A DNA stretch of 64,000 nucleotides. It comes from Bacteroidales bacterium (GTDB lineage: Bacteria; Bacteroidota; Bacteroidia; Bacteroidales; P3). The DNA is taken from NCBI GenBank assembly GCA_017480785.1, contig JAFURZ010000005.1, forward strand, positions 16,259 to 80,258, read 5' to 3'. A model generated the notes under the pieces. That model saw only the letters and a list, made by a program, of their open reading frames with translations, did no database searches and had not been told where the DNA came from. Numbering within the stretch: position 1 is the stretch's first letter; each line of letters begins with the position of its first letter. The translations under genes and the position numbers were made by a program. Positions 1 through 64,000 of this stretch are shown here, piece after piece.

Positions 1-1089
1 CAGCGCCAGCAGGTCGTTGGCACGGTTGTCGGGCAGTTGCGTACCCATGCCGCTCACGCGGCTGTTGCTCGGGTTGGCCTCACCCAGGTCGGTCAAGGCC
101 AGAATGTTGCGGTTCTGCGTGACGGCGGCTCCCACATTGGTGCGCCACACCTCGATGCGCAGGATGCGTATGTTCGAGTTGACCACCGGCAGGGTACTCA
201 TGGCTCGGTTGTAGTTGTCATAGAAATACTGCGAGATGAAGTAGTGCCGGTTCTCCTCATATTCGTCGGCCCTGATTTCAAACTCGTGGCTGCTGGCACC
301 TCCCTGCACCTGCATATTCTCGGTCGAGGTCTCTTTCTGCGACAGCACGGCATCGACCGTCAGCTTGCCGAACTTCAGCTTGGTGTGGAAGCCGAACAGC
401 TGCTGGCTGCCCTTGATGAGGGTGGTCTGCAGGGGGAAGGAGATGTCGGCCGCCTCGAAGAGCTGCAGGATGTCGTCCTCCTTGCCCTCGTACTTGAGCT
501 TGTACTGGTTCTCGAAGTCGAAGGTGGCCTTGGTGTTCTCGTTGATGTTGAAATCGATGAGGTCGCCTATCTTGGCATTGAGGTTAATCTGTATGTTCTC
601 GTCGAAGTCGAAGGTGGTCACGCTGCGCTCGTGCTGGTCGCGCTGGGGGTCCTTGCGGTAGTTGTTCACAATCTGGAACGTCAGGTCGGCGCTACCGCTC
701 GGGTCGATGCTGATGAGGGGCTTGCCGTCGAGCATGTCGAGCTTCTGGCTTATCTGGTTGAAGCCCGGTATCTTGCTCAGCAGGCCTCCTTCGGCATTGT
801 CAAGCACCGAGCCCTCCTGCTTCTCGTTCCAGTACTTGTTCAGCAGCTGGTCCATCTGCCAGTCCTGGTATTCCTCGAAGGTCATGTAGTCGCGGCCGAT
901 AATCATGTCGCCCACCTTGGTGATACGCACATAGTCGCCCGTGGCGGGATTGTACTCCACCGTCGTGGTGATGCCCGCCGGCGTGTAGCCCGACCCCATG
1001 GGGGTATAGGCTCCGCTGTCGGTCTGCGCCCACGCGAAGCCGCACACCGCCAGCAGCACTATCAGCACTATTATCGATTTACCCTTCAA
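1..1089 (-). CDS. sprA: T9SS translocon SprA, N-terminal part (gene continues past window start)
   Basis: Reverse-strand reading from TTG at 1089 (in-frame stop just upstream) gives signal peptide LKGKSIIVLIVLLAVCGFAWAQT, then DSGAYTPMGSGYTPAGITTTVEYNPATGDYVRITKVGDMIIGRDYMTFEEYQDW. It stays open to position 1 and resembles the SprA N-terminus. sprA just downstream of ruvA is a known Bacteroidota synteny. ORF 37..1155(+) is its antisense shadow. Confidence 0.75.
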   Translation of the reverse strand, partial: MKGKSIIVLIVLLAVCGFAWAQTDSGAYTPMGSGYTPAGITTTVEYNPATGDYVRITKVGDMIIGRDYMTFEEYQDWQMDQLLNKYWNEKQEGSVLDNAEGGLLSKIPGFNQISQKLDMLDGKPLISIDPSGSADLTFQIVNNYRKDPQRDQHERSVTTFDFDENIQINLNAKIGDLIDFNINENTKATFDFENQYKLKYEGKEDDILQLFEAADISFPLQTTLIKGSQQLFGFHTKLKFGKLTVDAVLSQKETSTENMQVQGGASSHEFEIRADEYEENRHYFISQYFYDNYNRAMSTLPVVNSNIRILRIEVWRTNVGAAVTQNRNILALTDLGEANPSNSRVSGMGTQLPDNRANDLLAL

Positions 1090-1207
1090 TACACTCTACA
1101 AGTTAACCTATCAAAAACGAAGATGCGGAATATTTATTGTATTCCGCATGCATAAATAATATAAAAAAAACTCTTTCCCGCCCCTCTTTTTCCCTGCAGT
1201 TCTCCTA

Positions 1208-1246
1208 CTGTTCTTTTACTGTTCTTTTAGTTTTGTAAAAGAACAG
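1208..1246. repeat. CTGTTCTTTTA 11-nt tandem units forming a hairpin
   Basis: ctgttcttttactgttcttttag-tttt-gtaaaagaacag. Same family as 37943-37970 and 62378-62436. Confidence 0.8.
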
Positions 1247-1285
1247 GGGTCAACTACATGAAAACCAGCACTGGAAAACAGACGT

Positions 1286-1882
1286 CTACAGGCGCTGCAG
1301 GCCCACCTTGATGATGTCCTCGACGGTCATGGGACTTCCGTCGGGGTTCTTCCAGTCGCCCGACATCAGCAGTTTCTCGACAGCGGCCTTGGCAAATCCC
1401 AGCATCACGAGGGCCGTCATGGCCTCGTCGCGCGCCTGGTTGGACTGGTTGTTCGCCAGCGGCATCTGCCCGCCGACGGCACCCATCTTGTCGGCCAACT
1501 CGAGCACGATGCGCTGGGCTGTCTTGGCTCCGATGCCTTTCACGCGCTGCACCTTCTTGACGTCCTGCATCCGTATGGCCTCGCGCAGTTCGTCGACCGT
1601 GAGCGACGACAGCATCATGCGGGCCGTCTGGTTGCCCACGCCGTTGACTTCAATCAGGATGCGGAACATCTCGCGCTCGGCCATGTCGTAGAAGCCGAAG
1701 AGCTGATGTGCGTCCTCGCGCACCACAAGGTGGGCATAGAGTTTCACGCTCTGGGCATCGGCGCGCCGCAGCGCCTCATAGGTGTTCAGCGTGATTTCGA
1801 GCAGATAGCCCACGCCGCCGCAGTCGACGACCGCCTGCGTGGGTTCCAGATTGGCCAAACGGCCGCAAAAATATTCAAACAT
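1286..1882 (-). CDS. ruvA: Holliday junction branch migration complex subunit RuvA
   Basis: 198-aa ORF starting MFEYFCGRLANLEPTQAVVDCGGVGYLLEITLNTYEAL. HhH motifs VNGVGNQTARMMLS and VKGIGAKTAQRIVLEL. Confidence 0.95.
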   Translation of the reverse strand: MFEYFCGRLANLEPTQAVVDCGGVGYLLEITLNTYEALRRADAQSVKLYAHLVVREDAHQLFGFYDMAEREMFRILIEVNGVGNQTARMMLSSLTVDELREAIRMQDVKKVQRVKGIGAKTAQRIVLELADKMGAVGGQMPLANNQSNQARDEAMTALVMLGFAKAAVEKLLMSGDWKNPDGSPMTVEDIIKVGLQRL

Positions 1883-1888
1883 ACTATT

Positions 1889-3181
1889 TTAATTATCAAA
1901 AATATATCCAATCCCTTGAGCCGGCGACCCGTCCTGCAGGTGGTAGTCGTCCTCCTCGACGTCGACAAACTGCGGATCCTCGTCCCAGTCGCCGCCCTTC
2001 ACGAGGCAATGGGTGAAACTGTAGTTGAGCTGGCAGGCGTCGATGCCGCTGGCAATCACCTCGGAGGGCGAGTAGTTGCCATAGATGATGCAGTCGGTGA
2101 AGTCGGCCCGCGTGAGGTCACCCTGCTGCATGACGCTGCCGTCGGCGGCCAGCAGGTAGTTGGTCAGCACCACGCTCTCGATGCTGCGCGACGAGTAGCG
2201 CCAGTAGTCGGCGAAGGTGCAGCCCGTGAAGTCGTAGCTGCCGCCCCGCAGCACGGTGAGGCAGGTCAGGCAGTCGTAGACCAGCAGGTTGCTGCCGCTG
2301 ATGGTGCCGCCCTGCCCTATCAGGGCACAGTCGCTCATGTTACGTATAATAGTGTTGCTCACCGTCAGGCCGGCCCCGGGGTAGACGCGCAGCCCTCCGG
2401 TGCCGTTCTCCACGATGGCGTGGTCTATCGCATTGCCCGTGCTGCCGCTGGTGAACCAGAGGCACTGCCACTGCCCCGGCAGGAACGAGTACCACCCGTC
2501 GTGGCGCAACGAGGTGAAGAGCACCGGCTGTCCGGCCGTGCCCACCGCCACCAGGCTGGCGTTGCTGTCGACGGCCAGGATGGCGTCGTTGTAGAAGTAG
2601 AGCTCGTCGCCGGCCTGCAGGGTGAGGGTGCTGCCGTCGAGCACGGCGGCGGTGCCGAGGATGATGTGGGGCCTCGTGTGGTCCCAGTTGGCACAGTCGA
2701 CCACGCTGTAGGGGGCACCCGCCGGCACCGTGTGGTACACGGCGTTGCGGCCCCAGGCCGTCAGCGGAAGCCGCTGGCCGTTGCTGAAACGGATGGCGTC
2801 CTCCACCAGGAAGGGCGAGGTCTGGTCGTTGGGGTCGATATTGGCCTGGACGAAGATGAAGATGCTGTCGCCCGAGAGCAGTTCCACGTCGCGTGCCACA
2901 AGCGACGTGTCGCCGTCCACATTGAGGCGGAAGCGGCTGGCCCGCCCGCCCTCGAGGGTGACGCTGCTGAGCACCACGTCATGGCCCGTGGCGTTGTACA
3001 CCACCACCTGACGGGTGGTGCTGCCCACGGTGGTGAAGAGGGTGTCGAAGGCCAGCGTGTCGACCGAGAAGGCCAGCGGCACCTCGCGCTCGTCGGCATA
3101 GCCACCCTCGATGCACGACACCGACAGCCAGGGCATCACCGCCAAGACGAGGATATATAACAGTTTCTTCATCGCCGGCAT
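1889..3181 (-). CDS. Putative lipoprotein with parallel beta-helix-like repeats
   Basis: 430-aa ORF with a signal peptide and lipobox (MPWLSVSC). Repeated beta-helix-like segments (NAIDHAIVENGTGGLRV, SNTIIRNMSDCALIG, TGCTFADYW). Stop is 6 nt before the ruvA start. Confidence 0.7.
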   Translation of the reverse strand: MPAMKKLLYILVLAVMPWLSVSCIEGGYADEREVPLAFSVDTLAFDTLFTTVGSTTRQVVVYNATGHDVVLSSVTLEGGRASRFRLNVDGDTSLVARDVELLSGDSIFIFVQANIDPNDQTSPFLVEDAIRFSNGQRLPLTAWGRNAVYHTVPAGAPYSVVDCANWDHTRPHIILGTAAVLDGSTLTLQAGDELYFYNDAILAVDSNASLVAVGTAGQPVLFTSLRHDGWYSFLPGQWQCLWFTSGSTGNAIDHAIVENGTGGLRVYPGAGLTVSNTIIRNMSDCALIGQGGTISGSNLLVYDCLTCLTVLRGGSYDFTGCTFADYWRYSSRSIESVVLTNYLLAADGSVMQQGDLTRADFTDCIIYGNYSPSEVIASGIDACQLNYSFTHCLVKGGDWDEDPQFVDVEEDDYHLQDGSPAQGIGYIFDN

Positions 3182-3191
3182 CGTCCCCCCC

Positions 3192-4421
3192 TTACTTTGT
3201 GTACAATCCTATTATCTTCTCCAGCCGCTCGCGGCACACAGGGCAGAAGGGGGCGTAGTCGCGCATCATGCAGTGCATCGTCGGCCGGTAGACGCCCGTC
3301 GACGAGTAGCCGGCCCCTTCGTAGACACCCAGCGGGCCGCACTCCGTACGGGGCACCTTGTGGTTGTCGGGTGTCGGCACGGGGGTCTTCTTCCTGAGCA
3401 TGTGCTTCCACTTGCGGCCGAAGTCGACCAGGTTGGTGATGTTGGGCTCCAGCGGCTCGTACCGTGTCCGGTGCAGGTCGGCATAGCTGAGGTCCTCGTC
3501 GACATACTCGTCGGCCAGCCCTCCGATGCCGTGGCCCAGCTCGTGCGTCAGCACCATCTCGGCCATCGAGTGCAGCGAGCTGACGGAGTAGAAGTTGTAG
3601 ATGGCGCCGCCGCCGTACTTGGCGTTGTTGAGCACGATGATGACATGGTCGGCCGGAGTGCCGGCAAGCACGTCGTGCAGCTGGAACAGGCGGAAGGTCA
3701 TGGCATAGCGGTCGGACCCCAACGCGTTGTAGTCCACGCCCGCATGGCCGCGGATGAAATAGATGTTGAAATCCTCGCGGTGGCTGTGGAACGGCTCGTT
3801 CCTGAAGAAGCCCTCGACCATGCGGCGGCAGACACTGTTGTAGTAGGCCGTGTCGTCGTCGAAGCCCTGCATGACGAAGGCCAGGTCGAACTTGACGCCG
3901 GGGGCGCCATGTATCTCGTACGCTTCGGCCTCGTTCGTAACAATGAACGGGGAAAGCCGGGTCTCCCCGGGATTAAAGGTCACCACCGTCTGGTCATAGA
4001 GCCGCATCGCCTTGTCGCGCTTCTGCAAGGCAATCGTCACCTTCCCCCTCGGCATCGGCAGCAGCAGCACCTCCTCGAAGCGGGCCTTCACGGTCTTGCC
4101 CTCGGGCGTGTCCTTGTACTCGCGGAAGAGGTTGCTGTAGCCACGCGAGTAGAGCTCGCGACCCGTGGCGGCATCGCGCATCACCACGCGGTAGTCGCCG
4201 TTGTCGAAGGGGTCGAGCAACTGCGTGCGCGAGCCGTACCATTCCCCGGGACGGCCTACCCAGCGCTCCACCCACACCGTGTCCCCCTGCGCCGACCCTT
4301 CGCGCAGACAGTCCATGCGCAGCGTGCCGCCGGTGAACCAGCGGTCGAACTCCACCTCCTGCCCCCGTGCCGGAAGCACGGCGGACAGCAACAATATCGC
4401 GACTGCAATAATCCTTTTCAT
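3192..4421 (-). CDS. Peptidase M64 (IgA-peptidase-like) family zinc metalloprotease
   Basis: 409-aa ORF with signal peptide MKRIIAVAILLLSAVLPARGQ and zinc motif THELGHGIGGLADEY. Overall layout matches the M64 family. Confidence 0.85.
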   Translation of the reverse strand: MKRIIAVAILLLSAVLPARGQEVEFDRWFTGGTLRMDCLREGSAQGDTVWVERWVGRPGEWYGSRTQLLDPFDNGDYRVVMRDAATGRELYSRGYSNLFREYKDTPEGKTVKARFEEVLLLPMPRGKVTIALQKRDKAMRLYDQTVVTFNPGETRLSPFIVTNEAEAYEIHGAPGVKFDLAFVMQGFDDDTAYYNSVCRRMVEGFFRNEPFHSHREDFNIYFIRGHAGVDYNALGSDRYAMTFRLFQLHDVLAGTPADHVIIVLNNAKYGGGAIYNFYSVSSLHSMAEMVLTHELGHGIGGLADEYVDEDLSYADLHRTRYEPLEPNITNLVDFGRKWKHMLRKKTPVPTPDNHKVPRTECGPLGVYEGAGYSSTGVYRPTMHCMMRDYAPFCPVCRERLEKIIGLYTK

Positions 4422-4514
4422 GCCCTAGTAACGCAAAAAAACGCCGCTTATTATGCCGCGGGCAACGTTTTTTGCATCCCGACGCAAGTCCCTCTTTTTC
4501 CCTGCTTTTTCATT

Positions 4515-4566
4515 GCAGTTCGACTTGAGTTCGACTCGAAAACAAGTCGAACTCAAGTCGAACTGC
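4515..4566. repeat. 22-bp perfect-stem palindrome with 11-nt periodic arms
   Basis: gcagttcgacttgagttcgact-cgaaaaca-agtcgaactcaagtcgaactgc. Lies in a divergent intergenic region. Sister copy at 17976-18019. Confidence 0.85.
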
Positions 4567-4660
4567 CGATAAGTGTTTGAAAAACAATACTGTTTTTATT
4601 AGTGTTATACATATTGGCTTTTTTTTGTACCTTTGCACTTTCATTTTTTTGGACGAGTAT

Positions 4661-5281
4661 ATGCTTATCAAGCTCTACAACGACAACCCTAACGTGCGCG
4701 AAGTGAGACGTATAGCCGATGCCCTGCGCGACGGCGAGGTGGTCATCCTGCCCACCGACACGCTCTATGCCTTCGCCTGCTCGATGGAGCACAAGCGCGC
4801 CGTCGAGGAGATTGCACAACTCAAGGGGTTCAAAATCAAACAGGCCAAGTACTCGATGCTATGCTCCGACCTGAGCATGGCCTCGGAGTATGTGCGCGCC
4901 ATGAACCGCGACACCTTCGCGCTGCTCAAGCGGTCGCTGCCGGGACCCTTCACCTTCATCATGGAGGCCTCGGGGGCCGTGCCGCGCAACTACCAGAACC
5001 AGAACCACACCATCGGCATCCGCGTGCCGGAGAGCAACATCGCCCGCGCCCTCATCGAGGAGCTGGGCTCGCCGCTCATCGGCACCTCGGTGCGGCCCAT
5101 CGGCGAGGAAGACGGCGAGGTGGAGAACTACACCGACCCCGACCTCATCCACGACCGCTTCGGCCACCGCGTGTGGGCCGTGGTCGACGGCGGCATTGCC
5201 GACCCCGAGCCCTCGACCATCGTCGACTGCTCCGACGGCATCGAACTCGTCCGCCAAGGCAAAGGACAGATTGAGATATAA
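4661..5281 (+). CDS. L-threonylcarbamoyladenylate synthase (YrdC/Sua5/TsaC family)
   Basis: ORF 4577..5281 trimmed to ATG 4661 (MLIKLYNDNPNVREV), downstream of TAccTTTG at 4628-4635. Motifs VILPTDTLYAFAC and IGIRVPESNIARALIEELGSPLIGTS. Confidence 0.85.
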   Translation: MLIKLYNDNPNVREVRRIADALRDGEVVILPTDTLYAFACSMEHKRAVEEIAQLKGFKIKQAKYSMLCSDLSMASEYVRAMNRDTFALLKRSLPGPFTFIMEASGAVPRNYQNQNHTIGIRVPESNIARALIEELGSPLIGTSVRPIGEEDGEVENYTDPDLIHDRFGHRVWAVVDGGIADPEPSTIVDCSDGIELVRQGKGQIEI

Positions 5282-5325
5282 ACGCCCAGCCCCTGCGGGC
5301 TGTAATCCAGAAATCCAAACAAACA

Positions 5326-6243
5326 ATGAAACAGATACAGAAAGCCGCCGAGCTTCAAGCGGCAGTAAGTGAAGCCAAAGCCAAGGGCCTGCAGATAGGC
5401 CTTGTGCCCACCATGGGCGCCCTGCACGAGGGCCACCTCTCGCTCATCGAGCGCGCCCTGAAGGAGAACGACCTCGTCGTGGTCTCCCTCTTCGTCAACC
5501 CCATCCAGTTCAACAACAGGGAGGACCTGGAGAAGTATCCCCGCACCATCGAGGCCGACCTGGAGCTAATCGAAGGGCTCATAGCTCACGCCGATTGCCG
5601 TGCCAAGGAGCTGTTGGCGTTCACGCCGACAGTCGACGAGATGTACCCCGACGGGGAGCCGACGGAGATTGTCTACCACTTCGGGCCCGTCGAGGAGGTG
5701 ATGGAAGGGCCGCGGCGTCCGGGCCACTTCAACGGGGTGGCCGTCGTGGTGCGCCGCCTGTTCGACCTCAGCCAGCCCACCCGCGCCTACTTCGGCGAGA
5801 AGGACTACCAGCAGATTGCCGTCATCCGCGCCCTGCTAGAGCAGATGCTACCCACTACCCACTACCCACTACCCACTCTCGTTCCCTGCCCCATCGTGCG
5901 TGCCGACGACGGCCTGGCCCTGAGCAGCCGCAACAAGCGCCTCACCCCCGCCGCCCGCCAGATGGCCCCCGCCATCAACGCCACCCTCGAGCAGGCCGCC
6001 GAGATGGCCGAGTACGAGGAGGTGGACGACGTCAAGGAGTGGGTGCTCGACACGCTGGCGTCGTGGCACGAGGTGAATGAGTGCGGCGAGGGCCTGAGGT
6101 TCGAGCCTGAATACTTCGAGATTGTCGACGCCATCACCCTCCAGCCCATCGCCGACTGGACGGATGCCGACGAGCACGGCGCAGTGGGCTGCATCGCCGT
6201 ATGGCTCGACGGCGTCCGCCTGATCGACATAGTTAAGTTTTAA
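5326..6243 (+). CDS. panC: Pantoate--beta-alanine ligase
   Basis: 305-aa ORF with PanC motifs GLVPTMGALHEGHLSLI, YFGEKDYQQ and DGLALSSRN. Carries an in-frame TACCCAC x4 array. Confidence 0.95.
   Translation: MKQIQKAAELQAAVSEAKAKGLQIGLVPTMGALHEGHLSLIERALKENDLVVVSLFVNPIQFNNREDLEKYPRTIEADLELIEGLIAHADCRAKELLAFTPTVDEMYPDGEPTEIVYHFGPVEEVMEGPRRPGHFNGVAVVVRRLFDLSQPTRAYFGEKDYQQIAVIRALLEQMLPTTHYPLPTLVPCPIVRADDGLALSSRNKRLTPAARQMAPAINATLEQAAEMAEYEEVDDVKEWVLDTLASWHEVNECGEGLRFEPEYFEIVDAITLQPIADWTDADEHGAVGCIAVWLDGVRLIDIVKF
5849..5876 (+). repeat. TACCCAC x4 heptamer array inside panC
   Basis: Four perfect 7-nt units read in frame as LPTTHYPLPT. Confidence 0.9.
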
Positions 6244-6252
6244 ACCCCACAA

Positions 6253-6423
6253 GTCCCCGCAGGGGACGACACTTCTTAGCCGTGGGCGTAAGCCCACGGG
6301 AACGTGAGAAAAAAACATTATAGAGCCCCGTAGGGGCGACACATTGACAATCTGCCTAGTGCCGCCCCCACGGGGCTCGGTCACATCACTCTTCCTTCAA
6401 CCGTGGGCTTACGCCCACGGCTA
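6253..6423. repeat. Cluster of nested GC-rich REP-like hairpins
   Basis: tagccgtgggcgtaagcccacgg (6277-6299) is inverted at 6401-6423. gagccccgtaggggc (6323-6337) is inverted at 6361-6378. gtccccgcaggggac lies at 6253-6267. Confidence 0.8.
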
Positions 6424-6476
6424 AAACTTTTCGCCCTTAACAGGGCTCTGTTTGCATTATGAGACATCCTCTCTTA

Positions 6477-7274
6477 TTATCGCAGCAGCCAGCGCAGGCC
6501 CACCTTCACGTCGCTTGAGTAGACGCCCTCGAACAAATCATAGCCGACCCGGTAGTTCCCCTGCAGGCTCAACTGCAACTCGGGTGTAGCCTGCCAGCGT
6601 GCCTCCAGCTGGACGGCGCTGTTCTCCACACCCACCCCCAGCATCAGCCGGTCGGTGAGCAACCAGCGCGCAAAGAGAGAGTAGCGGAAAGACGGGTTGC
6701 CATAATCCGCATAGTATTGGGGCAAACGATTCCAGCTATAGCCCAACGAATAGTCGAGCAACCAGTGGCGGCCGATGCGGTTACGAAACTGCAATCCCAG
6801 CAAGGGCTGCAAACACCAATAGTCGTACCCCTTTGCTTTATTGACCGACAACTCGGTGACGAAAGTCACCTGCGGCAGCACTCCGCGGCCACCAAAGAGT
6901 TCCATCCGCACACCCACCCTGGGGGAAGCCGAGGTACCCATGTAGCGTGTGGCCGAGGAATCACTATCTTTCCATATGTCGGATACGCCGTTGAGACCGA
7001 ACGTCAGCTCAGCCTTGTGTCCGATACCCCAGCGCAGGCCCCCTCCCAGACCGATGTTATGCCTAGTGAAGTGCACGTAGGGTTGGTTTTGATACCACTG
7101 GAAATTATAGTATTCCATCAGAGTGCTCCATTGCAGCTCACCCTTGCCGGGCACGTTGGGGCCGGTGGTCCTGACAAGCGTGGAGTCCTGCGTCTGGGCC
7201 ACCACGCCGCCGCAGATTGCCATGACGCTGAAACAAGCGACGGCCATAATGAAAGGTTTGACGTTCTTTTTCAT
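6477..7274 (-). CDS. Putative outer-membrane beta-barrel protein (paralog of 7780..8607)
   Basis: ORF 6477..7310 trimmed to the MKKNVKPFIMAVACFSVMAI signal peptide. Shares blocks with 7780..8607: TTGPNV-G-G-L-WS, GLRWGIG-KAELT, FVTE, RHW, LFARWL, WQAT--LQL. Family not identified. Confidence 0.6.
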   Translation of the reverse strand: MKKNVKPFIMAVACFSVMAICGGVVAQTQDSTLVRTTGPNVPGKGELQWSTLMEYYNFQWYQNQPYVHFTRHNIGLGGGLRWGIGHKAELTFGLNGVSDIWKDSDSSATRYMGTSASPRVGVRMELFGGRGVLPQVTFVTELSVNKAKGYDYWCLQPLLGLQFRNRIGRHWLLDYSLGYSWNRLPQYYADYGNPSFRYSLFARWLLTDRLMLGVGVENSAVQLEARWQATPELQLSLQGNYRVGYDLFEGVYSSDVKVGLRWLLR

Positions 7275-7290
7275 AGCCATCCAAGGGTAT

Positions 7291-7761
7291 TTATTGGTTA
7301 AGCATCGCATCGTCCACCCGGAAGGTGAGCGAGGCCCAACTCTTGAGCTCCGAGCCGCTTGGCAGACCGTCGAAGGTGTAGCGCGGCGAGTCGAAGTTGT
7401 AGGGCGAGTCGGCGCCGAGGGTGTCGCTGGCGTGGAAGGTCAGCGTGTCGGTGCCGTCGACCACAAAGCTCACACTGTCGCCCAGCAGGCCATAGCGTGC
7501 CGACGCACATATTGCACTCCGGCTGGTATGGCCCATGTCGCCCGAGAAGGGCAGCGACACTTTCCGCCCCGCCGGCACGGGATAGCTGCCGTCGAAGCCG
7601 AGGCCGCCCTCGTAGGGGTAGTAGCGCCAACCGCCACCCCAGATGAATGTCAGGTCGTGCGACGATTGGTTGTCGATGATGTACTCCTCGTTGTAGGAGG
7701 GGTCGCAGGCCGCCAGCAGCAAGGCGGCAGCGGCCATAAGCAATAGTCTGTTCGGTTTCAT
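7291..7761 (-). CDS. Hypothetical lipoprotein
   Basis: 156-aa ORF with lipoprotein signal MKPNRLLLMAAAALLLAAC. No recognisable domain. Sits between the two paralogous OMP genes. Confidence 0.6.
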   Translation of the reverse strand: MKPNRLLLMAAAALLLAACDPSYNEEYIIDNQSSHDLTFIWGGGWRYYPYEGGLGFDGSYPVPAGRKVSLPFSGDMGHTSRSAICASARYGLLGDSVSFVVDGTDTLTFHASDTLGADSPYNFDSPRYTFDGLPSGSELKSWASLTFRVDDAMLNQ

Positions 7762-7779
7762 ATCTCTTTACATTTAAGG

Positions 7780-8607
7780 TTATCTAATCATCCAATTGAA
7801 GCCCATGAGGCCGTAGACGCTGAAGGCGGAGTAGTCGGAGCCTTTGCCGCCGTCGACGCACACCTGCGCCTTCAGCTGCAGCTTGTCGGTGGCCTGCCAC
7901 ATAGCCTCGTAGCGGCTCCGCAGGCCGTCGAGGCCGGCGCTGAACATCCACCGTTCGTTGGGGAGCCAGCGGGCGAACAGGGTCAGGCGGAAGGGGCGGT
8001 CGGTCATCAAGAAGTAGGGGGCATGGCGGTTCCAGGCGTAGGCCGCCGAAGCGTCGAAGTACCAGTGGCGCGAGAAGCGGTGGCGGTACTGCAAGCCGAT
8101 GATAGGCTCGGCCAGCAGGCCCTCGTCCTCCACCATGGGGTGTCCCTGCCGTATGGGCAGGGTCACCTCGGTGACGAAGGTCAGCATATTCTTCTTACCC
8201 TCGCCGCCCAGCAGCACCACCCGGGCCCCCAGCGAGGGAACCAGGTTGAGGTGGTTGGCACCGAACGAGAGCGAGTCCATCACGCGGCCGTGGGCATGCT
8301 CGGCGCTGACGCCCAGCGTCAGCTCGGCCTTGCTGCCGATGCCCCAGCGCAGGCCGGTCTGGGCGCCGAACACGCTGTAGTTGTTGTAGTCTGCCTCATC
8401 CCACACGGAATGCAGGCGGTAGAAGCTCAGGTCGCCGCTCCACATGAGGTGGCCGGAGCCAAGCACATTGGGGCCGGTGGTGGTGACGAGGGGTGTGGAA
8501 GCCAGCGGGTCGTCCTGGGCGTGGGAGGCCACCGCCGCGCCGAAGGTCATCGCAAGGAAGAAGGCCACCACCAAAAGGTTGGATTTAGTATTGTCGTTCT
8601 TTTTCAT
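7780..8607 (-). CDS. Putative outer-membrane beta-barrel protein (paralog of 6477..7274)
   Basis: 275-aa ORF with signal peptide LLVVAFFLAMTFGAAVASHAQ. Shares conserved blocks with 6477..7274. Confidence 0.6.
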   Translation of the reverse strand: MKKNDNTKSNLLVVAFFLAMTFGAAVASHAQDDPLASTPLVTTTGPNVLGSGHLMWSGDLSFYRLHSVWDEADYNNYSVFGAQTGLRWGIGSKAELTLGVSAEHAHGRVMDSLSFGANHLNLVPSLGARVVLLGGEGKKNMLTFVTEVTLPIRQGHPMVEDEGLLAEPIIGLQYRHRFSRHWYFDASAAYAWNRHAPYFLMTDRPFRLTLFARWLPNERWMFSAGLDGLRSRYEAMWQATDKLQLKAQVCVDGGKGSDYSAFSVYGLMGFNWMIR

Positions 8608-8628
8608 ATTGGAGTTGAATTATACAGT

Positions 8629-9360
8629 TTAGAGATAAATCATCATGCCGGTGTTGTATATCTTCGTGCCCGAGGCGGGGTCGATGTAGGTGGGCAGCAG
8701 GTTGGTGAAGAAGCGCACGCCGTGGATGATGCCCAGCATGTCGGTCGACAGGGTGAGGCCCACCTCCAGCTTCCAGGGCTGGAACATGGGGTCGCCGGAC
8801 TCGACGACCGTCCTGTCGCTGCTGGTCAGCACACCGAAGTAGGTGTTGCGGGCGTCGAGGGTACGGATGGTGAGGTAGTGGCTCACGTCGTAGGCCACGT
8901 AGTAGTCGAGGCCCAGCCGCAACGCACGGTGGTTGCCCGGCACCACCTGCCACTGCACCTCGCCCGTGAGGCCCAGGTAGCTGTGGAACATGGTGGCCGT
9001 CTGGCGCCCTGTGGTGGGGGTGGTCAGGAGGTCGATGCCGCCACCGTCGACGCGGGTCACATTGTAGCGCAGGAAAGACCACTCGAAGTCGTAGCGCAGG
9101 CCGCCGATGGCGGTCAGGCGGTCCACCGGCAGCGGTATCGTCGCCACCAGCGGTATCTGCAACAGCAGGCTGTGGGGCGCGTCGTAGGGCGTGTAGTCGG
9201 TGCGGTTGAACTTCATGCCGGCCTGCACGCCGAGGGTGAGGTTCACCTGGCGGCGCCCGCCGTTGCCGCAGGCCGACAGCGAGTCGGGCAAAGTGTCGGT
9301 CTGGGCCGGGAGCGCCGACGCGGCAAGCACAAGGGACAGTATAATAGCAATGCGTTTCAT
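8629..9360 (-). CDS. Putative outer-membrane beta-barrel protein
   Basis: 243-aa ORF with signal peptide MKRIAIILSLVLAASALPAQ and an alternating beta-strand-like pattern. No specific family recognised. Confidence 0.55.
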   Translation of the reverse strand: MKRIAIILSLVLAASALPAQTDTLPDSLSACGNGGRRQVNLTLGVQAGMKFNRTDYTPYDAPHSLLLQIPLVATIPLPVDRLTAIGGLRYDFEWSFLRYNVTRVDGGGIDLLTTPTTGRQTATMFHSYLGLTGEVQWQVVPGNHRALRLGLDYYVAYDVSHYLTIRTLDARNTYFGVLTSSDRTVVESGDPMFQPWKLEVGLTLSTDMLGIIHGVRFFTNLLPTYIDPASGTKIYNTGMMIYL

Positions 9361-9380
9361 AATATGGTGTTTTTTCGTTT

Positions 9381-10124
9381 CTAGAATTCCAGTAAAGCCA
9401 AGGTGGTGCCTTCCATCAGGCTGGGTTCGGCCGGGCGGAAGAGGCTGCCGAGGAAGCTGCGGCGGCGCTCCCGTGGCTTGGCGGCAGGCTCGACCGGTTC
9501 GGGCTGCACCGGCTCCGGGGTGGCCTGCACCACCAGCTCGGATTCGGCCTCGACATCGCTCTCGATGACAGGTATCGTATCGGTGTTTTCGGGGATTTCG
9601 CCAACCGCCTCTACCTCAGCGAAATACACTTCCTCGAAGGGCGCCGTTTCTTCAATTTCGCTAACAGCCTCTTGCTGAGCCACTTCATCGCCTAATGTCT
9701 TACCACCGTGGTAAGAGTTGGTAAGGCGTTGGTAAGGCGTTGGTAAGGCGTTGGTAAGGCGTTGGGGGGCGGCCGGCCGTAAGTCGCCGTCTCTCAAGCG
9801 AGTAGTGCTGTCGGCCAATTCCAGGCCGATGGCGGCGGGGATGTCGGCCTCGGCCACCGTCACGGGCTCCTCGCCGGTAGGGACGAACCAGATGCGCACT
9901 ACGGTGCTGACAAAGAGGAGGATGCACGCTGCCGCGGCCACCCGCAACGTCCACCACCACGCACCGTGGCGGTGTTCTCTGCCCGCCTCGCTCCGTTCTC
10001 CTTGTTCCGCTGCCAGGCGGTCGAGCATGTCGCCCAGCTCCTGCTGCCGGCGCTCGTCGCGGCCGGCATGCTCGAGGGTGGCGAGCAGCTGCTCCAGGTC
10101 CAGGTTATCTCTGTTTGTTTTCAT
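9381..10124 (-). CDS. Putative anti-sigma factor (single-pass membrane protein)
   Basis: 247-aa ORF that overlaps the sigma gene stop by 20 nt. One TM helix (WWWTLRVAAAACILLFVSTVV). The position is typical of an anti-sigma partner. Contains an 11-nt x4 array. Confidence 0.6.
   Translation of the reverse strand: MKTNRDNLDLEQLLATLEHAGRDERRQQELGDMLDRLAAEQGERSEAGREHRHGAWWWTLRVAAAACILLFVSTVVRIWFVPTGEEPVTVAEADIPAAIGLELADSTTRLRDGDLRPAAPQRLTNALPTPYQRLTNSYHGGKTLGDEVAQQEAVSEIEETAPFEEVYFAEVEAVGEIPENTDTIPVIESDVEAESELVVQATPEPVQPEPVEPAAKPRERRRSFLGSLFRPAEPSLMEGTTLALLEF
9717..9765. repeat. GTTGGTAAGGC 11-nt x4 tandem array inside the anti-sigma gene
   Basis: Four perfect units at 9717-9760 plus a partial fifth. 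Translated as LTNALPTPYQRLTN. Confidence 0.9.
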
Positions 10125-10605
10125 ATTCCAGTATCATTTCTTTCAGTGAACTATAGGCGCGCGAGAGGAGGGTGTAGACGTTGCCCGCATTGACGTGCAG
10201 TACCTCGGCTATCTGCTGCGTGTCGGCCCCTTGCAGGTGCTTGAGCCTGACGGCCAGCGCCTGCCGCTCGGGCAGCCGGTCGACCAGCTGTGTCGCCAGC
10301 CGCAGCCGCTCCTCGCCGGCATGGCTCTCCTCTTCGGCCAGGGCCATGGCGCGCTCGTCAATCTCGACGGTGGGCTTGCGCCGGCGCAGCAGGTCCACGC
10401 AACGGCGCTTGACAAGGGTGATGCACCACGCCTCGCGGTTGACCACCCGCCGCAGCTTCGCGCGCTCCTCCCACAGGGTGACGAAACAGTCCTGCACCAC
10501 GTCGGCAGCGTCGGCCTCGCTGCCCAGCAGGGTCTCGGCCATGCGCTGCATGGCGGGCTGCAAGGGCAGGTAGTCGTGTTTGAACTGTTCCGTTTCCTGT
10601 TTCAT
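10105..10605 (-). CDS. RNA polymerase ECF-type sigma-70 factor
   Basis: 166-aa ORF with region 2 (DAADVVQDCFVTLWE) and a region 4 HTH (QQIAEVLHVNAGNVYTLLSRA). Confidence 0.9.
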   Translation of the reverse strand: MKQETEQFKHDYLPLQPAMQRMAETLLGSEADAADVVQDCFVTLWEERAKLRRVVNREAWCITLVKRRCVDLLRRRKPTVEIDERAMALAEEESHAGEERLRLATQLVDRLPERQALAVRLKHLQGADTQQIAEVLHVNAGNVYTLLSRAYSSLKEMILEYENKQR

Positions 10606-10678
10606 AACTAGTAGTCGTAAATGGATACGAAATCTTACACTCAGGTAAAAAAAATTTTTTCAGTCAGACAGAAAAAAC

Positions 10679-10794
10679 CTCAATCAGAACTGAAAGGATT
10701 TATTCTCAATCAGAACTAAAAGAACTATCAGAATAGGGTCGTATTTCTTTTTGTTCTTTTAGTTCTGATTGAGATTTTGTTTCTGATTGAGATT
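10679..10794. repeat. Composite palindromic element (CAATCAGAAC / GTTCTGATTG family)
   Basis: Nested inverted repeats. Contains the complement of ttctgatagttcttttagttctgattg, the same unit found twice inside ribD. Confidence 0.8.
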
Positions 10795-11209
10795 AGACAA
10801 GGGCACGGAGTGCCAGCTCGTAGCCCTGCAGGCCGAGGCCGCACACCATGCCGCGGCAGGCCGAGGTGACGAGGGAGTGGTGGCGGTAGTCCTCGCGGGC
10901 GAAGATGTTGCTCAGGTGCACCTCCACCTTCGGGGCCGGCACGGCCAGCAGGGCATCGCGCAGGGCCACACTGGTGTGGCTGTAGCCCCCGAGGTTCACT
11001 ATCAGGCCGTCGGCCTCGAAACCGGCACGCTGTATCTCGTCGATGAGCTCGCCCTCCACGTTGCTTTGAAAAGAGGTTATCTCCACTTCGGGGAAGCGCA
11101 TTCCGAGTTCTTCGAGATACTGGTCCATGGTCATCGTGCCGTAGACCTCCGGCTCACGGAGTCCCGTGAGGTTGAGGTTGGGTCCGTTGATGATTTCTAT
11201 ATGTTTCAT
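10793..11209 (-). CDS. aroQ: Type II 3-dehydroquinate dehydratase
   Basis: 138-aa ORF with MKHIEIINGPNLNLTGLREPEVYG and HLSNIFAREDYRHHS. Confidence 0.95.
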   Translation of the reverse strand: MKHIEIINGPNLNLTGLREPEVYGTMTMDQYLEELGMRFPEVEITSFQSNVEGELIDEIQRAGFEADGLIVNLGGYSHTSVALRDALLAVPAPKVEVHLSNIFAREDYRHHSLVTSACRGMVCGLGLQGYELALRALV

Positions 11210-11383
11210 ATTACTAATAACGTCACATCCTCTTTTTTATTACGCCCCCGCCTGGCCGTATTGTTAAAGTATGTTAATTGGATTATTTTTTTAATCATCC
11301 CGCACAATATAGCTCTCGAGGGTGCGTTACTGGGATAGATTAAATAATTAATCATAGGATTAACGAATAAATCATATACGACT

Positions 11384-11782
11384 ATGGCAAGAAAGAAGAC
11401 AGAACTGAGCGGGACGCTGACCAAGGCCGAGGAGCAGGTGATGCAGGCCGTGTGGCAGCTGGGCCGGGGCTTTGCGGGCGACATAGCGGCGGCGGTGGAG
11501 GAACCGCGTCCGGCCTACCGCACCGTGCTCACGGAGATACGCATCCTGGAGCAGAAGGGCTTCGTGGGCCACCGCGAGATGGGCGGCAGCAACGAGTACT
11601 ACCCCTTGGTGAGCAAGGCCGACTACAGCGGTCGGCAACTGGGCACCTTGATGAAAAACTACTTCGGCGGCAGCTATCAGCAGCTGGTCTCCTTCTTCGT
11701 GGAGGACAAGAACATCAGCGCCGCCGACCTCGAGGCGCTGGGTCGCATCATCGAGGAGAAGCGAAAGGAGGTGCAGCCATGA
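11384..11782 (+). CDS. BlaI/MecI/CopY family transcriptional repressor
   Basis: 132-aa ORF with a winged-helix pattern (LTKAEEQVMQAVWQLG ... YRTVLTEIRILEQKGFV). Followed by an M56 sensor gene. Confidence 0.9.
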   Translation: MARKKTELSGTLTKAEEQVMQAVWQLGRGFAGDIAAAVEEPRPAYRTVLTEIRILEQKGFVGHREMGGSNEYYPLVSKADYSGRQLGTLMKNYFGGSYQQLVSFFVEDKNISAADLEALGRIIEEKRKEVQP

Positions 11783-13089
11783 GGTACCTGCTTTTGGCCG
11801 CAGCCGCCACTGCCCTGTTCTTCGGTGCCTACTGGCTGCTGATGCGCAGCGAGAAGCGCCACACGATGGTGCGGTTCTACCTGGTGGGTACGCTCGTGCT
11901 GTCGCTGCTGCTGCCGGCGGTGCACCTGCGTCTGGCTGTGCCGGCGCACTATGTGGCGCGGAGCGAGGCGGCAGTCAGTCTTTCCGGTTATTCCAGTGAT
12001 TCTAGATTATCTAGCGAATCTAGACTTTCTAGAGATTCTAGAGAATCCAGTGCTGCCGGCTCCCGGCCATCCCTGCCGCTGTGGCAGTGGGTCTGGCTGG
12101 CGGGCGTGGCCGTGGCGACAGTGGTGCTGGCTGTGAGGCTCGCGGTGCTATGGCGCAGGATGCGCAGCCTTCCCTTCGAGGAGCGCGACGGCCTGCGGGT
12201 GGCGCTCTTGGACGACGACACGCCGGCCTACTCCTTCGGGCGCCGCATCGTGGTGGGCACGCGGGGCTTCACTGACAACGAGGTGCAGCAACTCGTCGGA
12301 CACGAGTCGGTGCATGCCCGCCGATGTCACACCGCCGACCTGTTGCTCTGCGAGGCGGCCAAGGTGGTGCTTTGGTTCGACCCATTTACATATCTGTATG
12401 CGCGCGAGCTGAAGCGTGTGCACGAGTACATCGCCGACGGCGCGATGATGAGCGCCGACTATGCCGCGCTGTTCTACCACCAGGTGAGCGGACGGCAGTA
12501 TGTCCCACTGGCCAACCAGTTCGACTACCGCATGGTGCACCAGCGCATCGCCATGATGTCGAAGCGGCGCCGCTACGGCGGCTGGCTCAAGCCGCTGGCG
12601 GCCCTGCCCATCGTAGCTGTGGTGCTGTTGGCCGCCTGCGCTCCGAAATCCAACAGCCTGCTGGTGGGCCAGTGGGAATATGTCGGCATCAGCCGGGAAT
12701 TCATCTATGACGACGGGGATACCGACTTCCATATCAAGGAAGATGACCCCGACAACACCTACCCGCGGATAAACGACCTCGACTTCCACGCCGACGGCAC
12801 TGCCACGGTAATAGCCTGGGATGTGAGCAAATGGGTCACTGACGAGGATGACGACTCCACGAAGATACTCAAACCCGGCGACTACTTCGACTACACCCCC
12901 TATGCCGTCGAATGGCAGGTGGTGGCCGACACCCTGCTGATGTGCAACGACAAAGGTGGCCGCGAGGCATTCTGCATCGTCAACGTCGACGAGGACACAC
13001 TCGTCTTTGTCTCGAGCAGCATCTTCCGACTACAAGATAGAGGAGAAGGCCATACCCGTGAGACCTATACTTTCCGCCGGAAGAAATAA
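11779..13089 (+). CDS. M56 family peptidase / BlaR1-like signal transducer
   Basis: ORF 11452..13089 trimmed to ATG 11779 (MRYLLLAAAATALFFGAYWLL), which overlaps the upstream stop as ATGA. TM segments and an HExxH motif (HESVHARRCH). Contains an in-frame 9-nt array. Confidence 0.85.
   Translation: MRYLLLAAAATALFFGAYWLLMRSEKRHTMVRFYLVGTLVLSLLLPAVHLRLAVPAHYVARSEAAVSLSGYSSDSRLSSESRLSRDSRESSAAGSRPSLPLWQWVWLAGVAVATVVLAVRLAVLWRRMRSLPFEERDGLRVALLDDDTPAYSFGRRIVVGTRGFTDNEVQQLVGHESVHARRCHTADLLLCEAAKVVLWFDPFTYLYARELKRVHEYIADGAMMSADYAALFYHQVSGRQYVPLANQFDYRMVHQRIAMMSKRRRYGGWLKPLAALPIVAVVLLAACAPKSNSLLVGQWEYVGISREFIYDDGDTDFHIKEDDPDNTYPRINDLDFHADGTATVIAWDVSKWVTDEDDDSTKILKPGDYFDYTPYAVEWQVVADTLLMCNDKGGREAFCIVNVDEDTLVFVSSSIFRLQDRGEGHTRETYTFRRKK
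11989..12051 (+). repeat. 9-nt periodic TCTAGA-containing array inside the blaR1-like gene
   Basis: gattctaga/ttatctagc/gaatctaga/ctttctaga/gattctaga, flanked by (a/t)tccagtg direct repeats. Reads SSDSRLSSESRLSRDSRESS. Confidence 0.85.
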
Positions 13090-13107
13090 TCTAAACCTCA
13101 CATAACC

Positions 13108-15306
13108 ATGAAGCATACAGCGATTGTGCTGCTGCTCTTCGGAGCGGCGGCGGGCATAGGCTACGCCCAAACAAATGACTCGATTGACCTCGACAGCCTC
13201 TATTTTCCCGAGTCGATAAGACAACTCGAGGAGATGGAAATCACCGCCGAGCGGCCGCTCTACAGCGTCGACGGCGAGAAGCAGCTCTACAACGTCGGCG
13301 ACGACCCGAGCGTGCAGACCGGCACCGCCAGCGACGCCCTGCAGAACGCCCCCGGCATCGAGGTGGACGCCGAGGGCAACATCACCCTGCGCGGCTCGCA
13401 GAGCGTCGACGTGTGGATAGACGACCGGCCCTCGAACCTCAGCGGCGAGGCCCTGCGGCAGTACATCAAGACCCTGCCGTCCGGCGCCATCGACCGCATC
13501 GAGGTCATCACCAACCCCTCGGCGCGCTACGGCGGCAGCGGCCCGGTGGTGAACCTCGTGATGCGCCGCAAGGTGAAGCGCAACGAGTTTCTCACCTTCG
13601 GCGCCAGCGGCAACCACCGCCCGCAGGTGTCGCCCTGGGTCAGCTATGTCTACGGCGGCAAGCGGTTCTCCTTCAACGTCTACGCCGAGTACGACTACTC
13701 CCACACCTGGACCGACCAGAGCGGCAGCAACGTGATGCTCACGCCGCAGGGCGACACCAGCGCCGTGCGCAGCTACACCGCTCACAGCGACGCGCGGCGC
13801 CACGGCAGCTACCTGTGGCTCAGCGGGCACTACGACATCGATACCCAGCGCACCGTCCGTCTCTGGGGCGGCGCCTATCCGTCGGTCTACTTCCACAGAA
13901 GCAATACTGACTGCCAGTGGCGCGAGCTCATCTACGCACCGGGCGACTACAGCTACCGCAACACCTCCGACTACCGCTTCCCGCAGGCGGGCGGCTTCGG
14001 CGGCGTGGAATACACGCGGCGCATCAGCCCCGAGGGCGAAAAGCTGTGGCTGCAAGTCGGTGGCAGCACCTTCAGATACCATAGCAATGGCACCGACACG
14101 CGCACCTACACCTCGCTGGTCGGGCAGGACGTCACATTGCAGGACGACACCCGTAGCCGGAGCGGTCTCAGTACCTACGTCGACGCCGGCTACACCCTAC
14201 CAATCGGCAAGCTGTGGGAACTGGAGATGGGCCTCGGTGGTGGGCGCGAATTCCCGAGCAGTTACATCTTTGCCGCCGACAGCATCATCGGTGGTACCGC
14301 CGTGCACGACACGTTGCGCAGCTACACAGAAAGCGAGAGCAGTTGGAAGTACCAGGCCTACGCCACCCTGCAACGCCGCTTCGGCGACCTCACCGTCAAG
14401 TTGGGCCTGCAGGCCGGCCGCAAGCACGTGGAGGGCTACTGGGACGGCCACACCACCGCCACGGTGGACCGAACATGGAGCGTGCCAGTGCCGTCCGTCC
14501 ACCTCACCTACAGCACCAATAGCATGCACAACTTCGCCCTCAGCTGGACGCGCCGAACGGAGACGCCCACGGCCGACAACCTCAGCCCCTTCGTCAAATA
14601 CTACACCGAGAACTACGACATCGGCAACCCGGCATTGCAACCCACCGTGACGCACAACATCGAGGGCCGCTGGGACAAATACTTCGACGGCTTCGGATCG
14701 GTGGGCACGGAACTCTACTGGCGCGCAGCGCAGAACAGCATCAGCGAAATAGGCGACGTGGCCTACAGCGACATCTTCGGCCGCGAAGTGTCGTTCCGCA
14801 TGCCCTACAACATAGGCAACGCCGAGGTGGCGGGCGGCACGCTCAACGTCACCTACCGCCCCACAGCCTTCCTCAACCTGCGCCTCTCGGCCATGGCCTA
14901 CCACAACCACTACCGAATGATGTTCCGCCCCGGCGAGTGGGCCGAGGATGCCAGCTGGAGCGGCCGCCTGCGACTTAATGCCTGGGCCAAGCTGTGGAAC
15001 ACATTGCAGGTCTTCGGCACGGTGAGCTACACCACGCGCCAGATTGCCCCGATGAACATCCACGAGCCCACCTTCCGCACCGACCTCGGCCTCAGCGCCG
15101 ACCTGCTGGACCGCAAGCTGTCACTCTATTTAAATGTAAAAGACATCTTCGGCAGCGACGCTGAGGAGTGGCAGAGTACCAACCCCTACTACAGCGGCGG
15201 CGGCCGCAGCACCTCCAGCTCGCGCTACGTCTCCCTGGGCATCACCCTGCGCTTCGGCAAGATGGAGCTCGAGAGTCAGGCCCGCACGGGAGGGTCAGGC
15301 AACTGA
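13108..15306 (+). CDS. TonB-dependent-receptor-like outer membrane beta-barrel protein
   Basis: 732-aa ORF with a signal peptide, a plug-like N-terminus (DALQNAPGIEVDAEGNITLRGSQSVDVWIDDRP) and a long barrel region. Confidence 0.8.
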   Translation: MKHTAIVLLLFGAAAGIGYAQTNDSIDLDSLYFPESIRQLEEMEITAERPLYSVDGEKQLYNVGDDPSVQTGTASDALQNAPGIEVDAEGNITLRGSQSVDVWIDDRPSNLSGEALRQYIKTLPSGAIDRIEVITNPSARYGGSGPVVNLVMRRKVKRNEFLTFGASGNHRPQVSPWVSYVYGGKRFSFNVYAEYDYSHTWTDQSGSNVMLTPQGDTSAVRSYTAHSDARRHGSYLWLSGHYDIDTQRTVRLWGGAYPSVYFHRSNTDCQWRELIYAPGDYSYRNTSDYRFPQAGGFGGVEYTRRISPEGEKLWLQVGGSTFRYHSNGTDTRTYTSLVGQDVTLQDDTRSRSGLSTYVDAGYTLPIGKLWELEMGLGGGREFPSSYIFAADSIIGGTAVHDTLRSYTESESSWKYQAYATLQRRFGDLTVKLGLQAGRKHVEGYWDGHTTATVDRTWSVPVPSVHLTYSTNSMHNFALSWTRRTETPTADNLSPFVKYYTENYDIGNPALQPTVTHNIEGRWDKYFDGFGSVGTELYWRAAQNSISEIGDVAYSDIFGREVSFRMPYNIGNAEVAGGTLNVTYRPTAFLNLRLSAMAYHNHYRMMFRPGEWAEDASWSGRLRLNAWAKLWNTLQVFGTVSYTTRQIAPMNIHEPTFRTDLGLSADLLDRKLSLYLNVKDIFGSDAEEWQSTNPYYSGGGRSTSSSRYVSLGITLRFGKMELESQARTGGSGN

Positions 15307-15320
15307 CCCGTGCCCAAGGG

Positions 15321-16412
15321 TCATTGGTTGCGTATCTTGTTGCCCAGGATAAAGCCGAAGATACCGGTCAGGAGGATGCCCAGGGTGGTCTGCAACACGT
15401 TGAGCAGGTCGACAAACGGCGACACCCCCGCCAACACGTCGGAGTCGACGCCGGCCATATTCTTCAGGCTCACGCCCAAGGCGTCGATGTAGGCCAGCGG
15501 CGACACCTCCTCGCTGAAGAGGAAGGCAAAGAAGAAAACCGTGACGATATAGGTCAGTATCATCTTCAGCATGCTCTCGCCATAGCCGAAGAAGAGGTCG
15601 GACAGGAAGTTGGTGAAGATACGCCAGCAATTACCCACCTTGGTCCATAAAGGAATCCTCGGATTGCTCATGTCGGCCACCATGCGGTGACGTTCCATGC
15701 GGCGCCCCTGCACATAGGCCCAGTTGGCGTCGGCGATATAGCCCTTGCCGGCCCACAGCCCGTTAAGGGTCTTGTAGATATCCTCGGCCTCGTTCCAACG
15801 GTTCTTGACGGCCTCGTCGGCACTCCAATCCGACACCTGGCGGCTGTCGTTGGTGCGTTCGCCGGTACCGTAGTTGTGCCAGTCGACCAGGAACTTGGTG
15901 AACTGGCTTCTGCTCTGCTGCACGATACGTCCCTTCACCAGATTCTCACGGCGTATGTTGGCGGCATCGCCGAAGTAGGTGTTATTCAGGCTGGAGTTGC
16001 TTATGCGGGCATGCTTGAAGATAATCACGCCCTCCATGAAGCAGCGGTAGAAATCGCAATAGTCGACCACCGCATCCTCAAGGGTGCCCTGGTTGATGCG
16101 GGCATAGCGGAAGTCGCTCCACACGAGGTAGGCATAGCGGAAACGACAGTTGTTGAGTTCCGCCTTGCGGAAGGACACGCTCTGCAACGTAGGTTCGGCG
16201 GCGGGTCCGGAATGGTCAAAGTCGCAGCTGTCCATCCTGGCCTCGTCGAAACGACAATGGCGCAGATGCGCATTCTTGAAATTCACATTGGTCAGAGTGC
16301 ATCCCGAGAAGTCGATTCCCTCGAGAGTCATGCCACCCAAATCCACATCGGCGACAGTCTTTGTCGCTACCAACTGTTCCAGTTCCTGTTGAGTCATACC
16401 TTTTGTTTTCAA
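15321..16412 (-). CDS. Pentapeptide-repeat protein with C-terminal membrane domain
   Basis: 363-aa ORF with N-terminal pentapeptide repeats (DLGGMTLEGIDFSGCTLTNVNFKNAHLRHCRFDEARMDSCDF) and C-terminal hydrophobic helices (MILTYIVTVFFFAFLF, TTLGILLTGIFGFILG). Confidence 0.75.
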   Translation of the reverse strand: MKTKGMTQQELEQLVATKTVADVDLGGMTLEGIDFSGCTLTNVNFKNAHLRHCRFDEARMDSCDFDHSGPAAEPTLQSVSFRKAELNNCRFRYAYLVWSDFRYARINQGTLEDAVVDYCDFYRCFMEGVIIFKHARISNSSLNNTYFGDAANIRRENLVKGRIVQQSRSQFTKFLVDWHNYGTGERTNDSRQVSDWSADEAVKNRWNEAEDIYKTLNGLWAGKGYIADANWAYVQGRRMERHRMVADMSNPRIPLWTKVGNCWRIFTNFLSDLFFGYGESMLKMILTYIVTVFFFAFLFSEEVSPLAYIDALGVSLKNMAGVDSDVLAGVSPFVDLLNVLQTTLGILLTGIFGFILGNKIRNQ

Positions 16413-16450
16413 CGTTTATAAAAGAAGGCCGTCCGCAGACGGACGGCCTT
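16413..16450 (-). terminator. Rho-independent-type terminator after gdhA
   Basis: 12-bp stem GAAGGCCGTCCG/CGGACGGCCTTC (16423-16434 / 16439-16450), followed on the minus strand by a T-rich run. Confidence 0.7.
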
Positions 16451-16479
16451 CCGTATCATGGGTTTTTCCAATCGTGCAA

Positions 16480-17823
16480 TTAGATGATACCCTGGGCAAC
16501 CATGGCGTTGGCGACACGCATGAAGCCAGCGATGTTGGCACCCTTGACATAGTTGATGTGACCATCAGACTCACGACCGTGCTCGACGCACATGTCGTAG
16601 ATGTTGTTCATGATGGTGTGGAGGTTCTTGTCGACCTCTTCGGCAGTCCAGTTGCGGTGTTCGGCGTTCTGGCAGATTTCGAGACCCGAAGTGGCAACAC
16701 CACCGGCGTTGACAGCCTTACCGGGGCCGAAGGGCACCTTGGCAGCCTGAATGGCGGCGATGGCGGCGGGCTGGCAGCCCATGTTCGAGACCTCAGCCAC
16801 ATACTTCACGCCATTGGCGAGGAGCATCTTGGCATCTTCCTCGGCGAGCTCGTTCTGGAAGGCGCAGGGCATAGCGATGTCGCACTTCACAATCCAAGCC
16901 TTCTTGCCGGCGGTGAACTTGGCCTGGCCGGGGAACTTGTCGGCCATATCCTGGACCTTGTTGCGATTCGAGGCACGCATGACGAGCATGTAGTCGATCA
17001 TCTCCTTGGTGATGCCGTTCTCGATTTCGCAGACGCCGTCGGGGCCGCTGATGGCGACGACCTTGGCACCCAGCTCGGTGGCCTTGATGGCGGCACCCCA
17101 AGCCACGTTGCCGAAGCCGGAGAGGGCGATGCGCTTGCCTTCCATCTTGTCACCCTGCTGCTTCACCATGCGCTCCACATAGTAGATGGCGCCGAAGCCG
17201 GTGGCCTCGGGACGGATGAGGGAACCACCCCAGCCGTAGCTCTTGCCGGTCAGAGCACCGGTCGAGTGCTCGCGGGCGAGTTTCTTGTAGGCACCATAGA
17301 GGTAGCCGATTTCGCGGCCGCCCACACCCACGTCGCCGGCAGGGCTGTCCTGGTCGGGACCGATGTTGCGCCACAACTCATACATGAAGGCCTGACAGAA
17401 ACGCATGATTTCGGCGTCGCTCTTTCCGACGGGGTCGAAATCGGAACCACCCTTACCACCGCCGAGAGGCAGCATGGTGAGGCTGTTCTTGAAAATCTGC
17501 TCGAAGCCGAGGAACTTCAGCATGCTGACGTTCACAGCCTTGTGGAAACGCAGACCACCCTTGTAGGCGCCGAGGGCGGCGTTGAACTGCACGCGGTAGC
17601 CGAGGTTGGTGCACACCTCACCCTTGTCGTTGACCCAGGTCACGCGGAAGGTGAAGATACGGTCGGGCTCCACAATGCGCTCGACAATCTTGTTGGCCTC
17701 AAACTCGGGGTGTTTGTTGTACTCTTCCTCGATGGTCTCAAGAACTTCGCGAACTGCCTGCAAGTACTCGTTTTCGCCCGGATGTTTGGCCTCCAGGTTG
17801 GCCATGATTTCGTTTACTTTCAT
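16480..17823 (-). CDS. gdhA: NAD(P)-specific glutamate dehydrogenase
   Basis: 447-aa ORF with LPLGGGKGGSDFDP and the Rossmann motif SGFGNVAWGAA. Confidence 0.95.
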   Translation of the reverse strand: MKVNEIMANLEAKHPGENEYLQAVREVLETIEEEYNKHPEFEANKIVERIVEPDRIFTFRVTWVNDKGEVCTNLGYRVQFNAALGAYKGGLRFHKAVNVSMLKFLGFEQIFKNSLTMLPLGGGKGGSDFDPVGKSDAEIMRFCQAFMYELWRNIGPDQDSPAGDVGVGGREIGYLYGAYKKLAREHSTGALTGKSYGWGGSLIRPEATGFGAIYYVERMVKQQGDKMEGKRIALSGFGNVAWGAAIKATELGAKVVAISGPDGVCEIENGITKEMIDYMLVMRASNRNKVQDMADKFPGQAKFTAGKKAWIVKCDIAMPCAFQNELAEEDAKMLLANGVKYVAEVSNMGCQPAAIAAIQAAKVPFGPGKAVNAGGVATSGLEICQNAEHRNWTAEEVDKNLHTIMNNIYDMCVEHGRESDGHINYVKGANIAGFMRVANAMVAQGII

Positions 17824-17868
17824 AATATTTAATACTTTAGATGAATAATTTATTTTGTTTCAGTCCGG

Positions 17869-17900
17869 CAAATATACAACTTAAATTTAATTACGCCAAA
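17869..17900 (-). promoter_or_regulatory. Promoter of gdhA
   Basis: On the minus strand: TTTG (complement of 17897-17900), 20-nt spacer, TAtaTTTG (complement of 17869-17876). Confidence 0.6.
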
Positions 17901-17975
17901 ATTATTTTAAAATATTTCAAATTTAATTATGCCGCAATCCACAAAGCGCTCTTTTCCACCAGCCTTGCAATTGAA

Positions 17976-18019
17976 TTCAACTTGAGTTCGACTTGAAAAC
18001 AAGTCGAACTCAAGTTGAA
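17976..18019. repeat. 19-bp-stem palindrome, sister of 4515-4566
   Basis: ttcaacttgagttcgactt-gaaaac-aagtcgaactcaagttgaa. Confidence 0.85.
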
Positions 18020-18048
18020 CTGAAATCAACAACATGAAAAAGAGGCGG

Positions 18049-19671
18049 CTACAGCAGGTCGAGCGAGTAGTGCAGACCGACGTTCTGCCGGCGGGCACGG
18101 GCCATCTTGATGATGAGATAGGCGCAGGCGATGAGGTTGCGCAGCTCGCTGAGGGGCTCGGTGAGCACGGAGCGGTTGTAGAGGTCCTCGGTCTCGCGGA
18201 AGATGAGGTTCAGACGGTCGAAGGCGCGCTGCAGGCGCAGGTCGCTGCGCACAATGCCGACATAGTTCCACATGATTTCCTGCAGCTCCTTCTTGGTCTG
18301 CGTGATGAGCACCATCTCCTCGTTGAGCACCATGCCCTCGGCGTTCCAGTCGGGCACTTTTGAGTGGGTAGTGGATAGTGGATAGTGGGTAGCATTTGAC
18401 CCTGTGCTCCCCACTACACACTCCCCACTACACACTTGCGCTATAGCCGACATGGCTGCGTTGTGGGCATAGACCACGGCCTCGAGCAGCGAATTGGAGG
18501 CCAGGCGGTTGCCGCCATGCAGACCCGTGCAGCTGCACTCGCCGGCGGCATAGAGGTTGAGGATGGACGATTGCCCGTTGCGGTCCACCTTGATGCCGCC
18601 GCACTGGTAGTGGGCTGCCGGCCGGATGGGTATCATGTCGCGCGTGATGTCGATGCCGATGGAGAGGCATTTGGCATAGATGGTGGGGAAGCCCTCGATG
18701 AGGTGCTTCTTGCCGATGCCGCGGGCGTCGAGGTAGAGGTAGTCCTTGCCGCTGAGTTTCATCTCGTTGTCGATGGCACGGGCCACAATGTCGCGCGGGG
18801 CGAGACTCAGGCGCTCGTCGTACTTCTGCATGAACTCCTTCCCGTCGCGGTCTTTCAGCACGGCGCCGGCGCCGCGCATGGCCTCGGTGATGAGGAAGGC
18901 GGGCTTCTCGGCGGGGTTGTAGAGCGAGGTGGGGTGGAACTGCATGAACTCCAGGTCGCTCAGCACGCCGCGGGCGCGGTGCACCATGGCCACCCCGTCG
19001 CCGGTCGAGATGACGGGCGTGGTGGTGGTGCTGTACACGTTGCCCATGCCGCCGGTGGCCAGCAGGGTGACGCGGGCCAGGTAGGTGTCGATGCGGTTGG
19101 TGTCACAGTCCAAAGCATAGACGCCGTAGCACTCGATGCCCGGCGTGTGCTTGGTGACGCGCTGGCCCAGATGGTGCTGGGTGATGATGTCGATGGCGAA
19201 CTGGCGTTCCTTGAGCTCGATGTTGGGATGCCGGCGCACGGCCTCGAGCAGGCCGCGCTCTATCTCCTCGCCTGTGTTGTCCTTGTGGTGCAGGATGCGG
19301 AACTCCGAGTGGCCGCCCTCGCGGTGCAGGTCGAAGCGGTCGCCGCCTTTCCCCTCGGCGGGGACGCGGTCGAAGTTGACCCCGTACTGCACCAGCTCGC
19401 GGATACGGTCAGGAGCCTCGCGGATGGTCATCTCCACCACCTCGCGGTCACAGATGCCGTCGCCGGCCACCAGGGTGTCCTGTATGTGCTTGTCGAACGA
19501 GTCGCTGTCGTACATCACCGCAGCGATACCCCCTTGGGCGTAGCGCGTGCTTCCCTCGCTGGCATCGCCTTTGGTCAGGATGCACACCCGGCCGTAGGGA
19601 GCCACCTTCAGGGCGAAACTAAGGCCCGCTATACCCGAGCCAACAACCAAGAAATCAACTTCGTAGCGCAT
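18049..19671 (-). CDS. nadB: L-aspartate oxidase
   Basis: ORF 18049..19758 trimmed to ATG 19671 (MRYEVDFLVVGSGIAGL FAD motif), downstream of TAtaTTTG (19695-19702, minus). Also RYAQGGIAAV. Carries an in-frame heptamer hairpin. Confidence 0.95.
   Translation of the reverse strand: MRYEVDFLVVGSGIAGLSFALKVAPYGRVCILTKGDASEGSTRYAQGGIAAVMYDSDSFDKHIQDTLVAGDGICDREVVEMTIREAPDRIRELVQYGVNFDRVPAEGKGGDRFDLHREGGHSEFRILHHKDNTGEEIERGLLEAVRRHPNIELKERQFAIDIITQHHLGQRVTKHTPGIECYGVYALDCDTNRIDTYLARVTLLATGGMGNVYSTTTTPVISTGDGVAMVHRARGVLSDLEFMQFHPTSLYNPAEKPAFLITEAMRGAGAVLKDRDGKEFMQKYDERLSLAPRDIVARAIDNEMKLSGKDYLYLDARGIGKKHLIEGFPTIYAKCLSIGIDITRDMIPIRPAAHYQCGGIKVDRNGQSSILNLYAAGECSCTGLHGGNRLASNSLLEAVVYAHNAAMSAIAQVCSGECVVGSTGSNATHYPLSTTHSKVPDWNAEGMVLNEEMVLITQTKKELQEIMWNYVGIVRSDLRLQRAFDRLNLIFRETEDLYNRSVLTEPLSELRNLIACAYLIIKMARARRQNVGLHYSLDLL
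18364..18435. repeat. GTGG(G/A)TA x4 array plus CTCCCCACTACACA x2 opposing arm inside nadB
   Basis: Left arm 18364-18393, right arm 18409-18435. Read in frame (minus) as ..VCSGECVVGSTGSNATHYPLSTTHS.. Confidence 0.85.
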
Positions 19672-19787
19672 ATCGTTTCGTTTGTTCCGAGTTGCAAATA
19701 TACACAAAAAATATGAATATACACCGTAAAATATGTATTGGTTGGCCTCATTCGGCATACATATTTTTCAAATATCGAAAAAAAGAT

Positions 19788-19795
19788 GTATTTTT
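19788..19795 (+). promoter_or_regulatory. -7 box upstream of the GLUG-repeat protein gene
   Basis: TAttTTTG lies 34 nt before ATG 19830. No clear -33 element. Confidence 0.45.
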
Positions 19796-19829
19796 GCTGC
19801 ATGGCAAACAATATAATATATATACGTAT

Positions 19830-22800
19830 ATGATTATGAATCAAGCAATTACCCCCCCCCCATGCCGATTTGTCGCCATTGAAATCCTGAAAAGGACCGC
19901 AAAAAGGGTGTGCCTGCTGGCCGCCATGCTTATCGGCGTCACAGGGCTTCGTGCCCAGACCCACATTACCGACGTGTCGGGTTTCGACGCCCTCAACGGC
20001 AGCAGCGCCGCCTTCATCATCGACAACGACATCGACGCCTCCTCCCTCGCCACCATTGCCTCCTTCGGCGGCACCCTCGAGGCCGCCATCGACCCTGAGA
20101 CCCACATGCCCTACCGCCTCTCAGGCCTCTCCCACCCCCTCTTCGAGACCCTCACCGGCACCGTCTGCAACCTGGTGCTCGAGGATGTCGGCATCAGCCA
20201 CACTGGCAACACCGGCGCCATCGCCTGCACGGCCTCCGGTGCGGCCCGCATCTACAATGTGGGCATCCTCGGCGGCTCTGTCGGCGGCACGGGCTACACC
20301 GGCGGCCTCGTCGGCCTGCTCGACGGCACGGCCCGCGTGATTAACTGCTACTCCTTCGCCGACATCGTGGGCGGCACGGAAAAGGCCGGCATCGTGGGCT
20401 ACAACAACTACGCCTCCCTCTACAACGACCTCAAGACGATGGTCATGAACTGCATGTTCTATGGCGACATCGCCGAGGGTGGCACCATTGCACCGGTCTA
20501 CGGCGGACTGGAGATAAGCAACGACTACAACAACTCCAACACCAAGCGCCTCAACAACTATAACTATTTTCTCTACGAAGCCTCCTTCAGTGCAGGCCGC
20601 CACATCACGAATTACAACTGTGCGCTGGCCGCCGAGGAGCGCTTCCTCGTCCGGTTCGAGTTCTACCGCCACCTGCTCAACTCCACGCGCGAGATGGCCG
20701 GCTGGTACGTCTACGGCTCCATCCAGGCCGATGCCCACAGCAAGATGCTCAAGTGGGTGCTCGACCCCGCCGTCGCCCGATACCCCGTGCTGAAGGAGCA
20801 AGGCAAGTACCCCTCGGTGGTCAACTACGACCCCGACTACACCTTCGACCCCGTGACCTCCAGCCGGGTGAGTCGCACCGCCGTCACCGAGCCCTACCGC
20901 GGCCGCCACCTCGGCACCCTCACCGTCAACATCGCCAACGCCAAGAGCCAAGGCAAGCAGGACTGGCCGGCCGGCGCCACCGTCAACACCACCTCGCTCA
21001 CCCTCGCCCGCACAGACATGGACGAGCCAAACTACAATTTCAACTACGACAAGGTGCAGCTGCCCTACTACAACGACGTGGGTACGGGCAACTACACGGG
21101 TAACCGTGTGGTCACGGGATGGATTGTCACCGCCGTCACGGGTGGCACGCAGGGCGAGCGCGTGGCCGCCGACTTCACCACCACCACCAATTATGACGCG
21201 CCCTACTACAACTTCGCCGACCGCGACACCTACGCCAAGGACCTCTACTCCATCAGCGGCCGCATCTTCGCCCAGGGAGCCTACTTCAACGTCCCCACCG
21301 GCGTCACCGCCATCACCATCGAGCCCTACTGGGCCGTGTGCACCTACCTCTCCGACGCATACTACGACAGCTATGGCTACATGGATGGCGGCACCAACGA
21401 CACCTACGGCCTGCGCTATACCAACAACAATAACTACACCATAAACGGCAGCTCCCAGAAGGTGTACACCGACGTGGGCAACGCGGTATCCAATCTGACA
21501 GGCGTCACCTCACCCACCGTCTACGACTATGCCGTGGTACTGGTGGGCAACCACCACAGATGCGGCACCTCGGAGCCCTCGGACGGAAACACTCCCTTCA
21601 CCCTCATGTCCATCGACAACAACCGCGACAACGAGCCCGACTACTCGTTCGTTTTCAAGAGCGGCAAAAACCAGAAATGCTCCCCCATACGCTACGACTT
21701 CATCAACATCCCGGCGGCATCCATGGCCCACAAGATGGCGTCGAGCACCGACCTCGCCATCCCGGGCAACGCATTCTACAAAGAATGGATGGAGGTCACC
21801 ACCACAGCCCTCATCCGTTTCGGACAGCTGGAGTACAGTAACAGTAACACTTCGCTGTCGCCCATGATTCTTATGGGTGGCGTGGTGGAACAAATAGTGT
21901 CAAGCAACGATGGAGATACCAACACCGACAAAAGGCGCTACCTCCTCTTCGGCGACAATGTGTGGTTCAAACGGTTTGCCAACGGCATACACGGCGACAA
22001 GACAGGTTCGACTCCCCACCGCCCCATCTCCGTGACAGGAGGCGAATACCTGCGGTTCTACCTCACCGGCTATTTCCGTCCCGACGCAGCTGCCAGCACC
22101 GACAACGCCGAGTGCTACATCGACGGGGGCCGCTTCGGCGACGTGGCAGGGGCCGGACAGGAGAACATCTCCGGCAACGTAAACTGGTTTGTCAACCATG
22201 CCGACATCGAGAACTTCTATGGCGGCGGCATCAAGTCAAGCAACACCAGCCAGATTGCAGGCAACATCACCACAGACATCAGGAACAGCCGCGTAACCCT
22301 TTTCTGCGGCGGACCCATGTTCGGCGACATGGTGGCCGACAAGACCGTCACCACCACCGCCGACCACTGCACCTTCGGCACCTATTTCGGCGCCGGCTAC
22401 GGCGGCAACTCCATCTACCTCAACCGAGTCCAGAACGAATACCAGCACCTGAACGAAAACTGGAACAACTGGATGGGCAATTCCTACGACAACGCCGGCG
22501 GCGGCAACTACCGCGGCAAATACTCCGGCAACGGCATCGCCATCGGCTACGAGTACGAGTTCTTCGCCGGCTCCAGCGGCAACGTAGCGCGCCTCTACAT
22601 CCACAAAGTCTCCTTCTCGCTGGCGAAGTGCAACGACGTCAACTCCACCCTGACGGGCTGCAAGGTGCTTGGCAACTACTACGGCGGCGGCAGCCTCGGA
22701 AAGGTGGTGGGCACCGCGACCTCGGAGCTGACCAGCGACACCGTGCTGGGCAACGTCTTCGGCGCGGGGTTCTCGGTCTCGTTGCCCGACGTGGAAGTGC

Positions 22801-23225
22801 TCGACAACGGCGGCTTCAGCCCTGCCCCCAACTACAACCAGGCGACCGGCGTCTACGAAGAAGGCGGCTTCCCGAGCACCCGGACATTCAAGTGGACCCA
22901 AGTGAACTCCATCAGCAACGGGACGCAATGCCTTGTGGTGGACGGCGAAAACCGCACCATCAAGACCACCGAGGACCTCGACAACCTAGGCACCGTGCAG
23001 GGCACCGTCAACCTCACCATCGGGGGCAGCAGCGTCATCGGCACCGCGGGCGACGCCGCCACCGGAGGCGTCTACGGCGGCGGCGAGGAGAGCACCGTCC
23101 AGGGCGACACCCATGTGCTGCTGAAAGGGACCACCCACGTGCTGGGCGACGTCTTCGGCGGGGGCAATCGCGGTCCCGTGAACGGAAACACCGAAGTGCG
23201 ACTCTGCGACGAATGCAGCCTATAG
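19830..23225 (+). CDS. Large secreted GLUG-motif / Gly-rich beta-helix repeat protein (putative adhesin)
   Basis: ORF 19692..23225 with start taken at ATG 19830 (MIMNQAITPPPCRF..KRVCLLAAMLIGVTGLRAQ). GLUG-like repeats (YTGGLVGLLDGTARVINCYSFADIVGG, KAGIVGYNN). C-terminal repeats NYYGGGSLGKVVG, VYGGGEESTVQGDT, VFGGGNRGPVNGNT. Confidence 0.7.
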   Translation: MIMNQAITPPPCRFVAIEILKRTAKRVCLLAAMLIGVTGLRAQTHITDVSGFDALNGSSAAFIIDNDIDASSLATIASFGGTLEAAIDPETHMPYRLSGLSHPLFETLTGTVCNLVLEDVGISHTGNTGAIACTASGAARIYNVGILGGSVGGTGYTGGLVGLLDGTARVINCYSFADIVGGTEKAGIVGYNNYASLYNDLKTMVMNCMFYGDIAEGGTIAPVYGGLEISNDYNNSNTKRLNNYNYFLYEASFSAGRHITNYNCALAAEERFLVRFEFYRHLLNSTREMAGWYVYGSIQADAHSKMLKWVLDPAVARYPVLKEQGKYPSVVNYDPDYTFDPVTSSRVSRTAVTEPYRGRHLGTLTVNIANAKSQGKQDWPAGATVNTTSLTLARTDMDEPNYNFNYDKVQLPYYNDVGTGNYTGNRVVTGWIVTAVTGGTQGERVAADFTTTTNYDAPYYNFADRDTYAKDLYSISGRIFAQGAYFNVPTGVTAITIEPYWAVCTYLSDAYYDSYGYMDGGTNDTYGLRYTNNNNYTINGSSQKVYTDVGNAVSNLTGVTSPTVYDYAVVLVGNHHRCGTSEPSDGNTPFTLMSIDNNRDNEPDYSFVFKSGKNQKCSPIRYDFINIPAASMAHKMASSTDLAIPGNAFYKEWMEVTTTALIRFGQLEYSNSNTSLSPMILMGGVVEQIVSSNDGDTNTDKRRYLLFGDNVWFKRFANGIHGDKTGSTPHRPISVTGGEYLRFYLTGYFRPDAAASTDNAECYIDGGRFGDVAGAGQENISGNVNWFVNHADIENFYGGGIKSSNTSQIAGNITTDIRNSRVTLFCGGPMFGDMVADKTVTTTADHCTFGTYFGAGYGGNSIYLNRVQNEYQHLNENWNNWMGNSYDNAGGGNYRGKYSGNGIAIGYEYEFFAGSSGNVARLYIHKVSFSLAKCNDVNSTLTGCKVLGNYYGGGSLGKVVGTATSELTSDTVLGNVFGAGFSVSLPDVEVLDNGGFSPAPNYNQATGVYEEGGFPSTRTFKWTQVNSISNGTQCLVVDGENRTIKTTEDLDNLGTVQGTVNLTIGGSSVIGTAGDAATGGVYGGGEESTVQGDTHVLLKGTTHVLGDVFGGGNRGPVNGNTEVRLCDECSL
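19852..19861 (+). repeat. C10 homopolymer tract between the start codon and signal peptide of the GLUG-repeat gene
   Basis: att acc ccc ccc cca tgc reads ITPPPC. The tract currently keeps the frame open. Confidence 0.9.
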
Positions 23226-23242
23226 CCTCCCCTTCACCTCCG

Positions 23243-23339
23243 CCATTTTTACGGTAGTATTACGGTAGTATTACGGTAGTATTACGCTTTAAAAGCGTAA
23301 TACTACCGTAATACTACCGTAATACTACCGTAAAAATGG
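23243..23339. repeat. ~47-bp near-perfect palindrome with TACGGTAGTAT 11-nt x3 arms
   Basis: ccatttttacggtagtattacggtagtattacggtagtattacgcttt | aaaagcgtaatactaccgtaatactaccgtaatactaccgtaaaaatgg. Confidence 0.9.
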
Positions 23340-23394
23340 TAGACCTGACATGGGGTCGAACAAAACTTTTTGCTCACGTATTAAATATTTTTTG

Positions 23395-23402
23395 TATCTT
23401 TG
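23395..23402 (+). promoter_or_regulatory. -7 box upstream of the EF-G paralog
   Basis: TAtcTTTG lies about 93 nt before ATG 23496. Confidence 0.5.
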
Positions 23403-23495
23403 CCGTCTCATAAGACACCGCCATCAGCCCCGATGACGGCGTTTAGTGCACTAGTAATCACCAATGTAGAACAAAAATAAATAATAGCAATAACA

Positions 23496-25628
23496 ATGAA
23501 AATTTATCAGACTCAGGACATCCGTAACATCGCCCTCGTGGGCGGTGCCAAGAGCGGCAAGACCACCATGGCCGAGGCTATGGCTTTCTGTGGCGGCCTC
23601 ATCAACCGCCGCGGCAGCGTGGACAGCAAAAACACCATCAGCGACTATCGCGACATCGAGCACGACCGCGGCTACTCCGTGGAGAACACCCTCATGTACA
23701 CCGAGTTCGGCGGCAAGAAAATCAACATTCTTGACGTTCCCGGCTTCGCCGACTACCAGGGCGAGCTGGTCAGCGCGCTGAACGTGGTCGAGGCCGCCGT
23801 CGTCGTGGTCAACGCACAGAGCGGCGTCGAGGTCGGTACCGAGATTGCCAACCGCTACACCGCCAAGCTCGACACCCCCATGCTCTTCGTCGTCAACCAC
23901 CTCGACGCCGAGAAGGCCAACTTCGACGACAGCGTCAACCAGCTGAAGGACTTCTTCGGCGGCAAGTGCACCGTGCTGCAGTTCCCGACCAACGCCGGTC
24001 TGGGCTTCAACCAGGTGGTCGACATCGTGGCCAACAAGATGTACACCTTCACCGACGGCAAGATGACCGAGGCCGACATCCCCGCCGAGTACGCCGACAA
24101 GGCCGAGGAGATGCGCATGGCCCTCGTCGAGGAAGCCGCCGCTGCCGACGACGCCCTCATGGAGAAATACTTCGAGAACGGCGACCTCACCCCCGAGGAG
24201 CTCACCCAGGCCCTCAAACTGGCCATCGACAAGCGCGACCTCTTCCCCATCCTCTGCACCTCCGCCAAGGAGAACTTCGGCGTGGGCCGTCTGCTCGAGT
24301 TCATCTGCCAGAACGTCCCCGCCCCCTGCGAGGTCCTCGACGCCAAGAAGACCAAGGGCGGCAAGGAGCTGAAGAGCAACAGTGCCAACCCCACCGTGGC
24401 CTTCGCCTTCAAGAGCGCCAAGGACAAGAACCTCGGCGAGATCACCTACCTCCGCATCTTCGACGGCGAGCTGGCCGAGAGCCAGGACGTGGTCAACGCC
24501 TGCAACCAGAGCAAGGAGCGCGTCAGCCAGGTGCTCGTCTGCAGCGGCAGCAACCGCCAGAAGGTCGAGAAGGCCTGCGCCGGCGACATCGTCTGCACCA
24601 TCAAGCTCAAGGACGTCAAGATTAACCACACCCTCACCACCCCGAAGAACGCCGACGACGCCGTCGAGGAAATCCAGTTCCCGACGCCCATCTACACCGT
24701 CGCCGTCAAGGCCGCCAACAGCAACGACGACGAGAAGGTAGGCGCCGCACTGAAGGACCTCACCACCTACGACCGCAGCCTCACGCTCGAGAACAGCCGC
24801 GAGCTGCGCCAGGTCATCCTCGGCTGCCAGGGCGAGCTGCACCTGAACACCATCAAGTGGTACTTCGAGAACCAGTACAAGCTCGGCGTCAACTTCACCG
24901 CCCCCAACGTGCCCTACCGCGAGACCATCACCAAGAGCGCCGAGGCCATGTACCGCCACAAGAAACAGTCGGGCGGCAGCGGCCAGTTCGGCGAGGTACA
25001 CATGCTCATCGAGCCTTACTTCGACGGCATGCCCAACCAGACCAAGTACCCCATCCGCGACACCCAGGAGTATCCACTGGAGTGGGGCGGCAAGCTGGTC
25101 TTCAACAACTGCATCGTGGGCGGCTCCATCGACGCCCGCTTCATGCCCGCCATCCTCAAGGGTATCATGGAGAAGATGGAACAGGGTCCTCTGACCGGTT
25201 CCTACGCCCGCGACATCGTCGTCAACATCTACGACGGTAAGATGCACCCCGTGGACAGCAACGAGACGGCCTTCAAGATTGCCGGCCGCACCGCTTTCCG
25301 CGAGGCCTTCAAGCAGGCTGCCCCGAAGATCAAGGAGCCTATCTACGACGTCGCCGTCACCGTGCCGACCGAGAGTCAGGGAGGCGTCATGACCGACCTG
25401 CAGGGCCGCCGCGCCATCGTCATGGGCATGGATGCCGAAGGCAAATACACCACCCTGAAAGCCAAAGCCCCGTTGGCCGAGATGAACCGCTACTGCACCG
25501 CCCTGAGCTCCCTCACCAGCGGCCGCGGCACCTTCACCATGACCTTCAGCGGCTACGAGCTCGTCCCCGCCGACGTCCAGCAGGCCCTCCTCAAAGCCTA
25601 CGAGGAAGCCGCCAGCGAGGAAGAGTAA
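23496..25628 (+). CDS. Elongation factor G paralog (EF-G2-like translational GTPase)
   Basis: 710-aa ORF with G1 GGAKSGKTT, G3 DVPGFADY and EF-G domains II-V. The divergent G1 resembles the second EF-G known in Bacteroides. Confidence 0.9.
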   Translation: MKIYQTQDIRNIALVGGAKSGKTTMAEAMAFCGGLINRRGSVDSKNTISDYRDIEHDRGYSVENTLMYTEFGGKKINILDVPGFADYQGELVSALNVVEAAVVVVNAQSGVEVGTEIANRYTAKLDTPMLFVVNHLDAEKANFDDSVNQLKDFFGGKCTVLQFPTNAGLGFNQVVDIVANKMYTFTDGKMTEADIPAEYADKAEEMRMALVEEAAAADDALMEKYFENGDLTPEELTQALKLAIDKRDLFPILCTSAKENFGVGRLLEFICQNVPAPCEVLDAKKTKGGKELKSNSANPTVAFAFKSAKDKNLGEITYLRIFDGELAESQDVVNACNQSKERVSQVLVCSGSNRQKVEKACAGDIVCTIKLKDVKINHTLTTPKNADDAVEEIQFPTPIYTVAVKAANSNDDEKVGAALKDLTTYDRSLTLENSRELRQVILGCQGELHLNTIKWYFENQYKLGVNFTAPNVPYRETITKSAEAMYRHKKQSGGSGQFGEVHMLIEPYFDGMPNQTKYPIRDTQEYPLEWGGKLVFNNCIVGGSIDARFMPAILKGIMEKMEQGPLTGSYARDIVVNIYDGKMHPVDSNETAFKIAGRTAFREAFKQAAPKIKEPIYDVAVTVPTESQGGVMTDLQGRRAIVMGMDAEGKYTTLKAKAPLAEMNRYCTALSSLTSGRGTFTMTFSGYELVPADVQQALLKAYEEAASEEE

Positions 25629-25654
25629 GCAGGCCCAAACAATTTAACTATACA

Positions 25655-25690
25655 GAAAGCACGCCCCGCGGGGCGTGCTTTCGCCGTTTC
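25655..25690 (+). terminator. Terminator-like hairpin after the EF-G paralog
   Basis: AAAGCACGCCCC/GGGGCGTGCTTT stem followed by TCGCCGTTTC. Near-identical arms occur after tsf (41373-41410). Confidence 0.6.
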
Positions 25691-25745
25691 TATATATATA
25701 TGTATCGCTCACAGGTGTGGCGCATTCACAGCTTTTTTTCACAAT

Positions 25746-25791
25746 CCCGCATCAATGCGAGACCGTTTTGCAGCACTTGCAATGCTCCCCG
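25746..25791 (-). repeat. 46-nt 3' element, copy downstream of the TM2 gene
   Basis: The reverse complement cggggagcattgcaagtgctgcaaaacggtctcgcattgatgcggg matches 56381-56426 at 40/46 positions. Confidence 0.8.
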
Positions 25792-25844
25792 AGCAAACCG
25801 CGGATAAAGATACACTGCTTGCTACATTAACGATTTGGTGACAG

Positions 25845-26282
25845 TTACCTGCTGTTCCATTTTGCCACGCGCTCTGCCCAGCCTTCGTCGTCATCGCAAA
25901 GCCAGACAATGCCTTCTATCAGTCCGATGATGGCTGGGACACCTGTCCAGCAAAAGAGGATGTCCAAAACACCACGCAGGGCTTGCCCTGTGTAGAAGTG
26001 CTGAACGCCAATATCTCCAAGGAGAATCGCAAGCAGGCCTGCTGTCAACTTGTCGGGGTTTTCGCTGAGTTCGAAAACTTCAGCAGACATATCGTTCTCT
26101 GTTGGGAACGATGCATCCTTCACTGCTTCGAAAGAAACAGAAGCAGGTTTTTCCTCGACCTGCTCGGTGAACATTTGGGGGTCGTTAGTGGTGGTGTTCT
26201 CGGGCTCGGCGAGCAATGACTGAGCTGATGCCGTGGCCATGCCCATCATGGCAGCAACGATTAGAGTAAGAACTCTTTTCAT
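25845..26282 (-). CDS. TM2 domain-containing membrane protein
   Basis: 145-aa ORF with a signal peptide and a C-terminal TM2 pattern (LLAILLGDIGVQHFYTGQALRGVLDILFCWTGVPAIIGLIEGI). Visibly less GC-biased than its flanks. Confidence 0.8.
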   Translation of the reverse strand: MKRVLTLIVAAMMGMATASAQSLLAEPENTTTNDPQMFTEQVEEKPASVSFEAVKDASFPTENDMSAEVFELSENPDKLTAGLLAILLGDIGVQHFYTGQALRGVLDILFCWTGVPAIIGLIEGIVWLCDDDEGWAERVAKWNSR

Positions 26283-26516
26283 AGGTGTGGTAATTTTATA
26301 AGGTTTTGTGCATTATTGCCATAAAAAAGGTACGGATGTTTCCGTCTGCCTTACAGGTTTACCACAACCTCCTTTCCCGACGGACACCGTACCATATAAA
26401 GCACGAATGCCCCAACGGGGAAGGATTATGGTGAAGCACTAATCGACTTCGAGGTGGTAATTTGTAAGGCAATTGAGTTCTTCTTGCCGTATGCATATCT
26501 CTCGCAAACGACGGTG

Positions 26517-26584
26517 CAAAAATACAAACTTTCTGCGACGTGACCAAATTTATTTTGCCATGTGGCTGAAATGTTGTATCTTTG
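26517..26584. promoter_or_regulatory. Back-to-back Bacteroides-type promoters (TM2 gene leftward, ribD rightward)
   Basis: Leftward TAttTTTG is the complement of 26517-26524; rightward TAtcTTTG is at 26577-26584. Central CAAA-tttat-TTTG supplies both -33 elements with 19-20 nt spacers. Confidence 0.65.
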
Positions 26585-26594
26585 CACCCTGAAA

Positions 26595-27677
26595 ATGACA
26601 CAGGAAGAGATAGACAAAAAGTATATGCGGCGCTGCCTGCAGCTGGCAGCCAACGGACTGGGTCGCGTGAGGCCCAACCCGTTGGTGGGGTGCGTGGTGG
26701 CGAGGCAAACGGAGAGTGGAGAGTGGAGAGTGGAGAGTGAAGGTTACCACCAATACTATGGCGGATGGCACGCCGAGCGCAACGCACTATTGCGTGCAAG
26801 CCAACTTTCAACTTTCAACTCTCAACTTTCAACTTTATATGTCAACCTCGAGCCCTGCTCGCACTACGGCCACACGCCACCCTGCGCCGACCTCATCATC
26901 GAGAAGGGCATCCGCCGGGTGGTCTGCTGCAACGACGACCCCAACCCCCTGGTGGCGGGGGGCGGCTTCCGCAAGCTGGAGGCCGCCGGCATCGAGGTGG
27001 TGCGTCACGTGCTCGAAGCGGAGGGCCGCGAACTGAACCGCCGCTTCTTCACCTTCATGGAGCAGCAGCGGCCCTACGTCATCCTCAAGTGGGCCGAGAG
27101 CAAGGACGGCTACATGGCGCCAAGCCCTAATTCTCAATCAGAACAAAAAGAAAATTCTGATAGTTCTTTTAGTTCTGATTGCAATAAAAAATACTGGCTC
27201 AGCACGCAGGAGCAGAACCGCCTGAACCACCGCTGGCGCACCGAGGAGGCCGCCATCCTCGTGGGCAGTGAGACCTTCCTGCGCGACCACCCCTCGCTCA
27301 CGGCACGCCACTACCTCGGTTCACAGCCGCAGCCCGTGGTGCTCGACCGCCGCGGACGCTTACTATCCCAATCAGAGGTTATTTCTCAATCAGGACTAAA
27401 AGAAAGTTCTGATAGTTCTTTTAGTTCTGATTGCAACAAAAGAGAATGGCTGGTTCTGCGGAGCCAGACCATCCCCGAGGTGCTGCATGCACTCTACGAG
27501 CACAAGCTGCAGAGCGTCATCGTCGAGGGCGGCCGCCAGATGCTGGACGCCTTCATCGAGAGCGGCCTCTACGACGAGGTGCGCATCCTCCGCAGCCTGC
27601 AGACCCTCGGCAGCGGCCTCAAGGCTCCCGCCATCCCGCCCATCGCCCCCAACCGCCTAATCATCATCGAGCCATGA
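26595..27677 (+). CDS. ribD: Bifunctional riboflavin biosynthesis deaminase/reductase RibD
   Basis: ORF 26562..27677 trimmed to ATG 26595, 10 nt after TAtcTTTG. Motifs RPNPLVGCVV, HAE, LEPCSHYGHTPPC and the reductase motif VIVEGGRQMLDAFIESGLYDEV. Confidence 0.9.
   Translation: MTQEEIDKKYMRRCLQLAANGLGRVRPNPLVGCVVARQTESGEWRVESEGYHQYYGGWHAERNALLRASQLSTFNSQLSTLYVNLEPCSHYGHTPPCADLIIEKGIRRVVCCNDDPNPLVAGGGFRKLEAAGIEVVRHVLEAEGRELNRRFFTFMEQQRPYVILKWAESKDGYMAPSPNSQSEQKENSDSSFSSDCNKKYWLSTQEQNRLNHRWRTEEAAILVGSETFLRDHPSLTARHYLGSQPQPVVLDRRGRLLSQSEVISQSGLKESSDSSFSSDCNKREWLVLRSQTIPEVLHALYEHKLQSVIVEGGRQMLDAFIESGLYDEVRILRSLQTLGSGLKAPAIPPIAPNRLIIIEP
26711..26738 (+). repeat. GGAGAGT x4 heptamer array inside ribD
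   Basis: Four perfect units read as ESGEWRVES. Confidence 0.9.
26803..26837 (+). repeat. AACTTTC x5 heptamer array inside ribD (imperfect inverse of 26711-26738)
   Basis: Units aactttc x2, aactctc, aactttc, aacttta. Read as QLSTFNSQLSTL. Confidence 0.9.
27127..27190 (+). repeat. In-frame palindromic element copy 1 inside ribD
   Basis: aatcagaacaaaaagaa...ttctgatagttcttttagttctgattgcaa. Reads PNSQSEQKENSDSSFSSDCNKK. Confidence 0.85.
27368..27445 (+). repeat. In-frame palindromic element copy 2 inside ribD
   Basis: caatcaggactaaaagaa...ttctgatagttcttttagttctgattgcaa (30 nt identical to copy 1). Reads SQSEVISQSGLKESSDSSFSSDCNKRE. Confidence 0.85.
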
Positions 27678-29416
27678 AACGCACACTACTCATAGCCCTG
27701 ATGCTCCTGCCGCTATTCCTGCGGGCACAGACAGTGGAGCCCACCTGGGAGAGACTCAATCAAAGAGGCTATCCGCAGTGGTTCAGCGACGCCAAGCTGG
27801 GCATTTTCATCCATTGGGGCCTCTACTCGGTGCCCGCCTATGCCGGCAAGGAGGGCTACGGCGAGTGGCTGTACAAAGGACTGATGAGCCGCGACCCCGG
27901 CCGCATGCGGGCTATGAGTTACTTCGCCGACACCACGCTGCCGGTGCGCGAGATGTACGGCCAGCTGACTCGCCACTGGCATGCCGAGCTGTGGAACCCG
28001 CAGGAGTGGGCGCGGATGTTCCGCGAGGCGGGGGCACAATACGTGATGCTGGTCACCAAGCACCACGACGGCTACAGCCTGTGGGACGACCCCTACCAGC
28101 CCGAGTGGAACAGCGTCGTCAGCGGCCCGCACCGCAACATCGTCGGGGAGCTGACTGAGGCCGTGCGCCGCGAGGGCCTCCGCATGTGCTTCTACTACTC
28201 GCTGCCGGAGTGGAGCAACCCGCTGCACCGCTGGACGGTGGCCCCCCACGACAGCATTGGCCGATACGTGGAGCAATACATGATACCGCAGTTCAAATCC
28301 CTCGTCAGCCGATACCACCCCGACGCCCTTTTCGCCGACGGCGATTGGGACTTCACCGCCGACCAGCTGCACAGCACCGACCTCATCGCCTGGTACTACC
28401 GCACCGTGGGTGACAAGGCCATCGTCAACGACCGCTGGGGCAAGGGCACGCAACACGGCTTCCGCACGCCGGAGTACAGCGCCGGCATCAGCGTGACAGA
28501 CAGGCCATGGGCCGAGTGCCGCGGCATTGGCCGCAGCTTCGGCCTGAACCGCAACGAGGACCTAGCCAACTACCTCACCTCCACCGAGCTCATCCAGCAC
28601 TTCTGCGAGCTGGTGGCCCACGGCGGCGGCCTCACCCTCAACGTGGGCCCCTACGCCGACGGCACCATCCCCCTCATCCAGCAGGAACGCCTGCAGGCGC
28701 TAGGCCGCTGGCTGCAAGTCAACGGAGAAGCCATCTACGGCAGCCGGCCCTACAGCATCCCTTGCCAGCAGGAACACATGTCAGCGGCGATGCCGCCGAA
28801 CACACACATCGACTACGACTGGGTGCGCAATGCTCCGCTGAAGGGGATGCCGGTGGACAACTTCACCATCCACTGGCATGGCATCTACAACGCACCCGAG
28901 AAGGGATGGTACCAGTTCAAAGCCGAGGCCGACGACGAGATGACGGTCGTCTACAATGGCGACACCATCTTGTATTACAACCATGCGTGGGCGGAAAACA
29001 AGCCTGCCACCAGGGTGCTGCTGAAACAGAACCAAGCCATTGAATTGGATGTATTCTACCGCGAGAAAGACCTTGAGGCTAAAGCTGCGCTCTATGTCGG
29101 CAAGGACGGAAAGGACTTTGCACTGGCCGACGGGGCATGGCACGGCATCGCCACCTGGGAGCGCACCTTCCGCTGCTTCACCGCCAAAGGTGACACCCTG
29201 TATGTGATAGAGTTCGAGCGTCCCGGCCAGACGGTAGTCATCCCCGACATGCCGCGTCTGCGGAAAGGCTCCACCGTCACCCTGCTCGGCACCACGGGCA
29301 CCATCCGCTGGAAGCAGAAGCGCGACAGCACCCTCACGCTCGACCTCTCCAGCCTCGACACCAAGGAACTGGGCGCCCTCGACCATGCCTGGGTGTTCCG
29401 AATCGAAAAACAATAA
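27674..29416 (+). CDS. Alpha-L-fucosidase (GH29) with C-terminal PA14-like region
   Basis: ORF 27431..29416 trimmed to ATG 27674 (MKRTLLIALMLLPLFLRAQ), which overlaps the ribD stop as ATGA. Motifs KLGIFIHWGLYSVPAY and YVMLVTKHHDGYSLWD. Confidence 0.9.
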   Translation: MKRTLLIALMLLPLFLRAQTVEPTWERLNQRGYPQWFSDAKLGIFIHWGLYSVPAYAGKEGYGEWLYKGLMSRDPGRMRAMSYFADTTLPVREMYGQLTRHWHAELWNPQEWARMFREAGAQYVMLVTKHHDGYSLWDDPYQPEWNSVVSGPHRNIVGELTEAVRREGLRMCFYYSLPEWSNPLHRWTVAPHDSIGRYVEQYMIPQFKSLVSRYHPDALFADGDWDFTADQLHSTDLIAWYYRTVGDKAIVNDRWGKGTQHGFRTPEYSAGISVTDRPWAECRGIGRSFGLNRNEDLANYLTSTELIQHFCELVAHGGGLTLNVGPYADGTIPLIQQERLQALGRWLQVNGEAIYGSRPYSIPCQQEHMSAAMPPNTHIDYDWVRNAPLKGMPVDNFTIHWHGIYNAPEKGWYQFKAEADDEMTVVYNGDTILYYNHAWAENKPATRVLLKQNQAIELDVFYREKDLEAKAALYVGKDGKDFALADGAWHGIATWERTFRCFTAKGDTLYVIEFERPGQTVVIPDMPRLRKGSTVTLLGTTGTIRWKQKRDSTLTLDLSSLDTKELGALDHAWVFRIEKQ

Positions 29417-29431
29417 AAGAAGAACAAACAA

Positions 29432-30174
29432 TCACCCTTTCACCTCGACTTTCTGGATGGGATGGCCGGCCACCTTGACGTAATAGAATCCAGCACCAGG
29501 CATGCGCATCACCACGCGCGGTTCGTCCCCTCCAGTACTCACAATATGCCCCATGGGATCGTAGACCTCGACTGGTAACACATCGGCACCCGTCACGATA
29601 ATTTGCAGCCCGTCGACAGCGACCGACACCTCCTGCACCTCCTCCTTGTCAGCCTTGTGAACACGCCGTCGCACCGCGTCTACAGCGACATTCCCAACAA
29701 TGTCGAAACGGGTCAACACCAGGCCCTCGGGCAGCATGCCTCCCGTGCAAACAATCTCCACACAAATATTCCGTCCACTGAAATGACTTAAATCGACACT
29801 GACATGTTCCTCGGCATGGCACACTGCAAGAGCCGCCACAAGCCATTCCAGCACGCCATCGCTACATCGCACACGCAGGGCATAGTGCAACGGAGAGTTG
29901 ACAGGAAGATTGTTGGAATAGTGAAGACCCAAATGTAGCGACATCTGCGAGCCAGTGGGAATACTGAACCATGGACTAATCAGCCGGTCGCCGTACTCGC
30001 AGAGGGTCAGGGCCGCGCCCCTCGCGACATCACGACTGTCGCCATAGCGCCAGCCACGAGGTGACAACCTGTCGTAACAGTACAATATTTTACCCCCCCC
30101 ACAACCTGCGCGGTTGCCGAAAGCGGGAGAAAAGACAGTAGTACCGCCACAAGATATATTTGCCTCAGGTTCAA
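29432..30174 (-). pseudogene. T9SS cargo protein (choice-of-anchor-J-like domain + C-terminal sorting domain), frameshifted at a G8 tract; phase-variation candidate
   Basis: The main ORF 29432..30199 has no signal peptide. The neighbouring frame (ORF 30007..30246) encodes MNLRQIYLVAVLLSFLPLSATAQ from TTG 30174. The two frames meet at C8 (+ strand, 30093-30100). The body has DRLISPWFSIPTGSQMSLHL and a CTD ending GFYYVKVAGHPIQKVEVKG. Confidence 0.55.
30093..30100 (-). repeat. G8 (C8 on + strand) homopolymer tract at the frameshift site of the T9SS cargo gene
   Basis: The signal-peptide frame and the body frame meet here. G9 (or G6) would fuse them. Confidence 0.85.
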
Positions 30175-30210
30175 GTCTGCAACGATATTGTAACCACAAA
30201 TTCCAAGGTG

Positions 30211-30279
30211 CAAAAGTACAACATTTTCAACAAATAGGCAAAACAATTGTCTCCATCTGGAAAAAAAGTTGTAATTTTG
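30211..30279. promoter_or_regulatory. Back-to-back promoters (T9SS cargo gene leftward, yigZ-like rightward)
   Basis: Leftward TActTTTG is the complement of 30211-30218; rightward TAatTTTG is at 30272-30279, 5 nt before ATG 30285. Confidence 0.6.
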
Positions 30280-30284
30280 CAGTC

Positions 30285-30887
30285 ATGTTCGACGACACCT
30301 ATAGAACCATCGCCGCACCCGCCGAGGGTCTCTACAAGGAGAAAGGCAGCAAGTTCCTGGCTTTCGCCTACCCCGTGCGCACCATCGACGAGGTGAAGGC
30401 CCATCTGGAGCAGCTGCGCAAGGACTACTTCGACGCACGGCACCACTGCTACGCCTACATCCTCGGGCCCCGCAAGGACGCCTTCCGCGCCAACGACGAC
30501 GGCGAACCCAGCGGCACCGGCGGCCGCCCCATCCACGGCCAGCTCCTCTCGGCCGACCTCACGGATACCTTGATAGTGGTGGTGCGCTACTTCGGCGGCA
30601 TCCTCCTCGGTGCCAGCGGCTTGGCCAACGCCTACAAGACCGCCGCACGTGACGCCATCGACCACGCCACCATCGTCGAACGCACCATCGACTGCCGCTA
30701 CCGCCTCACGTTCAAGTACGAAACGATGAACGACGTGATGCGCATACTCAAAGACTTCGACCTCAAACCGTTGAATCCGGTCTACAACCTCGACTGCATG
30801 CTCGAAGTGGCCATCCGCCAGTCGGAGAGCGTCCGCTTCTACGACGCCGTGGCCGACCTGCGGACCGTGGAAATCGAGCCGCTCTAG
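30285..30887 (+). CDS. YigZ/IMPACT family protein
   Basis: ORF 30114..30887 trimmed to ATG 30285. Motifs EKGSKFLAFAYPV, HHCYAYILG and NDDGEPSGTGGRPI. Confidence 0.85.
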   Translation: MFDDTYRTIAAPAEGLYKEKGSKFLAFAYPVRTIDEVKAHLEQLRKDYFDARHHCYAYILGPRKDAFRANDDGEPSGTGGRPIHGQLLSADLTDTLIVVVRYFGGILLGASGLANAYKTAARDAIDHATIVERTIDCRYRLTFKYETMNDVMRILKDFDLKPLNPVYNLDCMLEVAIRQSESVRFYDAVADLRTVEIEPL

Positions 30888-31077
30888 ACCCTCGGAAAAT
30901 ACATCGTGCGCGATGTAATTAGACATTCTCCACCCCTCTCCACCCCCGGGGCCCTCCCGCCTCCCTCCGACCCGCCCCCTCCCCGTCGGATGCGCCCCAA
31001 TTCCCTCATACAGCTACAACCACTTGATTATCAGCATCTATATAACCAAAATACATTTAAACCGCAGAAAATCAGCA

Positions 31078-31160
31078 TCAACTCCGTAACAACTCCGACT
31101 CAACTCCGACACAACTCCGACCATGGTCCGACTGCAGTCGGAGAATCGTCGGAGTAGTTT
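31078..31160. repeat. CAACTCCGAC(A/T) 11-nt tandem units with opposing GTCGGAG arms
   Basis: caactccgtaa/caactccgact/caactccgaca/caactccgacc ... gtcggagaatc/gtcggagtagtt. Confidence 0.75.
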
Positions 31161-31412
31161 TGGTGATGAAACGGAGGTGGTGCAGATTATATCGTGCACG
31201 ATTTAATTCACAATCCCGCACCACCGACGGTGGCCCAGGTCGGCGAGGTGGAGGAGGAGGAAAAAGCAGCCGGAGCAAAACTTTTTTTGGCCGTGTCGGA
31301 AAAAAGTTGTAATTTCGTGCTTTGAAGCAGCCCGCCCATTCGCGCCCTCGACAGCGTACAACGGGTTGATTTCGACGTAGATAAACCGTTTTGACAAAAT
31401 AGAGACATATAT

Positions 31413-34130
31413 ATGAAAAAGATGAAAAAAGGTCTGTTGCTGCTTGTCGCGGCCCTGTCGATAGCCACTGGCGCCCAGGCGCAGAAGAGCATCGCCCAGA
31501 AGGCCGACGACCTGTTCGACCAAAACCGCTTCGTGGAGGCCCTGGACCAATACACCAAGGCCTACGAGCGCATCAAGGACAACAAAGCCGAGAAGAACCG
31601 CCTCTACTTCCAGATGGCCGAGTGCTACCGGCTGATGTACGACTATCCCCGCGCCGAGCGCATATACAAGCGGTTGGCCAACGAAGGCTATGCCAACACC
31701 GAGCGCAAACTGTACTTCAACCTGGCGGAGATGTGCCGCTTCGAGGAGAAATTCGAGGAAGCCGACGAATACTACGGCAAGTATCTCGAGATGGAGCCGT
31801 CGGACAGCTATGCCGCCAAGCGGCGGGCCTCACTGCTGTATGCCAACCAGCTGTCAATCAACCGTACGCGCCACGAGATTGCGAAGATGGAAGAGTGGAG
31901 CAGCGACTACAACGACTGGGCGCCCCGCTTCGTCGGCGAGGACACCACCAAGCTGATATTCACCACCTCGCGCTTCGCCGAGGGCGAAGGACAGGGGGCC
32001 GACCCGTGGACCAACCAGGCTTTCTCCGACCTCTACCAGGTGTTTCAGGACCGCAACGGCCGCTGGACGAGCACTCCCGAACCCTTCGACAAGAGCGGCA
32101 AGATAAACACGATGGTCAATGAAGGCGAGCCCTGCTTCTCACCCGACGGCAACACCATCTACTTCACCCGCTGCGACGTGCGCGAGAAGGAGACCCTCGG
32201 CTGCCGCATCTACACCGCCTCGCGCGCCGTGGCGGCACCGGAGAAAAAGAAGAAGAAAACACCCGCCAAGAAGACCCAGACGGCCAAGGGCAAGAAGGGT
32301 GCATCCAACGACAAGCAGGCGGCCGCCAACGAGACGCCCGACGGTGAATGGAGCGAGCCCGTCATGCTGGTGCTGGGCGACTCGGCCTACAACTACCTCT
32401 ACCCCGCCGTGAGCAGCGACGGGCTGACGCTGTACTTCAGCAGCGACATGCCGGGCGGCTTCGGCGAGTACGACCTGTGGAAAGCCACCCGCAAGAGCAC
32501 TGCCGACGACTTCGGCCGCGCCGTCAACCTGAGTTCCATCGTGAACACCCCGGGCCGCGAGGTGATGCCGCTGCTGCGCACCGACTCGCTGCTCTACTTC
32601 TCGTCCGACGGTCATCCCGGCGTGGGCGGCCAGGACCTCTTCGTCACGCGCCTGCAGCGCAACGGCAAGTTCGATGTGCCCCAGAACATGGGGGTGCCCA
32701 TCAACTCGTCGTACGATGAGATGTCGATTGTGTTCTATCCCGTGGTGGGCGCCGGAAGCAACCTGCTGGAGCGCGGCTACTTCTCGTCGAACCGCCCCTT
32801 TGCCGACCCGCACAACAAGAACATCGCCAACCAGAACAAGAGCAAAACGGCCCCCATCAACGACGACCTCTACTACTTCGAATTGCCGGGGCTGAACTAC
32901 TCCATCGAAGGCATCGTGCGCGACGAGAAGTCGATGCAGCTGATGCAGGACGTGCGCGTGCGCCTCGTCGGCTCGGACGGCACCGAGAAGGAGGTGCGCA
33001 CCGACAAGCGGGGCTTCTACAAGTTCGACAGCACTGTGGTGCACCGCGACGTCATCTACAAACTCTACCTCTCGAAGAAGAACTACTACAGCATCGAGGG
33101 CTCGGAGAGCACCAAGGGATACAACAATAACAAATACATCAAGCACGACTTCCGCATGGACCCCGTGCCGCGCACACCGGTGGTGCTGCCCGAGATACGC
33201 TTCGACCTGGCCCGTACCGAGCTCAAGGGCGAGTTCATGGACTCGCTGATGGACCTGCTCATCGTCATGGAGAACAACCCCGGCCTGGTGGTGGAGATAC
33301 GCTCGCACACCGACTGCCAGCCCTATGTGGGCCTGACCAACGACACCCTCTCGCAACGCCGTGCACAGACAGTGGTCGACTACCTGGCCAACCGCGGCAT
33401 CGAGCGTGAACGGCTGGTAGCCAAGGGCTATGCCGACCGCGTGCCGCGCGTGCTCGACGAGGACATGACCGTCGTGCTCAACGGCAAGCCCTACACCTTC
33501 CTGAAAGGCACCGTGATGGATTGCGACTACATAGCCACCCTCAGCGGCGACCGGCAGCAGGCGGCCCACTCGCTCAACCGGCGCATTGAGTTCCTCGTGC
33601 TGCGTGACGACTACGTGTCGCGCCGCGAGATAGACAACATGACGCATCCCACCGACGGCAAGGTGGTCAACCTGGTCGACAACGAGCTGGAAGACCTCGA
33701 CCGCATCCAGCAACCCACCATCATACACGACGAGACCACCATCCCCGTCACCATGATTAACGCCACCCGTGGCGAAATCAACTGCATCATCAACAGCGCC
33801 CAGCAGATGCCCATGCTCATCGACGAGCGCTACCCCGAACCCATCGCCATCGCCTGGGAGGAGGCCATGAACCTGCTCTACCAGCAGCGCATCACCAAGG
33901 AGGACTTCCCGCTGCGCGACGAGAGTTTCGACCCCGAGGGCAACATCGTGGACCGTGCCACCTTGGTGTTCAAGGAGATGCAGATTGGCGAGCAGCGGCA
34001 GCGCAACGTCGAGGTGGTGGTGATGAAAGGCATCGACTACAAGTTCATCATCAACCGCACGGGTCTGCGCCAGTTTGGCGAGTATGAATTCGACAAGCAG
34101 CGCGCCAAGCTCATTTTCTTTGATGAGTAA
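31413..34130 (+). CDS. OmpA-family protein with PorE-like domain order (TPR, PD40 propeller, CarboxypepD_reg, OmpA_C) plus C-terminal extension
   Basis: 905-aa ORF with a signal peptide. PD40-like repeats (CFSPDGNTIYFTR, PAVSSDGLTLYFSSD, LYFSSDGHPGVGGQDLF), IEGIVRDEKSMQLMQDVRVRLVGSDG, and OmpA_C VVEIRSHTDCQPYVGLTNDTLSQRRAQTVVDYL. The PorE assignment is inference. Confidence 0.75.
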   Translation: MKKMKKGLLLLVAALSIATGAQAQKSIAQKADDLFDQNRFVEALDQYTKAYERIKDNKAEKNRLYFQMAECYRLMYDYPRAERIYKRLANEGYANTERKLYFNLAEMCRFEEKFEEADEYYGKYLEMEPSDSYAAKRRASLLYANQLSINRTRHEIAKMEEWSSDYNDWAPRFVGEDTTKLIFTTSRFAEGEGQGADPWTNQAFSDLYQVFQDRNGRWTSTPEPFDKSGKINTMVNEGEPCFSPDGNTIYFTRCDVREKETLGCRIYTASRAVAAPEKKKKKTPAKKTQTAKGKKGASNDKQAAANETPDGEWSEPVMLVLGDSAYNYLYPAVSSDGLTLYFSSDMPGGFGEYDLWKATRKSTADDFGRAVNLSSIVNTPGREVMPLLRTDSLLYFSSDGHPGVGGQDLFVTRLQRNGKFDVPQNMGVPINSSYDEMSIVFYPVVGAGSNLLERGYFSSNRPFADPHNKNIANQNKSKTAPINDDLYYFELPGLNYSIEGIVRDEKSMQLMQDVRVRLVGSDGTEKEVRTDKRGFYKFDSTVVHRDVIYKLYLSKKNYYSIEGSESTKGYNNNKYIKHDFRMDPVPRTPVVLPEIRFDLARTELKGEFMDSLMDLLIVMENNPGLVVEIRSHTDCQPYVGLTNDTLSQRRAQTVVDYLANRGIERERLVAKGYADRVPRVLDEDMTVVLNGKPYTFLKGTVMDCDYIATLSGDRQQAAHSLNRRIEFLVLRDDYVSRREIDNMTHPTDGKVVNLVDNELEDLDRIQQPTIIHDETTIPVTMINATRGEINCIINSAQQMPMLIDERYPEPIAIAWEEAMNLLYQQRITKEDFPLRDESFDPEGNIVDRATLVFKEMQIGEQRQRNVEVVVMKGIDYKFIINRTGLRQFGEYEFDKQRAKLIFFDE

Positions 34131-34134
34131 CACA

Positions 34135-34203
34135 GTGGATAGTGGGCAGTGGGTAGTGGGTAGCACACGTGGTCAGCAGCTACCCACTACCCACTACCCA
34201 CTA
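34135..34203. repeat. GTGGGTA x4 / TACCCAC x3 hairpin between the PorE-like stop and the miaA core
   Basis: gtgggtagtgggtagc (34149-34164) pairs perfectly with gctacccactacccac (34179-34194). Confidence 0.9.
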
Positions 34204-35106
34204 ATAACTATTCTAGGGCCCACGGCGACCGGCAAGACGGCCCTGGCGGCCGAGGTGGCCTACCGGCTGAACGGCGAGATAATCAGCGCCGACTCGCGTC
34301 AGGTGTTCCGCGGCATGGACCTCGGCACCGGCAAGGACCTGGCCGACTACGACCTGCACGGCGTCCACGTGCCCCACCACCTGATTGACATCTGCGACCC
34401 GCGCGAAGAATACTCCGCCTACCGTTTTGTGAACGACTTCCGGCGGGCCTACGAGGACATCACCGCCCGCCACCGGCAGCCCATACTCTGCGGCGGCACG
34501 GGTCTCTACCTTGACGCCATCCTGCGGGAGTACCACCTCAGCGACGCCCCCGTCAACCCCGCTTACCGCGCCTCGCTCGAGTCCTACAGCGACGAGGAGC
34601 TCACCGAACGGCTGGCCTCCTACGGCCCACTGCACAACCACACCGACACCGAGACCCGCGAACGGCTGCTGCGGGCACTGGAGATTGCCGAGTATGCCCG
34701 CCTCCACCCCGACCGCTATGCCCGTCTGCCCGAGATGGAGCACCGCGTGTTCGGCATGGCGCTGGAGCGCCAGCAGGTAATCGACCGCATCGGGCGGCGC
34801 CTGCGGCGCCGCCTCGACGAAGGCATGACCGCCGAGGTGCAGCGACTGTTGGACGAAGGCATCCCCGCCGAACGCCTGATGCGCTTCGGGCTGGAATACC
34901 GCCACGTGACCCGCTATCTGCTGGGCCAATGCACCGAGGAGGAGATGTTCCGCGACCTCTTCACCGACATACGCCGCTTCGCCAAGCGCCAGATGACCTG
35001 GTTCCGCCGCATGGAGCGCAACGGCGTGGCCATCCGCTGGCTCGATGCCTCACGCCCCGTGTCCGAGCTGGCCGACGAGGTGGCCAACGGCTCATATCAC
35101 CAATAG
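34156..35106 (+). CDS. miaA: tRNA dimethylallyltransferase
   Basis: ORF 34075..35106 overlaps the upstream gene. The conserved core begins ILGPTATGKTALA, followed by SADSRQVFRGMDLGTGK. There is no ATG; the nearest in-frame start, GTG 34156, lies inside a hairpin repeat, so the 5' end is uncertain. Confidence 0.85.
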   Translation: MGSTRGQQLPTTHYPLITILGPTATGKTALAAEVAYRLNGEIISADSRQVFRGMDLGTGKDLADYDLHGVHVPHHLIDICDPREEYSAYRFVNDFRRAYEDITARHRQPILCGGTGLYLDAILREYHLSDAPVNPAYRASLESYSDEELTERLASYGPLHNHTDTETRERLLRALEIAEYARLHPDRYARLPEMEHRVFGMALERQQVIDRIGRRLRRRLDEGMTAEVQRLLDEGIPAERLMRFGLEYRHVTRYLLGQCTEEEMFRDLFTDIRRFAKRQMTWFRRMERNGVAIRWLDASRPVSELADEVANGSYHQ

Positions 35107-35135
35107 TGGTGAGGCGGAAGGAGGGCGATTTTTCG

Positions 35136-35143
35136 TATCTTTG
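35136..35143 (+). promoter_or_regulatory. -7 box upstream of feoAB
   Basis: TAtcTTTG lies 26 nt before ATG 35170. Confidence 0.5.
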
Positions 35144-35169
35144 CAAAAGAAACTACAACAGGAAACAAC

Positions 35170-37605
35170 ATGCTACTATCTGAGCTACAGACAGGTGAAC
35201 GGGGTGTGGTGGTACGCGTGGCAGGCCACGGCGCCTTCCGCAAACGCATCATCGAGATGGGTTTCATCAAAGGCGTCACGGTCGAGTCCATCCTCAACGC
35301 ACCGCTCAAGGACCCCATAAAATATAGAATAATGAACTTCGAGGTGTCGCTGCGCCGCGCCGACGCCACGAAGGTGGAGATTGTCAGCGAGCGCGAGGCC
35401 GAGCGCGAGATTGCCAACCACCAGGACTACAAGCCCATCGACATCTCGGGCGAGAGCCCGATGCACCACATCGCCGCCGAACGCAGCAAGACCATCAACG
35501 TAGCCCTCGTGGGCAACCCCAACTGCGGCAAGACAAGCATCTTCAACATTGCCGCCCATGCCCACGAACGGGTGGGTAACTACAGTGGCGTCACGGTCGA
35601 CGAGAAGGTGGGCACCTTTGAATACGGCGGCTACACCTTCAACCTCACCGACCTGCCAGGCACCTACTCCCTCAGCGCCTACTCGCCCGAGGAGCTGTAC
35701 GTGCGCAAGCATATCATCGAGAAAAACCCCGACATCATACTCAACGTGGTCGACGGCTCAAACCTCGAGCGCAACCTCTACCTCACCACCCAACTCATCG
35801 ACATGGACATCACGATGGTGATGGCCCTGAACATGTACGACGAACTGCAGCGCAGCGGCGACCGGCTCGACATCGACCAGCTCTCCACCCTGCTGGGCAT
35901 GCCCATCGTGCCCACTACCGGCCGCAACGGCAAGGGCATCGACTCGCTCTTCGACAAAATCATCGAAGTGTTTGAAGGGCGCGACAACAAGACACGCCAC
36001 ATCCATGTAAACCACGGCCCCGCCCTGGAGCCCTGCATCAAGCGCCTACGCTCCGAACTCTACGAGCACGGCTTCAGCGACTCGCTCTCCACCCGCTTCC
36101 TCAGCATCAAGCTGCTGGAGAACGACCGCCAGCTGGAGCAATATGTCGCCGAGCGCGACCCTGACGGCAGCGTAATGAAGATGCGCAACGAGATAGCAGC
36201 CAAATACCTTGAGAGCAGCCGACACTCGATAGACGACGCAGAGCATGTCCGCGAAGCACACGACGGCGACCGCCATGCGCACCAGGACATCGAGAGCGCC
36301 ATCACCGACGCCAAATATGCCTTCGTGCGCGGCGCCCTGGCCGAATGCTACCAGAAAAACGACAAAAGCACCCTGCACGCCCTTACCGACAAGATAGACG
36401 CCGTCGTCACCCACCGCTGGCTGGGCTACCCGGTGTTCCTGGTGGTGATGTTCATCACCTTCTTCTGCACCTTCGCCGTCGGACAATACCCCATGGACTG
36501 GCTCGAGTCGCTCTTCGGCTGGCTGGGCCAGGCGGTGGGCAGCGCCATGAGCGACGGACCGCTGAAGAGCCTCCTCTGCGACGGCATCATCGCCGGCGTG
36601 GGCTCGGTGCTCGTCTTCCTGCCCAATATATTAATATTGTACCTATTTATCTCTTTCATGGAGGACAGCGGCTACATGGCCCGCGCCGCCTTCATCATGG
36701 ACAAGCTGATGCACCGCATGGGCCTGCACGGCAAGAGCTTCATCCCGATGATTATGGGCTTCGGCTGCAACGTGCCGGCCATCATGGCCACCCGCACCAT
36801 CGAGGACCGCAAGTCGCGCCTGCTCACCATGTTGGTCATCCCCATGATGAGCTGCTCGGCCCGCATCCCGGTCTATGTCATCCTCGTAAGCGCCTTCTTC
36901 TCCAAGTGGGCCGCCTTCGTACTCACGGGGCTCTACCTGCTGGGCATGGTGATGGCCGTGCTCATGGCCAAACTCTTCAGCCGCTTCTTCGTCAAGGGAG
37001 AAAGCCTCCCCTTCGTCATGGAGCTGCCGCCCTACCGCATGCCCACCGCCAAGGCCGTCCTGCGCCACACCTGGGAGAAAGGCAAGGAATACCTCAAGAA
37101 GATGGGAACCATCATCCTCGGCGCCTCGATTATCGTGTGGGCCCTGAGCTACTTCCCCATGAACGAGGACCGCATCGCCCAGGCCGAGAACTCGTACATG
37201 GCCAAGATAGGAAAAACCATCGAGCCCGCCATGCGCCCCTGCGGCTTCGACTGGCGCCAGAGCGTGTCGCTCCTGGCCGGCGTCGGCGCCAAAGAGGTGG
37301 TGGCCAGCACCATGGCCGTCGTCTACGCCACCAGCAGCGAAGAAGCCGAGCTGCTTGAAGCCGACTTCGAGGCCGACGAGAACGAGAGCCGCATCTCACA
37401 GCTGGTCCACGACCACATGACGCCCCTCTCGGCAGCCTCCATGCTGCTCTTCATCCTGCTCTACATGCCCTGCATCTCCACCATTGTGGCCATCAAGAAC
37501 GAAAGCGGCCACTGGAAGTGGGCCCTCTTCACCGTGGCCTACACCATCGGCCTGGCATGGATTGTGAGCACGCTGTTCTTCCAAATCGGTTCGCTGCTGC
37601 TATGA
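35170..37605 (+). CDS. feoB: Ferrous iron transporter, FeoA-FeoB fusion
   Basis: 811-aa ORF with N-terminal FeoA (LSELQTGERGVVVRV..IEMGFIKG), G domain VALVGNPNCGKTSIFN and a polytopic permease C-terminus. Confidence 0.95.
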   Translation: MLLSELQTGERGVVVRVAGHGAFRKRIIEMGFIKGVTVESILNAPLKDPIKYRIMNFEVSLRRADATKVEIVSEREAEREIANHQDYKPIDISGESPMHHIAAERSKTINVALVGNPNCGKTSIFNIAAHAHERVGNYSGVTVDEKVGTFEYGGYTFNLTDLPGTYSLSAYSPEELYVRKHIIEKNPDIILNVVDGSNLERNLYLTTQLIDMDITMVMALNMYDELQRSGDRLDIDQLSTLLGMPIVPTTGRNGKGIDSLFDKIIEVFEGRDNKTRHIHVNHGPALEPCIKRLRSELYEHGFSDSLSTRFLSIKLLENDRQLEQYVAERDPDGSVMKMRNEIAAKYLESSRHSIDDAEHVREAHDGDRHAHQDIESAITDAKYAFVRGALAECYQKNDKSTLHALTDKIDAVVTHRWLGYPVFLVVMFITFFCTFAVGQYPMDWLESLFGWLGQAVGSAMSDGPLKSLLCDGIIAGVGSVLVFLPNILILYLFISFMEDSGYMARAAFIMDKLMHRMGLHGKSFIPMIMGFGCNVPAIMATRTIEDRKSRLLTMLVIPMMSCSARIPVYVILVSAFFSKWAAFVLTGLYLLGMVMAVLMAKLFSRFFVKGESLPFVMELPPYRMPTAKAVLRHTWEKGKEYLKKMGTIILGASIIVWALSYFPMNEDRIAQAENSYMAKIGKTIEPAMRPCGFDWRQSVSLLAGVGAKEVVASTMAVVYATSSEEAELLEADFEADENESRISQLVHDHMTPLSAASMLLFILLYMPCISTIVAIKNESGHWKWALFTVAYTIGLAWIVSTLFFQIGSLLL

Positions 37606-37790
37606 GTCAGTATATCATCGTGATTGCCATCCTCACCGCTACCGCCGTCCTGGCGGTGCGGTGGGTGGTGCGCACCCTCCGCGGCAAAGGCGGCTGCGGT
37701 TGCTCGTCGTGCGAGCACTGCCCCATGAAGGGCGACGCCAAGTGCCACTGCCACGACCAGGACCTCCATCTGCCCGACATCAAGGTCTGA
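37602..37790 (+). CDS. FeoB-associated Cys-rich membrane protein
   Basis: ATG 37602 overlaps the feoB stop as ATGA. 62 aa: MSQYIIVIAILTATAVLAVRWV plus a Cys-rich tail GGCGCSSCEHCPMKGDAKCHCH. Confidence 0.7.
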   Translation: MSQYIIVIAILTATAVLAVRWVVRTLRGKGGCGCSSCEHCPMKGDAKCHCHDQDLHLPDIKV

Positions 37791-37912
37791 CCGACCATTG
37801 CACCGACCGGGCCGCTTTGCCCGCCGGAAGCATCGAACAAGGCCCGGGGAAAGGTCGACACAATCCCCTGTCCCCACATCCTCAGGGTTTTCAACTGCTG
37901 TTCTTCGGTCGT

Positions 37913-37971
37913 TTTACGGTAGTATTACGCTTTTTTCTCGAAGAACAGTAAAAGAACAGTAAAAGAACAAC
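37913..37971. repeat. Composite of the TACGGTAGTAT unit and GTAAAAGAACA units
   Basis: ttttacggtagtattacgctttt (matches an arm of 23243-23339) followed by agaacagtaaaagaacagtaaaagaaca. Confidence 0.75.
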
Positions 37972-38097
37972 CATAGAAATGGCAGAGGCGGCGGGGCGCG
38001 GAGAGCGAGGAGTCGGGGACAATGCCTCCCGGGGACTTGGGCAGCAGCAAAACCTGTTGATTTTGGTGCGTCCATCCCGAGGAAAGAAAAAAAATAT

Positions 38098-38128
38098 TTT
38101 GCCAGTTGAAAAAATGTTTGTAACTTTG
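38098..38128 (+). promoter_or_regulatory. Promoter of rplM-rpsI
   Basis: TTTG (38098-38101), 19-nt spacer, TAacTTTG (38121-38128). Confidence 0.6.
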
Positions 38129-38295
38129 CACTCTCCAAAAATGGGGATAGTGTGTCTTGTAGACCCGTTCAAGACACATATTCTCAGGTTGGTACGCACG
38201 TAGGCCAATTATCCGTCAGCGGCCGAAATGTGGTTCAGCCGGAGGAGAAAACAATGAAGAAAAGAGAAAAAAATCATCGTTAGTAAAATAAAAAA

Positions 38296-38751
38296 ATGAG
38301 TACGTTAAGTTACAAAACCATCTCCGCCAACAAGCAGACCGTCCAGAAGGAATGGGTCCTGGTTGACGCCGAGGGACAGACCGTAGGCCGTCTGGCCACC
38401 CGCGTGGCCAACATCCTGCGCGGCAAGACCAAGCCCTCGTACACCCCGCACGTCGACTGCGGCGACAACGTCATCATCATCAATGCCGAGAAGGTTGTCT
38501 TCAGCGGCAAGAAAGAGACCGACAAAATCTACCAGCGCTACACCGGTTACCCCGGCGGCCAGCGTGAGACCACCCCTGCCAAGGTGCGCGCCACCCACCC
38601 CGAGCGCATCCTCGAGCACGCCATCAAAGGCATGCTGCCGAAGAACCGCCTCGGTGCCCAGCTCTACCGCAACCTCTACATCTATGCCGGCAGCGAGCAC
38701 CCGCACCAGGGTCAGAATCCCAAAGCCATCAATATTAACGAAGTCAGATAA
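38296..38751 (+). CDS. rplM: 50S ribosomal protein L13
   Basis: 151-aa ORF: MSTLSYKTISANKQTVQKEWVLVDAEGQTVGRLATRVANILRGK..GYPGGQRE. Confidence 0.97.
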   Translation: MSTLSYKTISANKQTVQKEWVLVDAEGQTVGRLATRVANILRGKTKPSYTPHVDCGDNVIIINAEKVVFSGKKETDKIYQRYTGYPGGQRETTPAKVRATHPERILEHAIKGMLPKNRLGAQLYRNLYIYAGSEHPHQGQNPKAININEVR

Positions 38752-38759
38752 AACAGGAT

Positions 38760-39149
38760 ATGGCAGAAGTAATCAACACTATTGGTAGAAGAAAGACCGC
38801 CGTGGCCCGCGTGTATATGACCCCCGGCAACGGTGAGATTAAGGTCAACGGCCGCGACTATAAGGAGTATTTCCCCACCGGTCCGCTGCAGTACATCGTC
38901 GGCCAGGCTTTCGCCGTGGCTAACGCCGAAGGCAAATGGGATGTCAAGGCCAACCTCGACGGTGGCGGCATCACCGGCCAGGCCCAGGCCCTGCGCATGG
39001 CCATCGCCCGCGCCCTCTGCGAGAACAACATCGAGGACCGCCCCGCCCTGAAGAAGGAAGGCTTCCTGATGCGCGACCCGCGTATGGTCGAGCGTAAGAA
39101 ACCAGGTCAGCCCAAAGCCCGCAAGCGCTTCCAGTTCAGCAAGCGTTAG
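38760..39149 (+). CDS. rpsI: 30S ribosomal protein S9
   Basis: 129-aa ORF: GRRKTAVARVYMTPGNGEIKVNG ... C-terminal PGQPKARKRFQFSKR. Confidence 0.97.
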   Translation: MAEVINTIGRRKTAVARVYMTPGNGEIKVNGRDYKEYFPTGPLQYIVGQAFAVANAEGKWDVKANLDGGGITGQAQALRMAIARALCENNIEDRPALKKEGFLMRDPRMVERKKPGQPKARKRFQFSKR

Positions 39150-39333
39150 TCCGGTCCGGTATGTTGCAACAGTGTTGCAACACGCAAAGACAGAAAGTTT
39201 AGTATCCAAACTGCCCGAATGCTCCGCTGCATTGACACAGCGAGCCGCATAGAAAGGCCACTAAATGCAGCCTGATGGACTCACGGACGGTTGGAAAAAG
39301 TTTTAGAACAACAAAAAAGGAAAGTAAACAAAC

Positions 39334-40191
39334 ATGAACGAACTCAAATTCGAAGAACTGCTCGAGGCCGGTTGCCACTTCGGCCACCTCAAGCGTAAAT
39401 GGAATCCCAAAATGGCTCCTTATATCTTCAAGGAGCACAACGGCGTGCACGTCATCGACCTGCAGAAGACCATCGCCAAGGCCGACGAGGCTGCGGCTGC
39501 CCTGAAGCAGATGGCCCGCAGCGGCAAGAAGGTCCTCTTCGTGGCCACCAAGAAGCAGGCCAAAGAGGTCGTCGCCGAGATGGCCAAGAGCGTCGACATG
39601 CCCTTCGTCACCGAGCGTTGGCCGGGCGGCATGCTGACCAACTTCAGCACCATCCGCAAGGCCGTCAAGAAGATGAACAGCCTCGACGCCCTGATGCACG
39701 ACAAGGATTTCAACAATATCAGCAAGCGTGAGCGCCTCCAGGTGCAGCGCGAGCGTGCCAAGCTCGACAAGAACCTGGGCTCCATCGCCGACCTCACCCG
39801 TCTGCCCAGCGCCCTATTCGTCATCGACATCAACAAGGAGCACATCGCCGTCGCCGAGGCCCGCCGCCTGAACATCCCCACCTTCGCCCTCGTGGATACC
39901 AACACCAACCCCGAGCTTATCGACTTCCCGATTCCCGCTAACGATGATGCAGCGAAGTCGATTGCCGCCATCCTCAAGCACATGTGCGAGGCCATCCAGG
40001 AAGGTCTGAACGAGCGCGCCCTCGACAAGGACGCCCAGCAGGAGGAAGAGGCACCCGTGGTCGAGGCCACCGACGAGCAGAAACCCGCCGAGAAGCGCAC
40101 CCGCGCCCGCCGTCCCCGCAAGACCGACGACGCCCCCAAGGCCGAGAAGGTCGCCGAGGCCAAGCCCGAGGAGGCTCCCAAGGCCGAATAA
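39334..40191 (+). CDS. rpsB: 30S ribosomal protein S2 (with charged C-terminal extension)
   Basis: 285-aa ORF: LLEAGCHFGHLKRKWNPKMAPYIF, VLFVATKKQAKE, ERWPGGMLTN. The C-terminal ~55 aa are E/K/A/P-rich. Confidence 0.97.
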   Translation: MNELKFEELLEAGCHFGHLKRKWNPKMAPYIFKEHNGVHVIDLQKTIAKADEAAAALKQMARSGKKVLFVATKKQAKEVVAEMAKSVDMPFVTERWPGGMLTNFSTIRKAVKKMNSLDALMHDKDFNNISKRERLQVQRERAKLDKNLGSIADLTRLPSALFVIDINKEHIAVAEARRLNIPTFALVDTNTNPELIDFPIPANDDAAKSIAAILKHMCEAIQEGLNERALDKDAQQEEEAPVVEATDEQKPAEKRTRARRPRKTDDAPKAEKVAEAKPEEAPKAE

Positions 40192-40220
40192 GGGATAAAA
40201 ACCGTTACGGCAAGACAGCA

Positions 40221-40313
40221 AGCCCCGTAGGGGCGAAAGAACATAGGCGGGGGTGGAGCGTAGCGAAACCCCCGTTTATAAAATAAAATCACCATTTAAG
40301 CCCCGTAGGGGCG
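40221..40313. repeat. REP-like hairpins (AGCCCCGTAGGGGCG x2 plus CGGGGG..CCCCCG)
   Basis: The 15-nt unit at 40221-40235 and 40299-40313 is identical to 6323-6337. Confidence 0.8.
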
Positions 40314-40346
40314 TCAGAATTCAAAAACAAAGAAAGGAACAATAAT

Positions 40347-41333
40347 ATGGCAATTACCGCTTCACAGGTTAACGAGCTCCGCAAACTCACCGGCGTCGGC
40401 ATGATGGACTGCAAGAAGGCTCTCGTCGAGACCGACGGCGACATGCAGAAGGCTATCGAGCTGCTGCGCCAGAAAGGCCAGAAGATGGCCGCCAAGCGCG
40501 CCGACCGCGACGCCAACGAGGGTTGCGTGCTGGCCAAGACCATGGGCAACTACGGTGCCCTCATCATGGTGAGCTGCGAGACCGACTTCGTCGCCACCAA
40601 CGCCGGCTTCGTGGACTTCACCAACAGCATCATCGACACCGCCATGGCGCAACACCTCACCACCAAGGAGCAGGTGCTTGACATGGACCTCAACGGTGCC
40701 AAAGTCAGCGACGCCATCACCGACCAAATCGCCAAAATAGGCGAGAAAATCGAGCTGGCCCACTTCGAGACCATCGAGGCCGAGAAGGTCTACGCCTACG
40801 TCCACCCGGGCAACCGCATGGCCTCCATCGTCGGACTGAGCAAGGCCGGTTTCGACCAGGTCGGTCACGACATCGCCATGCAGGTCGTCGCCATGCGTCC
40901 CGTCGCCCTCGACGCCGAGAGCGTGCCCCAGGAGATCAAGGACCAGGAGCTGCGCGTCGCCATCGAGAAGACCAAGGAAGAGCTCGTCGGCAAGGCTGTC
41001 GACGCCGCCCTCAAGAAGGCCGGCATCAACCCCGCCCACGTCGACAGCGAGGAGCACATGGCCTCCAACATAGGCAAAGGCTGGATCACCGAGGAGCAGG
41101 TCAACCAGGCCCGCGAAATCAAGGAGAAGGTCGCCGCCGAAAAGATGGCCCAGCTCAGCGAGCAGCAGATCAACCAGATTGCCAACGGCCGTCTGAACAA
41201 GTACTTCCAGGAGAACACCCTCATGGAGCAGGAGTACATCATGGAAGCCAAGGTGAAGGTGAAAGACTTCATCGCCAAGGCCGACAAGGACCTGAAGTGC
41301 ACCGGTTTCAAGCGCCTCGAACTCGGCGCCTAA
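40347..41333 (+). CDS. tsf: Elongation factor Ts
   Basis: 328-aa ORF: MAITASQVNELRKLTGVGMMDCKKALVETDGDMQKAIELLRQKG. Confidence 0.97.
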   Translation: MAITASQVNELRKLTGVGMMDCKKALVETDGDMQKAIELLRQKGQKMAAKRADRDANEGCVLAKTMGNYGALIMVSCETDFVATNAGFVDFTNSIIDTAMAQHLTTKEQVLDMDLNGAKVSDAITDQIAKIGEKIELAHFETIEAEKVYAYVHPGNRMASIVGLSKAGFDQVGHDIAMQVVAMRPVALDAESVPQEIKDQELRVAIEKTKEELVGKAVDAALKKAGINPAHVDSEEHMASNIGKGWITEEQVNQAREIKEKVAAEKMAQLSEQQINQIANGRLNKYFQENTLMEQEYIMEAKVKVKDFIAKADKDLKCTGFKRLELGA

Positions 41334-41372
41334 GAGCCAATGGTACGCAGGCCGCCTGCCTGCAATAGAACA

Positions 41373-41410
41373 GAAAGCACGCCCCGCAACGGAGCGTGCT
41401 TTCGTCGTTA
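41373..41410 (+). terminator. Terminator-like hairpin after tsf
   Basis: GAAAGCACGC/GCGTGCTTTC stem followed by GTCGTT. Shares CAGAAAGCACGCCCCGC with 25653-25669. Confidence 0.6.
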
Positions 41411-41423
41411 ATATGCAATATCA

Positions 41424-41485
41424 CCGCGCATCATTGCAAAACCGTGTCGCAGCACTGAAAACTGACTTCGCATCGATGCGGAGGC
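41424..41485 (-). repeat. 3' element, diverged copy downstream of the lipoprotein gene
   Basis: The reverse complement ..cagtgctgcgacacggttttgcaatgatgcgcgg aligns with the 3' two-thirds of 56381-56426. Adjacent palindrome cgcatcgatgcg. Confidence 0.6.
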
Positions 41486-41523
41486 TCTGGTTGAACTAAA
41501 AAACGATCTTGCCTCAATTCTTA

Positions 41524-42308
41524 TTATTCAATCATTTCAACGGTTCTTCCAGACGAAAAGCACTCAAGTGTATTGGGTTCTCCTGTATTGAAATAACACG
41601 GAGATGCAGAAACCATCATGGTAAAAAAACCTATTTTCTTCACCTCACATCTCGTGATATAAAATTTGTTTCTAATCTTTTTCCATTGAGGATTGTCTAT
41701 ATTATTTGAAAAAGTAAGGATGTGTTCACACATAAGATCTTCTTTACTGTATACTCCTTTTTTTCTCTCTAGAGAGTACCTAGAGGGTCTTGTCATTCGG
41801 AAGAACTTGACGTTACTTCTTGAATGAGGAGGGATTCCAACAAAACGTTCTTCTGTGGTCTGAACAAACGTGCCTGATGTAGAAGTTTCCCCCATGTTTA
41901 CACCATTTGCTACGGTTTGAGTTATTGGTCCAGCGCCTACGGCTCTTGTCACCGCACCGGCATTCACATTCATACTCCTGCTTTGGATATTCGTTGTTGT
42001 GACGACAGCATTATTATATATTTTGATAGCGTTTCCATAATTAGTTCCAAGTTCGTTATGTGAAATAAAAAAGGATTCCCCCAGATCAATATATAACATG
42101 CTGTCCGTCTCATTATAAACAAACAATGAACCATCTACATCATATTCTAACCGAATACCTTCATCTGAAATGGAGACTTCCATTCGAGATTGGTTGTCAG
42201 GTTTACATTCAGAATTAACACAGCGAACAGTGTAGGTTAGTCGGTTTACCGGCACGCATGATGTAAAAAGTGTAATTGCTAGGGTAGCAACAAAAAAGTT
42301 TTTTTCAT
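41524..42308 (-). pseudogene. Hypothetical lipoprotein gene, start codon out of frame at an A7/T6 tract; phase-variation candidate (AT-rich islet)
   Basis: The body ORF 41524..42255 is listed from GTG. Upstream, ATG 42308 reads MKKTFLLLP-stop. One extra A (A8) or T (T7) would give MKK(N/T)FFVATLAITLFTSC VPVNRL..., a canonical lipoprotein signal fused to the body. GC content is far below the flanks. No domain recognised. Confidence 0.5.
42292..42305 (-). repeat. A7-C-T6 tract immediately after the ATG of the lipoprotein gene
   Basis: Minus strand reads atg aaaaaaa c tttttt g. A +1 change in either run restores the lipoprotein signal peptide frame. Confidence 0.85.
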
Positions 42309-42560
42309 ATTTTATACCCTAATACGTGCCGGGCGCAACTTTCAAGCTCTTCCGCACCCCGTTGAGCGATTATTAAAGAAGCGTGGTGCCGTCACACCAT
42401 TCTTACATGGAGGTCGTAGGAATTACCTTGAAAAGAGAAGATGCAATAAGCCCACGCTATATAGCGAAGACCATTACACAAATTCTGCTTTTCTCTGGAA
42501 GTTTCCTACGTTTCCATGTACAGAATAAGCGTAAACGCTTCGGTGATTTCCTCATGAAAT
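42309..42560 (-). promoter_or_regulatory. Conserved long 5' leader (copy 1) upstream of the frameshifted lipoprotein gene
   Basis: Aligns block by block with 55647-55880. Shared blocks include GATTTC-N5-GAAATC, CGAAGCGTT, TATAGCGTGG, CAAGGTA, ACCACGCTTCT and CGCTCAACGGGGT. Confidence 0.55.
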
Positions 42561-42566
42561 CGACTG

Positions 42567-42634
42567 CAAAAGTACAAACTTTCTACGACGTGGCCAAATT
42601 TATTTTGCCATGTGGCTGAATTGTCGTATCTTTG
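42567..42634. promoter_or_regulatory. Back-to-back promoters (lipoprotein gene leftward, Bro-N gene rightward)
   Basis: Leftward TActTTTG is the complement of 42567-42574; rightward TAtcTTTG is at 42627-42634. 67/72 identical to 26515-26586. Confidence 0.65.
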
Positions 42635-42657
42635 CAGTCGGAAAACACACATTCGGC

Positions 42658-43497
42658 ATGACGAAGAAGCAAGCAATACAATTCTTTGAGGAGAAGAAGG
42701 TGCGCACCGTGTGGGACGACGAGCAGGAGAAGTGGTATTTCTCCATCGTGGACACCGTGGCGGTGCTGACGGACAGCCCCAATCCGCACAATTATTGGAA
42801 AGTCTTGAAACATAGGCTCAAGAAAGAGGGCAACGAGTCGGTTACAAAATGTAACCAACTGAAATTAATATCGACCGACGGGAAAAGCTACAAGACTGAT
42901 GTCGCCGACACCGAGCAGCTTTTCCGCCTCATCCAGTCCATCCCCTCGCCCAAGGCGGAGCCTTTCAAGCAGTGGATGGCGCAGGTGGCGGCCGAGCGGC
43001 TGGACCAGATGCAGGACCCCGAGCTGGGCATCGAGCAGGCGCTGATGGACTACAAACGGCTGGGCTACTCCGACAACTGGATCAACCAGCGGCTGAAGTC
43101 CATCGAGATACGCAAGGACCTCACCGACGAGTGGAAGCGCCACGGCCTGAAGGAGGGCGTGCAGTTCGCCACGCTGACCGACATCATCTACCATACATGG
43201 TCGGGTATGACCGCCAAGGAGTACAAGCACTTCAAAGGCCTAAAGAAGGAGAATCTGCGCGACAACATGACGAATAGGGAACTCGTCCTCAACATGCTGG
43301 CCGAACTCTCCACCAAGGACATCTCCGAGGCGCGCAACCCCGAGACCTTCGGCGAGCACGCCGAGGTGGCCCGACAGGGCGGCGAGATTGCCGCTGGCGC
43401 CCGCCGTGAGCTTGAAGCCAAGACCGGCAAGCCAGTCGTCACCTCGCTCAACGCCAAGGACGTGTTGCAGATTGAAGACAAAGCCACCGAAAAGTAA
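42658..43497 (+). CDS. Bro-N domain protein (DinD/antirepressor-like C-terminal half)
   Basis: ORF 42610..43497 trimmed to ATG 42658. Bro-N-like FEEKKVRTVWDDEQEKWYFSIVDTVAVL. The C-terminal part resembles DNA-damage-inducible protein D-type proteins. Confidence 0.75.
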   Translation: MTKKQAIQFFEEKKVRTVWDDEQEKWYFSIVDTVAVLTDSPNPHNYWKVLKHRLKKEGNESVTKCNQLKLISTDGKSYKTDVADTEQLFRLIQSIPSPKAEPFKQWMAQVAAERLDQMQDPELGIEQALMDYKRLGYSDNWINQRLKSIEIRKDLTDEWKRHGLKEGVQFATLTDIIYHTWSGMTAKEYKHFKGLKKENLRDNMTNRELVLNMLAELSTKDISEARNPETFGEHAEVARQGGEIAAGARRELEAKTGKPVVTSLNAKDVLQIEDKATEK

Positions 43498-43544
43498 GTC
43501 CTCTCCACGTCCAGCGGGATATGGTTCTCCTCCGCAATCATTTA

Positions 43545-44159
43545 TTATTTTTTTGTGAGGTAAGTGAAGCGGTCGAGGCGGGTGATGCCGAGGGCGGTGA
43601 GCCGCTCAGCGGTACGGTCGGTATCGGCCTCGGTGTTGTAGTCGGCGATGAGAGGCACGCGGACGGTGATGTGCTCGGGGCCGACGAGGCCGAGCAGCAG
43701 CGCCAGGTTGTCCCAAGCCACCGAGGCGGCGCCGCCGGTGTAGGCGCGGTAGATGTCGGGGTTGCCCTCCTTGATGTCCACGATGAAGTCACCCACCACC
43801 GCGGCAGCGCGGCGGACGCTCGCGGCAGGCACCTGCAACGAGGTCTCGGCCGTGAGATTCCATCCTTTGCCACAGAGTCGCTTGAACTCCTCGATGAAGT
43901 CCACCCGCAGCAGCGGCTCGCCGCCACCGAAGCAGACGCCTCCGCCGGTGGCGATAAAATAGAGGTTATCCACTCCCACGCGGTCGTAGAGCTGCTGCGG
44001 AGTGTAGCGTTGCAGGCCATCGGGAGCCTCCAGACAGCGGTGGTTGAGACAATACCTGCACTGCAGCGGACAGCCGTGGAAAGCCGCCAGCGTGGTCACT
44101 CCCACGCCGTCGACTCCCAACCGATGACGGTCGATGCCTATGAACGGTACAGCCTCCAT
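43545..44159 (-). CDS. Radical SAM protein (glycyl-radical-enzyme-activase-like)
   Basis: 204-aa ORF with a CxxxCxxC cluster (HGCPLQCRYCLN) and a GGGEPLL motif. Confidence 0.8.
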   Translation of the reverse strand: MEAVPFIGIDRHRLGVDGVGVTTLAAFHGCPLQCRYCLNHRCLEAPDGLQRYTPQQLYDRVGVDNLYFIATGGGVCFGGGEPLLRVDFIEEFKRLCGKGWNLTAETSLQVPAASVRRAAAVVGDFIVDIKEGNPDIYRAYTGGAASVAWDNLALLLGLVGPEHITVRVPLIADYNTEADTDRTAERLTALGITRLDRFTYLTKK

Positions 44160-44162
44160 CTT

Positions 44163-45701
44163 TCACTGACCCCAGCTGTCTCGGTCGAGCGACCTATATG
44201 TGATGGCCTCCTGCAGGTGGTAGGGCTTGATGTCGGGGCTGCCCTCGAGGTCGGCGATGGTACGGCTGACGCGCAGGATGCGGTCGTAGGCACGGGCTGA
44301 GAGGCCCAGGCGGTTCATAGCCATCTCCATGATGGAGCGGCATTCGTCGGTGAGGCGACAATGCTCACGCGTGAGTTTGCTGGTCATCTGGGCATTGCAG
44401 TGCACGCCGGGGTTACTGCGGAAGCGTTCGGTCTGTATGGTGCGGGCCGCCAGCACCCGCTCACGGATGGCGGCGCTGCTCTCGGCCCTGTCCTCTTTGT
44501 TCAGCTGGCTCACCGGCACAGGAGTGACCTCTATGTGCAGGTCGATACGGTCCATCAGCGGGCCGCTGACCTTGTTCAGGTAGCGCTTCACGGCACCCGC
44601 AGGGCAGGTGCATTCGACGGTGGGGTGGTTGTAGTAGCCGCAGGGGCAAGGATTCATGGCGGCGATGAGCATGAAAGAGGCAGGATAGTCGATGGTCATC
44701 TTGGCTCGGCTGATGGTGACGCGCCGTTCCTCCATGGGCTGCCGCAGCACTTCCAACACCGTGCGCTTGAACTCCGGCAGTTCGTCGAGGAAGAGCACCC
44801 CGTTGTGCGCCAAGCTGATTTCGCCGGGCTTGGGGTTGGCACCGCCGCCCACGAGGGCCACGTCGGAGATGGTGTGGTGCGGCGCGCGGAAGGGGCGCAC
44901 AGCAATCAGCGAGTCTTCCTTGCGCATCAGACCTGCCACGGAGTGTATCTGGGTGGTCTCCAAGCTCTCGCCGAGCGTCAACGGCGGCAGTATGCCCGGC
45001 ATGCGCTTGGCCAGCATGCTCTTGCCGCTGCCCGGAGGACCTATCATAATGGCATTATGCCCACCGGCGGCGGCAATCTCCAGGCACCGTTTCACCGTCT
45101 CCTGCCCTTTTACATCGGCAAAGTCGTACTCATAGTGGCTGAGTGTGTTCGCAAACTCGGCACGTGTGTCGACCACCGTCTGGGGAATATCAACAATTCC
45201 GTTGAAGAAGTCGGCCACCTGTTTAAGGTCTTCAGCACCATACACCTCCAGATTGTTCACTATAGCCGCCTCGCGGGCATTGGCCGAAGGCACGATGATG
45301 CCCTTGCAACCTCGACGCCGCGCCTCGATGGCGATGGGCAGCACACCCTTGATGGGGCGCAGCGAGCCGTCCAGTCCCAACTCACCCATGATGACATAGC
45401 GGTCAAGGCTGTCGGCATTCACCATCCCCACGGCTCCGAGGATGCCGATGGCGATTGTGAGGTCATAAGCCGAGCCCTCCTTTCTCAGGTCGGCCGGAGC
45501 CATATTCACCACCACGTACTGGTTGGGTACCTTGAAGTTCGACTCAAAGAAAGCCGACGAGATGCGATGCCCGCTCTCCTTGACGGCACTGTCTGGCAGG
45601 CCCACGATGGAGAACCCTGTTCCCGGCGACACCGTCACTTCCACGGTGACCGTCACCGCACTGACCCCGATAATTGCACTGCCGTATGTCTTGACTAGCA
45701 T
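44163..45701 (-). CDS. YifB/ComM family Mg-chelatase-like AAA+ ATPase
   Basis: 512-aa ORF with a Lon-protease-like N-domain, Walker A GPPGSGKSM and a ChlI-like core. Confidence 0.93.
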   Translation of the reverse strand: MLVKTYGSAIIGVSAVTVTVEVTVSPGTGFSIVGLPDSAVKESGHRISSAFFESNFKVPNQYVVVNMAPADLRKEGSAYDLTIAIGILGAVGMVNADSLDRYVIMGELGLDGSLRPIKGVLPIAIEARRRGCKGIIVPSANAREAAIVNNLEVYGAEDLKQVADFFNGIVDIPQTVVDTRAEFANTLSHYEYDFADVKGQETVKRCLEIAAAGGHNAIMIGPPGSGKSMLAKRMPGILPPLTLGESLETTQIHSVAGLMRKEDSLIAVRPFRAPHHTISDVALVGGGANPKPGEISLAHNGVLFLDELPEFKRTVLEVLRQPMEERRVTISRAKMTIDYPASFMLIAAMNPCPCGYYNHPTVECTCPAGAVKRYLNKVSGPLMDRIDLHIEVTPVPVSQLNKEDRAESSAAIRERVLAARTIQTERFRSNPGVHCNAQMTSKLTREHCRLTDECRSIMEMAMNRLGLSARAYDRILRVSRTIADLEGSPDIKPYHLQEAITYRSLDRDSWGQ

Positions 45702-45727
45702 AGTTACTGACTGTTGATTTGGTGTTG

Positions 45728-45795
45728 CAAAGATACAAAAGTTGTACGAGATGACAAAATTAATTTTGCCACGTCGCGGAATATGTGTATCTTTG
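45728..45795. promoter_or_regulatory. Back-to-back promoters (comM/yifB leftward, sodB rightward)
   Basis: Leftward TAtcTTTG is the complement of 45728-45735; rightward TAtcTTTG is at 45788-45795. Central CAAA-attaat-TTTG with 19-nt spacers. Confidence 0.65.
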
Positions 45796-45852
45796 CAAAA
45801 TAAAATCGTTCAAGAATCAACGCATTAACACACATAAAATATTCTAAGAGAT

Positions 45853-46443
45853 ATGAAAGACATCATGCCCGTTGGCGACCAGTTCGCCATGATGAACCTG
45901 CCCTACGAAGCACTGGGTGGGGTGATTAGCAAGGAGACCCTCTCCTTCCACCACGGCAAACACCTCAAAGCCTACGTCGACAACCTCAACAAGGCACTGC
46001 CTGGCAGCGGCCTCGAAGGGCTCTCGCTGCAGGAGGTGGTGCGCCGCGCACAAGGTGGCCTGTTCAACAATGCCGGACAGGTACTCAACCACACCCTCTA
46101 TTTCGAGCAGTTCTCCCCCACTCCACGCCCCATGGGCGAGAAGATGAAGGCCCTGCTGGAGCGCAGCTTCGGCTCCGTCGAGGCCTTCCGCAAGGAGTTC
46201 GAGCAGAAAGGCGCCACCCTCTTCGGCAGCGGCTGGGTATGGCTCAGTGCCGACCAGGAGAGCAAGCTGGTCATCACCCAGCAGCGCAACGCCGAGAACC
46301 CCGTCACCGACGGCCTCAATCCCCTGCTCACCTTCGATGTGTGGGAGCACGCCTACTATCTCGACTACCAGAACCGCCGCGCCGACTACCTCGCTGCCCT
46401 CTGGCAGCTGGTCGACTGGCCCACGGTCGAAGAGCGCCTGTAA
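45853..46443 (+). CDS. sodB: Fe/Mn superoxide dismutase
   Basis: 196-aa ORF with HHGKHLKAYVDNLN and DVWEHAYYLDYQNRR. The start could also be ATG 45865. Confidence 0.95.
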   Translation: MKDIMPVGDQFAMMNLPYEALGGVISKETLSFHHGKHLKAYVDNLNKALPGSGLEGLSLQEVVRRAQGGLFNNAGQVLNHTLYFEQFSPTPRPMGEKMKALLERSFGSVEAFRKEFEQKGATLFGSGWVWLSADQESKLVITQQRNAENPVTDGLNPLLTFDVWEHAYYLDYQNRRADYLAALWQLVDWPTVEERL

Positions 46444-46469
46444 AACCCACCTCTCCACCTCCCGCCAAC

Positions 46470-46495
46470 CATGCCGAAGACTTGTTTTCGGCATG
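46470..46495 (+). terminator. Hairpin after sodB
   Basis: 9-bp stem CATGCCGAA/TTCGGCATG. No clear T-run follows. Confidence 0.45.
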
Positions 46496-46573
46496 ACGGG
46501 TTGCGTGTACGCCACTCTTGTTGATAAGTAATTTTTCCCATTCCAGATAATCTTCGTACTTTTGCAGTTTGAA

Positions 46574-47134
46574 ATGAAAAGACTCTGGATAGCTATCGTG
46601 AAGCTCTGCGGATGGCGCTTCTGCCTGCCCGACAAGGAGGCGCGGCCCGAGGTGATGCGTTGCGTCTATGCCGCTGCACCCCACACGGCGGTCAGCGATT
46701 TCCTCGTCGGCATCGCCTACATGTGGGCCATCGGGACGCCAGGGCACATCTTCATCAAGAAAGAGTTCTTCCGCTGGCCGCTGGGGAGGCTGCTGCGTCG
46801 CTACGGCTGTGTAGCCATCGACCGCGGCAATCCCAAAAACGGCCTCGTGGAGCGCGCCGTACAAGGCTTTCGCGACCATCGTGAGTTCTCCGTCATCATC
46901 ACCCCCGAAGGCACCCGCAAACCAGTACAGCGGTGGAAGCGCGGCTTCTGGGAGATAGCCACCCAGGCCGGAGTGCCCATCGTGCCGGTCTACATCGACT
47001 TCAGCCGCAAGGAGATAGGCCTTTTCGACACCCTCTGGCCCACGACCGACCGTGAAGACGACACCCGCCGCCTGCGGACCCTCTACAGCAAGACGATGGC
47101 CAAGCGGCCCAAACAGTTCATCGAGTTGAAATAA
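46574..47134 (+). CDS. 1-acyl-sn-glycerol-3-phosphate acyltransferase family protein
   Basis: ORF from TTG 46562 trimmed to ATG 46574, 10 nt after TActTTTG. HX4D motif (PHTAVSD) and ITPEGTR. Confidence 0.8.
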   Translation: MKRLWIAIVKLCGWRFCLPDKEARPEVMRCVYAAAPHTAVSDFLVGIAYMWAIGTPGHIFIKKEFFRWPLGRLLRRYGCVAIDRGNPKNGLVERAVQGFRDHREFSVIITPEGTRKPVQRWKRGFWEIATQAGVPIVPVYIDFSRKEIGLFDTLWPTTDREDDTRRLRTLYSKTMAKRPKQFIELK

Positions 47135-47146
47135 ACAAAAACATAT

Positions 47147-50100
47147 ATGGTTAGAAGAATCTACGTAGAGAAGAAATCCCCCTATGCCGTGAAGGCGAAG
47201 GAGCTCAAGACCGAAATGAGCGAATACCTCGGCATCGAAGCCGACGTGGTACGCGTGCTGGTGCGCTACGACGTGGAGAATGTCAGCGACGCCACCTTCC
47301 ACACCGCGCTGACCACCGTCTTCAGCGAGCCTCCGGTGGACGACGTGTACCTCGAAGAGTTTCCCCGCAAGGAGAACGACTTCTGCTTCACCGTGGAGTA
47401 CCTCCCCGGCCAGTTCGACCAACGGGCCGACAGCGCCGAGCAGTGCGTCTGCCTCCTCAACGACGCCGAGCACCCCATCATCAAGTCTGCCACCACCTAC
47501 GTCATCTCTGGAGTGGATAGCGGGAAGTGGAAAGAGGACAGCGACTGGCAATCGGCCATCATCGCCCACTGCGTCAATCCGGTCGACAGCCGCCGTGCCG
47601 ACGGTCCCAAACCAGACACCCTCGAGGACCACTTCGACGAGCCTGCCGACGTCATCACCTTCGACGGCTTCAAGGACATGCCCGAGCCGCAGCTGAAAAG
47701 CCTTTACGACGGCCTCGGACTGGCCATGACCTTCGCCGACTTCCTGCACATCCAGCGCTACTTCCACGACGAGGAGCACCGCGACCCCACGATGACCGAA
47801 ATCCGCGTCCTCGACACCTACTGGAGCGACCACTGCCGCCACACCACCTTCGCCACCGAGCTGAAGGACGTCCGCTTCGACGACGGCTTCTACCGCCCCC
47901 TCATCGAGGGCGCCTTCCGGCAGTACCTCGCCGACCACCGCGAGCAGTATGCCGGACGCACCGACAAGTACGTCTGCCTGATGGATATCGGCACCCTGGC
48001 GGCCAAACGGCTCAAGAAAGCCGGCTACCTCGACGACCAGGAGCCCAGCGACGAAATCAACGCCTGCTCCATCGTGGTGCCCGTCACCATCGACGGCAAC
48101 CGCGAGGAGTGGCTCATCAACTTCAAGAACGAGACCCACAACCACCCCACCGAGATTGAGCCCTTCGGCGGCGCGGCCACCTGCCTCGGCGGCTGCATCC
48201 GCGACCCGCTCAGCGGCCGCACCTACGTCTACCAGGCCATGCGCGTCACCGGCGCCGCCGACCCCACCAAGCCCCTCAGCGAGACCCTCCCCGGCAAGCT
48301 GCCCCAGCGCAAGATTGTCACCACCGCCGCCCGCGGCTACTCCAGCTACGGCAACCAGATAGGCCTCGCCACAGGGCTAGTCAACGAGATATACCATCCC
48401 AACTACGTAGCCAAGCGCCTGGAGATAGGCGCCGTCATCGCCGCCGCCCCGCGCCGTGCCGTGAAGCGCCTCACCTCCGACCCGGGCGACGTCATTATCC
48501 TGCTTGGTGGCCGCACCGGCCGCGACGGCATCGGCGGCGCCACGGGTGCCTCGAAGAGCCACACCAGCAAGTCGCTCACCACCTGCGGCGCCGAGGTGCA
48601 GAAGGGCAACGCCCCCACCGAACGCAAGATACAACGCCTCTTCCGCCGCGAAGAGGTCAGCAGCCTCATCAAGAAGTGCAACGACTTCGGCGCCGGCGGC
48701 GTCAGCGTGGCCATCGGCGAACTGGCCGACGGACTCCAAATCAACCTCGACCGCGTACCCAAGAAGTATGCCGGCCTCGACGGCACCGAACTCGCCATCA
48801 GCGAGAGCCAGGAGCGCATGGCCGTGGTGGTCGACCCCAAGGATGTGGACCAGATGCTGCGCTACGCCGACGAGGAGAACCTCGAAGCCACCGTCGTGGC
48901 CACCGTCACCGAGGAGCCCCGCATGGTCATCTCTTGGCGCGGCAAAGAGATAGTGAACCTCAGCCGCCGCTTCATCGACACCAACGGCGCCCACCAGGAA
49001 ACCACCGTGAAGGTGAAGATGCCCGAGAAAATTGAAAATGGAAAATTGAAAATTGAAAATTCGCTGCCGCACCCGGATAATTCTCAATTCTCAACTCTCA
49101 ATTCTCAATTGAAGGACCTTTGGTTCCAGACCCTCTCCGACCTCAACGTCTGCTCGCAGAAAGGCCTCGTCGAGATGTTCGACAGCTCCATCGGCGCCGG
49201 CAGCGTGGTGATGCCCTTCGGCGGCCGCTACCAGCTGACGCCCACGCAGTGCATGATAGGCAAGCTGCCCCTCCTGGACGGCAAGTGCGACACCGTGACC
49301 CTCATGTCCTACGGCATGGACCCCTACCAGACCTCGTGGAGTCCCTTCCACGGCGCCGCCTATGCCGTGCTCGGCAGCGTGGCCAAGATTGCCGCCGCCG
49401 GCGGCGACGTCAGCCGCGTGCGCCTCACCTTCCAAGAATACTTCAAGAAACTGGGCACCGACCCCTACCGCTGGGGCGAGCCCTTCACCGCCCTCCTCGG
49501 CGCCTACCACGCCCAGATGGGCCTCCACCTACCCGCCATCGGCGGCAAGGACTCCATGTCCGGCACCTTCAACGACATCGACGTGCCGCCCACCTTCTGC
49601 TCCTTCGCCGTCGGCGTCAGCGACCTGCAGCACGTCGTCACCCCCGAGCTGAAGAAAGCCGGCAACCGGCTGGTGCTGCTCGATGTCAAGGAGGACCAGT
49701 ACGGCATGCCCGACTATGCCGACGCCCTCAACCAGTACGCCGCCCTGCACCGCGCCGTCGAGGCCGGCCGGGTGTGCAGCGCCTATGCCCTCGGCATGGG
49801 CGGCATCGTCGAGGCCGTCAGCAAGATGGCCTTCGGCAACAAGCTGGGCGTCCGCATGGCCCCCGTGCCCGAGACATCAGCCTCGGGTCTCGCCGCCAAG
49901 CACTATGGCTGGCTTGTCGTCGAGGTAGCCGGCACAGAAGAGCTGCCCTTCCGCTGCACCGGGATTGGCGAGGTCACCGCCGAGCCCGTGTTCGAGGTGG
50001 CCGGCGAGAAGATAAGCCTCGACGAGGCCCTCGCCGCATGGCAGAAGACGCTCGAAGGCGTCTTCCCCACCCGTAGCACCCAGCAAGCGGAAAGTGGAAA

Positions 50101-50977
50101 GTGGAAAGTGGAAAGCGCTCTGTACAACACTCCGAAGGAGAAACTTTCAACTTTCAACTATCAACTTTCAAGTTCCGCGAAGCCGAGAGTCTTCATCCCC
50201 GCCTTCCCCGGCACCAACTGCGAGTACGACTCGGCCCGCGCCTTCAACCGCGCCGGTGCCGAGAGCGAAATCATCGTCTTCCGCAACCAGAACGGCCAGC
50301 AGATTCGCGAGAGCGTGGACGCCTATGTCGACGCCATCCGCCGCAGCCAGATTATCATGCTGCCCGGCGGCTTCAGTGCCGGCGACGAACCCGAAGGCAG
50401 TGCCAAATTCATCACCAGCGTCTTCCGCAACCCCAAGATTGCCGACGCCGTGATGGAGCTGCTCCAGAAGCGCGACGGCCTCATGCTGGGCATCTGCAAC
50501 GGCTTCCAGGCCTTGGTGAAGCTCGGCCTGGTGCCCTACGGCGAGATACGTCCGCAGGCCGCCGACGCCCCCACGCTGACCTTCAACACCATCGGCCGCC
50601 ACCAGAGCAAGATGGCCTACACCCGCGTCAGCTCCAACCTCAGCCCCTGGCTGCGCAAGGCCGAACTCGGCGCCACCTACGTCATTCCCATCTCGCACGG
50701 CGAGGGCCGCTTCGTGGCCCCGCAGGAATGGATTGACAGCCTCTTCCGGAACGGACAGGTGGCCACACAGTACTGCGACCTCGACGGCAACCCCACCATG
50801 GACGAGGAGTACAACATGAACGGCTCCTACTGCGCCATCGAAGGCATCACCAGCCCCGACGGACGCGTCTTCGGCAAGATGGGACACAGCGAACGCCGCA
50901 GCAAAGGCAGCGCCCTCAATATCTATGGCAACGACGACCAGCAGATATTCGAGAGCGGCGTACAGTACTTCAAGTAG
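47147..50977 (+). CDS. purL: Phosphoribosylformylglycinamidine synthase (single-chain)
   Basis: 1276-aa ORF with NHPTEIEPFGGAATCLGGCIRD, a repeated AIR-synthase-like core and a C-terminal glutaminase (GICNGFQAL, SHGEGR). Two in-frame heptamer hairpins. Confidence 0.97.
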   Translation: MVRRIYVEKKSPYAVKAKELKTEMSEYLGIEADVVRVLVRYDVENVSDATFHTALTTVFSEPPVDDVYLEEFPRKENDFCFTVEYLPGQFDQRADSAEQCVCLLNDAEHPIIKSATTYVISGVDSGKWKEDSDWQSAIIAHCVNPVDSRRADGPKPDTLEDHFDEPADVITFDGFKDMPEPQLKSLYDGLGLAMTFADFLHIQRYFHDEEHRDPTMTEIRVLDTYWSDHCRHTTFATELKDVRFDDGFYRPLIEGAFRQYLADHREQYAGRTDKYVCLMDIGTLAAKRLKKAGYLDDQEPSDEINACSIVVPVTIDGNREEWLINFKNETHNHPTEIEPFGGAATCLGGCIRDPLSGRTYVYQAMRVTGAADPTKPLSETLPGKLPQRKIVTTAARGYSSYGNQIGLATGLVNEIYHPNYVAKRLEIGAVIAAAPRRAVKRLTSDPGDVIILLGGRTGRDGIGGATGASKSHTSKSLTTCGAEVQKGNAPTERKIQRLFRREEVSSLIKKCNDFGAGGVSVAIGELADGLQINLDRVPKKYAGLDGTELAISESQERMAVVVDPKDVDQMLRYADEENLEATVVATVTEEPRMVISWRGKEIVNLSRRFIDTNGAHQETTVKVKMPEKIENGKLKIENSLPHPDNSQFSTLNSQLKDLWFQTLSDLNVCSQKGLVEMFDSSIGAGSVVMPFGGRYQLTPTQCMIGKLPLLDGKCDTVTLMSYGMDPYQTSWSPFHGAAYAVLGSVAKIAAAGGDVSRVRLTFQEYFKKLGTDPYRWGEPFTALLGAYHAQMGLHLPAIGGKDSMSGTFNDIDVPPTFCSFAVGVSDLQHVVTPELKKAGNRLVLLDVKEDQYGMPDYADALNQYAALHRAVEAGRVCSAYALGMGGIVEAVSKMAFGNKLGVRMAPVPETSASGLAAKHYGWLVVEVAGTEELPFRCTGIGEVTAEPVFEVAGEKISLDEALAAWQKTLEGVFPTRSTQQAESGKWKVESALYNTPKEKLSTFNYQLSSSAKPRVFIPAFPGTNCEYDSARAFNRAGAESEIIVFRNQNGQQIRESVDAYVDAIRRSQIIMLPGGFSAGDEPEGSAKFITSVFRNPKIADAVMELLQKRDGLMLGICNGFQALVKLGLVPYGEIRPQAADAPTLTFNTIGRHQSKMAYTRVSSNLSPWLRKAELGATYVIPISHGEGRFVAPQEWIDSLFRNGQVATQYCDLDGNPTMDEEYNMNGSYCAIEGITSPDGRVFGKMGHSERRSKGSALNIYGNDDQQIFESGVQYFK
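49027..49110 (+). repeat. GAAAATT x5 / AATTCTC x4 inverted heptamer arrays inside purL
   Basis: Left arm 49027-49061, right arm 49079-49110. Reads KIENGKLKIENSLPHPDNSQFSTLNSQL. Confidence 0.9.
50089..50171 (+). repeat. GGAAAGT x4 / AACTTTC x4 inverted heptamer arrays inside purL
   Basis: Left arm 50089-50116, right arm 50142-50171. Reads ESGKWKVESALYNTPKEKLSTFNYQL. Confidence 0.9.
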
Positions 50978-50986
50978 ACTAATCCC

Positions 50987-51024
50987 GAGAGCCCCCCGAC
51001 AATCCGAGGGGCTCTTGGTTTTTT
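50987..51024 (+). terminator. Rho-independent terminator after purL (also faces the deoD 3' end)
   Basis: GAGAGCCCC/GGGGCTC stem followed by TTGGTTTTTT. Confidence 0.75.
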
Positions 51025-51032
51025 CCCGAGGG

Positions 51033-51743
51033 CTAGTCGACCAGACTGAAGGCCACGTCCATCATTTTGGTGAAGGTGGTCTGGCGCTCCTCGGCAGTGG
51101 TGGCCTCACCGGTGAGGATGTGGTCGCTGACGGTGCAGATGCCGAGCGCGTGCTTGCCAGCGCGTGCGGCATTCATGTACAGTTGCGCAATCTCCATCTC
51201 GACCGCGAGCACCCCCATGCGCTGCCAGCGCTCGTTGTGGGCGTTCTCGGTATAGAAGGTGTCGGAGGACATCACGTTGCCCACCTGATGGCGGTAGCCC
51301 ATACGCTCGCAGGCCTCGACGGCGCGGCGCGCCAGCGTGAAGTCGGCAATGGGGGCGAAGGTGCCGGGCAGCTCGTACTGGGCGGCATAGTTGGAGTTGG
51401 TGCAGGCGCCGGTGGCGATGACGAGGTCGCCCACGTGGAGGCTCTCCTGTATGGCACCTGCCGACCCGACGCGGATGATGGTCTGCACGTCGTAGAAATT
51501 GAAGAGCTCGTAGGTGTAGATTCCTATCGACGGGCCGCCCATGCCGTGGCCCATCACGCTGACGCGACGGCCCCGGTAGGTGCCGGTGTAGCCCAGCATG
51601 CCGCGCACCTGGTTGAAGAGCACGGGATTGTCGAGGTACTTCTCGGCCATGAATTTAACACGCAGCGGGTCGCCCGCCATGAGTACGGTTCCGGCTATTT
51701 CGCCTTTCTGCGCCCCGATGTGGGGAGTGGGTGTGCTTGACAT
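51033..51743 (-). CDS. deoD: Purine nucleoside phosphorylase, DeoD type
   Basis: 236-aa ORF with [14 protein letters not shown] and [14 protein letters not shown]. Confidence 0.95.
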
Positions 51744-51750
51744 ATCTTTA

Positions 51751-52548
51751 TTATGTTACTGTGTTAATAAATGAAACATTACTATTCCCATCAATATCCT
51801 CCGCCGGAGGCGCGGTGGACTTTGCATGCGCCGCGGATTGGCGGTCTTGCGGTGCCGGCGCTTCACCCGTTGCCGGCGCCGTGCCGGCGCCGGCAACCAC
51901 GACGTGCGGTTCCGTCTGCTCCGCGCCCTCGGTCACGGAGCCCGCATAGAGCGAGTCGCTCCAGCGGCCGTCGCGGCTCATGGCCATCAGGTAGACGTGC
52001 GCCTCGCACCCCGCGAAGAAGGTGGGCAGCGCCAGCGCGATGCGCTTGTCGGCCCGGTAGACCGGCGCCGAGAGGCACCCCTCGCCCCGCTCAGGCACGT
52101 AGACGTAGAGGTAGACATAGTCGAGCTGACTGCCCTGCGCAGAGCGGAACTTGACGCTCAGCACGTTGTCGTCGTCCCAGACCATCTCGCGCAGCTCCAC
52201 CGGCGCCACGTCGCCCACGCTCAGCCGCAGCGAGGCATAGTCGACCTGCAGCTGCCCGTCGGCCGAGCCGAAGGCCGGCTGGTTCAGGTGCACGAAGAGG
52301 TTGTACGACGTCATGCCCGCCTCGCGCGCCAGCCCGGTCAGCGTCGTGGTCACCGCCCACCGCATCCGGGCCGCCAGCTGCACCTGTTGCTTGAACAGCG
52401 CGCGGTGCTCCACCTGCGCCTCGGTGCGCGGATTGCGCACCATCGGGTTGTGGGCCCGAAGGCACCACTTTCCGTTCCACATATACCCCACCGCGGGCCC
52501 CAGCCTGCCGCTGAAACCACCCAGATAACCAGCCGATTGCTTTGCCAT
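51751..52548 (-). CDS. Hypothetical protein (DUF6266-like by recollection only)
   Basis: 265-aa ORF starting [28 protein letters not shown], with an A/P-rich low-complexity C-terminus. Stop is 7 nt before the deoD start. Confidence 0.6.
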
Positions 52549-52685
52549 GTCGTGTAGTTTTATAGTTATTTTCCTTTGCTCATAACGTTATTTTCCATTT
52601 ATTATTGCCTACTCGAATAAATTTTTATAAGGCGGGGACTAATATAGGAGTAAGGGTTGAGTAAGAGGTGGTGGTGCGGAAAGGT

Positions 52686-52729
52686 TGAAAAAGAAGCACT
52701 TCGGCTCGTCCGAAAACGGGCCGAAGTGC
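52686..52729 (-). terminator. Rho-independent-type terminator after cutC
   Basis: 10-bp stem GCACTTCGGC/GCCGAAGTGC (52696-52705 / 52720-52729) with a T-run on the minus strand. Confidence 0.65.
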
Positions 52730-52760
52730 CGAGTGGAGAGCTTTTCCGCCGCGCGCGGGG

Positions 52761-53465
52761 TCAGAGGGTGGCGGCGAGGGCCATGAGCTGGCGGACGGCG
52801 GCTTCGGAGGTCTGCACGGTGCCGTCGGCGAGGGTGGTCTTGCACGAGCCGTGCACCTCGGCCACGCCGGTGCGTTCCACCAGCTCCCTTGCGTTGGCGG
52901 GGGTCACGCCGCTGCCGGCCAGGATGCGGAAGCGGCCGGCGCCCGCCGTCAGGCGCTCGGCGTGCCGTACCAGCCGGCCTATGACGTCGGCCCCCGCGAG
53001 GGCCGTGGGGGCCTGTCCGCTGGTGAGCAGGCGGTGGCAGCCGCAGTCAATGATAGCCTCGAGGGCTTCGAGCGGGTCCTGGTGCGCCTCGTCGAAGGCG
53101 CGGTGAAAGGTCACCTCCATCCCGTCGGCCGCCTCGACGGCGCGGCGCGTGAGGGCGGTGTCGACCCGCCCCTCGTAGTCGAGGAAGCCCACCACCACGG
53201 CGGCGGCGCCCAGGCGGCGGCACTGCTCGATGGTGGCCAGCATCGCGTCCACCTCGTCGGCCGTGTAGTAGAAGTTGCCGGGCCGGGGACGCACCAGCAC
53301 ATGGGTGCGCAGACCCAGCGTATGGACACAGTACTCTATATCCTCATCTGTCGGCGTGAGGCCGCCGCACGCAAGGTCGCGGCACAGCTCGATGCGCTGT
53401 GCCCCGCCCCGCCGGGCCGCCTCGGCCGAGGTGCGCGAGGGGGTGCAGATTTCGACTTGTATCAC
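52761..53465 (-). CDS. cutC: Copper homeostasis protein CutC
   Basis: This is the 3' part of the 614-aa ORF 52761..54605. The CutC signature begins IQVEICT..AARRGGAQRIELC..GGLTPT. Start assigned to GTG 53465, overlapping the pepD stop as GTGA. Confidence 0.85.
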   Translation of the reverse strand: MIQVEICTPSRTSAEAARRGGAQRIELCRDLACGGLTPTDEDIEYCVHTLGLRTHVLVRPRPGNFYYTADEVDAMLATIEQCRRLGAAAVVVGFLDYEGRVDTALTRRAVEAADGMEVTFHRAFDEAHQDPLEALEAIIDCGCHRLLTSGQAPTALAGADVIGRLVRHAERLTAGAGRFRILAGSGVTPANARELVERTGVAEVHGSCKTTLADGTVQTSEAAVRQLMALAATL

Positions 53466-54952
53466 TTCAGGTGCTTCAGTATTTCGAGGGTCTGGTTCCA
53501 GAACATCTCGACGGTCTTGATTTCGATGCGCTCGTCGGGGCTGTGCACGCCACGGAGGGTGGGGCCGTAGGATATCATGTCCATCTTGGGGTACTTCTCC
53601 CCTATCAGGCCGCACTCGAGGCCGGCATGGATGGCGCGGACCACGGGCTCGCGGCCGTACATCTTCCGGTAGACGTCGACACCCACCTTGAGGACGCGGC
53701 TGTCGGGGTTGGGGGTCCAGCCTGGGTAGCCGTCGCTGTGCTTCACGCGGGCGCCGGCGAGGCGGAAGGTGCTCTCGATTTTGGCGGCGGCGGCCAGCTT
53801 GGCGCTCTCGACGGAGCTGCGCTGCGAGGTGGCGATATGGATGACGCCGTCGCTCATCTTGACACTGGCCAGGTTGGTGGAGGTCTCGACGAAGTTGTCT
53901 ATCTCGCGGCTCATGGCGAGGACGCCGTGGGCGCAGGCGTAGAGGGCGTCGACGAGGTGCTCCTGGGTGTCCTTGTCGATGATTTTCTTGGGCAGGTCGA
54001 CGCTGTTGAGGCTGAAGGTGAGGTCGGGCTCGGTGGAGCGGAACTCGAACTGCATGGCCTTGCCCATGCGGGTGACCATGGTCTTGAAGGAGCGCACCAC
54101 GTCCTCGGGGACGGTGACCACGGCCACGGCCTCGCGGGCGATGGCGTTGCGCAGGTTGCCGCCGTCGATGGAGGCCAGGCGCATGCCGTACTTGTAGGTG
54201 CCCTCCCAGAGGATGCGGTTGATGAGCTTGTTGGCGCAGCCGCGGCCGCGGTTGATGTCGTCGCCGCTGTGGCCCCCTTTGAGGCCGCTGACATGCAGGC
54301 GGAAGGCCTTGTGCCCCTTCATGGCGGGGACGGCCTTGAAGTCCATCTCGACCACCGTGTCGATGCCGCCGGCGCAGCCGATGCAGTACTCGCCCTCGTC
54401 TTCGTCGTCGAAGTTGAGGAGTATCTCGCTCTTGAGCCAGCTCTTGCCGAGGCCGCCGGCGCCGGTGAGGCCGGTCTCCTCGTCGACGGTGATGAGGGCT
54501 TCGAGGGCGGGGTGCTGTATCTTCTTGTCCTCGAGGATGGCGAGGATGGTGGCCACGCCGATGCCGTCGTCGGCGCCGAGGGTGGTGCCGTCGGCGGTGA
54601 GCCACTCACCGTCCAGCACAGGCTGGATGGGGTCTTTCATGAAGTCGAACTTCTTGTCCGAGTTCTTCTCGCAGACCATGTCCATGTGGGCCTGCAGGCA
54701 CACCATGGGGCTCTTCTCGTAGCCCTTGGTGGCGGGCTTGCGGATGAGGACGTTGCCGAGGCGGTCGCTCTTGGTCTCCAGACCGTGGTCTTTGCCCCAC
54801 TGCACGAGCCAGGCGCTGATGCGCTCCTCGTGCTTCGACGGACGCGGAATCTGCATTATCTCGCCGAACCAGTGCCACACGCGCGCCGGCTTCAACCCTT
54901 TGAGCACCGCTTGATTGCTCGATTGCTTGACTGCTTGAGTATTCTTTGCCAT
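53462..54952 (-). CDS. pepD: Aminoacyl-histidine dipeptidase (M20C, PepD)
   Basis: ORF 53462..55171 trimmed to ATG 54952 (MAKNTQAV), downstream of TAatTTTG (54982-54989, minus). Motifs IPRPSKHEERIS, CLQAHMDMVCEKN and GADDGIGVA. Confidence 0.9.
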   Translation of the reverse strand: MAKNTQAVKQSSNQAVLKGLKPARVWHWFGEIMQIPRPSKHEERISAWLVQWGKDHGLETKSDRLGNVLIRKPATKGYEKSPMVCLQAHMDMVCEKNSDKKFDFMKDPIQPVLDGEWLTADGTTLGADDGIGVATILAILEDKKIQHPALEALITVDEETGLTGAGGLGKSWLKSEILLNFDDEDEGEYCIGCAGGIDTVVEMDFKAVPAMKGHKAFRLHVSGLKGGHSGDDINRGRGCANKLINRILWEGTYKYGMRLASIDGGNLRNAIAREAVAVVTVPEDVVRSFKTMVTRMGKAMQFEFRSTEPDLTFSLNSVDLPKKIIDKDTQEHLVDALYACAHGVLAMSREIDNFVETSTNLASVKMSDGVIHIATSQRSSVESAKLAAAAKIESTFRLAGARVKHSDGYPGWTPNPDSRVLKVGVDVYRKMYGREPVVRAIHAGLECGLIGEKYPKMDMISYGPTLRGVHSPDERIEIKTVEMFWNQTLEILKHLK

Positions 54953-54981
54953 AGATATAATGTTTTTTTGATTTCCGACTG

Positions 54982-55049
54982 CAAAATTACACATTTTCGG
55001 GCAATTGGCAAAATATATTTTGCAGAATGGAATAAATGTAGTACTTTTG
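54982..55049. promoter_or_regulatory. Back-to-back promoters (pepD leftward, 55074 gene rightward)
   Basis: Leftward TAatTTTG is the complement of 54982-54989; rightward TActTTTG is at 55042-55049. Central CAAA-atatat-TTTG with 19-nt spacers. Confidence 0.65.
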
Positions 55050-55073
55050 CACACACTTTCAAACAATAAAACC

Positions 55074-55481
55074 ATGGACATTCCGCAAGGAAACACGAAA
55101 GAAGAGCTCAAGCAGCGCGAGGAGATAATCTCGCAGGTGTACCGCCGCTGGACGGAGGAAAACCCCGACAAGCGCGTCTACAACCGCTCGCTAAAGGACT
55201 ACATCAACATCCGCTACCTCTCTATCACCGAGACGATGCGTCACGCCGCCAAAACCTACGCATCCACGCTGGCGATGCTGCAACTGGACACCATTTTGCG
55301 CTACTCCGTCAAATTCGGTAAGCCTAAACCGCCCAAGAAAGGGGTGAAAAACCAGGAAATCTTCACATTGATGCAGGAGATGCATTGCGAGCTGGTAGGC
55401 ATCGGGACCGTGAAGATGATGGTCGGGATCAAACGCTCGGGAGAGAAGATACAGTATTGTATCACAGCCATTACGGCATAA
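55074..55481 (+). CDS. Hypothetical protein
   Basis: ORF 55005..55481 trimmed to ATG 55074, after TActTTTG at 55042-55049. 135 aa with no domain recognised. Confidence 0.5.
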   Translation: MDIPQGNTKEELKQREEIISQVYRRWTEENPDKRVYNRSLKDYINIRYLSITETMRHAAKTYASTLAMLQLDTILRYSVKFGKPKPPKKGVKNQEIFTLMQEMHCELVGIGTVKMMVGIKRSGEKIQYCITAITA

Positions 55482-55572
55482 AAAAAAGAAATCGACAGGC
55501 TGGCTCGCTCGGAAGGTCATCGCCAAATTGTGGACGTCTGAACTGGACTGTTCCCCTATTGATTTCCGACTG

Positions 55573-55641
55573 CAAAAGTACAACTTTTTTTCGGACTGAC
55601 AAAATTTATTTTTGCCAGTCCGATTTATTTATGTATTTTTG
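55573..55641. promoter_or_regulatory. Promoter module upstream of the small OMP gene; its leftward half has no target gene
   Basis: Leftward TActTTTG is the complement of 55573-55580; rightward TAttTTTG is at 55634-55641 with TTTG at 55611-55614 (19-nt spacer). Confidence 0.6.
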
Positions 55642-55646
55642 CAGCC

Positions 55647-55880
55647 GATTTCGGAAGGAAATCTTCGAAGCGTTATATCTTCGTCTTGCGATTGGGAATG
55701 TGAGAAGTTCATCGATAAGCGAGATAGGTATGATGGTTCGCGTGTATAGCGTGGACTTTATATCACATCTGCTTATCAAGGTATTCTCACAACCTCCAAT
55801 CGAAGAAGTGGTGTACGGTACCACGCTTCTGTTTTAACCGCTCAACGGGGTACGGGAGAGCACGAAAAAAACTAATAATA
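55647..55880 (+). promoter_or_regulatory. Conserved long 5' leader (copy 2) upstream of the small OMP gene
   Basis: Same blocks in the same order as 42309-42560 (minus). 5'-terminal hairpin GATTTC(55647-52)/GAAATC(55658-63). Confidence 0.55.
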
Positions 55881-56351
55881 ATGAAAAGATTAACGGTAAT
55901 TGCAGTGCTCATTCTTTTTTTAGCTTCAATGCAAGCAAACGCACAAACCACAGATGACCAACAAAAGATGGATTACACGAGAGGTAGTGGCTTTGTAATT
56001 CGTCCTGAATTAAACAATGGTCTACTTGCTACATTAGGTTACCAAATTAACCCTTATGTAATGTTAGAAGGGAGCCTTGGTTTTGATTTGTCGGGCTCTG
56101 CAGCCATGACTACGGTTATCGGTGTCAGGGCATACACTTCTAGCAAGCCTTGGGCCGCTTTTTTTGATTATCGTGTTGGCGCAGAAAGCGTCTCGGGATA
56201 TAGCATAACTAGACATACGATTGTTGCAGGTGCAGCATATAAAGACTTTGATTTTGGAGCCGGTGTAATATTCGGCACTGATGGGACGACAAGTGTCACA
56301 GGTCTATCCATCTCAATTGGATATAATATTCGCTGCTACAAGCACCGATAA
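55881..56351 (+). CDS. Small exported beta-barrel-like protein (AT-rich islet)
   Basis: 156-aa ORF with signal peptide MKRLTVIAVLILFLASMQANAQ and a short barrel-like pattern ending GLSISIGYNIRCYKHR. Markedly AT-richer than its flanks. Confidence 0.6.
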   Translation: MKRLTVIAVLILFLASMQANAQTTDDQQKMDYTRGSGFVIRPELNNGLLATLGYQINPYVMLEGSLGFDLSGSAAMTTVIGVRAYTSSKPWAAFFDYRVGAESVSGYSITRHTIVAGAAYKDFDFGAGVIFGTDGTTSVTGLSISIGYNIRCYKHR

Positions 56352-56380
56352 CAGTCCGTTTAACGCCATCTGTAAATGTG

Positions 56381-56426
56381 CGGGAAGCATTGCAAGTGCT
56401 GCGAAACAGTCGCGCATTGATGCGCT
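56381..56426 (+). repeat. 46-nt 3' element, copy downstream of the small OMP gene
   Basis: cgggaagcattgcaagtgctgcgaaacagtcgcgcattgatgcgct. Contains the near-palindrome agcattgcaagtgct and the palindrome gcgcattgatgcgc. Confidence 0.8.
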
Positions 56427-56481
56427 GCGATTTTTCGCGGTTGCTCGAAAGGGTGCTGATGTTGTCGAGAGGACGGGGGCT

Positions 56482-56724
56482 TCAGGGGACGGGGTCGTAG
56501 CCGGAGCCGCCCCAGGGATGGCATCGGAGGATGCGCTTCAGGGCCAGCCAGCCGCCGCGGAAGGGGCCGTATTTGCGGATGGCCTCCTGGGCATACTGCG
56601 AGCAGGTGGGCGTGTAGCGGCAGGCCGGGGGCGTGAGGGGGGAGATGCAGGTGCGGTAGAAGGCGATGAGTGCCAGCATCACCTTACTGAGCAGCCACGT
56701 CAGTGCTTTGTAGAGGCTTTTCAT
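56482..56724 (-). CDS. yidD: Membrane protein insertion efficiency factor YidD
   Basis: 80-aa ORF with [19 protein letters not shown] and [17 protein letters not shown]. Confidence 0.9.
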
Positions 56725-57100
56725 GGCTCAGGTCATTCATCAGCGCCGCCATCAGTTTGTCGAACCGGGGGCAGAGCTGGTCGTAGGTCATCAGGTTGTC
56801 GTGGATATAGACCAGGGAGAGGGTGATGCGCCGCCCCTGCTCCTGCAGGAGATGGAAGAGGGGCTCTTTGCGCAGACGGTAGCATTCGCGGGTGAGACGC
56901 TTGGTACGGTTGCGGTCGACGGCATGGTGCAGCCGGCGTTTGGGGGCCACTATCAGCACCTGGCAGGGAACCTCGAGCGACGGCTCCTCGACCCACTGCA
57001 CGCTGTAGGGGAATACCCTCAGACGATGCCCCTCGGCATGGAGACGCTCCATCAGCCTGCGGCTGCATAGGTGTTCCGCTTTGGGGAAACGGCAGTTCAC
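56684..57100 (-). CDS. rnpA: Ribonuclease P protein component
   Basis: GTG 57100 start overlaps the upstream stop as GTGA. Motif [16 protein letters not shown]. Overlaps the yidD start by 41 nt. Confidence 0.85.
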
Positions 57101-58170
57101 TTGGAGGTCTTGGTTTGGGTTGCCTTGACGGCGGTGGTTTTCTTGGCGGCCACCTTCTTGGCCGGGGCCTTCTTGGCGGGCTCGGCCTTGGGGGCGGTTT
57201 CCTTCTTGGTCGTCTTGGGGGCGCTCTTCTTGACGGCTTCGGCCTCCTGTTTGGCGCGCTCGGCGGCGCGGGCGGCGCGACGGGCGGCCGCCTGGGCCTT
57301 CTTCTCCTCCATGCGTTTCTTGTAGACTTCCTTGTTGGCAATCACCGGCTTGGAGTGCTTGGAGCCTCCCGCCATATTCATGCTCTTGGAGCGCTTCGAC
57401 TCGCCCTTGAGCGAGATGACGCTGCCCTGCTGGCGGCCAAGGATGTGGTTCTCGAGCGCCATGGCCATCGAGGGGGCCACCTGGGTGGGGGCGGCGATGG
57501 TGAGCTTGATGCCGTTCTCCTTGAGGGCGGCATGGGTCGAGGTGCCGAAGGCTGCAATGACGATGTTGCGGTCCTTGATGTCGGGGAAGTTCTTCACCAG
57601 ACTGCGCACCCCGATGGGCGAGAAGAGGCAGATGGCGTCGTAGTCGTCGAGGTTGAAGCGCGAAAGGTCGCGTGGCACCGAGGTGTACATGGGGGCCTTG
57701 GTGTATTTTATCTTGGCCTTGTCAAGGGCTTTGGTGTACTCGGTCTGCTTCTCGTCGGAGCAGGGGAAGAGGTACTTCTCGTCGCGGTGTTTGCCGATGA
57801 TTTCCACCAGGTCGGAGAAATACTGGGCGCCGAAGAAGACCTTGCGCTTGCGGTATTGGATGTAGTTCTGCAGATAGAGCGCTATCGACTCGGTGGCACA
57901 GAAGTACTTCATCTCTTCGCCCACAGTCTCGCGCAGGTCCTTGAGCATCCGGAAGAAATGGTCGATGGACTGCTTGCTGTTGAAGATGATGGCGGAGTAT
58001 TCGCTGATATGGATACGCGTCTTGCGGAAGTCACTGGCCGTGATGCCTACCACCTCGAAGAACTTATAGAAAGTGATGTCGATTCCGTACTTTTGAATTA
58101 AATTGCGGTAGGGCGACTTCTCCAAATCAGCCGGCTCGGGCTGGGAAACAAGGATTTTTTTGATTTTCAT
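57097..58170 (-). CDS. Uroporphyrinogen-III synthase (HemD)-like protein with Lys/Ala-rich tail
   Basis: 357-aa ORF with HemD-like segments (KILVSQPEP, AIIFNSKQSIDHFF, ICLFSPIGVRSL). Lies in the conserved DUF4271/hemD-like/rnpA/yidD neighbourhood. The last ~100 aa are K/A-rich. Confidence 0.8.
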   Translation of the reverse strand: MKIKKILVSQPEPADLEKSPYRNLIQKYGIDITFYKFFEVVGITASDFRKTRIHISEYSAIIFNSKQSIDHFFRMLKDLRETVGEEMKYFCATESIALYLQNYIQYRKRKVFFGAQYFSDLVEIIGKHRDEKYLFPCSDEKQTEYTKALDKAKIKYTKAPMYTSVPRDLSRFNLDDYDAICLFSPIGVRSLVKNFPDIKDRNIVIAAFGTSTHAALKENGIKLTIAAPTQVAPSMAMALENHILGRQQGSVISLKGESKRSKSMNMAGGSKHSKPVIANKEVYKKRMEEKKAQAAARRAARAAERAKQEAEAVKKSAPKTTKKETAPKAEPAKKAPAKKVAAKKTTAVKATQTKTSK

Positions 58171-58203
58171 TCTCTATCTGTTATTTTCGCAACTAACTGA
58201 TTG

Positions 58204-59055
58204 CTACTCTATAATCCACTTTATTAAGACCAAAAAAGGTGCCAATTCGACGATGCAAAGATAGTAAAAAAGATAGACATACGGCCCCGAAGATTGTGTT
58301 AAAAAAAGTTTCATTCCTCTAAACAAGCGCATTATCATTTCCAGCACGACCACCCCTTCCAGCACCGTGAGCACCACCGGCTGGCCGGCGGGCAGATAGG
58401 CCAGCAGGAACAGCAGCGGCAACGCCAGGCTGGCAAGGGTCAGATGGTAGAGGTAATTGCTGGTGATATATGTGTCGACGGCCGTCCGGTTGTCGAAGAT
58501 GAGGGCCAGCAGCCTCAGCAACCCGTTGCGGAGCAGGTAGAGGCCCGACACAGCGGCCACCAGCAGCAGGTAGCAGCCGAAGCCGGTCTTGGCAAGGGCT
58601 GTCTGGTGCACCGCCAGCATGAGGCATGACAGCATCAGCAAGCCCATCGGGACGAAGCGGATGCGGCTGTTGAGGTTGTTGTTGCGCAGCGTGCGGTCCA
58701 TGGCACGGCTGTCGAAAAGCAATGGCAGCAGGGTCCTGAAGCGGAGCTTGCAGGTTCTGTAGTAGAGCGTCATCAGCGCCAACAGGGCCACCAGCACCCC
58801 GAAGACCCACACCGGAGCCGCCACGTCGGCACGTGGCTGCAGCTCCTCGTGGCGGATGTCGAGGGAGTGCTCACGGAAGAGCGACGGCCTGACGACGGGC
58901 TCGGCCGCCATCGTGCTGTCGGGCAGGAAGTACAGGCTGAAGGTGTCGGCCACCGCCATGCCGGCATCAGGGGCGGGGGTCGCCATGACGTAGGGGACGG
59001 TGTCCCACTGGTAGAACGGTTGAGTACTGATTGCTATGGTGTCGGTTGCAGGCAT
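58204..59055 (-). CDS. Polytopic membrane protein (DUF4271-like by position)
   Basis: 283-aa ORF with about six hydrophobic helices. Lies directly upstream of the hemD-like gene, as in other Bacteroidota. Confidence 0.7.
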   Translation of the reverse strand: MPATDTIAISTQPFYQWDTVPYVMATPAPDAGMAVADTFSLYFLPDSTMAAEPVVRPSLFREHSLDIRHEELQPRADVAAPVWVFGVLVALLALMTLYYRTCKLRFRTLLPLLFDSRAMDRTLRNNNLNSRIRFVPMGLLMLSCLMLAVHQTALAKTGFGCYLLLVAAVSGLYLLRNGLLRLLALIFDNRTAVDTYITSNYLYHLTLASLALPLLFLLAYLPAGQPVVLTVLEGVVVLEMIMRLFRGMKLFLTQSSGPYVYLFYYLCIVELAPFLVLIKWIIE

Positions 59056-59057
59056 GG

Positions 59058-62000
59058 CTAATGGTGGATTACGAGTGTTTGATGGGCACGTCCGGTGGCT
59101 GTCACGAGCCGTAGCAGGTAGACACCGTCGGGGAGGGACGGGAAGCGGTAGGTGGCGGGGGCTACATGGCGCGTCGAGAAACAGAGGCGGCCGTAGAGGT
59201 CGAGCACCTGCAGTTCACCCTGCCCGCCGCCGTCCACCGTCACCGTGCCGTTGCACGGGTTGGGGAAGACATGCAGCGACGGCAGGCCGGGCTGCACTAT
59301 GCCGAGCCGGGTGCTGTCGCCAAACCAGCCATAGGCCGAATCCCACAGCGCCAGCGGAAGCCTCACGTCGTCAATCCACGCACAGTCGCTGCCGGCCGAG
59401 CCGCTCTCGTCCTTCACATAGCGCCACCGCAGCGTGTGGCGGCCGGCGTCGAGCACCGTCGTGTAGCATTTCCATCCGGCTTCGCCCCACCGTTCGTTGC
59501 CGCGCCGCACGCCGTCGACCGAGAAGAGCAGCTTGTCATACTGCGCCTCGCTCGACACCCGCGACCAGTAGCTGAGCGTGTCGCGTTGGGGGAGCAGCAC
59601 CTCGAGGACGAGGTCCGAGGTCTGGCGGTAGTCGATGGCACCGCTGCGCACGCTGAAGCGGCCGCTGTGACTCACCGTGCTATCCACCACCCACGGCTGC
59701 GTGCCGCCCTGTTGCCACGGATAGCTGGCGAAGCCCTCCTCGAAGCTGTCGGCCCGTTGGCCGCCGACCATGTACCAGTCGTAGTCCCTGCGGTGGTTGC
59801 CCAGCGCGACGGAGGCCTGCAGGTGCAGGTGGGTCAGGGTGTCGTCGGGGGTGGAGAATGGAGAGTGGAGAGTGGGGAGTGGAGAGCGGAAAGTGGAAAG
59901 CGTATCGCCCGAAGGGAGTGCGGTGAGGCCGAGGCTCACGCTGTCGCACGACCCCTCGACGGTGGTCTGAAGCAAGTATGTGTGCATCGGCAGCAAGCGG
60001 TTTGTCTCGCTGCTGTCGGCCTCCAGCAGGCGGACCGAGAGTTCGGGATAGCGAGGTTCCAGCCGCCCTTGCAGCCTGATGCAGCACAGCATCCCCTCGA
60101 TGCTGTCCCAGGCGAAGAGGTACGCCTGCCAGCCCGGCTGCTGTCCCACGGCAACCAGCTGCAACGGCACCGCCACCCGACGACTCTGGTGCGGCAGCAG
60201 GGTGTCGACCACCGTCTGTTGCTCTGCGACCAAGGCGTCGGCAGCACTGTCGGCATCAATCTGCGACAGCACCACCCGCAGGCCGTAGAGCGGCACCGCG
60301 CCCACGTTCTCCACGCGGCACTCCACCACGCTGTCGCCGACCGTCACTTCACGCAGCGCCACCCCAGTGCCTTCGGCAGCCGCCACAGTCAGCGTGTCAA
60401 TCCGCGGCCGGTGGTGACGGGCTGTGGCCGTGAGGACGAGCAGCGAGGTGTCGACCGACTGACCGAGCTGCAACGCCAGCAGTCCGTCGGGACCCATCAC
60501 GCCCATGCCCAGCACCGTGTCGTGCTGCATGGCCGTGACCGTACAGCCCGGCGTGCCGCCCAGATGCAGCGTGCCCGCGCCGTCAGTCGGCTGCCCGTTG
60601 GTCAGGTGCAGCTCGAGGGGCTGCGGAACACCCACCCAAGGCTCGAGCGACGGGTCTCCCAGCAGGCAGTAGGTCTCCCAGTAGAACTTGTCGTAGGGCG
60701 ACCCCACCGCCGTGACCGCCAGGTTGCCGGCCGTCAGCAGCTCGCCTTGGCTGTGCACCCCACCCGTGCGGCCCAGCCACCGGTCGAACGGACCGGGGCG
60801 CAGGCTGTCGTACTGCGGCGTGAGGCTCAGCGGGAGCTTCGGCCCCACGGCCCAGTAGTAGTCCTCGTCCCAGAGGGTGGAGTTGGTGGCGCCGATGACG
60901 CCGATGGCGCCGCCGTCGGCCTTGCGCAGCAGCTGCTCGCCGAAGCAGGTGCCGTCGAAGGCGTTGCTCAGGCAGCAGTTGTTCACGTAGAGGAGCGGCT
61001 GCGGGTTGTCGAGGGTGTCGATGCTGGTGAAGGTCACCGACGGACTGGTCCAGCCGGCGGAGGTGCAATGGGCCGTATAGTTGAGCAAGGCCACGCCGCG
61101 GCGCAGGTCGCCGAGGATGGCCGGCCGTTGGTCGGCCGAGGCGGGGTTGTGGTAACACAGGGTGTCGAGGAAGGGATGCGCCAGACGTGCCTCACGCGCC
61201 ACATAGTCCACCTGCCCGTTGGTGGTCACCGGTGCCGGCGCGCGGTCTTCGCTTCCGGCCACCAGCAGCAGGCGCTTCAGGCGTGCAGTGTCGATGTCGG
61301 CGCCCTGCTCGTAGCGGATGCACTTACGCACCACGGCGCCCAGCTCGGCGGTGTCGTTCACCGGCCAGCGGCCCAGCAACGCGTCGGGCAGGTAGTCGCC
61401 CGTGAACTCGGCATAGTAGAGGTCGGTGACGTGGTTGCCGAGGCCGGTGGGATGTGTGGTGCCCGGGAAAGCCTGCAGCAGCGCCACATCGCCCACCAGC
61501 AGCACGTGGCGCGGTCCACGGCTGCCGTCGGCGCTCCAGAGGGGGCGCATCAGGGCCTTCACGCTGTCGCGCAGGTGGGTGTCGACATAGAGCTCCATCA
61601 CCTCGAAGCCCTGCTGCCGTTTCCAGCGTACAAAAGGCTGCAATCCTTCGCGGAACAGCGGCCGCGACACAACCAGATAGCCATGGGTGCCAAGCGACGG
61701 GGAGGCGGCCTTGCCGACATGCAGCAGCGCGTCGACCGAGGTATCGCACTCCAGAAGGCCGTCCACGGGCCGGTAGCCCACGGGGCGCACCGTCACCCGG
61801 AACAGCTGCTCTGCTCCCATCACGCCGAGGAGCTCCACCTCCACCCGCCCGCCGCCGCGGTAAAGGTCGCCGGAGCCATACACCTTCGCGTCGGGACAGT
61901 AGTCGGGCGGCAGCCCGTCCTTGACCCATCCCTCCGTCACCGGTGCCAGGGGGCGGCCCTGCGGCACGACATCCATCGACACGGTGCCGGTCGACCGCAC

Positions 62001-62297
62001 ACCGGTCACCTCCAGCGTGCTGCCCTTGGGCAGGCTCACCAGGACCGACAGCGACGGCAGGTCGGGACAGCCCACACGTCCGGTGCCGATGGCCATCCCC
62101 TCCCACCCGAGGCGACAGAAAGCCCGAGAGGCATTGCTGTCGACCCGGGGCATGCTTCCTTGCACCTCGAAACGGAGACGGAAGAGGCTGTCGCCCTCTC
62201 CCACGAGGGACAACATGGGTTTCCCCACCGGCTGCGCACTTGCAGCAGACAGCATCAACAGACATATAATCAGTGCGATATATCGCCTAACATTCAT
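59058..62297 (-). CDS. Peptidase C25 (gingipain-like) family protein with T9SS C-terminal domain; PorU-like sortase candidate
   Basis: ORF 59058..62369 trimmed to ATG 62297 (MNVRRYIALIICLLMLSAASAQ). Candidate His/Cys sites LLNYTAHCTSAGW and YVNNCCLSNAFDG. CTD: LHVFPNPCNGTVTVD..GVYLLRLVTATGRAHQTLVIHH. The PorU call is inference. Confidence 0.7.
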   Translation of the reverse strand: MNVRRYIALIICLLMLSAASAQPVGKPMLSLVGEGDSLFRLRFEVQGSMPRVDSNASRAFCRLGWEGMAIGTGRVGCPDLPSLSVLVSLPKGSTLEVTGVRSTGTVSMDVVPQGRPLAPVTEGWVKDGLPPDYCPDAKVYGSGDLYRGGGRVEVELLGVMGAEQLFRVTVRPVGYRPVDGLLECDTSVDALLHVGKAASPSLGTHGYLVVSRPLFREGLQPFVRWKRQQGFEVMELYVDTHLRDSVKALMRPLWSADGSRGPRHVLLVGDVALLQAFPGTTHPTGLGNHVTDLYYAEFTGDYLPDALLGRWPVNDTAELGAVVRKCIRYEQGADIDTARLKRLLLVAGSEDRAPAPVTTNGQVDYVAREARLAHPFLDTLCYHNPASADQRPAILGDLRRGVALLNYTAHCTSAGWTSPSVTFTSIDTLDNPQPLLYVNNCCLSNAFDGTCFGEQLLRKADGGAIGVIGATNSTLWDEDYYWAVGPKLPLSLTPQYDSLRPGPFDRWLGRTGGVHSQGELLTAGNLAVTAVGSPYDKFYWETYCLLGDPSLEPWVGVPQPLELHLTNGQPTDGAGTLHLGGTPGCTVTAMQHDTVLGMGVMGPDGLLALQLGQSVDTSLLVLTATARHHRPRIDTLTVAAAEGTGVALREVTVGDSVVECRVENVGAVPLYGLRVVLSQIDADSAADALVAEQQTVVDTLLPHQSRRVAVPLQLVAVGQQPGWQAYLFAWDSIEGMLCCIRLQGRLEPRYPELSVRLLEADSSETNRLLPMHTYLLQTTVEGSCDSVSLGLTALPSGDTLSTFRSPLPTLHSPFSTPDDTLTHLHLQASVALGNHRRDYDWYMVGGQRADSFEEGFASYPWQQGGTQPWVVDSTVSHSGRFSVRSGAIDYRQTSDLVLEVLLPQRDTLSYWSRVSSEAQYDKLLFSVDGVRRGNERWGEAGWKCYTTVLDAGRHTLRWRYVKDESGSAGSDCAWIDDVRLPLALWDSAYGWFGDSTRLGIVQPGLPSLHVFPNPCNGTVTVDGGGQGELQVLDLYGRLCFSTRHVAPATYRFPSLPDGVYLLRLVTATGRAHQTLVIHH
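59850..59902. repeat. GGAGAGT/GGAAAGT-type heptamer array inside the C25/PorU-like gene
   Basis: ggtggagaatggagagtggagagtggggagtggagagcggaaagtggaaagcg. Read on the minus strand as STFRSPLPTLHSPFSTP. Confidence 0.85.
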
Positions 62298-62321
62298 CTC
62301 CTCACAGATAGTTTCCCGATG

Positions 62322-62329
62322 CAAAAATA
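62322..62329 (-). promoter_or_regulatory. -7 box upstream of the C25/PorU-like gene
   Basis: Minus-strand TAttTTTG, preceded by a T9 tract (A9 on the + strand, 62332-62340). Confidence 0.5.
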
Positions 62330-62377
62330 AGAAAAAAAAACGACATCGACCGTCATTTAACACGGTCATTTCCCGCC

Positions 62378-62436
62378 CTGTTCTTTTACTGTTCTTTTAC
62401 TGTTCTTTTACCGTTCTTTACAAATTCGTAAAGAAC
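62378..62436. repeat. CTGTTCTTTTA x3 tandem units followed by a hairpin
   Basis: ctgttcttttactgttcttttactgttctttta + ccgttctttac-aaattc-gtaaagaac. Confidence 0.8.
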
Positions 62437-62544
62437 TAGAGGTAAACACCTGGTAATCAGGGGGCGTTTTCTGCACGTCGACGCACACGCCTCCGAAACG
62501 GTCCGGGATGCAAATAAAGTTTTCACGGTTTGGGAAATAATTTG

Positions 62545-62552
62545 TATCTTTG
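62545..62552 (+). promoter_or_regulatory. -7 box upstream of hisS
   Basis: TAtcTTTG lies 20 nt before ATG 62573. Confidence 0.5.
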
Positions 62553-62572
62553 CAACTTAAAACAATACTGTC

Positions 62573-63925
62573 ATGGCCAACGTTAAGTGCTCTATACCAA
62601 AAGGAACGCGCGATTTCCTGCCTGTGGAGATGGCGCGGCGCAACTATATTTTCGACACCATCCGCTCGGTGTTCCGGGCCTTTGCCTTCGAGCCCATCGA
62701 GACCCCGTCGCTGGAGAACCTCTCCACGCTGATGGGCAAATACGGCGAGGAGGGCGACAAGCTGCTCTTCAAGGTGCTCAACTCGGGCGACTTCATGGAG
62801 GGCGTGGACTTCCAGCAGGACTACCACAAGGTGGCCCCGCGCATCTGCGACCGCGGCCTGCGCTACGACCTCACCGTGCCCTTCGCCCGCTTCGTGGTGC
62901 AGCATCGCGACCAGGTGGTCTTCCCCTTCCGCCGCTACCAGCTGCAGCCCGTGTGGCGCGCCGACCGGCCGCAGAAGGGCCGCTATCGCGAGTTCTACCA
63001 GTGCGACGCCGACATGATAGGCTCCGACTCGCTACTCAACGAGCTGGAGCTGGTGCAGATGATAGACATGGTGTTCCAGCGGCTGGGCATCGACGTGGCG
63101 GTGAAAATCAACAACCGCAAGGTGCTGGCCGGCATCGCCGAGATGATTGGCGCGCCTGAGAAGATTGTCGACATCACGGTGGCCATCGACAAGCTCGACA
63201 AGATAGGCCTCGACAACGTGCGCGCCGAACTGGCCGACCGCGGCCTCACGGCCGGGCAGATTGCCGCCCTCGACCCCGTGTTCTCGCTCAGCGGAAGCGC
63301 GGCCGAGAAGCTGACGGCCCTGGAGCGGATGTTTGAAGGTGTAGAGGTTGGGCGCAAGGGGGTCGAAGAGTTGAAGGAACTCTTTGGATATATCGAGACT
63401 GCCGCGCTGCGGTGCGAGGTCGAGTTGGACCTCACCCTGGCCCGCGGCCTCAACTACTACACGGGGGCCATCTTCGAGGTGAAGGCCCTCGATGTGCAGA
63501 TTGGCTCCATCTGCGGCGGCGGCCGCTACGACAACCTGACGGGCATCTTCGGCATGCCGGGCGTGAGCGGCGTGGGCATCAGCTTCGGCGCCGACCGCAT
63601 CTACGACGTGCTGACCGAGCTGCAGGCCTTCCCCGAAGGGTTGGAACAGGCGGCCCGCGTGATGTTCATCAACTTCGGCCCCGCCGAGCAGGCCGCCTGC
63701 GTAGCCATCGCCGCACGCCTCCGGGCGGCAGGCATCTCGACGCTCATCTACCCCGATGCCTCCAAGATGAAGAAGCAGATGGACTTCGCCAACCGCAAGC
63801 AGGTGCCCTTCGTGGCCTTCGTGGGCGAAAGCGAGATGCGCGACGGCACCGTCACCCTCAAGAACATGGCCGACGGCACCCAACAGACCCTCTCGGTAGA
63901 CGATATGATTTCCCAACTCCGATGA
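62573..63925 (+). CDS. hisS: Histidine--tRNA ligase
   Basis: 450-aa ORF with [37 protein letters not shown] and GGGRYDNL. Confidence 0.97.
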
Positions 63926-64000
63926 AACGACTACTCTACATACTGCTGCTTTTCCTGCCGCTGGGCCTTTCGGCTCAAGTAATCGACTCGGTCGCCGACA
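63922..64000 (+). CDS. Exported protein, 5' fragment (runs off window)
   Basis: ATG 63922 overlaps the hisS stop as [30 protein letters not shown] is a signal peptide. Only 26 codons are visible. Confidence 0.4.

What the first reader, a model, noticed from the sequence alone, without database searches (positions are those of the whole stretch)
42292..42308. Lipoprotein gene in an AT-rich islet has its ATG out of frame at an A7-C-T6 tract
ATG 42308 followed by A7 C T6 reads MKKTFLLLP-stop. Adding one A or one T gives MKK(N/T)FFVATLAITLFTSC-VPVNRL..., which is a textbook lipoprotein signal with lipobox Cys, fused to the 243-aa body (41524-42255). As it stands, the body could only start at an internal GTG with no export signal. 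This is the third surface-protein gene in the window with a 5' homopolymer tract.
Basis: seen in the sequence. Interest (0 to 1): 0.6.

Follow-up and report, generated by a model that had tools for sequence, protein, structure and literature searches.

The report
Frameshifted lipoprotein gene, stably off
A small strain-specific lipoprotein gene of an uncultured rumen Bacteroidales bacterium has lost one base in a short A/T run right after its start codon, cutting the export signal off the protein. Every available assembly shows the same broken state, so it looks like an ordinary, recently inactivated (at best slowly reversible) gene and not a fast on/off switch.

Summary
On the minus strand, ATG 42308 is followed by A7-C-T6 and reads MKKTFLLLP-stop. 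The 264-codon open frame carrying FVATLAITLFTSC plus the body lies one base out of register.

Homologues show that this is a truncated lipoprotein signal. In 15 relatives an N-terminal Met-Lys/Arg signal ends in an invariant Ser-Cys aligned with TLFTSC. The DNA of two relatives has the signal in frame. A conserved promoter and ~240-nt leader, shared with another cassette in the window, ends just before ATG 42308.

The frameshift is not an assembly slip. 11-13 metagenome contigs from several samples carry the same state, and the five I read are letter-for-letter identical. No in-frame version exists among 5.8 billion protein clusters.

A C10 tract 22 kb away on the same contigs does vary (C10 versus C9). 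A7 and T6 runs are commonplace in this genome (426 and 890).

Most likely this is a recent, clonally fixed inactivating deletion, comparable to the Listeria inlA A7/A6 case.

The protein family is uncharacterised and surface exposure is unproven. Interest is low.

The parts
42567..42598 (-). Bacteroidetes-type promoter for the lipoprotein gene: -33 TTTG (42598-42595) and -7 TACTTTTG (42574-42567). It is one half of a palindromic divergent promoter module (42561-42640).
   Evidence: Motif positions. 39-nt inverted repeat I1. The module is conserved in two other units of the window. The promoter consensus TAnnTTTG / TTTG is from my own knowledge of Bacteroides promoters.
42309..42566 (-). 5' leader of about 258 nt, homologous to the leader of the unit at 55570-55900 (+). 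It carries an extra ~22 nt (about 42333-42312) just before the ATG.
   Evidence: Alignment A3. No Rfam family matches.
42306..42308 (-). True start codon ATG.
   Evidence: It is the first ATG after the conserved leader, in the same position as the start of the paralogous cassette. It is followed by Lys-Lys, as in homologues.
42292..42305 (-). A7-C-T6 tract, the site of the 1-nt deficit (ancestral A8-C-T6 = MKKNFF or A7-C-T7 = MKKTFF). It also contains a formal T_TTT_TTG slippery heptamer in frame 0 (42297-42291).
   Evidence: Identical in the five other contigs read.
42279..42281 (-). TAG stop of the 9-codon frame-0 peptide MKKTFLLLP.
42256..42294 (-). Orphaned h-region and lipobox (FVATLAITLFTS-C; Cys codon 42258-42256), in the frame of the body.
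   Evidence: S12 and C13 are invariant in alignment A2.
41524..42255 (-). Mature-protein body (243 codons from GTG 42255; stop 41526-41524). It is an intact beta-sandwich protein of an uncharacterised Bacteroidales lipoprotein family.
   Evidence: all family-invariant residues are retained. AF2 model pLDDT 66. No PDB, Pfam or NCBIfam match.
41373..41403 (-). Terminator-like 14-bp hairpin between the lipoprotein gene and the convergent tsf gene.
   Evidence: (I4).
42658..43497 (+). Divergent neighbour: Bro-N domain protein. The real start is probably ATG 42658, because the + strand -7 box TATCTTTG lies at 42627-42634, downstream of the ATG 42610 used by gene callers.
   Evidence: Pfam PF02498, E 1.5e-12. 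Motif positions.

Best explanation
The gene encodes a small (about 261 aa) lipoprotein of an uncharacterised Bacteroidales family. It is carried in a strain-specific AT-rich cassette (promoter, ~260-nt leader, one gene) inserted in a variable spot downstream of tsf.

In this clone one base has been lost from the coding run that follows the start codon (A8 to A7 or T7 to T6). Ribosomes starting at ATG 42308 therefore make MKKTFLLLP and stop. The hydrophobic segment, the lipobox Cys and the body are left without a start codon, so essentially no exported lipoprotein is made.

The loss is recent, because the body is fully intact. It is fixed in the population sampled. Such a short A/T run can slip back, but only at roughly 1e-7, the rate measured for the Listeria inlA A6/A7 tract. 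It therefore behaves as a young pseudogene or a slowly reversible OFF allele, not as a rapid contingency switch.

Shown: the frameshift, its reproducibility, and the lipoprotein nature of the intact form.
Inferred: the direction and recency of the mutation, the absence of product, and the slow reversion.
For: Frame geometry.

Lipoprotein family:
- 354 relatives at E<=1e-3.
- The 15 closest relatives aligned (A2) all have a Met + K/R + hydrophobic signal ending in an invariant S-C aligned to TLFTSC.
- Same-genus relatives do likewise.
- The DNA of P0003 (43% identity) and P0009 has the signal in frame.

The conserved promoter and leader end at ATG 42308.

Reproducibility:
- 13 contigs carry the 219-aa call.
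- 11 contigs found through the neighbouring Bro-N protein, independent of this gene's state, all have the 219-aa neighbour in the three places shown. The other eight contigs were grouped with them by the tool and not inspected.
- Five loci are 100% identical to the window over up to 6.66 kb, including A7-C-T6.
- No in-frame 261-aa form was found, and no tract variant in JGI metagenomes.

Contrast: the C10 tract at 19852-19861 is C9 in 2 of 8 of the same contigs.

Ordinariness of the tract:
- 426 A/T7 and 890 A/T6 runs in the genome.
- 20 intact ORFs begin ATG+A7 or more.

Precedent and rates: PMC2831843.
Against: - A minority ON subpopulation cannot be excluded.
- All contigs come from one study and are the same clone, so there is no true between-strain comparison.
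- The intact body, the intact promoter and leader, and the presence of real variable poly-C tracts in other exported-protein genes of this genome are also what a maintained switch would look like.
- A formal T_TTT_TTG heptamer, an A-run, and an in-frame ATA 6 nt upstream could give low-level product without any DNA change.
Confidence: 0.7

Rival explanations
1. Slipped-strand phase variation. The A7 or T6 run is a contingency tract, the assemblies show the majority OFF phase, and a minority of cells carry A8 or T7 and display the lipoprotein.
For: - The tract lies in the first 6 codons, and +1 nt restores a complete signal.
- The body and expression module are intact.
- The same genome has an excess of long G/C runs: 37 of 8 or more, where about 3 would be expected from the decay of shorter runs.
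- Several of these sit just after the ATG of exported-protein genes, and one demonstrably varies between samples.
Against: - There is no length variant in 11-13 contigs, while C10 varies in the same contigs.
- There is no ON allele in any database.
- A7 and T6 runs are common, unremarkable lengths here.
- 20 genes start ATG+A7 or more and stay in frame.
- Measured slippage at A6/A7 is about 1e-7 to 1e-8 in Listeria, far below classical contingency loci.
- C8 and G8 tracts also show no visible variation.
Confidence: 0.13
2. Leaky or programmed decoding. A fraction of ribosomes or transcripts restores the frame, so some full-length lipoprotein is made from the frameshifted DNA. Possible routes are a -1 slip on U_UUU_UUG or on the A-run, polymerase stuttering on A7/T6, or initiation at the in-frame AUA 42315-42313.
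For: - The T_TTT_TTG heptamer is in frame 0 at 42297-42291, and A7 precedes it.
- AUA is in the body frame 6 nt upstream of the ATG.
- A start-region hairpin (42332-42315 pairing with 42286-42249) is predicted with z = -2.5.
- The body is intact.
Against: - Homologues have plain in-frame signals, so the shift is not conserved.
- There is no significant structure downstream of the heptamer (z = 0.11).
- The predicted long hairpin's 5' arm lies within about 25 nt upstream of the AUG, so an initiating ribosome would be expected to cover or open it (inference from the usual size of a ribosome footprint).
- A shift at codon 5-6 has no known precedent as a regulatory device (own knowledge).
- AUA starts are very weak (own knowledge).
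Confidence: 0.08
3. Assembly or sequencing artefact. The real DNA is A8 or T7 and the gene is intact.
For: The genome is a metagenome-assembled draft of 19 contigs, and homopolymers are the classic site of indel errors.
Against: - The same state appears in contigs from at least three Logan run assemblies and three ENA assemblies, which are two independent assembly pipelines.
- Runs of 6-7 bases are short.
- The same data resolve a C10/C9 difference.
- There is no other broken MKK-type start in the genome.
Confidence: 0.03
4. The real product is a cytoplasmic protein started at GTG 42255 or ATG 42183. The upstream signal-like segment is irrelevant.
For: Gene callers output these forms (219 and 243 aa). 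Reinitiation after the 9-codon ORF is conceivable, since the GTG lies 24 nt after the stop.
Against: - The whole family is secreted or lipid-anchored, with an invariant Cys exactly upstream of the GTG.
- The orphaned h-region is still perfectly open in the body frame.
- The leader delivers ribosomes to ATG 42308.
Confidence: 0.04

Closest known systems
Listeria monocytogenes inlA 5' poly(A) tract (A7 in frame, A6 frameshifted; Orsi, Bowen and Wiedmann 2010, PMC2831843)
   Same: Both have a short A-run in the first codons of a gene for an exported cell-envelope protein. Loss of one base gives a stop after 8 (inlA) or 9 (here) codons. The rest of the gene stays intact, and the change is reversible in principle by slippage.
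   Different: For inlA, both alleles are seen in natural isolates and reversion was measured (A6 to A7 at 5.5e-7). Here only the broken allele is known and nothing has been measured. Here two adjacent runs (A7 and T6) could each repair the frame. The organism is an uncultured Bacteroidales and the protein family is different.
Classical homopolymer contingency loci (poly-G/C tracts in Neisseria, Haemophilus, Campylobacter and Helicobacter surface genes; own knowledge)
   Same: A 5' coding homopolymer whose length sets the reading frame of an envelope protein gene.
   Different: Those tracts are usually 8 or more G/C (or longer A/T), switch at 1e-2 to 1e-5, and are polymorphic within and between cultures. 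This tract is A7/T6 and invariant in all assemblies. The window's own C10 tract at 19852-19861 fits that class much better.
Ordinary frameshift pseudogenes in accessory islands
   Same: A single indel in a horizontally acquired, strain-specific, AT-rich gene. There is no in-frame allele anywhere.
   Different: There is only one lesion. All family-invariant residues and the expression module are intact, so it is very young or still of use.
Uncharacterised Bacteroidales lipoprotein family (closest P0003, 43% identity; one member named only 'hypothetical protein', Bacteroidaceae MAG)
   Same: The same SPII-type signal with S-C lipobox, and the same beta-sandwich core with a Gly/Ser/Thr-rich loop and the EERY(I/V)xIPP motif.
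   Different: The window's copy lacks the C-terminal membrane helix present in most relatives, and its signal is out of frame.

Membership tests
Bacterial lipoprotein precursor (SPase II signal) | Positively charged n-region directly after the initiator Met | tested here: met
   ATG-AAA-AAA (M-K-K) at 42308-42300. Homologues have M-K/R/N-K.
Bacterial lipoprotein precursor (SPase II signal) | Hydrophobic h-region followed by a lipobox ending in an invariant Cys | tested here: met
   FVATLAITLFTS-C. S12 and C13 are invariant in 16 aligned sequences.
Bacterial lipoprotein precursor (SPase II signal) | n-region, h-region, Cys and mature protein in one continuous reading frame from a start codon | tested here: not met
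   Frame 0 stops after 9 codons. The h-region and body are in the -1 frame, with no ATG, GTG or TTG before the Cys.
Surface-exposed Bacteroidetes lipoprotein | Acidic lipoprotein export signal just after the Cys (K/Q-x-D/E-D/E type; own knowledge of Lauber et al. 2016) | tested here: not met
   The sequence after the Cys is VPVNRL. Homologues have TTMNH, HTLNL, STLRT and the like. The motif rule is recalled from memory, not tested by a tool.
Homopolymer contingency (phase-variable) locus | Repeat tract inside the 5' coding region where +/-1 unit changes the frame | tested here: met
   A7-C-T6 occupies codons 2-6.
Homopolymer contingency (phase-variable) locus | Tract length unusual for the genome or in the hypermutable range | tested here: not met
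   There are 426 A/T7 and 890 A/T6 runs in 2.25 Mb, with no excess. G/C runs of 8 or more are the over-represented class.
Homopolymer contingency (phase-variable) locus | Length polymorphism between sibling populations, with ON and OFF alleles both seen | tested here: not met
   11-13 contigs all carry the OFF call: five were read directly and the rest inferred from gene calls. No ON protein was found in 5.8 G clusters or 1.84 G representatives. The C10 control tract varies.
Homopolymer contingency (phase-variable) locus | Within-sample length heterogeneity in reads | not testable with these tools
Programmed -1 ribosomal frameshift site | X_XXY_YYZ slippery heptamer in the zero frame | tested here: met
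   T_TTT_TTG at 42297-42291 in the frame of ATG 42308.
Programmed -1 ribosomal frameshift site | Stimulatory structure a few nt downstream | tested here: not met
   The downstream 102 nt fold no better than shuffles (z = 0.11). The only feature is a 7-bp hairpin abutting the heptamer.
Programmed -1 ribosomal frameshift site | Frameshift conserved among homologues | tested here: not met
   The homologues' signals are in frame.
inlA-type 5' poly(A) frameshift inactivation | Short A-run in the first ~10 codons, with a stop within ~10 codons in the shifted allele | tested here: met
   Stop after codon 9. inlA stops after aa 8.
inlA-type 5' poly(A) frameshift inactivation | In-frame allele present in related strains, with measurable reversion | tested here: not met
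   No other strain or species carries the gene. Reversion cannot be measured with these tools.

The most novel reading that the evidence does not exclude
The one-base offset is maintained on purpose. A start-region hairpin (42332-42315 with 42286-42249) is created by a gene-specific 22-nt insert in an otherwise conserved leader. It encloses the AUG, the slippery A7-C-U6 run and the frame-0 stop. Together these would set a low, regulated level of frame-restoring slippage (ribosomal or transcriptional), so that a potentially costly envelope protein is made only in trace amounts or under particular conditions.
Probability: 0.06. Interest if true: 0.55.

Novelty: new member of a known kind. Interest (0 to 1): 0.2.

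Why it matters
In itself it matters little. It is one more accessory gene switched off by a single-base loss in a short coding homopolymer.

It is useful as a calibrated negative. In this rumen Bacteroidales clone a C10 tract at the 5' end of a large GLUG-repeat exported-protein gene changes length between samples, whereas A7/T6, C8 and G8 tracts do not. That helps decide which of the window's '5' homopolymer' genes deserve to be called phase-variable.

It also adds a correct N-terminus for an unannotated lipoprotein family that gene callers truncate. And it shows that the conserved promoter-leader cassette can carry a dead cargo gene.

Tried and rejected
- Read-level test: the look-up of sequencing runs and read laying with the run ids learned from the contig look-up were both closed. 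I did not try them again.
- Pattern scan of JGI metagenome contigs allowing any A-run or T-run length: no hit at all. The organism is simply not in that collection.
- Pfam and NCBIfam on the protein and three homologues: nothing.
- The profile word-search gave only unnamed proteins without Pfam domains.
- AF2 model (pLDDT 66, beta-sandwich with a disordered Gly/Ser loop) against the PDB: best E 0.013, TM about 0.2 (arrestin, ApaG). This is a generic sandwich with no functional lead.
- Rfam on 41300-42800: nothing.
- Generic 'indel fuses ORFs' scan over all runs of 6 or more: 451 hits, mostly spurious fusions with non-coding upstream frames. I replaced it with the stricter MKK-start scan.
- First nadB look-up failed because of a wrong start codon. 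It was repeated with the right one.
That this contig carries the frameshift rests on its being listed as the longest contig encoding P0002.
- Invertible-promoter idea: the inverted repeats around the start are only 8 + 7 bp, 62 nt apart, and the module at 42561-42640 is a palindromic divergent promoter. Rejected.
- Two literature searches for homopolymer phase variation in Bacteroidales or Bacteroidetes returned no paper that reports it in that group, judged from titles and abstracts.

Full report
**1. The observation**

Read on the minus strand, the sequence is gggtataaaat-ATG-AAAAAAA-C-TTTTTT-G-TTGCTACCCTAGCAATT...

- ATG is at 42308-42306, A7 at 42305-42299, C at 42298 and T6 at 42297-42292.
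- From the ATG the frame reads MKKTFLLLP and stops at TAG 42281-42279.
- The neighbouring frame is open for 264 codons from 42318 to the stop at 41526-41524. From 42294 it reads FVATLAITLFTSCVPVNRLTYTV... (P0001).
- One extra A gives MKKNFFVATLAITLFTSC. One extra T gives MKKTFFVATLAITLFTSC.
- In the body frame the only canonical starts are GTG 42255, immediately after the Cys codon (243 aa), and ATG 42183 (219 aa).
- Upstream of the h-region that frame holds only a non-canonical ATA (42315-42313) before a TAG.
- The gene lies in a 1.2-kb stretch of 36-43% GC between flanks of about 60% GC.

Every statement in the finding about the sequence is correct.

**2. Is the out-of-frame signal real?**

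An exhaustive HMMER search found 354 relatives at E<=1e-3. The closest is 43% identical, and one entry is the window's own 219-aa gene call. No Pfam or NCBIfam model matches.

I aligned the 15 closest relatives with P0001. Each starts with Met, a Lys/Arg/Asn-rich n-region and a hydrophobic stretch ending in Ser-Cys. These two columns are invariant and align with S12-C13 of TLFTSC.

- Five more distant relatives in the same genus, including a paralogue in this genome, have the same kind of signal.
- For two relatives I read the DNA. P0003 has ATGAAAAGACAAAAAAAACAA... with the signal in frame. The apparently signal-less P0009 is merely a miscalled start with MKLHNLIGVILLSIFISSC in frame upstream.

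So the family consists of lipoproteins, and this copy alone has its signal split.

Independent support for ATG 42308 as the start comes from the upstream region. Positions 42640-42309 are homologous to the promoter module and ~240-nt leader of another single-gene unit at 55570-55900, whose ATG and signal peptide follow directly.

A Bacteroidetes-type -33 TTTG / -7 TACTTTTG pair sits at 42598-42567. It is one arm of a palindromic divergent promoter shared with the Bro-N gene.

**3. Is the frameshift real DNA?**

The genome is a 19-contig, 2.25-Mb, 57% GC draft of an uncultured rumen Bacteroidales. Its nearest EF-Ts relatives are RUG/RGIG rumen MAGs.

- The 219-aa product is encoded on 13 public contigs.
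- Five of them, from ENA and Logan assemblies of several samples of one ruminant study, are 100% identical to the window over up to 6.66 kb, including A7-C-T6.
- That look-up can only find frameshifted copies, so I repeated it with the neighbouring Bro-N protein. It returned 11 contigs. The three places shown all have the 219-aa neighbour, and the tool grouped the other eight with them as having mostly the same neighbouring genes.
- No 261-aa in-frame version exists among 5.8 billion clusters or 1.84 billion representatives.
- A pattern allowing any run lengths found nothing in JGI metagenomes.

An assembly error is therefore very unlikely. These contigs are one clone, however, so this is a comparison of samples, not of strains.

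**4. Switch or lesion?**

- The C10 run at 19852-19861 lies between the ATG and the signal peptide of a 1131-aa protein with GLUG and M26_N matches.
- It is C10 in the window and in one group of 6 contigs. It is C9 in a group of 2 contigs, where the gene call drops to 1099 aa. I read one contig of each group directly; the group sizes come from the tool's grouping.
- The two contigs read differ by only one further mismatch in 6.6 kb.
- One C9 contig is the 133,965-bp scaffold that is also the longest contig listed for the frameshifted lipoprotein product.

A genuine hypermutable tract thus shows up as a difference between these assemblies, while A7-C-T6 does not. A C8 and a G8 tract also show no visible difference.

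Genome-wide counts point the same way:

- A/T runs of 7 and 6 are ordinary (426 and 890).
- G/C runs of 8 or more are clearly over-represented. There are 37, against about 3 expected from the tenfold drop per added base seen for shorter runs.
- Of 338 ATG-AAR-AAR sites, 213 start ORFs of 100 aa or more.
- 20 of those begin ATG+A7 or more and are in frame. Only this gene has its signal in another frame.

The measured precedent is Listeria inlA. The A7 allele is in frame, and A6 stops after 8 codons. A6 to A7 occurs at about 5.5e-7 and A7 to A6 at about 4e-8 (PMC2831843). That is well above the point-mutation rate, but orders of magnitude too slow to act as a population-level switch. The rates of classical contingency loci are from my own knowledge.

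**5. State of the rest of the gene**

The body retains every family-invariant residue. It is open for 257 codons at 38% GC, which has a chance of about 2e-8. The lesion is therefore recent, or the gene is still of some use.

- The AF2 model is a beta-sandwich with a disordered Gly/Ser/Thr-rich loop (pLDDT 66). It has no meaningful PDB neighbour.
- Nothing after the Cys resembles the acidic surface-export motif of Bacteroidetes lipoproteins (own knowledge).
- Most relatives carry a C-terminal membrane helix. 'Surface protein' is thus unproven.
- The gene and its Bro-N neighbour are absent next to tsf in 12 related species. In those species the tsf-to-rSAM/comM interval holds other cargo. The interval is a variable spot, and this gene is accessory.

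**6. Alternatives that make protein without a DNA change**

- Frame 0 contains T_TTT_TTG and an A-run. An in-frame AUA lies 6 nt upstream.
- There is no significant structure downstream of the heptamer (z = 0.11).
- Homologues have no shift.
- The one notable fold pairs 42332-42315 with 42286-42249 (z = -2.5). Its 5' arm lies within about 25 nt of the AUG, so I would expect an initiating ribosome to cover or open it. This is inference from the usual size of a ribosome footprint.
- Part of that 5' arm lies in a 22-nt insert absent from the paralogous leader. I record this as unexplained.

**7. Verdict**

- The best explanation is a recent, clonally fixed one-base deletion in a short coding homopolymer: a young pseudogene or a slowly reversible OFF allele of the inlA type (0.70).
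- The rivals are rapid phase variation (0.13), leaky recoding (0.08), a cytoplasmic product (0.04) and an artefact (0.03).
- It is a new member of a known kind and interest is low.
- The more interesting by-product is direct evidence that the C10 tract 22 kb away is length-variable in the same population.

Noticed in passing
window 19852-19861: The C10 run between the ATG (19830/19836) and the signal peptide of a 1131-aa GLUG / M26_N-like exported protein is C10 (in frame) in the window and one group of 6 contigs. It is C9 (out of frame, gene call 1099 aa) in a group of 2 contigs of the same clone. One contig of each group was read; they otherwise differ by 1 mismatch in 6.6 kb. This is direct evidence of homopolymer length variation in a rumen Bacteroidales.
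   Followed up: yes
genome contigs C10:18449-18458, C17:166341-166349, C17:17521-17528, C15:28429-28435 (outside the window): Four paralogous ~565-aa lipoprotein genes (MK.K.LPPP...C; no Pfam match) each have a C10, C9, C8 or C7 run right after the ATG. All four are out of frame with it in this assembly. The C8 copy is identical in the two other contigs read, which represent eight contigs found by the look-up. G/C runs of 8 or more are about 10-fold over-represented genome-wide.
   Followed up: partly
window 42561-42640: A 39-nt imperfect palindrome carries back-to-back Bacteroidetes -7 boxes: TACTTTTG at 42574-42567 on the minus strand and TATCTTTG at 42627-42634 on the plus strand. It is a symmetric divergent promoter for the lipoprotein and Bro-N genes. 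It implies that the Bro-N start used by gene callers (42610) is upstream of the transcription start, and that ATG 42658 (MTKKQAIQFF) is the real one.
   Followed up: partly
window 42309-42640 (-) versus 55570-55900 (+) and 26190-26590 (-): The promoter module is shared by all three units. The ~240-nt leader is shared by the lipoprotein unit and the 55570 unit. No Rfam family matches the lipoprotein unit's leader region, 41300-42800.
   Followed up: partly
window 42249-42332 (-): A predicted hairpin (CCGGCACG..TAGGGTA pairing with TACCCTA..CGTGCCGG; -34 kcal/mol over 146 nt, z = -2.5) encloses the start codon, the A7-C-T6 run and the frame-0 stop. Part of its 5' arm lies in a 22-nt insert absent from the paralogous leader (I18, 65). 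Its meaning is unknown.
   Followed up: no
L018:7000-11800 and L020:7000-9500 (related rumen MAGs): The interval between tsf and the radical-SAM activase / comM genes is a variable spot. In related species it holds repeated genes for proteins starting MTHGKNICKQLKEVRKRIAEENDIPLEIEECTYKGECRGTCPRCEAE (zinc-ribbon-like N-terminus, then a membrane helix), small lipoproteins and a TPR protein, in place of the lipoprotein and Bro-N pair.
   Followed up: no
window 30093-30100: The G8/C8 run at the 5' end of the split secreted-protein gene shows no visible difference among the long contigs of the other samples, judged by gene-call pattern only.
   Followed up: partly

What the first reader, a model, noticed from the sequence alone, without database searches (positions are those of the whole stretch)
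49027..50171. Two inverted heptamer-array hairpins translated inside purL
Element 1 has (GAAAATT)x5 at 49027-61 facing (AATTCTC)x4 at 49079-110 and reads KIENGKLKIENSLPHPDNSQFSTLNSQL. Element 2 has (GGAAAGT)x4 at 50089-116 facing (AACTTTC)x4 at 50142-171 and reads ESGKWKVESALYNTPKEKLSTFNYQL. Element 2 lies just before the glutaminase domain (PRVFIPAFPGTNCEYD), probably in an interdomain linker. The arms belong to the same GARARTK unit family seen in ribD and the PorU-like gene. In element 1 the arm mismatches are A:C on the sense strand, which would be G:U on the antisense RNA.
Basis: seen in the sequence. Interest (0 to 1): 0.7.

Follow-up and report, generated by a model that had tools for sequence, protein, structure and literature searches.

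The report
Translated heptamer-repeat hairpin elements in purL
Two short DNA palindromes whose arms are runs of 7-base repeats sit in frame in the flexible linkers of an essential purine-synthesis enzyme; at least the first is a copy of a widespread, apparently undescribed repeat family of gut Bacteroidales that usually lies just behind genes but is sometimes translated as harmless extra linker peptide.

Summary
purL (47147-50977, +) holds (GAAAATT)5/(AATTCTC)4.6 at 49027-49110 and (GGAAAGT)4.4/(AACTTTC)4.3 at 50085-50171. Both are in frame and lie in the mid-protein and pre-glutaminase linkers.

Element 1 is a copy of a dispersed family. Several copies in unrelated places share its 17-nt loop, sometimes inverted. 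About 30% lie in ORFs of housekeeping enzymes, in one frame (..ENGKLKIEN-loop-NSQFSILNSQ..), with the arm's TGA changed to GGA, TCA or TTA. The rest lie just 3' of genes and often supply the stop codon. Cultured Parabacteroides distasonis and Bacteroides finegoldii carry it.

Element 2 is an older, decayed relative. It is shared by many orthologs and has no significant RNA hairpin.

In this Bacteroidales clade PurL has four such hypervariable sites. Unit numbers vary, and near-identical strains swap whole cassettes by short-patch recombination. One MAG has purL frameshifted by the loss of one heptamer unit.

Best reading: REP/RPE-like passenger elements with slippage-prone arms, translated as tolerated linker. 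This is a new variant of a known kind. The route of spread and any function are unknown.

The parts
47147..50977 (+). purL, single-chain FGAM synthase, 1276 aa, the host gene
   Evidence: ORF. TIGR01857 at 1741 bits, AIRS_C aa 446-597, GATase_5 aa 1012-1275. The identical protein is on 8 contigs.
49027..49061 (+). Element 1 left arm, (GAAAATT)x5. Unit 2 is GAAAATG, which removes the only in-frame TGA. The arm ends where the next in-frame TGA would fall.
   Evidence: Codon reading: GAA AAT GGA in place of GAA AAT TGA. The same fix, or TCA or TTA, is seen in other in-ORF copies.
49062..49078 (+). Element 1 loop CGCTGCCGCACCCGGAT, translated SLPHPD. It is the family's recurrent 17-nt loop.
   Evidence: The same loop or its reverse complement occurs in unrelated loci: L089, L114, L192, L160, L203, L085, L207. 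It occurs once in the window.
49079..49110 (+). Element 1 right arm, (AATTCTC)x4.6 with one AACTCTC unit
   Evidence: It pairs with the left arm with one A:C per unit on the sense strand, which is G:U on the antisense strand.
50085..50115 (+). Element 2 left arm, (GGAAAGT)x4.4, translated ESGKWKVES
   Evidence: It is conserved as (V/A)ESGK(W/C/M)KVES with A/T-ending codons in many orthologs.
50116..50141 (+). Element 2 spacer, translated ALYNTPKEK
   Evidence: Orthologs read PLFKASAP or similar.
50142..50171 (+). Element 2 right arm, (AACTTTC)x4.3 with one AACTATC unit, translated LSTFNYQLS
   Evidence: Orthologs carry AACTTTC, AACATTC or ACGCATTCACACATT arrays, homogenised within each species.
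47510..47554 (+). Decayed third array in purL (site A): AGTGGAT AGCGGGA AGTGGAA AGAGGAC AGCGACT.., translated GVDSGKWKEDSDWQS
   Evidence: Orthologs have intact (AGTGGAA)n here (L013 7917-7946, L040 7913-7947), or a short array-free loop (GKLTEEQRQA).
26711..26836 (+). Arrays of related units in ribD: (GGAGAGT)x4 and (CAACTTT)x5, both in frame
18363..18436 (-). In-frame AGTGGRT/CCCCACT heptamer hairpin in the interdomain linker of the nadB-like gene
59852..59900 (-). Single (GTGGAGA)x7 array in frame in the PorU-like C25 peptidase gene

Best explanation
Both features are in-frame copies of small palindromic repeat elements whose two arms are short tandem arrays of a 7-nt unit.

Element 1 is a fairly intact copy of a dispersed family with this layout: (GARAATT)n, then a loop of about 17 nt (consensus GCTGNCGCANNCGGAT, either orientation), then (AATTYTC)n. 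The family is common in gut and rumen Bacteroidales. Its usual place is immediately 3' of a gene. There the ATTGA in the arm gives a TGA in all three frames for a reader entering from either side, and it often supplies the gene's stop codon. The hairpin there probably acts as a terminator or 3'-end structure.

A copy can survive inside a gene only under four conditions. It must sit in a permissive surface loop or interdomain linker. Its length must keep the frame. It must be read in the one workable frame. Its in-frame TGA must be removed by a point change. Element 1 meets all four, and it is translated as a hydrophilic 28-aa linker peptide.

Element 2 is an older element of the same general kind, with AGTGGAA/AGTTGAA arms. 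It is inherited by many species of the clade. Its arms have drifted apart, so it no longer folds.

After arrival the arms gain and lose units by replication slippage, and units are homogenised within an arm. The loop can flip by recombination between the arms. Whole linker cassettes move between strains by short-patch homologous recombination.

Shown here: the anatomy, the dispersal, the context rules, the TGA fixes, unit-number variation, cassette exchange and the linker positions. Inferred: the copy-and-paste route (no transposase identified), the terminator role of extragenic copies, and neutrality of the purL copies.
For: Dispersal. It gave 80 distinct elements in unrelated flanks. Several share element 1's loop or its reverse complement.

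Copies in ORFs. 23-24 of the 80 lie inside long ORFs, all in the same orientation and frame. The TGA is changed to GGA, TCA or TTA (my count from the peptides: about 12, 6 and 5). By Pfam the hosts are a class-I aminoacyl-tRNA synthetase, RlmN, CarA, DNA polymerase I, HPPK, peptidase M3, MazG and a MiaB-like enzyme. In CarA and the MiaB-like enzyme the copy lies between domains.

Extragenic copies. Flanking genes are tandem or convergent in 31 cases and divergent in 1. Copies lie within about 20 nt of the stop codon, and many ORFs end ..KIEN* inside the arm.

Cultured species. P. distasonis has copies after pyrI and after a DUF3332 gene. B. finegoldii has one in frame in MurF/Alr, WP_022275210.1.

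Lineage. Period-7 arrays occur at 0-2.6 per 10 kb in most of the Bacteroidales PurL loci. Only 2 arrays were found in the roughly 55 other PurL loci, which are mostly Lachnospiraceae.

Hypervariable sites in PurL. There are four. Alleles at the same site include arrays of different 7- and 9-nt units.

Slippage. The GTGGTCA arm has 13.4 units in L004 and 4.4 in L012 and L013. P0153 has one more 9-nt unit than P0152. In L207 the right arm is one unit shorter than in the window, and purL is frameshifted.

Cassette exchange. P0207 and P0208 differ by 5 isolated residues plus the whole site-2 cassette. In DNA the swapped tract is about 145 nt, with dense synonymous changes in its conserved flanks, against about 2.7% background divergence.

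Hairpin strength. The coding copies in the window fold weakly as DNA (-9 to -17 kcal/mol), against -27 and -54 for two other array hairpins in the window (34128-34210 by miaA, and intergenic 23240-23340). In-ORF copies have weaker sense-strand RNA hairpins than extragenic copies of equal length (-11.2 against -19.2 kcal/mol, p = 1e-5).
Against: No transposase, target-site duplication or empty site was found, so mobility rests only on shared arms and loop in unrelated contexts.

For element 2, no copy of the whole element was seen outside purL in the roughly 1.5 Mb held. It could have arisen in place.

Element 1 is the longest perfectly identical stretch (98 nt, 49016-49113) between two purL genes that are 84.5% identical, with 71.6% identity at third codon positions. 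A purely neutral passenger inherited vertically would not show this. It needs either recent short-patch exchange or constraint on the nucleotide sequence.

In ribD two inverted arrays flank 62 nt of essential coding sequence (the HAE zinc motif). That cannot be one inserted hairpin.
Confidence: 0.68

Rival explanations
1. Element 1, and possibly other in-ORF copies, is kept for a nucleic-acid function inside purL. The strong antisense-strand hairpin would stop or process antisense transcripts. Alternatively a DNA or RNA structure would tune purL transcription or translation.
For: The antisense RNA hairpin is -38.9 kcal/mol, z -6.4. The 98-nt perfect identity with the L081 ortholog is the longest identical run in the gene and is sharply bounded, 11 nt upstream and 3 nt downstream of the arrays. 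AT-rich codons persist in a gene whose GC3 is 0.88. In-ORF copies are weakened specifically on the sense strand but barely on the antisense strand.
Against: Most orthologs, including strains more than 90% identical to carriers, have other cassettes or none at this site, so the hairpin is dispensable for purL. Extragenic copies show no preference for the strand that gives G:U pairing (31 against 27). No terminator-like site was scored here. Element 2 has no significant fold in any species. Short-patch recombination, shown, can explain the identical tract.
Confidence: 0.12
2. There is no mobile element. The arrays arose in place by slippage in linkers that tolerate any hydrophilic low-complexity peptide, and the inverted arrangement arose by template switching between nearby arrays. 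The similarity between loci is convergence.
For: Every allele at the four PurL sites is built from some 7- or 9-nt repeat. Single arms without a partner are common: panC, the PorU-like gene, PurL sites A and C. The ribD arms flank essential sequence. The ancestral site-2 sequence ATCAACTTCAAG resembles the AACTTTC unit. Element 2 was not found elsewhere as a whole.
Against: A 17-nt non-repetitive loop is shared, with the same arms, by copies in unrelated genes and spacers. Convergence does not produce that. The same few unit families recur although most 7-mers would be stop-free. This rival stays plausible for element 2 and for single arms, but not for element 1.
Confidence: 0.13
3. The heptamer arrays act as contingency (phase-variation) switches. 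Gain or loss of one unit frameshifts purL and turns it off reversibly.
For: The unit length is not a multiple of 3 and the array lies inside an ORF. In MAG GCA_017419885.1 (L207) the same element has one right-arm unit fewer. There purL is split into two ORFs with a TTGA stop/start overlap. Several database PurL fragments end at or near these sites.
Against: There is one frameshifted example, from a metagenome bin, with no read-level support. With only 4-5 units, slippage rates are expected to be low. The hosts are housekeeping enzymes, not the surface or restriction genes typical of contingency loci. The window allele was identical in the two contigs whose DNA was compared, and the same protein sequence was called on 8 contigs.
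Confidence: 0.05
4. Assembly or sequencing artefact.
For: Short repeats can break or collapse assemblies. Some contigs do end at these arrays.
Against: The same protein sequence was assembled on 8 contigs, and the DNA of the two contigs read (two samples) is identical. Orthologous elements occur in many independent MAGs and in cultured genomes. The arrays (about 35 nt) are shorter than a read.
Confidence: 0.01

Closest known systems
Rickettsia palindromic elements (RPE)
   Same: A dispersed palindromic repeat family, many copies of which are inserted in frame in unrelated housekeeping genes and translated as an extra peptide at permissive sites (review PMC10969869; PMC3733652).
   Different: Different phylum. 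Much shorter (about 60-95 nt against about 150 bp). The arms are tandem 7-nt repeats of variable number. The arm carries a stop in all frames that has to be mutated. No sequence relation was tested or is expected.
REP/REPIN elements, including REPs located inside ORFs (Di Nocera et al. 2013, PMC3733652)
   Same: Short hairpin repeats, mostly just 3' of genes between tandem or convergent ORFs. They sometimes supply the stop codon and sometimes lie inside genes. G:T pairing occurs in the stems.
   Different: There is no GTAG or CGTC tag. The stems are AT-rich tandem arrays rather than 7-12 bp GC-rich stems. No RAYT association is known.
Heptanucleotide long simple sequence repeats: Xanthomonas GGGAATC, cyanobacterial STRR/GGGGAYT, Beggiatoaceae TAACTGA
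   Same: Lineage-specific over-representation of tandem 7-nt units with variable copy number. In Xanthomonas 70-75 pairs lie in convergent (inverted) orientation (PMC4692102). Slippage is the proposed driver, and translation of heptamers as 7-aa repeats has been discussed (PMC4679880).
   Different: Those repeats are reported as mainly intergenic and under-represented in coding regions. They have no conserved loop. The G-quadruplex logic does not apply here, as there are no G-tracts. Here a defined arm-loop-arm unit is dispersed and often translated.
MITEs giving in-frame fusions (e.g. Coxiella QMITEs, PMC5896051; review PMC3184786)
   Same: Small non-autonomous inverted-repeat elements that can add peptide segments to host proteins.
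   Different: No terminal inverted repeats related to a known IS, no target-site duplication seen, and a smaller size.

Membership tests
RPE-like in-frame palindromic repeat (functional analogy) | Many dispersed copies of one element in unrelated genomic contexts | tested here: met
Element 2 type: not found outside purL.
RPE-like in-frame palindromic repeat (functional analogy) | Copies inserted in frame in intact genes of unrelated function | tested here: met
   23-24 in-ORF copies, with hosts confirmed by Pfam. In the window: purL, ribD, nadB-like, panC, PorU-like.
RPE-like in-frame palindromic repeat (functional analogy) | Sequence homology to Rickettsia RPE-1 to RPE-10 | not tested
   No RPE sequences were on hand. 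Homology is not expected given size and taxon, so I claim analogy only, not membership.
REP / REPIN (RAYT-mobilised) | GTAG or CGTC tetranucleotide tag at one end of the hairpin | tested here: not met
   Element ends read AATTGA...TCAATT in all copies listed.
REP / REPIN (RAYT-mobilised) | Location mainly 3' of genes, between tandem or convergent ORFs | tested here: met
   (+,+) 12, (+,-) 11, (-,-) 8, (-,+) 1.
REP / REPIN (RAYT-mobilised) | Associated RAYT (Y1 transposase) gene in the genome | not tested
   Only 64 kb of this genome is available, and I did not scan all its ORFs.
MITE | Target-site duplication flanking the element | tested here: inconclusive
   No consistent duplication is visible in the flanks, but the repetitive ends make the boundaries ambiguous.
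MITE | Terminal inverted repeats matching a parent insertion sequence | not tested
   No IS comparison was possible with these tools.
Heptanucleotide long SSR (Mrazek-type LSSR) | Tandem 7-nt units, 3 or more copies, more frequent than chance | tested here: met
   11 observed against 0.1 expected. TRF rows.
Heptanucleotide long SSR (Mrazek-type LSSR) | Copy-number polymorphism between related genomes | tested here: met
   13.4 against 4.4 units. 4.6 against 3.6 units. One extra 9-nt unit.
Contingency locus (SSR phase variation) | Observed on/off frameshift variants at the repeat within a population | tested here: inconclusive
   One frameshifted allele, in L207. No read-level data.
PARCEL (palindromic amphipathic repeat coding element) | 25-residue amphipathic motif in long tandem tracts in ORFs of unassigned function, many membrane-targeted | tested here: not met
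   Here a single arm-loop-arm unit of about 28 aa sits in cytoplasmic enzymes. PARCEL definition from PMC2996958.

The most novel reading that the evidence does not exclude
Heptamer-arm hairpins are an active class of self-expanding mobile elements in Bacteroidales. They spread by an unrecognised mechanism. Extragenically they serve as two-way stop modules, with a translational stop in all frames plus a hairpin. Once domesticated inside ORFs they make housekeeping genes such as purL reversibly switchable or splittable through changes of one unit. The L207 allele would be an example: purL is split at the mid-protein linker with a TTGA stop/start overlap.
Probability: 0.12. Interest if true: 0.8.

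Novelty: new variant of a known kind. Interest (0 to 1): 0.56.

Why it matters
Three reasons.

1. It points to a repeat family that is abundant in major gut and rumen Bacteroidales, including cultured P. distasonis and B. finegoldii. The family is unannotated in RefSeq and absent from Rfam. I could not find it in the searchable literature.

2. It gives a second, independent system beside the Rickettsia RPEs in which selfish or structural DNA repeats are routinely translated inside essential enzymes. It also leaves a readable trace of the filter for survival: one frame, one orientation, three alternative TGA fixes, linker positions.

3. Practically, these arrays break metagenome assemblies, inflate apparent protein divergence in linkers and can create frameshifted 'pseudogenes'. 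They could also serve as strain markers.

Tried and rejected
1. Structure prediction of PurL aa 201-1276 from 43 close homologs gave mean pLDDT 43. It was unusable, so insertion sites were mapped by Pfam, NCBIfam and PDB sequence alignment instead.

2. A protein search with the element-1 peptide failed. The first query was too short.

3. Rfam has no family at gathering threshold. Only sub-threshold generic hairpin matches to miRNA precursor models appear on the minus strand.

4. I tested whether the G:U asymmetry marks a transcribed strand. Extragenic copies are 3' of genes on either strand about equally (31 against 27), so there is no support. The scan pattern itself imposed the GAAAATT/AATTCTC asymmetry, so the orientation bias of in-ORF copies (23-24 against 1) may simply reflect avoidance of the Phe-rich reading of AATTTTC.

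5. Sigma-70 promoter-like hits inside element 1 were ignored, because that consensus does not fit Bacteroidetes.

6. I looked for target-site duplications and for conserved sequence beyond the arms. None were seen.

7. I looked for whole copies of element 2 elsewhere in the held DNA. They occur only in purL orthologs.

8. An NJ tree of PurL did not group carriers of the same cassette. This fits recombination, but the tree is poorly resolved.

9. Phage and plasmid BLAST found only partial matches. The 'plasmid' hits look like chromosomal pieces of Parabacteroides and Bacteroides.

10. Literature searches for the arm strings found nothing relevant.


Full report
**What is in the sequence**

The ORF at 47147-50977 (+) encodes a 1276-aa single-chain FGAM synthase. 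It matches TIGR01857 at 1741 bits against a cut-off of 1057. Pfam places AIRS_C at aa 446-597 and GATase_5 at aa 1012-1275.

Tandem Repeats Finder reports four period-7 arrays inside it:
- GAAAATT x5.0 at 49027-49061
- AATTCTC x4.6 at 49079-49110
- GGAAAGT-type x4.4 at 50085-50115
- AACTTTC x4.3 at 50142-50171

The window holds 11 period-7 arrays of at least 3 copies, against 0.1 in dinucleotide shuffles, and 4 period-11 arrays against 0.

The same protein was assembled on 8 contigs. The two contigs I read, from different samples, are base-identical to the window over purL. Misassembly is therefore excluded.

**Hairpin potential**

Element 1 pairs with one A:C per unit on the sense strand and one G:U per unit on the antisense strand. 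As RNA the antisense strand folds at -38.9 kcal/mol (z -6.4) and the sense strand at -17 (z -0.9).

Element 2 has one G:A or C:T mismatch per unit. As RNA it does not beat shuffles on either strand (z about -1.6). The same is true of its orthologs.

As DNA, both purL elements fold weakly, at -9 to -17 kcal/mol. Two other array hairpins in the same window reach -54 (23240-23340) and -27 (34128-34210).

**A detail that shows DNA came first**

A perfect GAAAATT array has a TGA in every frame. In purL the only in-frame TGA is removed by the single variant unit GAAAATG, so the codons read GAA AAT GGA. The arm stops exactly where the next in-frame TGA would fall.

**Position in the protein**

Element 1 (aa 628-655) follows the first half of the synthetase part. 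Alignments to Thermotoga PurL end at aa 609-624.

Element 2 (aa 982-1007) lies between the end of the PurL-subunit-like part (about aa 968) and the start of GATase_5 at aa 1012. Both are interdomain linkers.

An AlphaFold model was too poor to use, with pLDDT 43.

**The clade**

The gene belongs to uncultured Bacteroidales. The nearest genome records are rumen and herbivore-gut MAGs and 'bacterium P3'.

Orthologs at 84-88% identity vary in length from 1241 to 1299 aa. Almost all the variation is at four sites: aa ~121-135, 627-655, ~905-920 and 975-1010.

The alleles at these sites are built from 7- or 9-nt repeats of several kinds:
- GTGGTCA/CACTGAA hairpins
- GGAGAGT single arms
- AATCTGAAT-type 9-mers
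- KPI-type 9-mers, and others

The window itself has a decayed AGTGGAA array at the first site, 47510-47554.

Period-7 arrays occur at 0-2.6 per 10 kb in most of the Bacteroidales PurL loci (L001-L017, L021, L040, L081). Only two arrays were found in the roughly 55 other PurL loci, which are mostly Lachnospiraceae.

**Turnover**

Unit number differs between relatives:
- 13.4 against 4.4 GTGGTCA units
- one extra 9-nt unit in P0153 compared with P0152

Right-arm units at site 2 are homogenised within species but differ between them: AACTTTC, AACATTC, and others.

Within clusters at 90% identity or more, array-bearing clusters vary in length, while two clusters (P0050, P0077) show almost no length variation.

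Near-identical proteins differ by whole cassettes. P0207 and P0208 have 5 isolated differences plus the entire site-2 cassette. At the DNA level that swap is a tract of about 145 nt. It has dense synonymous differences in its conserved flanks, against about 2.7% background divergence. That is the signature of short-patch homologous recombination rather than transposition.

**Element 1 belongs to a dispersed family**

I scanned metagenome contigs for GAAAATTGAAAATT, then 8-38 nt, then AATTCTCAATTCTC.

Several copies carry element 1's loop GCTGCCGCACCCGGAT, its reverse complement, or close variants such as GGCTGACGCGGACAAT. A second recurrent loop family also exists.

Of the 80, 23-24 lie inside long ORFs. 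All have the same orientation and frame (..ENGKLKIEN-loop-NSQFSILNSQ..). The arm's TGA is changed to GGA, TCA or TTA (my count from the peptides: about 12, 6 and 5).

Pfam confirmed these hosts: a class-I aminoacyl-tRNA synthetase, RlmN, CarA, DNA polymerase I, HPPK, peptidase M3, MazG and a MiaB-like enzyme. In CarA and the MiaB-like enzyme the element lies between domains.

The other copies lie just 3' of genes. Flanking genes are tandem or convergent in 31 cases and divergent in 1. Many ORFs end ..KIEN* with the stop codon supplied by the arm. Examples are the rpsB-tsf spacer of a common human-gut species and an ilvB-like gene.

In-ORF copies have weaker sense-strand RNA hairpins than extragenic copies of the same length: -11.2 against -19.2 kcal/mol, p = 1e-5. 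On the other strand the difference is small.

Cultured Parabacteroides distasonis and Bacteroides finegoldii carry the family. One copy is in frame in the annotated MurF/Alr protein WP_022275210.1. None of the copies I looked at is annotated as a repeat.

**Element 1 across purL orthologs**

The closest ortholog (L081, 88% aa and 84.5% nt identity) has element 1 with no difference. The 98-nt run 49016-49113 is the longest identical stretch in the gene, the next being 68 nt. Third-position identity overall is 71.6%.

A third lineage (L207, GCA_017419885.1) has the identical left arm, including GAAAATG. Its loop is inverted and its right arm is one unit shorter. This frameshifts purL into two ORFs that overlap by TTGA.

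L007 has a decayed version that keeps the loop core GCTGCCGC.

**Interpretation**

The best-supported reading is a REP/RPE-like passenger. It is a small palindromic element with slippage-prone heptamer arms, normally found behind genes. It is occasionally fixed inside genes where a linker tolerates it and the frame and stop problems are solved.

Element 1 is a fairly young or recently exchanged copy. Element 2 is an old, decayed relative that may even have arisen in place.

The sharp 98-nt identity fits either short-patch exchange, which is demonstrated elsewhere in this gene family, or constraint on the nucleotide sequence. I cannot separate the two.

How the family spreads is unknown. I found no transposase, no target duplication and no empty site.

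**Comparison with what is known**

In-frame palindromic repeats are known from Rickettsia RPEs, and REPs inside ORFs are known. Heptanucleotide repeats, including convergent pairs in Xanthomonas, are known but described as mainly intergenic.

No Rfam family matches. Searches of the paper library for the arm sequences found nothing relevant.

I therefore rate it a new variant of a known kind.

Noticed in passing
window 26562-27677 (ribD), arrays 26711-26739 and 26802-26836; 27155-27179 and 27405-27431: In ribD, inverted heptamer arrays (GGAGAGT)x4 and (CAACTTT)x5 flank 62 nt that encode the conserved deaminase HAE zinc motif (..ESGEWRVESEGYHQYYGGWHAERNALLRASQLSTFNSQLST..). This cannot be one inserted hairpin. 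The same gene also carries two in-frame copies of a 9-mer-based element (..SDSSFSSDCNK..), which also occurs intergenically at 10709-10794.
   Followed up: partly
window 18363-18436 (nadB-like ORF 18049-19758, minus strand): An AGTGGRT/CCCCACT heptamer hairpin is translated (..CSGECVVGSTGSNATHYPLSTTH..) between the FAD_binding_2 and Succ_DH_flav_C domains. Similar peptides occur at PurL site 1 of other species (P0099) and in a metagenome protein (L154).
   Followed up: partly
window 5848-5877 (panC), 59852-59900 (PorU-like C25 peptidase), 34134-34203 (5' end of miaA): More heptamer arrays in or at genes. There is a single CTACCCA arm in panC, by my recollection of PanC structure at about its domain hinge (not tested). 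There is a single (GTGGAGA)x7 arm in the PorU-like gene. A near-perfect AGTGGGT/CTACCCA hairpin at miaA is either a 5' leader or an N-terminal extension.
   Followed up: partly
window 23245-23333; also 1206-1229, 37906-37969, 62378-62419, 9713-9765: Arrays of 11-nt units (TTACGGTAGTA, CTGTTCTTTTA, TGGTAAGGCGT). One is a perfect 89-nt palindrome (DNA fold -54 kcal/mol, z -17) 20 nt after a gene end. Their units contain stops, and most lie between genes (9713-9765 overlaps a weakly supported ORF).
   Followed up: partly
window 4510-4565 and 17960-18020: Two copies of another palindromic repeat, with arms made of two AGTTCGACTTG-like units around GAAAACAAG.
   Followed up: no
window 6252-6299 (-) and 6401-6447 (+): Two matches above the gathering score to Rfam Acido-Lenti-1 (43.3 and 40.4 bits), in inverted orientation, in a spacer full of small GC-rich hairpins downstream of panC.
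   Followed up: no
L207 1690-1800 (GCA_017419885.1, JAFOKH010000136.1): purL is split into two ORFs inside an element-1-type hairpin that has one right-arm unit fewer than the window. The stop and the next start overlap as TTGA, which could allow coupled translation of two half-proteins.
   Followed up: partly
loci L025-L080: Outside its own clade, this Bacteroidales PurL (TIGR01857 type) is closest, at about 65% identity, to PurL of Lachnospiraceae and other Firmicutes. This hints at an old horizontal transfer of the gene.
   Followed up: no
proteins P0134, P0147, P0196, P0157, P0213: Several database PurL fragments end at or near one of the array sites. This suggests that these repeats, or strain heterogeneity at them, break metagenome assemblies.
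   Followed up: no

Follow-up and report, generated by a model that had tools for sequence, protein, structure and literature searches.

A widespread family of folded 5' leader RNAs between the promoter and start codon of unrelated genes in rumen, gut, and oral Bacteroidales

In the 64,000-nucleotide stretch of Bacteroidales DNA analyzed here (the window), two genes that encode different exported proteins are preceded by similar non-coding sequences. Why do unrelated genes share a leader, and what may this leader do? An earlier reading of the window, made from the letters alone (the sequence-only reading), proposed a conserved 5' leader and candidate cis-regulatory RNA that resembled no named riboswitch. 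We conclude that the two sequences belong to a so far undescribed family of folded 5' leader RNAs, one that is widespread among Bacteroidales of the rumen, gut, and mouth.

Copy A (55641-55861, + strand) and copy B (42567-42346, - strand) are approximately 70% identical. The similarity extends over approximately 310 nt (55560-55900, +, with 42650-42290, -; 71% identity, blastn E 8e-26, and MAFFT), and all of the shared blocks listed in the sequence-only reading were found in the order and at the coordinates claimed. The two downstream proteins are unrelated, as it stated (BLASTP E 41). The 6-bp stem it described, GATTTC-N5-GAAATC, is present at 55647-55663 in copy A and 42561-42545 in copy B, and begins exactly 5 nt past the -7 box TAnnTTTG. 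The architecture is larger than was seen at that time and includes an approximately 70-bp rod and a pseudoknot. Similarity upstream of the -7 box belongs to a separate feature, a palindromic cassette of back-to-back promoters, which recurs without the leader at 26515-26595, 45726-45797, 54969-55060, and 30209-30291. The features of copy A are as follows.

55567-55646, +: promoter cassette, palindromic and back-to-back (from the sequence and a self-match on both strands)
Left end of this cassette: reverse -7 box, TGCAAAAGTAC
55611-55614, +: forward -33 element, TTTG
55634-55641, +: forward -7 box, TATTTTTG
55642-55646, +: CAGCC, within which transcription is predicted to start, based on the known Bacteroides promoter consensus
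55647-55663, +: P1, the 5'-terminal hairpin, GAUUUC-GGAAG-GAAAUC
55667-55829, +: rod, an imperfect hairpin of approximately 70 bp
55667-55673 with 55823-55829, +: closing helix of the rod, GAAGCGU with ACGCUUC
55747-55752, +: TAGCGT at the rod apex
55818-55822, +: pseudoknot strand 1, GUACC, pairing with 55849-55853
55830-55839, +: AU-rich linker, UGUUUUAACC
55840-55861, +: P8, the 3' hairpin, GCUC-AACGGGGUACGGGA-GAGC
55849-55853, +: pseudoknot strand 2, GGUAC, in the P8 loop
55862-55880, +: A-rich spacer, ending at the start codon
55881-56351, +: cargo gene A, an open reading frame for a 156-aa exported small OMP-like protein, 42% GC

Those of copy B are as follows.

42567-42640, -: promoter cassette, also palindromic
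42598-42595, -: -33 element, TTTG
42574-42567, -: -7 box, TACTTTTG
42346-42566, -: leader (covariance model score of 219.9 bits; RNAfold z-score of -4.4)
42561-42545, -: P1
42541-42378, -: rod, with TAGCGT at the apex (42459-42454)
42389-42385, -: pseudoknot strand 1, GCACC
42377-42368, -: linker
42367-42346, -: P8, with pseudoknot strand 2, GGUGC, at 42358-42354
42309-42345, -: extra 3' module, UUGAAAGUUGCGCCCGGCACGUAUUAGGGUAUAAAAU
41524-42308, -: cargo gene B, a lipoprotein gene (MKKTFFVATLAITLFTSC...), about 38% GC

The fold of copy A has a z-score of -5.4 (RNAfold). Its first pseudoknot strand lies in the basal internal loop of the rod and abuts the 5' side of the 3' strand of the closing helix. 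The protein encoded downstream is a small OMP-like beta-barrel, for which a weak OMP_b-brl match and homologues were found. The unit common to the window and locus L007 is restricted to 55563-56363: it starts at the reverse -7 box and ends 12 nt beyond the stop codon. In copy B, the reverse promoter of the cassette points at a Bro-N gene starting at 42658. The extra 3' module, which is common to L043, L046, L013, and L048, contains UGCGCCC, which may pair with GGGUGCG in the P8 loop, and CCC, which may pair with GGG, a predicted alternative pairing. The lipoprotein gene is frameshifted at an A7/T6 tract immediately past its ATG, five independent assemblies share this frameshift, and the protein is nearly an orphan.

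The two copies belong to a family. A metagenome scan provided 35 further copies, mostly from samples that appear to be rumen, and a covariance model recovered divergent copies as well as copies in isolates of Parabacteroides, Phocaeicola, Bacteroides, and Prevotella, with cultured human isolates among the carriers. P8 was the search pattern of the metagenome scan; therefore, its sequence conservation is partly ascertainment. Nonetheless, two free positions in P8 covary with the rod. The whole window and 20 loci were searched against Rfam 15 at the gathering threshold, at which the leader was unmatched; both copies were also searched at E values up to 10, which returned only microRNA, snoRNA, and IS128 sRNA noise far below gathering. 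The empty Rfam result, the sense position between promoter and ATG, and strong covariation bear out the proposal of a conserved leader outside the named families. A scan of genome contigs with the pattern CCACGCTTCTN{5,10}CGCTCAACGGGG produced only a chance match in a Magnetococcales MAG, and two scans of viral contigs and a blastn search of a phage collection produced nothing. Regarding prior descriptions, sequence strings from the leader were absent from full texts and from the first 200 supplementary files of Fremin and Bhatt (2021), and keyword searches of the literature returned nothing relevant.

All copies with readable flanks have a Bacteroidetes promoter (TTTG-N19/20-TAnnTTTG) on their 5' side and an ATG on their 3' side, both in the sense orientation, and each copy is followed by an ORF in the same orientation. 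The copies do not show the scatter of an IS or MITE end, a possibility that the sequence-only reading had raised against itself. Among 27 full copies, 22 have the strict promoter ending exactly 5 nt before P1 (GATTTC); of the remaining five, four retain the -7 box with a variant -33 element, and L015 is truncated at its 5' end. The -7 box is present in divergent copies, and in human-isolate copies it is followed by a 5' hairpin of a different sequence. At the other end, family conservation reaches to approximately 10 nt from the ATG. The spacers between leader and ATG are 14-22 nt and mostly A-rich (L026 is an exception), and are longer where an extra module is inserted. UUUU directly follows CGCUUC of the closing helix in 21 of 27 rumen main-family copies, the 8 nt past this helix contain 5.6 U on average in the rumen family, and four divergent rumen copies carry a U4-U7 run directly past it. 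A terminator scan flags the U-run site in both window copies. Human-isolate copies are without the U-run.

Comparisons among the further copies strongly supported the structure. In the A4 alignment, 97.6% of the rod cells were paired, with 156 double-change cells (RNAalifold and pair counts), while slid controls reached 36-48%; the covariation score was 0.386, versus 0.05-0.10 in the slid controls. A broader alignment guided by the covariance model, consisting of 34 sequences including human-isolate and divergent copies, gave 97.0% pairing, versus 35-48% in slid controls, compensatory changes in 32 of 50 pairs, and 287 double-change cells, versus 77 in shuffles. The apex half of the rod was almost fully paired in per-sequence folds, and TAGCGT was found at the apex in 25 of 27 family copies and all human-isolate copies. 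P1 has an invariant stem and a loop of 2-6 nt with a variable sequence (27 family members). The 5-bp pseudoknot, which docks P8 onto the base of the rod across a linker of 9-21 nt, pairs in 27 of 27 rumen-subfamily sequences (135 of 135 cells) with five sequence combinations (CA|UG in 15, CG|CG in 5, UA|UA in 3, UG|CA in 2, and UG|CG in 2). Compensatory pseudoknot changes separate near relatives (L014/L018, 91% identical; L028/L036, 88%; winA/L007, 78%). The rod is universal, P1 and P8 are specific to subfamilies, and the pseudoknot, restricted to the rumen subfamily, is missing together with P8 from human-isolate and divergent copies. The sense strand folded better than the antisense strand in all 27 copies (by a mean of 11 kcal/mol), many pairs are mostly G-U, and every reading frame is interrupted by stop codons across the family, leaving no conserved ORF.

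The sequence-only reading also drew a second hairpin, AGAAG-TGGT...ACCA-CG-CTTCT. It may be drawn in both copies; however, family support was weak (78.5% of cells paired, not above shuffles), and we rejected it as a conserved terminator. Its 3' strand is better explained by the pseudoknot and the long-range closing helix (GAAGCGU/ACGCUUC), which is 100% paired. Pairing of the U-rich linker with the A-rich spacer, which would hide the start region, was also rejected (mean z of -0.19 over 30 copies). No clearly supported alternative (switching) structure was found, the local terminator-like hairpin being weak and the linker-spacer pairing unsupported. A central bubble similar to that of 6S RNA was dismissed because per-sequence folds pair this region and the element is multi-copy and located within mRNA leaders. 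An antisense small protein was considered from a 72-78-aa ORF at homologous positions in both copies and was rejected, the peptides being dissimilar and stops occurring in every family frame.

The leader is not tied to the genes that it precedes. OMP orthologues with 87% identity have the leader, those with 80 and 73% identity do not, and more distant OMP operons have a divergent rod or none. Leaderless OMP orthologues rule out a leader bound to the OMP family, and since close orthologues of the downstream gene are without it, the leader is a portable module. Promoter and leader move as one expression unit, placed ahead of unrelated accessory genes. Among distinct rumen cargo proteins, 22 of 23 have a signal peptide, lipobox, or transmembrane segment. 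The cargo consists mostly of small AT-rich envelope proteins of unassigned role, together with the extended-spectrum beta-lactamase blaMUN-1 and a DarT toxin, both on mobilizable elements of human isolates, and there is no metabolic theme among the cargo genes that suggests a ligand. The GC content of the leader is 0.44-0.48, versus 0.34 to 0.65 in the flanks.

The neighborhoods of the copies also differ. The blaMUN-1 copy is on the mobilizable plasmid pBUN1 of B. uniformis, directly 3' of toprim and MobV relaxase genes, and in a P. distasonis record the element lies downstream of a toprim gene and of a hypothetical protein lacking any Pfam match. In the window and most rumen loci, the neighborhood of the single cargo genes includes housekeeping genes but no mob or rep gene, and no recombinase gene was found among the neighbors examined in the window or five of the long loci. 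Shared synteny was suggested by a divergent 183-aa neighbor ORF at three loci and was rejected, the three proteins being unrelated. A 3' motif common to the window islets is absent from L007. A sequence of approximately 260 nt downstream in five loci was considered as a common 3' cassette boundary; it is a separate GC-rich REP-like repeat. This repeat adjoins an IS200-like Y1 transposase in L012, and other repeat families are present in the same contigs. Ross et al. (2019, bioRxiv 10.1101/471110) described rAID-1, in which a XerD-like recombinase precedes arrays of co-directional genes. Going by the general description given there, rAID-1 resembles the present family in its occurrence in Bacteroidales, its AT-rich (41% GC or less) and small accessory genes, many of which are envelope-directed, the repeated non-coding sequence ahead of them, and signs of horizontal transfer. 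In contrast, the leader precedes single genes with no neighboring recombinase seen, a distinction drawn from the gene arrangement described there.

We lean towards a reading in which the family consists of structured 5' untranslated regions, each acting in cis on its own mRNA, and hold this with slightly better than even confidence. The stability of the sense strand, the many pairs that are mostly G-U, and the lack of a stop-free frame indicate that the element works as RNA. A near-consensus Bacteroidetes promoter would fire a few nucleotides before the terminal hairpin P1, and the stretch of approximately 165 nt that follows zips into the rod. In the rumen subfamily, the docking of P8 through the 5-bp pseudoknot extends the closing helix from 7 to 12 stacked pairs, after which an A-rich, unstructured spacer of 14-22 nt leads to the start codon. 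In E. coli ompA and B. subtilis ermC, for example, the mRNA is stabilized by a 5'-terminal stem-loop, and translation in Bacteroidetes initiates on A-rich unstructured leaders with no Shine-Dalgarno sequence. The 5'-terminal hairpin and compact fold may similarly protect the transcript against decay that depends on the 5' end. Folding away 200 nt of leader would leave the A-rich site of ribosome landing accessible, irrespective of the downstream gene. A trans-acting protein or small ligand that tunes output would probably dock at the invariant junction formed by GAAGCGUUAU, UACGGYRCCACGCUUC, and the P8 loop. We infer that the leader is most likely a cis-acting module for mRNA stability or translation with a factor-binding junction. 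The analysis itself demonstrates membership of a family, position, strand, secondary structure, the pseudoknot, and modularity, whereas the transcription start, the stabilizing role, and any regulation are inferred.

The closest known counterparts to such a module are the 5'-UTR hairpins of E. coli ompA, B. subtilis ermC, and S. aureus cspA (the last cut by RNase III). These also combine a hairpin at the extreme 5' end with a long leader duplex ahead of an ordinary coding region and are cis-acting and ligand-free, and one of the present cargo genes also encodes a small OMP. However, they are single-gene elements, whereas the leader is a portable multi-copy family, and none of them combines a 70-bp rod with a 3' hairpin docked by a pseudoknot or has as many invariant nucleotides. 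A stabilizer alone would not need this number of invariant nucleotides or a pseudoknot.

The same junction and the U-run may be read differently. If the closing helix and U-run form an intrinsic terminator, the leader may be a riboswitch-like or protein-dependent attenuator, in which a ligand or protein at the junction selects between an RNA of approximately 190 nt and the full mRNA. The U-run in main-family and divergent rumen copies, the terminator scan of both window copies, and the concentration of invariant nucleotides at the junction are consistent with this, and the R position of the pseudoknot 5' strand (A4 column 196) covaries with two distinct partners, a hint that these pairings exclude one another. 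ZTP/pfl-type riboswitches are also 5' leaders with strong covariation and many copies ahead of different genes, in which a 3' hairpin docks onto the 5' domain through a short covarying pseudoknot across a variable linker. Unlike them, the leader is unmatched in Rfam, has a rod core instead of a multi-helix junction, precedes genes with no shared metabolic theme, and is without the pseudoknot and P8 in human-isolate and divergent copies. We consider attenuation to be unlikely: human-isolate copies keep the rod without the U-run, an antiterminator alternative was not found, both candidate helices ending at the U-run, and the cargo suggests no ligand. Furthermore, P8 and the pseudoknot are downstream of the putative stop point and, thus, would matter in read-through transcripts only. 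An independent small RNA gene, whose promoter, P1, rod, and U-run produce an RNA of approximately 190 nt that acts in trans or sponges a protein while the downstream gene is read through or merely adjacent, appears very unlikely. The consensus promoter of its own, the closed rod followed by a U-run in rumen copies, the strongly conserved structure, and the lack of a common function among downstream genes would fit such a gene. However, the gap of approximately 15-65 nt between rod and ATG has no room for a second promoter and contains no -7 box, P8 docks on the rod from beyond the U-run, conservation continues to about 10 nt from the ATG, and human-isolate copies have no U-run. Moreover, the variable helices vary by compensation, which argues against their being guide or seed sequences.

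Two further explanations place the function, if any, at the DNA level. An ssoA-like single-strand origin or ssDNA element was considered because the apex loop carries TAGCGT; the rod would fold in the transferred strand, RNA polymerase or primase would start the complementary strand, and the leader position would be secondary. The element's sense-strand polarity is presumably that of the displaced strand in rolling-circle plasmids. ssoA is an imperfect hairpin of approximately 160 nt with the CS-6 motif 5'-TAGCGT-3' and functions in one orientation (PMC4598088, PMC5703833). The rod resembles ssoA and palA of MobV-type rolling-circle plasmids (pT181, pMV158) in being a strand-specific imperfect hairpin of approximately 163-165 nt with a near-invariant TAGCGT at its apex and, in one carrier (pBUN1), in its position just 3' of the MobV relaxase gene, as palA is 3' of the MobV gene pre in pT181. 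The apex motif and the position after mobV in pBUN1 fit a DNA-level single-strand origin and stand against our preferred view. In addition, CCUGAGAAAUUUU, found in about half of the copies, is similar to the RSB core GCCGAGAAAAUUU (RSB being about TTATGCCGAGAAAATTT). In the remaining copies, the sequence is CCUAGGAAA, with covariation (GA/AG) between the two positions that differ and the bases with which they pair, which suggests that pairing, not sequence, is kept there. The palA of pT181 was located and folded, and the covariance model detected no homology to it; the best match in pT181 (8.1 bits, E 0.057, filters off) was not at palA. An origin needs neither placement between promoter and ATG, which is constant here, nor a -7 box exactly 5 nt away, as in the rumen family. 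The majority of copies are on chromosomes, and most rumen copies, both window copies included, have no mob or rep gene nearby. A pseudoknot to a hairpin abutting the ribosome site, a 5'-terminal hairpin, and many G-U pairs fit RNA better, and we regard a single-strand origin as quite unlikely. It is highly improbable that the element is a selfish palindromic repeat (MITE, Correia, or ERIC type), functionless in itself and with a promoter that faces outward by chance. Such a repeat would account for a long imperfect palindrome at unrelated loci, for a constant GC content across hosts of very different GC, for presence or absence among close orthologues, and for the other repeat families in the same contigs. 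Correia (NEMIS) and ERIC elements are likewise long imperfect palindromes that form hairpins within mRNAs and are present or absent at orthologous sites, and some carry promoters and alter mRNA stability. However, they occur in either orientation at 5', 3', or inter-cistronic sites, with terminal inverted repeats and many near-identical copies, whereas members of the leader family share a single orientation and position and carry additional domains that make them asymmetric, P1, the pseudoknot, and P8 being non-palindromic. The orientation and the distance to promoter and ATG are fixed in all copies, and no antisense copies or copies away from gene starts were found in approximately 280 kb of loci, in which weak matches on the opposite strand were the antisense of the palindrome itself. 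The copies are 70-90% identical, not near-identical, with dozens of compensatory changes, which points to long-term selection on the fold. The rod base, GCGTTAT / CCACGCTTC, was also compared by eye with the integron attC core and has no GTTRRRY / RYYYAAC pair.

Beyond a cis-acting stability or translation module, we speculate, tentatively and as an unlikely case, that the rod leader is a dedicated license for foreign genes in Bacteroidales, namely, an RNA borne by mobile elements through which a host or element factor switches on acquired cargo. This RNA may double as a single-strand DNA origin or, with the palindromic cassette, as a single-strand promoter. Cargo such as immunity and surface proteins, toxins, and beta-lactamase would then be turned on just after conjugative entry or under envelope stress, for example. 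If true, this would be a sensor or adaptor RNA of a new class, its regulon being set by horizontal transfer, not by pathway.

The present study adds a large, well-supported structured RNA to a phylum with few known cis-acting RNAs and unusual translation initiation. The family ranges across rumen, human gut, and oral Bacteroidales and is located immediately upstream of clinically relevant cargo, including blaMUN-1 on a mobilizable plasmid and the DarT toxin. It also offers a handle on the expression of horizontally acquired genes. The portable unit of promoter and leader drives unrelated genes, which makes it a candidate for a naturally occurring expression part in Bacteroides engineering. Cultured carriers exist, among them B. 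uniformis NBRC 113350 (pBUN1), Prevotella sp. oral taxon 299 F0039, and P. distasonis; therefore, the question is directly testable. If the invariant pseudoknotted junction binds a factor, the accessory envelope genes would make up a new regulon under this factor.

The leader upstream of the small OMP-like gene (55881-56351) and the frameshifted lipoprotein gene B (41524-42308) is a genuine structured RNA family that was not previously catalogued, is portable, and is tied to accessory genes. The two copies in the window, copy A (55560-55900, +) and copy B (42650-42290, -), share 71% identity over ~310 nt (blastn E 8e-26; MAFFT), and every shared block listed by the sequence-only reading is present in both. 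That reading was also correct in describing the downstream genes as AT-rich (GC 38-42%) and their products, a 156-aa exported OMP-like protein and a lipoprotein, as unrelated (BLASTP E 41). These genes are single-gene islets within a ~60% GC region of an uncultured Bacteroidales MAG and lie among housekeeping genes, including tsf, comM, purL, cutC, and hemD. No other copy in the window was detected by nhmmer or a covariance model (CM) of the family. The reading frame of gene B is broken in an A7/T6 tract directly after the ATG (42308-42255, -). Since five independent assemblies (L063-L067) carry the same frameshift, it is not a sequencing error; it may reflect a pseudogene, phase variation, or programmed frameshifting.

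A metagenome scan using the 3' block GCTCAACGGGGNNCGGNAGAGC as the pattern returned 40 loci (L-numbers hereafter denote fetched loci), apparently mostly from rumen samples as judged from record names. The leader was present in 35 (nhmmer E 1e-10 to 1e-60), while the other five were chance matches. The CM, built from 27 distinct full-length copies, detected copies beyond the reach of this pattern: divergent rod-only leaders before distant homologues of the OMP operon (L049, 57 bits; L054, 31 bits), second copies in L038 and L025, and copies scoring 73-104 bits in the cultured human isolates Parabacteroides distasonis, Phocaeicola massiliensis, Bacteroides uniformis (plasmid pBUN1), B. finegoldii, and Prevotella sp. 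oral taxon 299. The human-isolate copies were first reached by blastn of a plasmid collection; phage and viral collections contained no copy of the leader. Rfam 15 yielded no match to the leader at the gathering or E-value threshold, and no earlier description was found in the literature. The leader might have been the mere end of an IS or MITE; all further copies with readable flanks instead lie between a promoter and an ORF in the sense orientation.

Shuffled sequences fold far less well than either window copy (z -5.4 for copy A and -4.4 for copy B). From 5' to 3', the fold comprises P1, a hairpin of 6 bp located at the predicted transcript 5' end, whose stem is invariant and whose loop varies across the family; the rod, a ~70-bp imperfect hairpin with the closing helix GAAGCGU/ACGCUUC and the apex UAUAGCGUGG; an AU-rich linker; and the 3' hairpin P8, GCUC-AACGGGGYRCGGRA-GAGC. 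In the MAFFT alignment, 97.6% of cells were paired (36-48% with a slid partner), with 156 double-change cells (7-26 in slid controls) and a covariation score of 0.386 (0.05-0.10). A model-guided alignment of 34 sequences, including the human-isolate and divergent copies, revealed compensatory changes in 32 of 50 pairs and 287 double-change cells versus 77 in shuffles, although it leans toward structure because it was fitted to the model. The fold is, thus, backed by the covariation that the sequence-only reading had proposed to seek among further copies. Of the two strands, the sense strand folded more stably in all 27 sequences, several pairs are mostly G-U, and no reading frame within the leader is conserved across the family, which argues for RNA or at least one specific strand.

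The scan pattern left two positions of the P8 loop (Y'R') free, and these show perfect covariation with YR of ACGGYRCCAC, a segment of the rod's basal internal loop. The resulting GYRCC:GGY'R'C pairing occurs in 27/27 sequences, in the combinations CA|UG (15), CG|CG (5), UA|UA (3), UG|CA (2), and UG|CG (2). Compensatory changes separate close relatives (L014/L018, 91% identical; L028/L036; copy A/L007). Since GYRCC directly adjoins the 3' side of the closing helix, P8 lengthens this helix from 7 to 12 stacked pairs. Both partners are jointly absent from the divergent and human-isolate copies. The second local hairpin suggested previously fared less well: it was 78.5% paired, no better than shuffles, and shares nucleotides with the pseudoknot. 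However, covariation is also seen at one of its pairs (columns 188:196); the leader may, thus, switch between the two pairings.

The position of the leader is fixed. In 22 of the 27 copies with enough upstream sequence, exactly 5 nt separate the first hairpin from an upstream promoter that strictly fits TTTG-N19/20-TAnnTTTG; in four others, the -33 element is variant but the -7 box is present, and the last, L015, is a 5'-truncated recombinant. From the promoter through P1 to the 5' third of the rod, L015 (2801-3029) has unrelated sequence instead; the remaining two-thirds of the rod, both pseudoknot partners, and P8 are intact. A -7 box also precedes the human-isolate and divergent copies. A sense-strand ORF follows every copy, and no stray or inverted copies were found in the ~280 kb of fetched DNA. 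The spacer to the ATG is 14-22 nt and mostly A-rich in simple cases (exception, L026), and 32-65 nt in copies with an extra module. Two such optional short modules lie directly ahead of the start codon. Module i, GUUGCGCCCGRCACGUAUUAGGG (window 42345-42309, L043, L046, L013, and L048), may pair with the P8 loop (GGGUGCG with UGCGCCC); it reads GCACCC in L013, a perfect match to this loop. Module ii, CUGAUGRGCCGACAGGAUAAAACGGC, is a small hairpin (L016, L033, L039, L027, and L023) that also occurs with divergent rods (L038, ~3595-3630; L025, ~2485-2450). Neither module matched Rfam.

The ~80 nt upstream of the transcript are distinct from the leader proper, which begins 5 nt past the -7 box TAnnTTTG. 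They form a palindromic, back-to-back Bacteroidetes promoter pair in the order reverse -7 box, two -33 elements, and forward -7 box (TGCAAAnnTAC ... CAAA / TTTG ... TAnnTTTGCA). The window contains the following cassettes:

55567-55647, with leader (copy A)
42561-42640, with leader (copy B)
26515-26595, without leader
45726-45797, without leader
54969-55060, without leader
30209-30291, without leader
38095-38133, weaker cassette
46525-46575, weaker cassette
31274-31317, weaker cassette

The cassettes at 26515-26595 and 42561-42640 are 90% identical. The reverse promoter of copy A has no gene to drive because it points at the 3' end of a co-directional gene. Frpo of the F plasmid is a single-stranded DNA palindrome that folds into a duplex promoter; by analogy, the cassette palindrome would fold in the same manner as single-stranded DNA.

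The leader is modular. L007 and the window have only 55563-56363 in common, namely, the cassette, leader, and OMP gene, and this similarity stops 12 nt past the OMP stop codon. Short leaders of the ordinary kind precede OMP orthologues with 80% and 73% identity, and four different genes follow leaders 83% identical to copy B, with similarity ending ~10 nt before the ATG. The GC content of the leader is 0.44-0.48 throughout versus 0.34-0.65 in the flanks. Of the 23 distinct rumen cargo proteins, 22 carry a signal peptide, a lipobox, or a transmembrane segment; Pfam domains are rare (CD225 plus zinc ribbon, DUF6140, and DUF6232). In pBUN1 (L071), the leader (3009-3236) follows toprim and MobV relaxase genes and precedes blaMUN-1 (3252-4160), which encodes an extended-spectrum beta-lactamase. 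In P. distasonis (L069), it (2469-2685) precedes a gene for a 419-aa DarT-domain toxin (2684-3943), and the next gene encodes a DUF6939 protein that weakly matches the NADAR antitoxin family, with a score under the Pfam cutoff. A lipoprotein is also among the human-isolate cargo.

A third islet (25748-26600, -) carries the same cassette and an unrelated 235-nt structured leader (z -3.7; no CM match) before an exported TM2-like protein gene (25845-26282, -). A 33% homologue of gene B (L068) also has an unrelated structured leader of ~290 nt (z -4.6); thus, long folded leaders may be a general habit of such genes. Behind the OMP gene, 56381-56424 matches a 44-nt 3' motif of the third islet (25748-25791) at 91% identity; gene B is followed by a weaker copy. 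Several cargo genes (L012, L013, L026, L021, and L039) are followed by a GC-rich REP-like repeat with the hairpin units GTCCCCGAAGGGGAC, CAGGGGT...ACCCCTG, and GTCACCCCTTCGGGGT; in L012 (5484-5788 and 5904-6359, -), it adjoins an IS200-like Y1 transposase (Pfam Y1_Tnp, E 4e-18), and one unit occurs in the window (40223-40275). Short tandem-like repeats of the CCAAATGATTTTGAAAATGG type (L009/L041 and L024) and GAAATGAAACGG type (L031, L040, and L014) also lie downstream of cargo genes. At 6252-6299 (-) and 6401-6447 (+), ~100 nt apart, the window has two inverted matches to the Rfam family Acido-Lenti-1 that exceed its gathering score (43.3 and 40.4 bits).

In a rival reading, the leader may be an attenuator with a terminator at the closing helix, which is followed by a U-run in all rumen copies, including divergent ones. 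However, this U-run is absent from human-isolate copies, and no antiterminator was found. A serious alternative is a single-strand origin resembling ssoA, a ~160-nt one-strand hairpin with the CS-6 sequence TAGCGT (PMC4598088, PMC5703833). The rod apex carries a near-invariant TAGCGT, and the pBUN1 leader lies directly after mobV, as palA does after pre in pT181. However, the CM finds nothing in pT181, the RSB-like positions covary, and most copies are chromosomal without mob genes. Furthermore, an origin does not need the fixed promoter-rod-ATG layout, 5' hairpin, or pseudoknot. An independent small RNA and a plain selfish palindrome fit worse.

The results obtained revealed a fold that is under strong selection, is specific to one strand, and lies at the predicted start of mRNAs. 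We consider it somewhat probable that the leader acts in cis on the mRNA in a general sense; within this reading, a stabilizer or insulator and a regulated switch have about the same probability. 5' stem-loops can act as mRNA stabilizers, and translation initiation in Bacteroidetes proceeds without a Shine-Dalgarno sequence. Based on these established features, we infer that the 5'-terminal hairpin, which exists in two sequence versions (rumen and human subfamilies), and the compact rod should shield the transcript 5' end, and that the fold would keep 200 nt of leader clear of the A-rich ribosome landing site of any cargo gene. Since cultured carriers exist, the leader is directly testable. 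The invariant pseudoknotted junction probably binds a factor that adjusts expression output.
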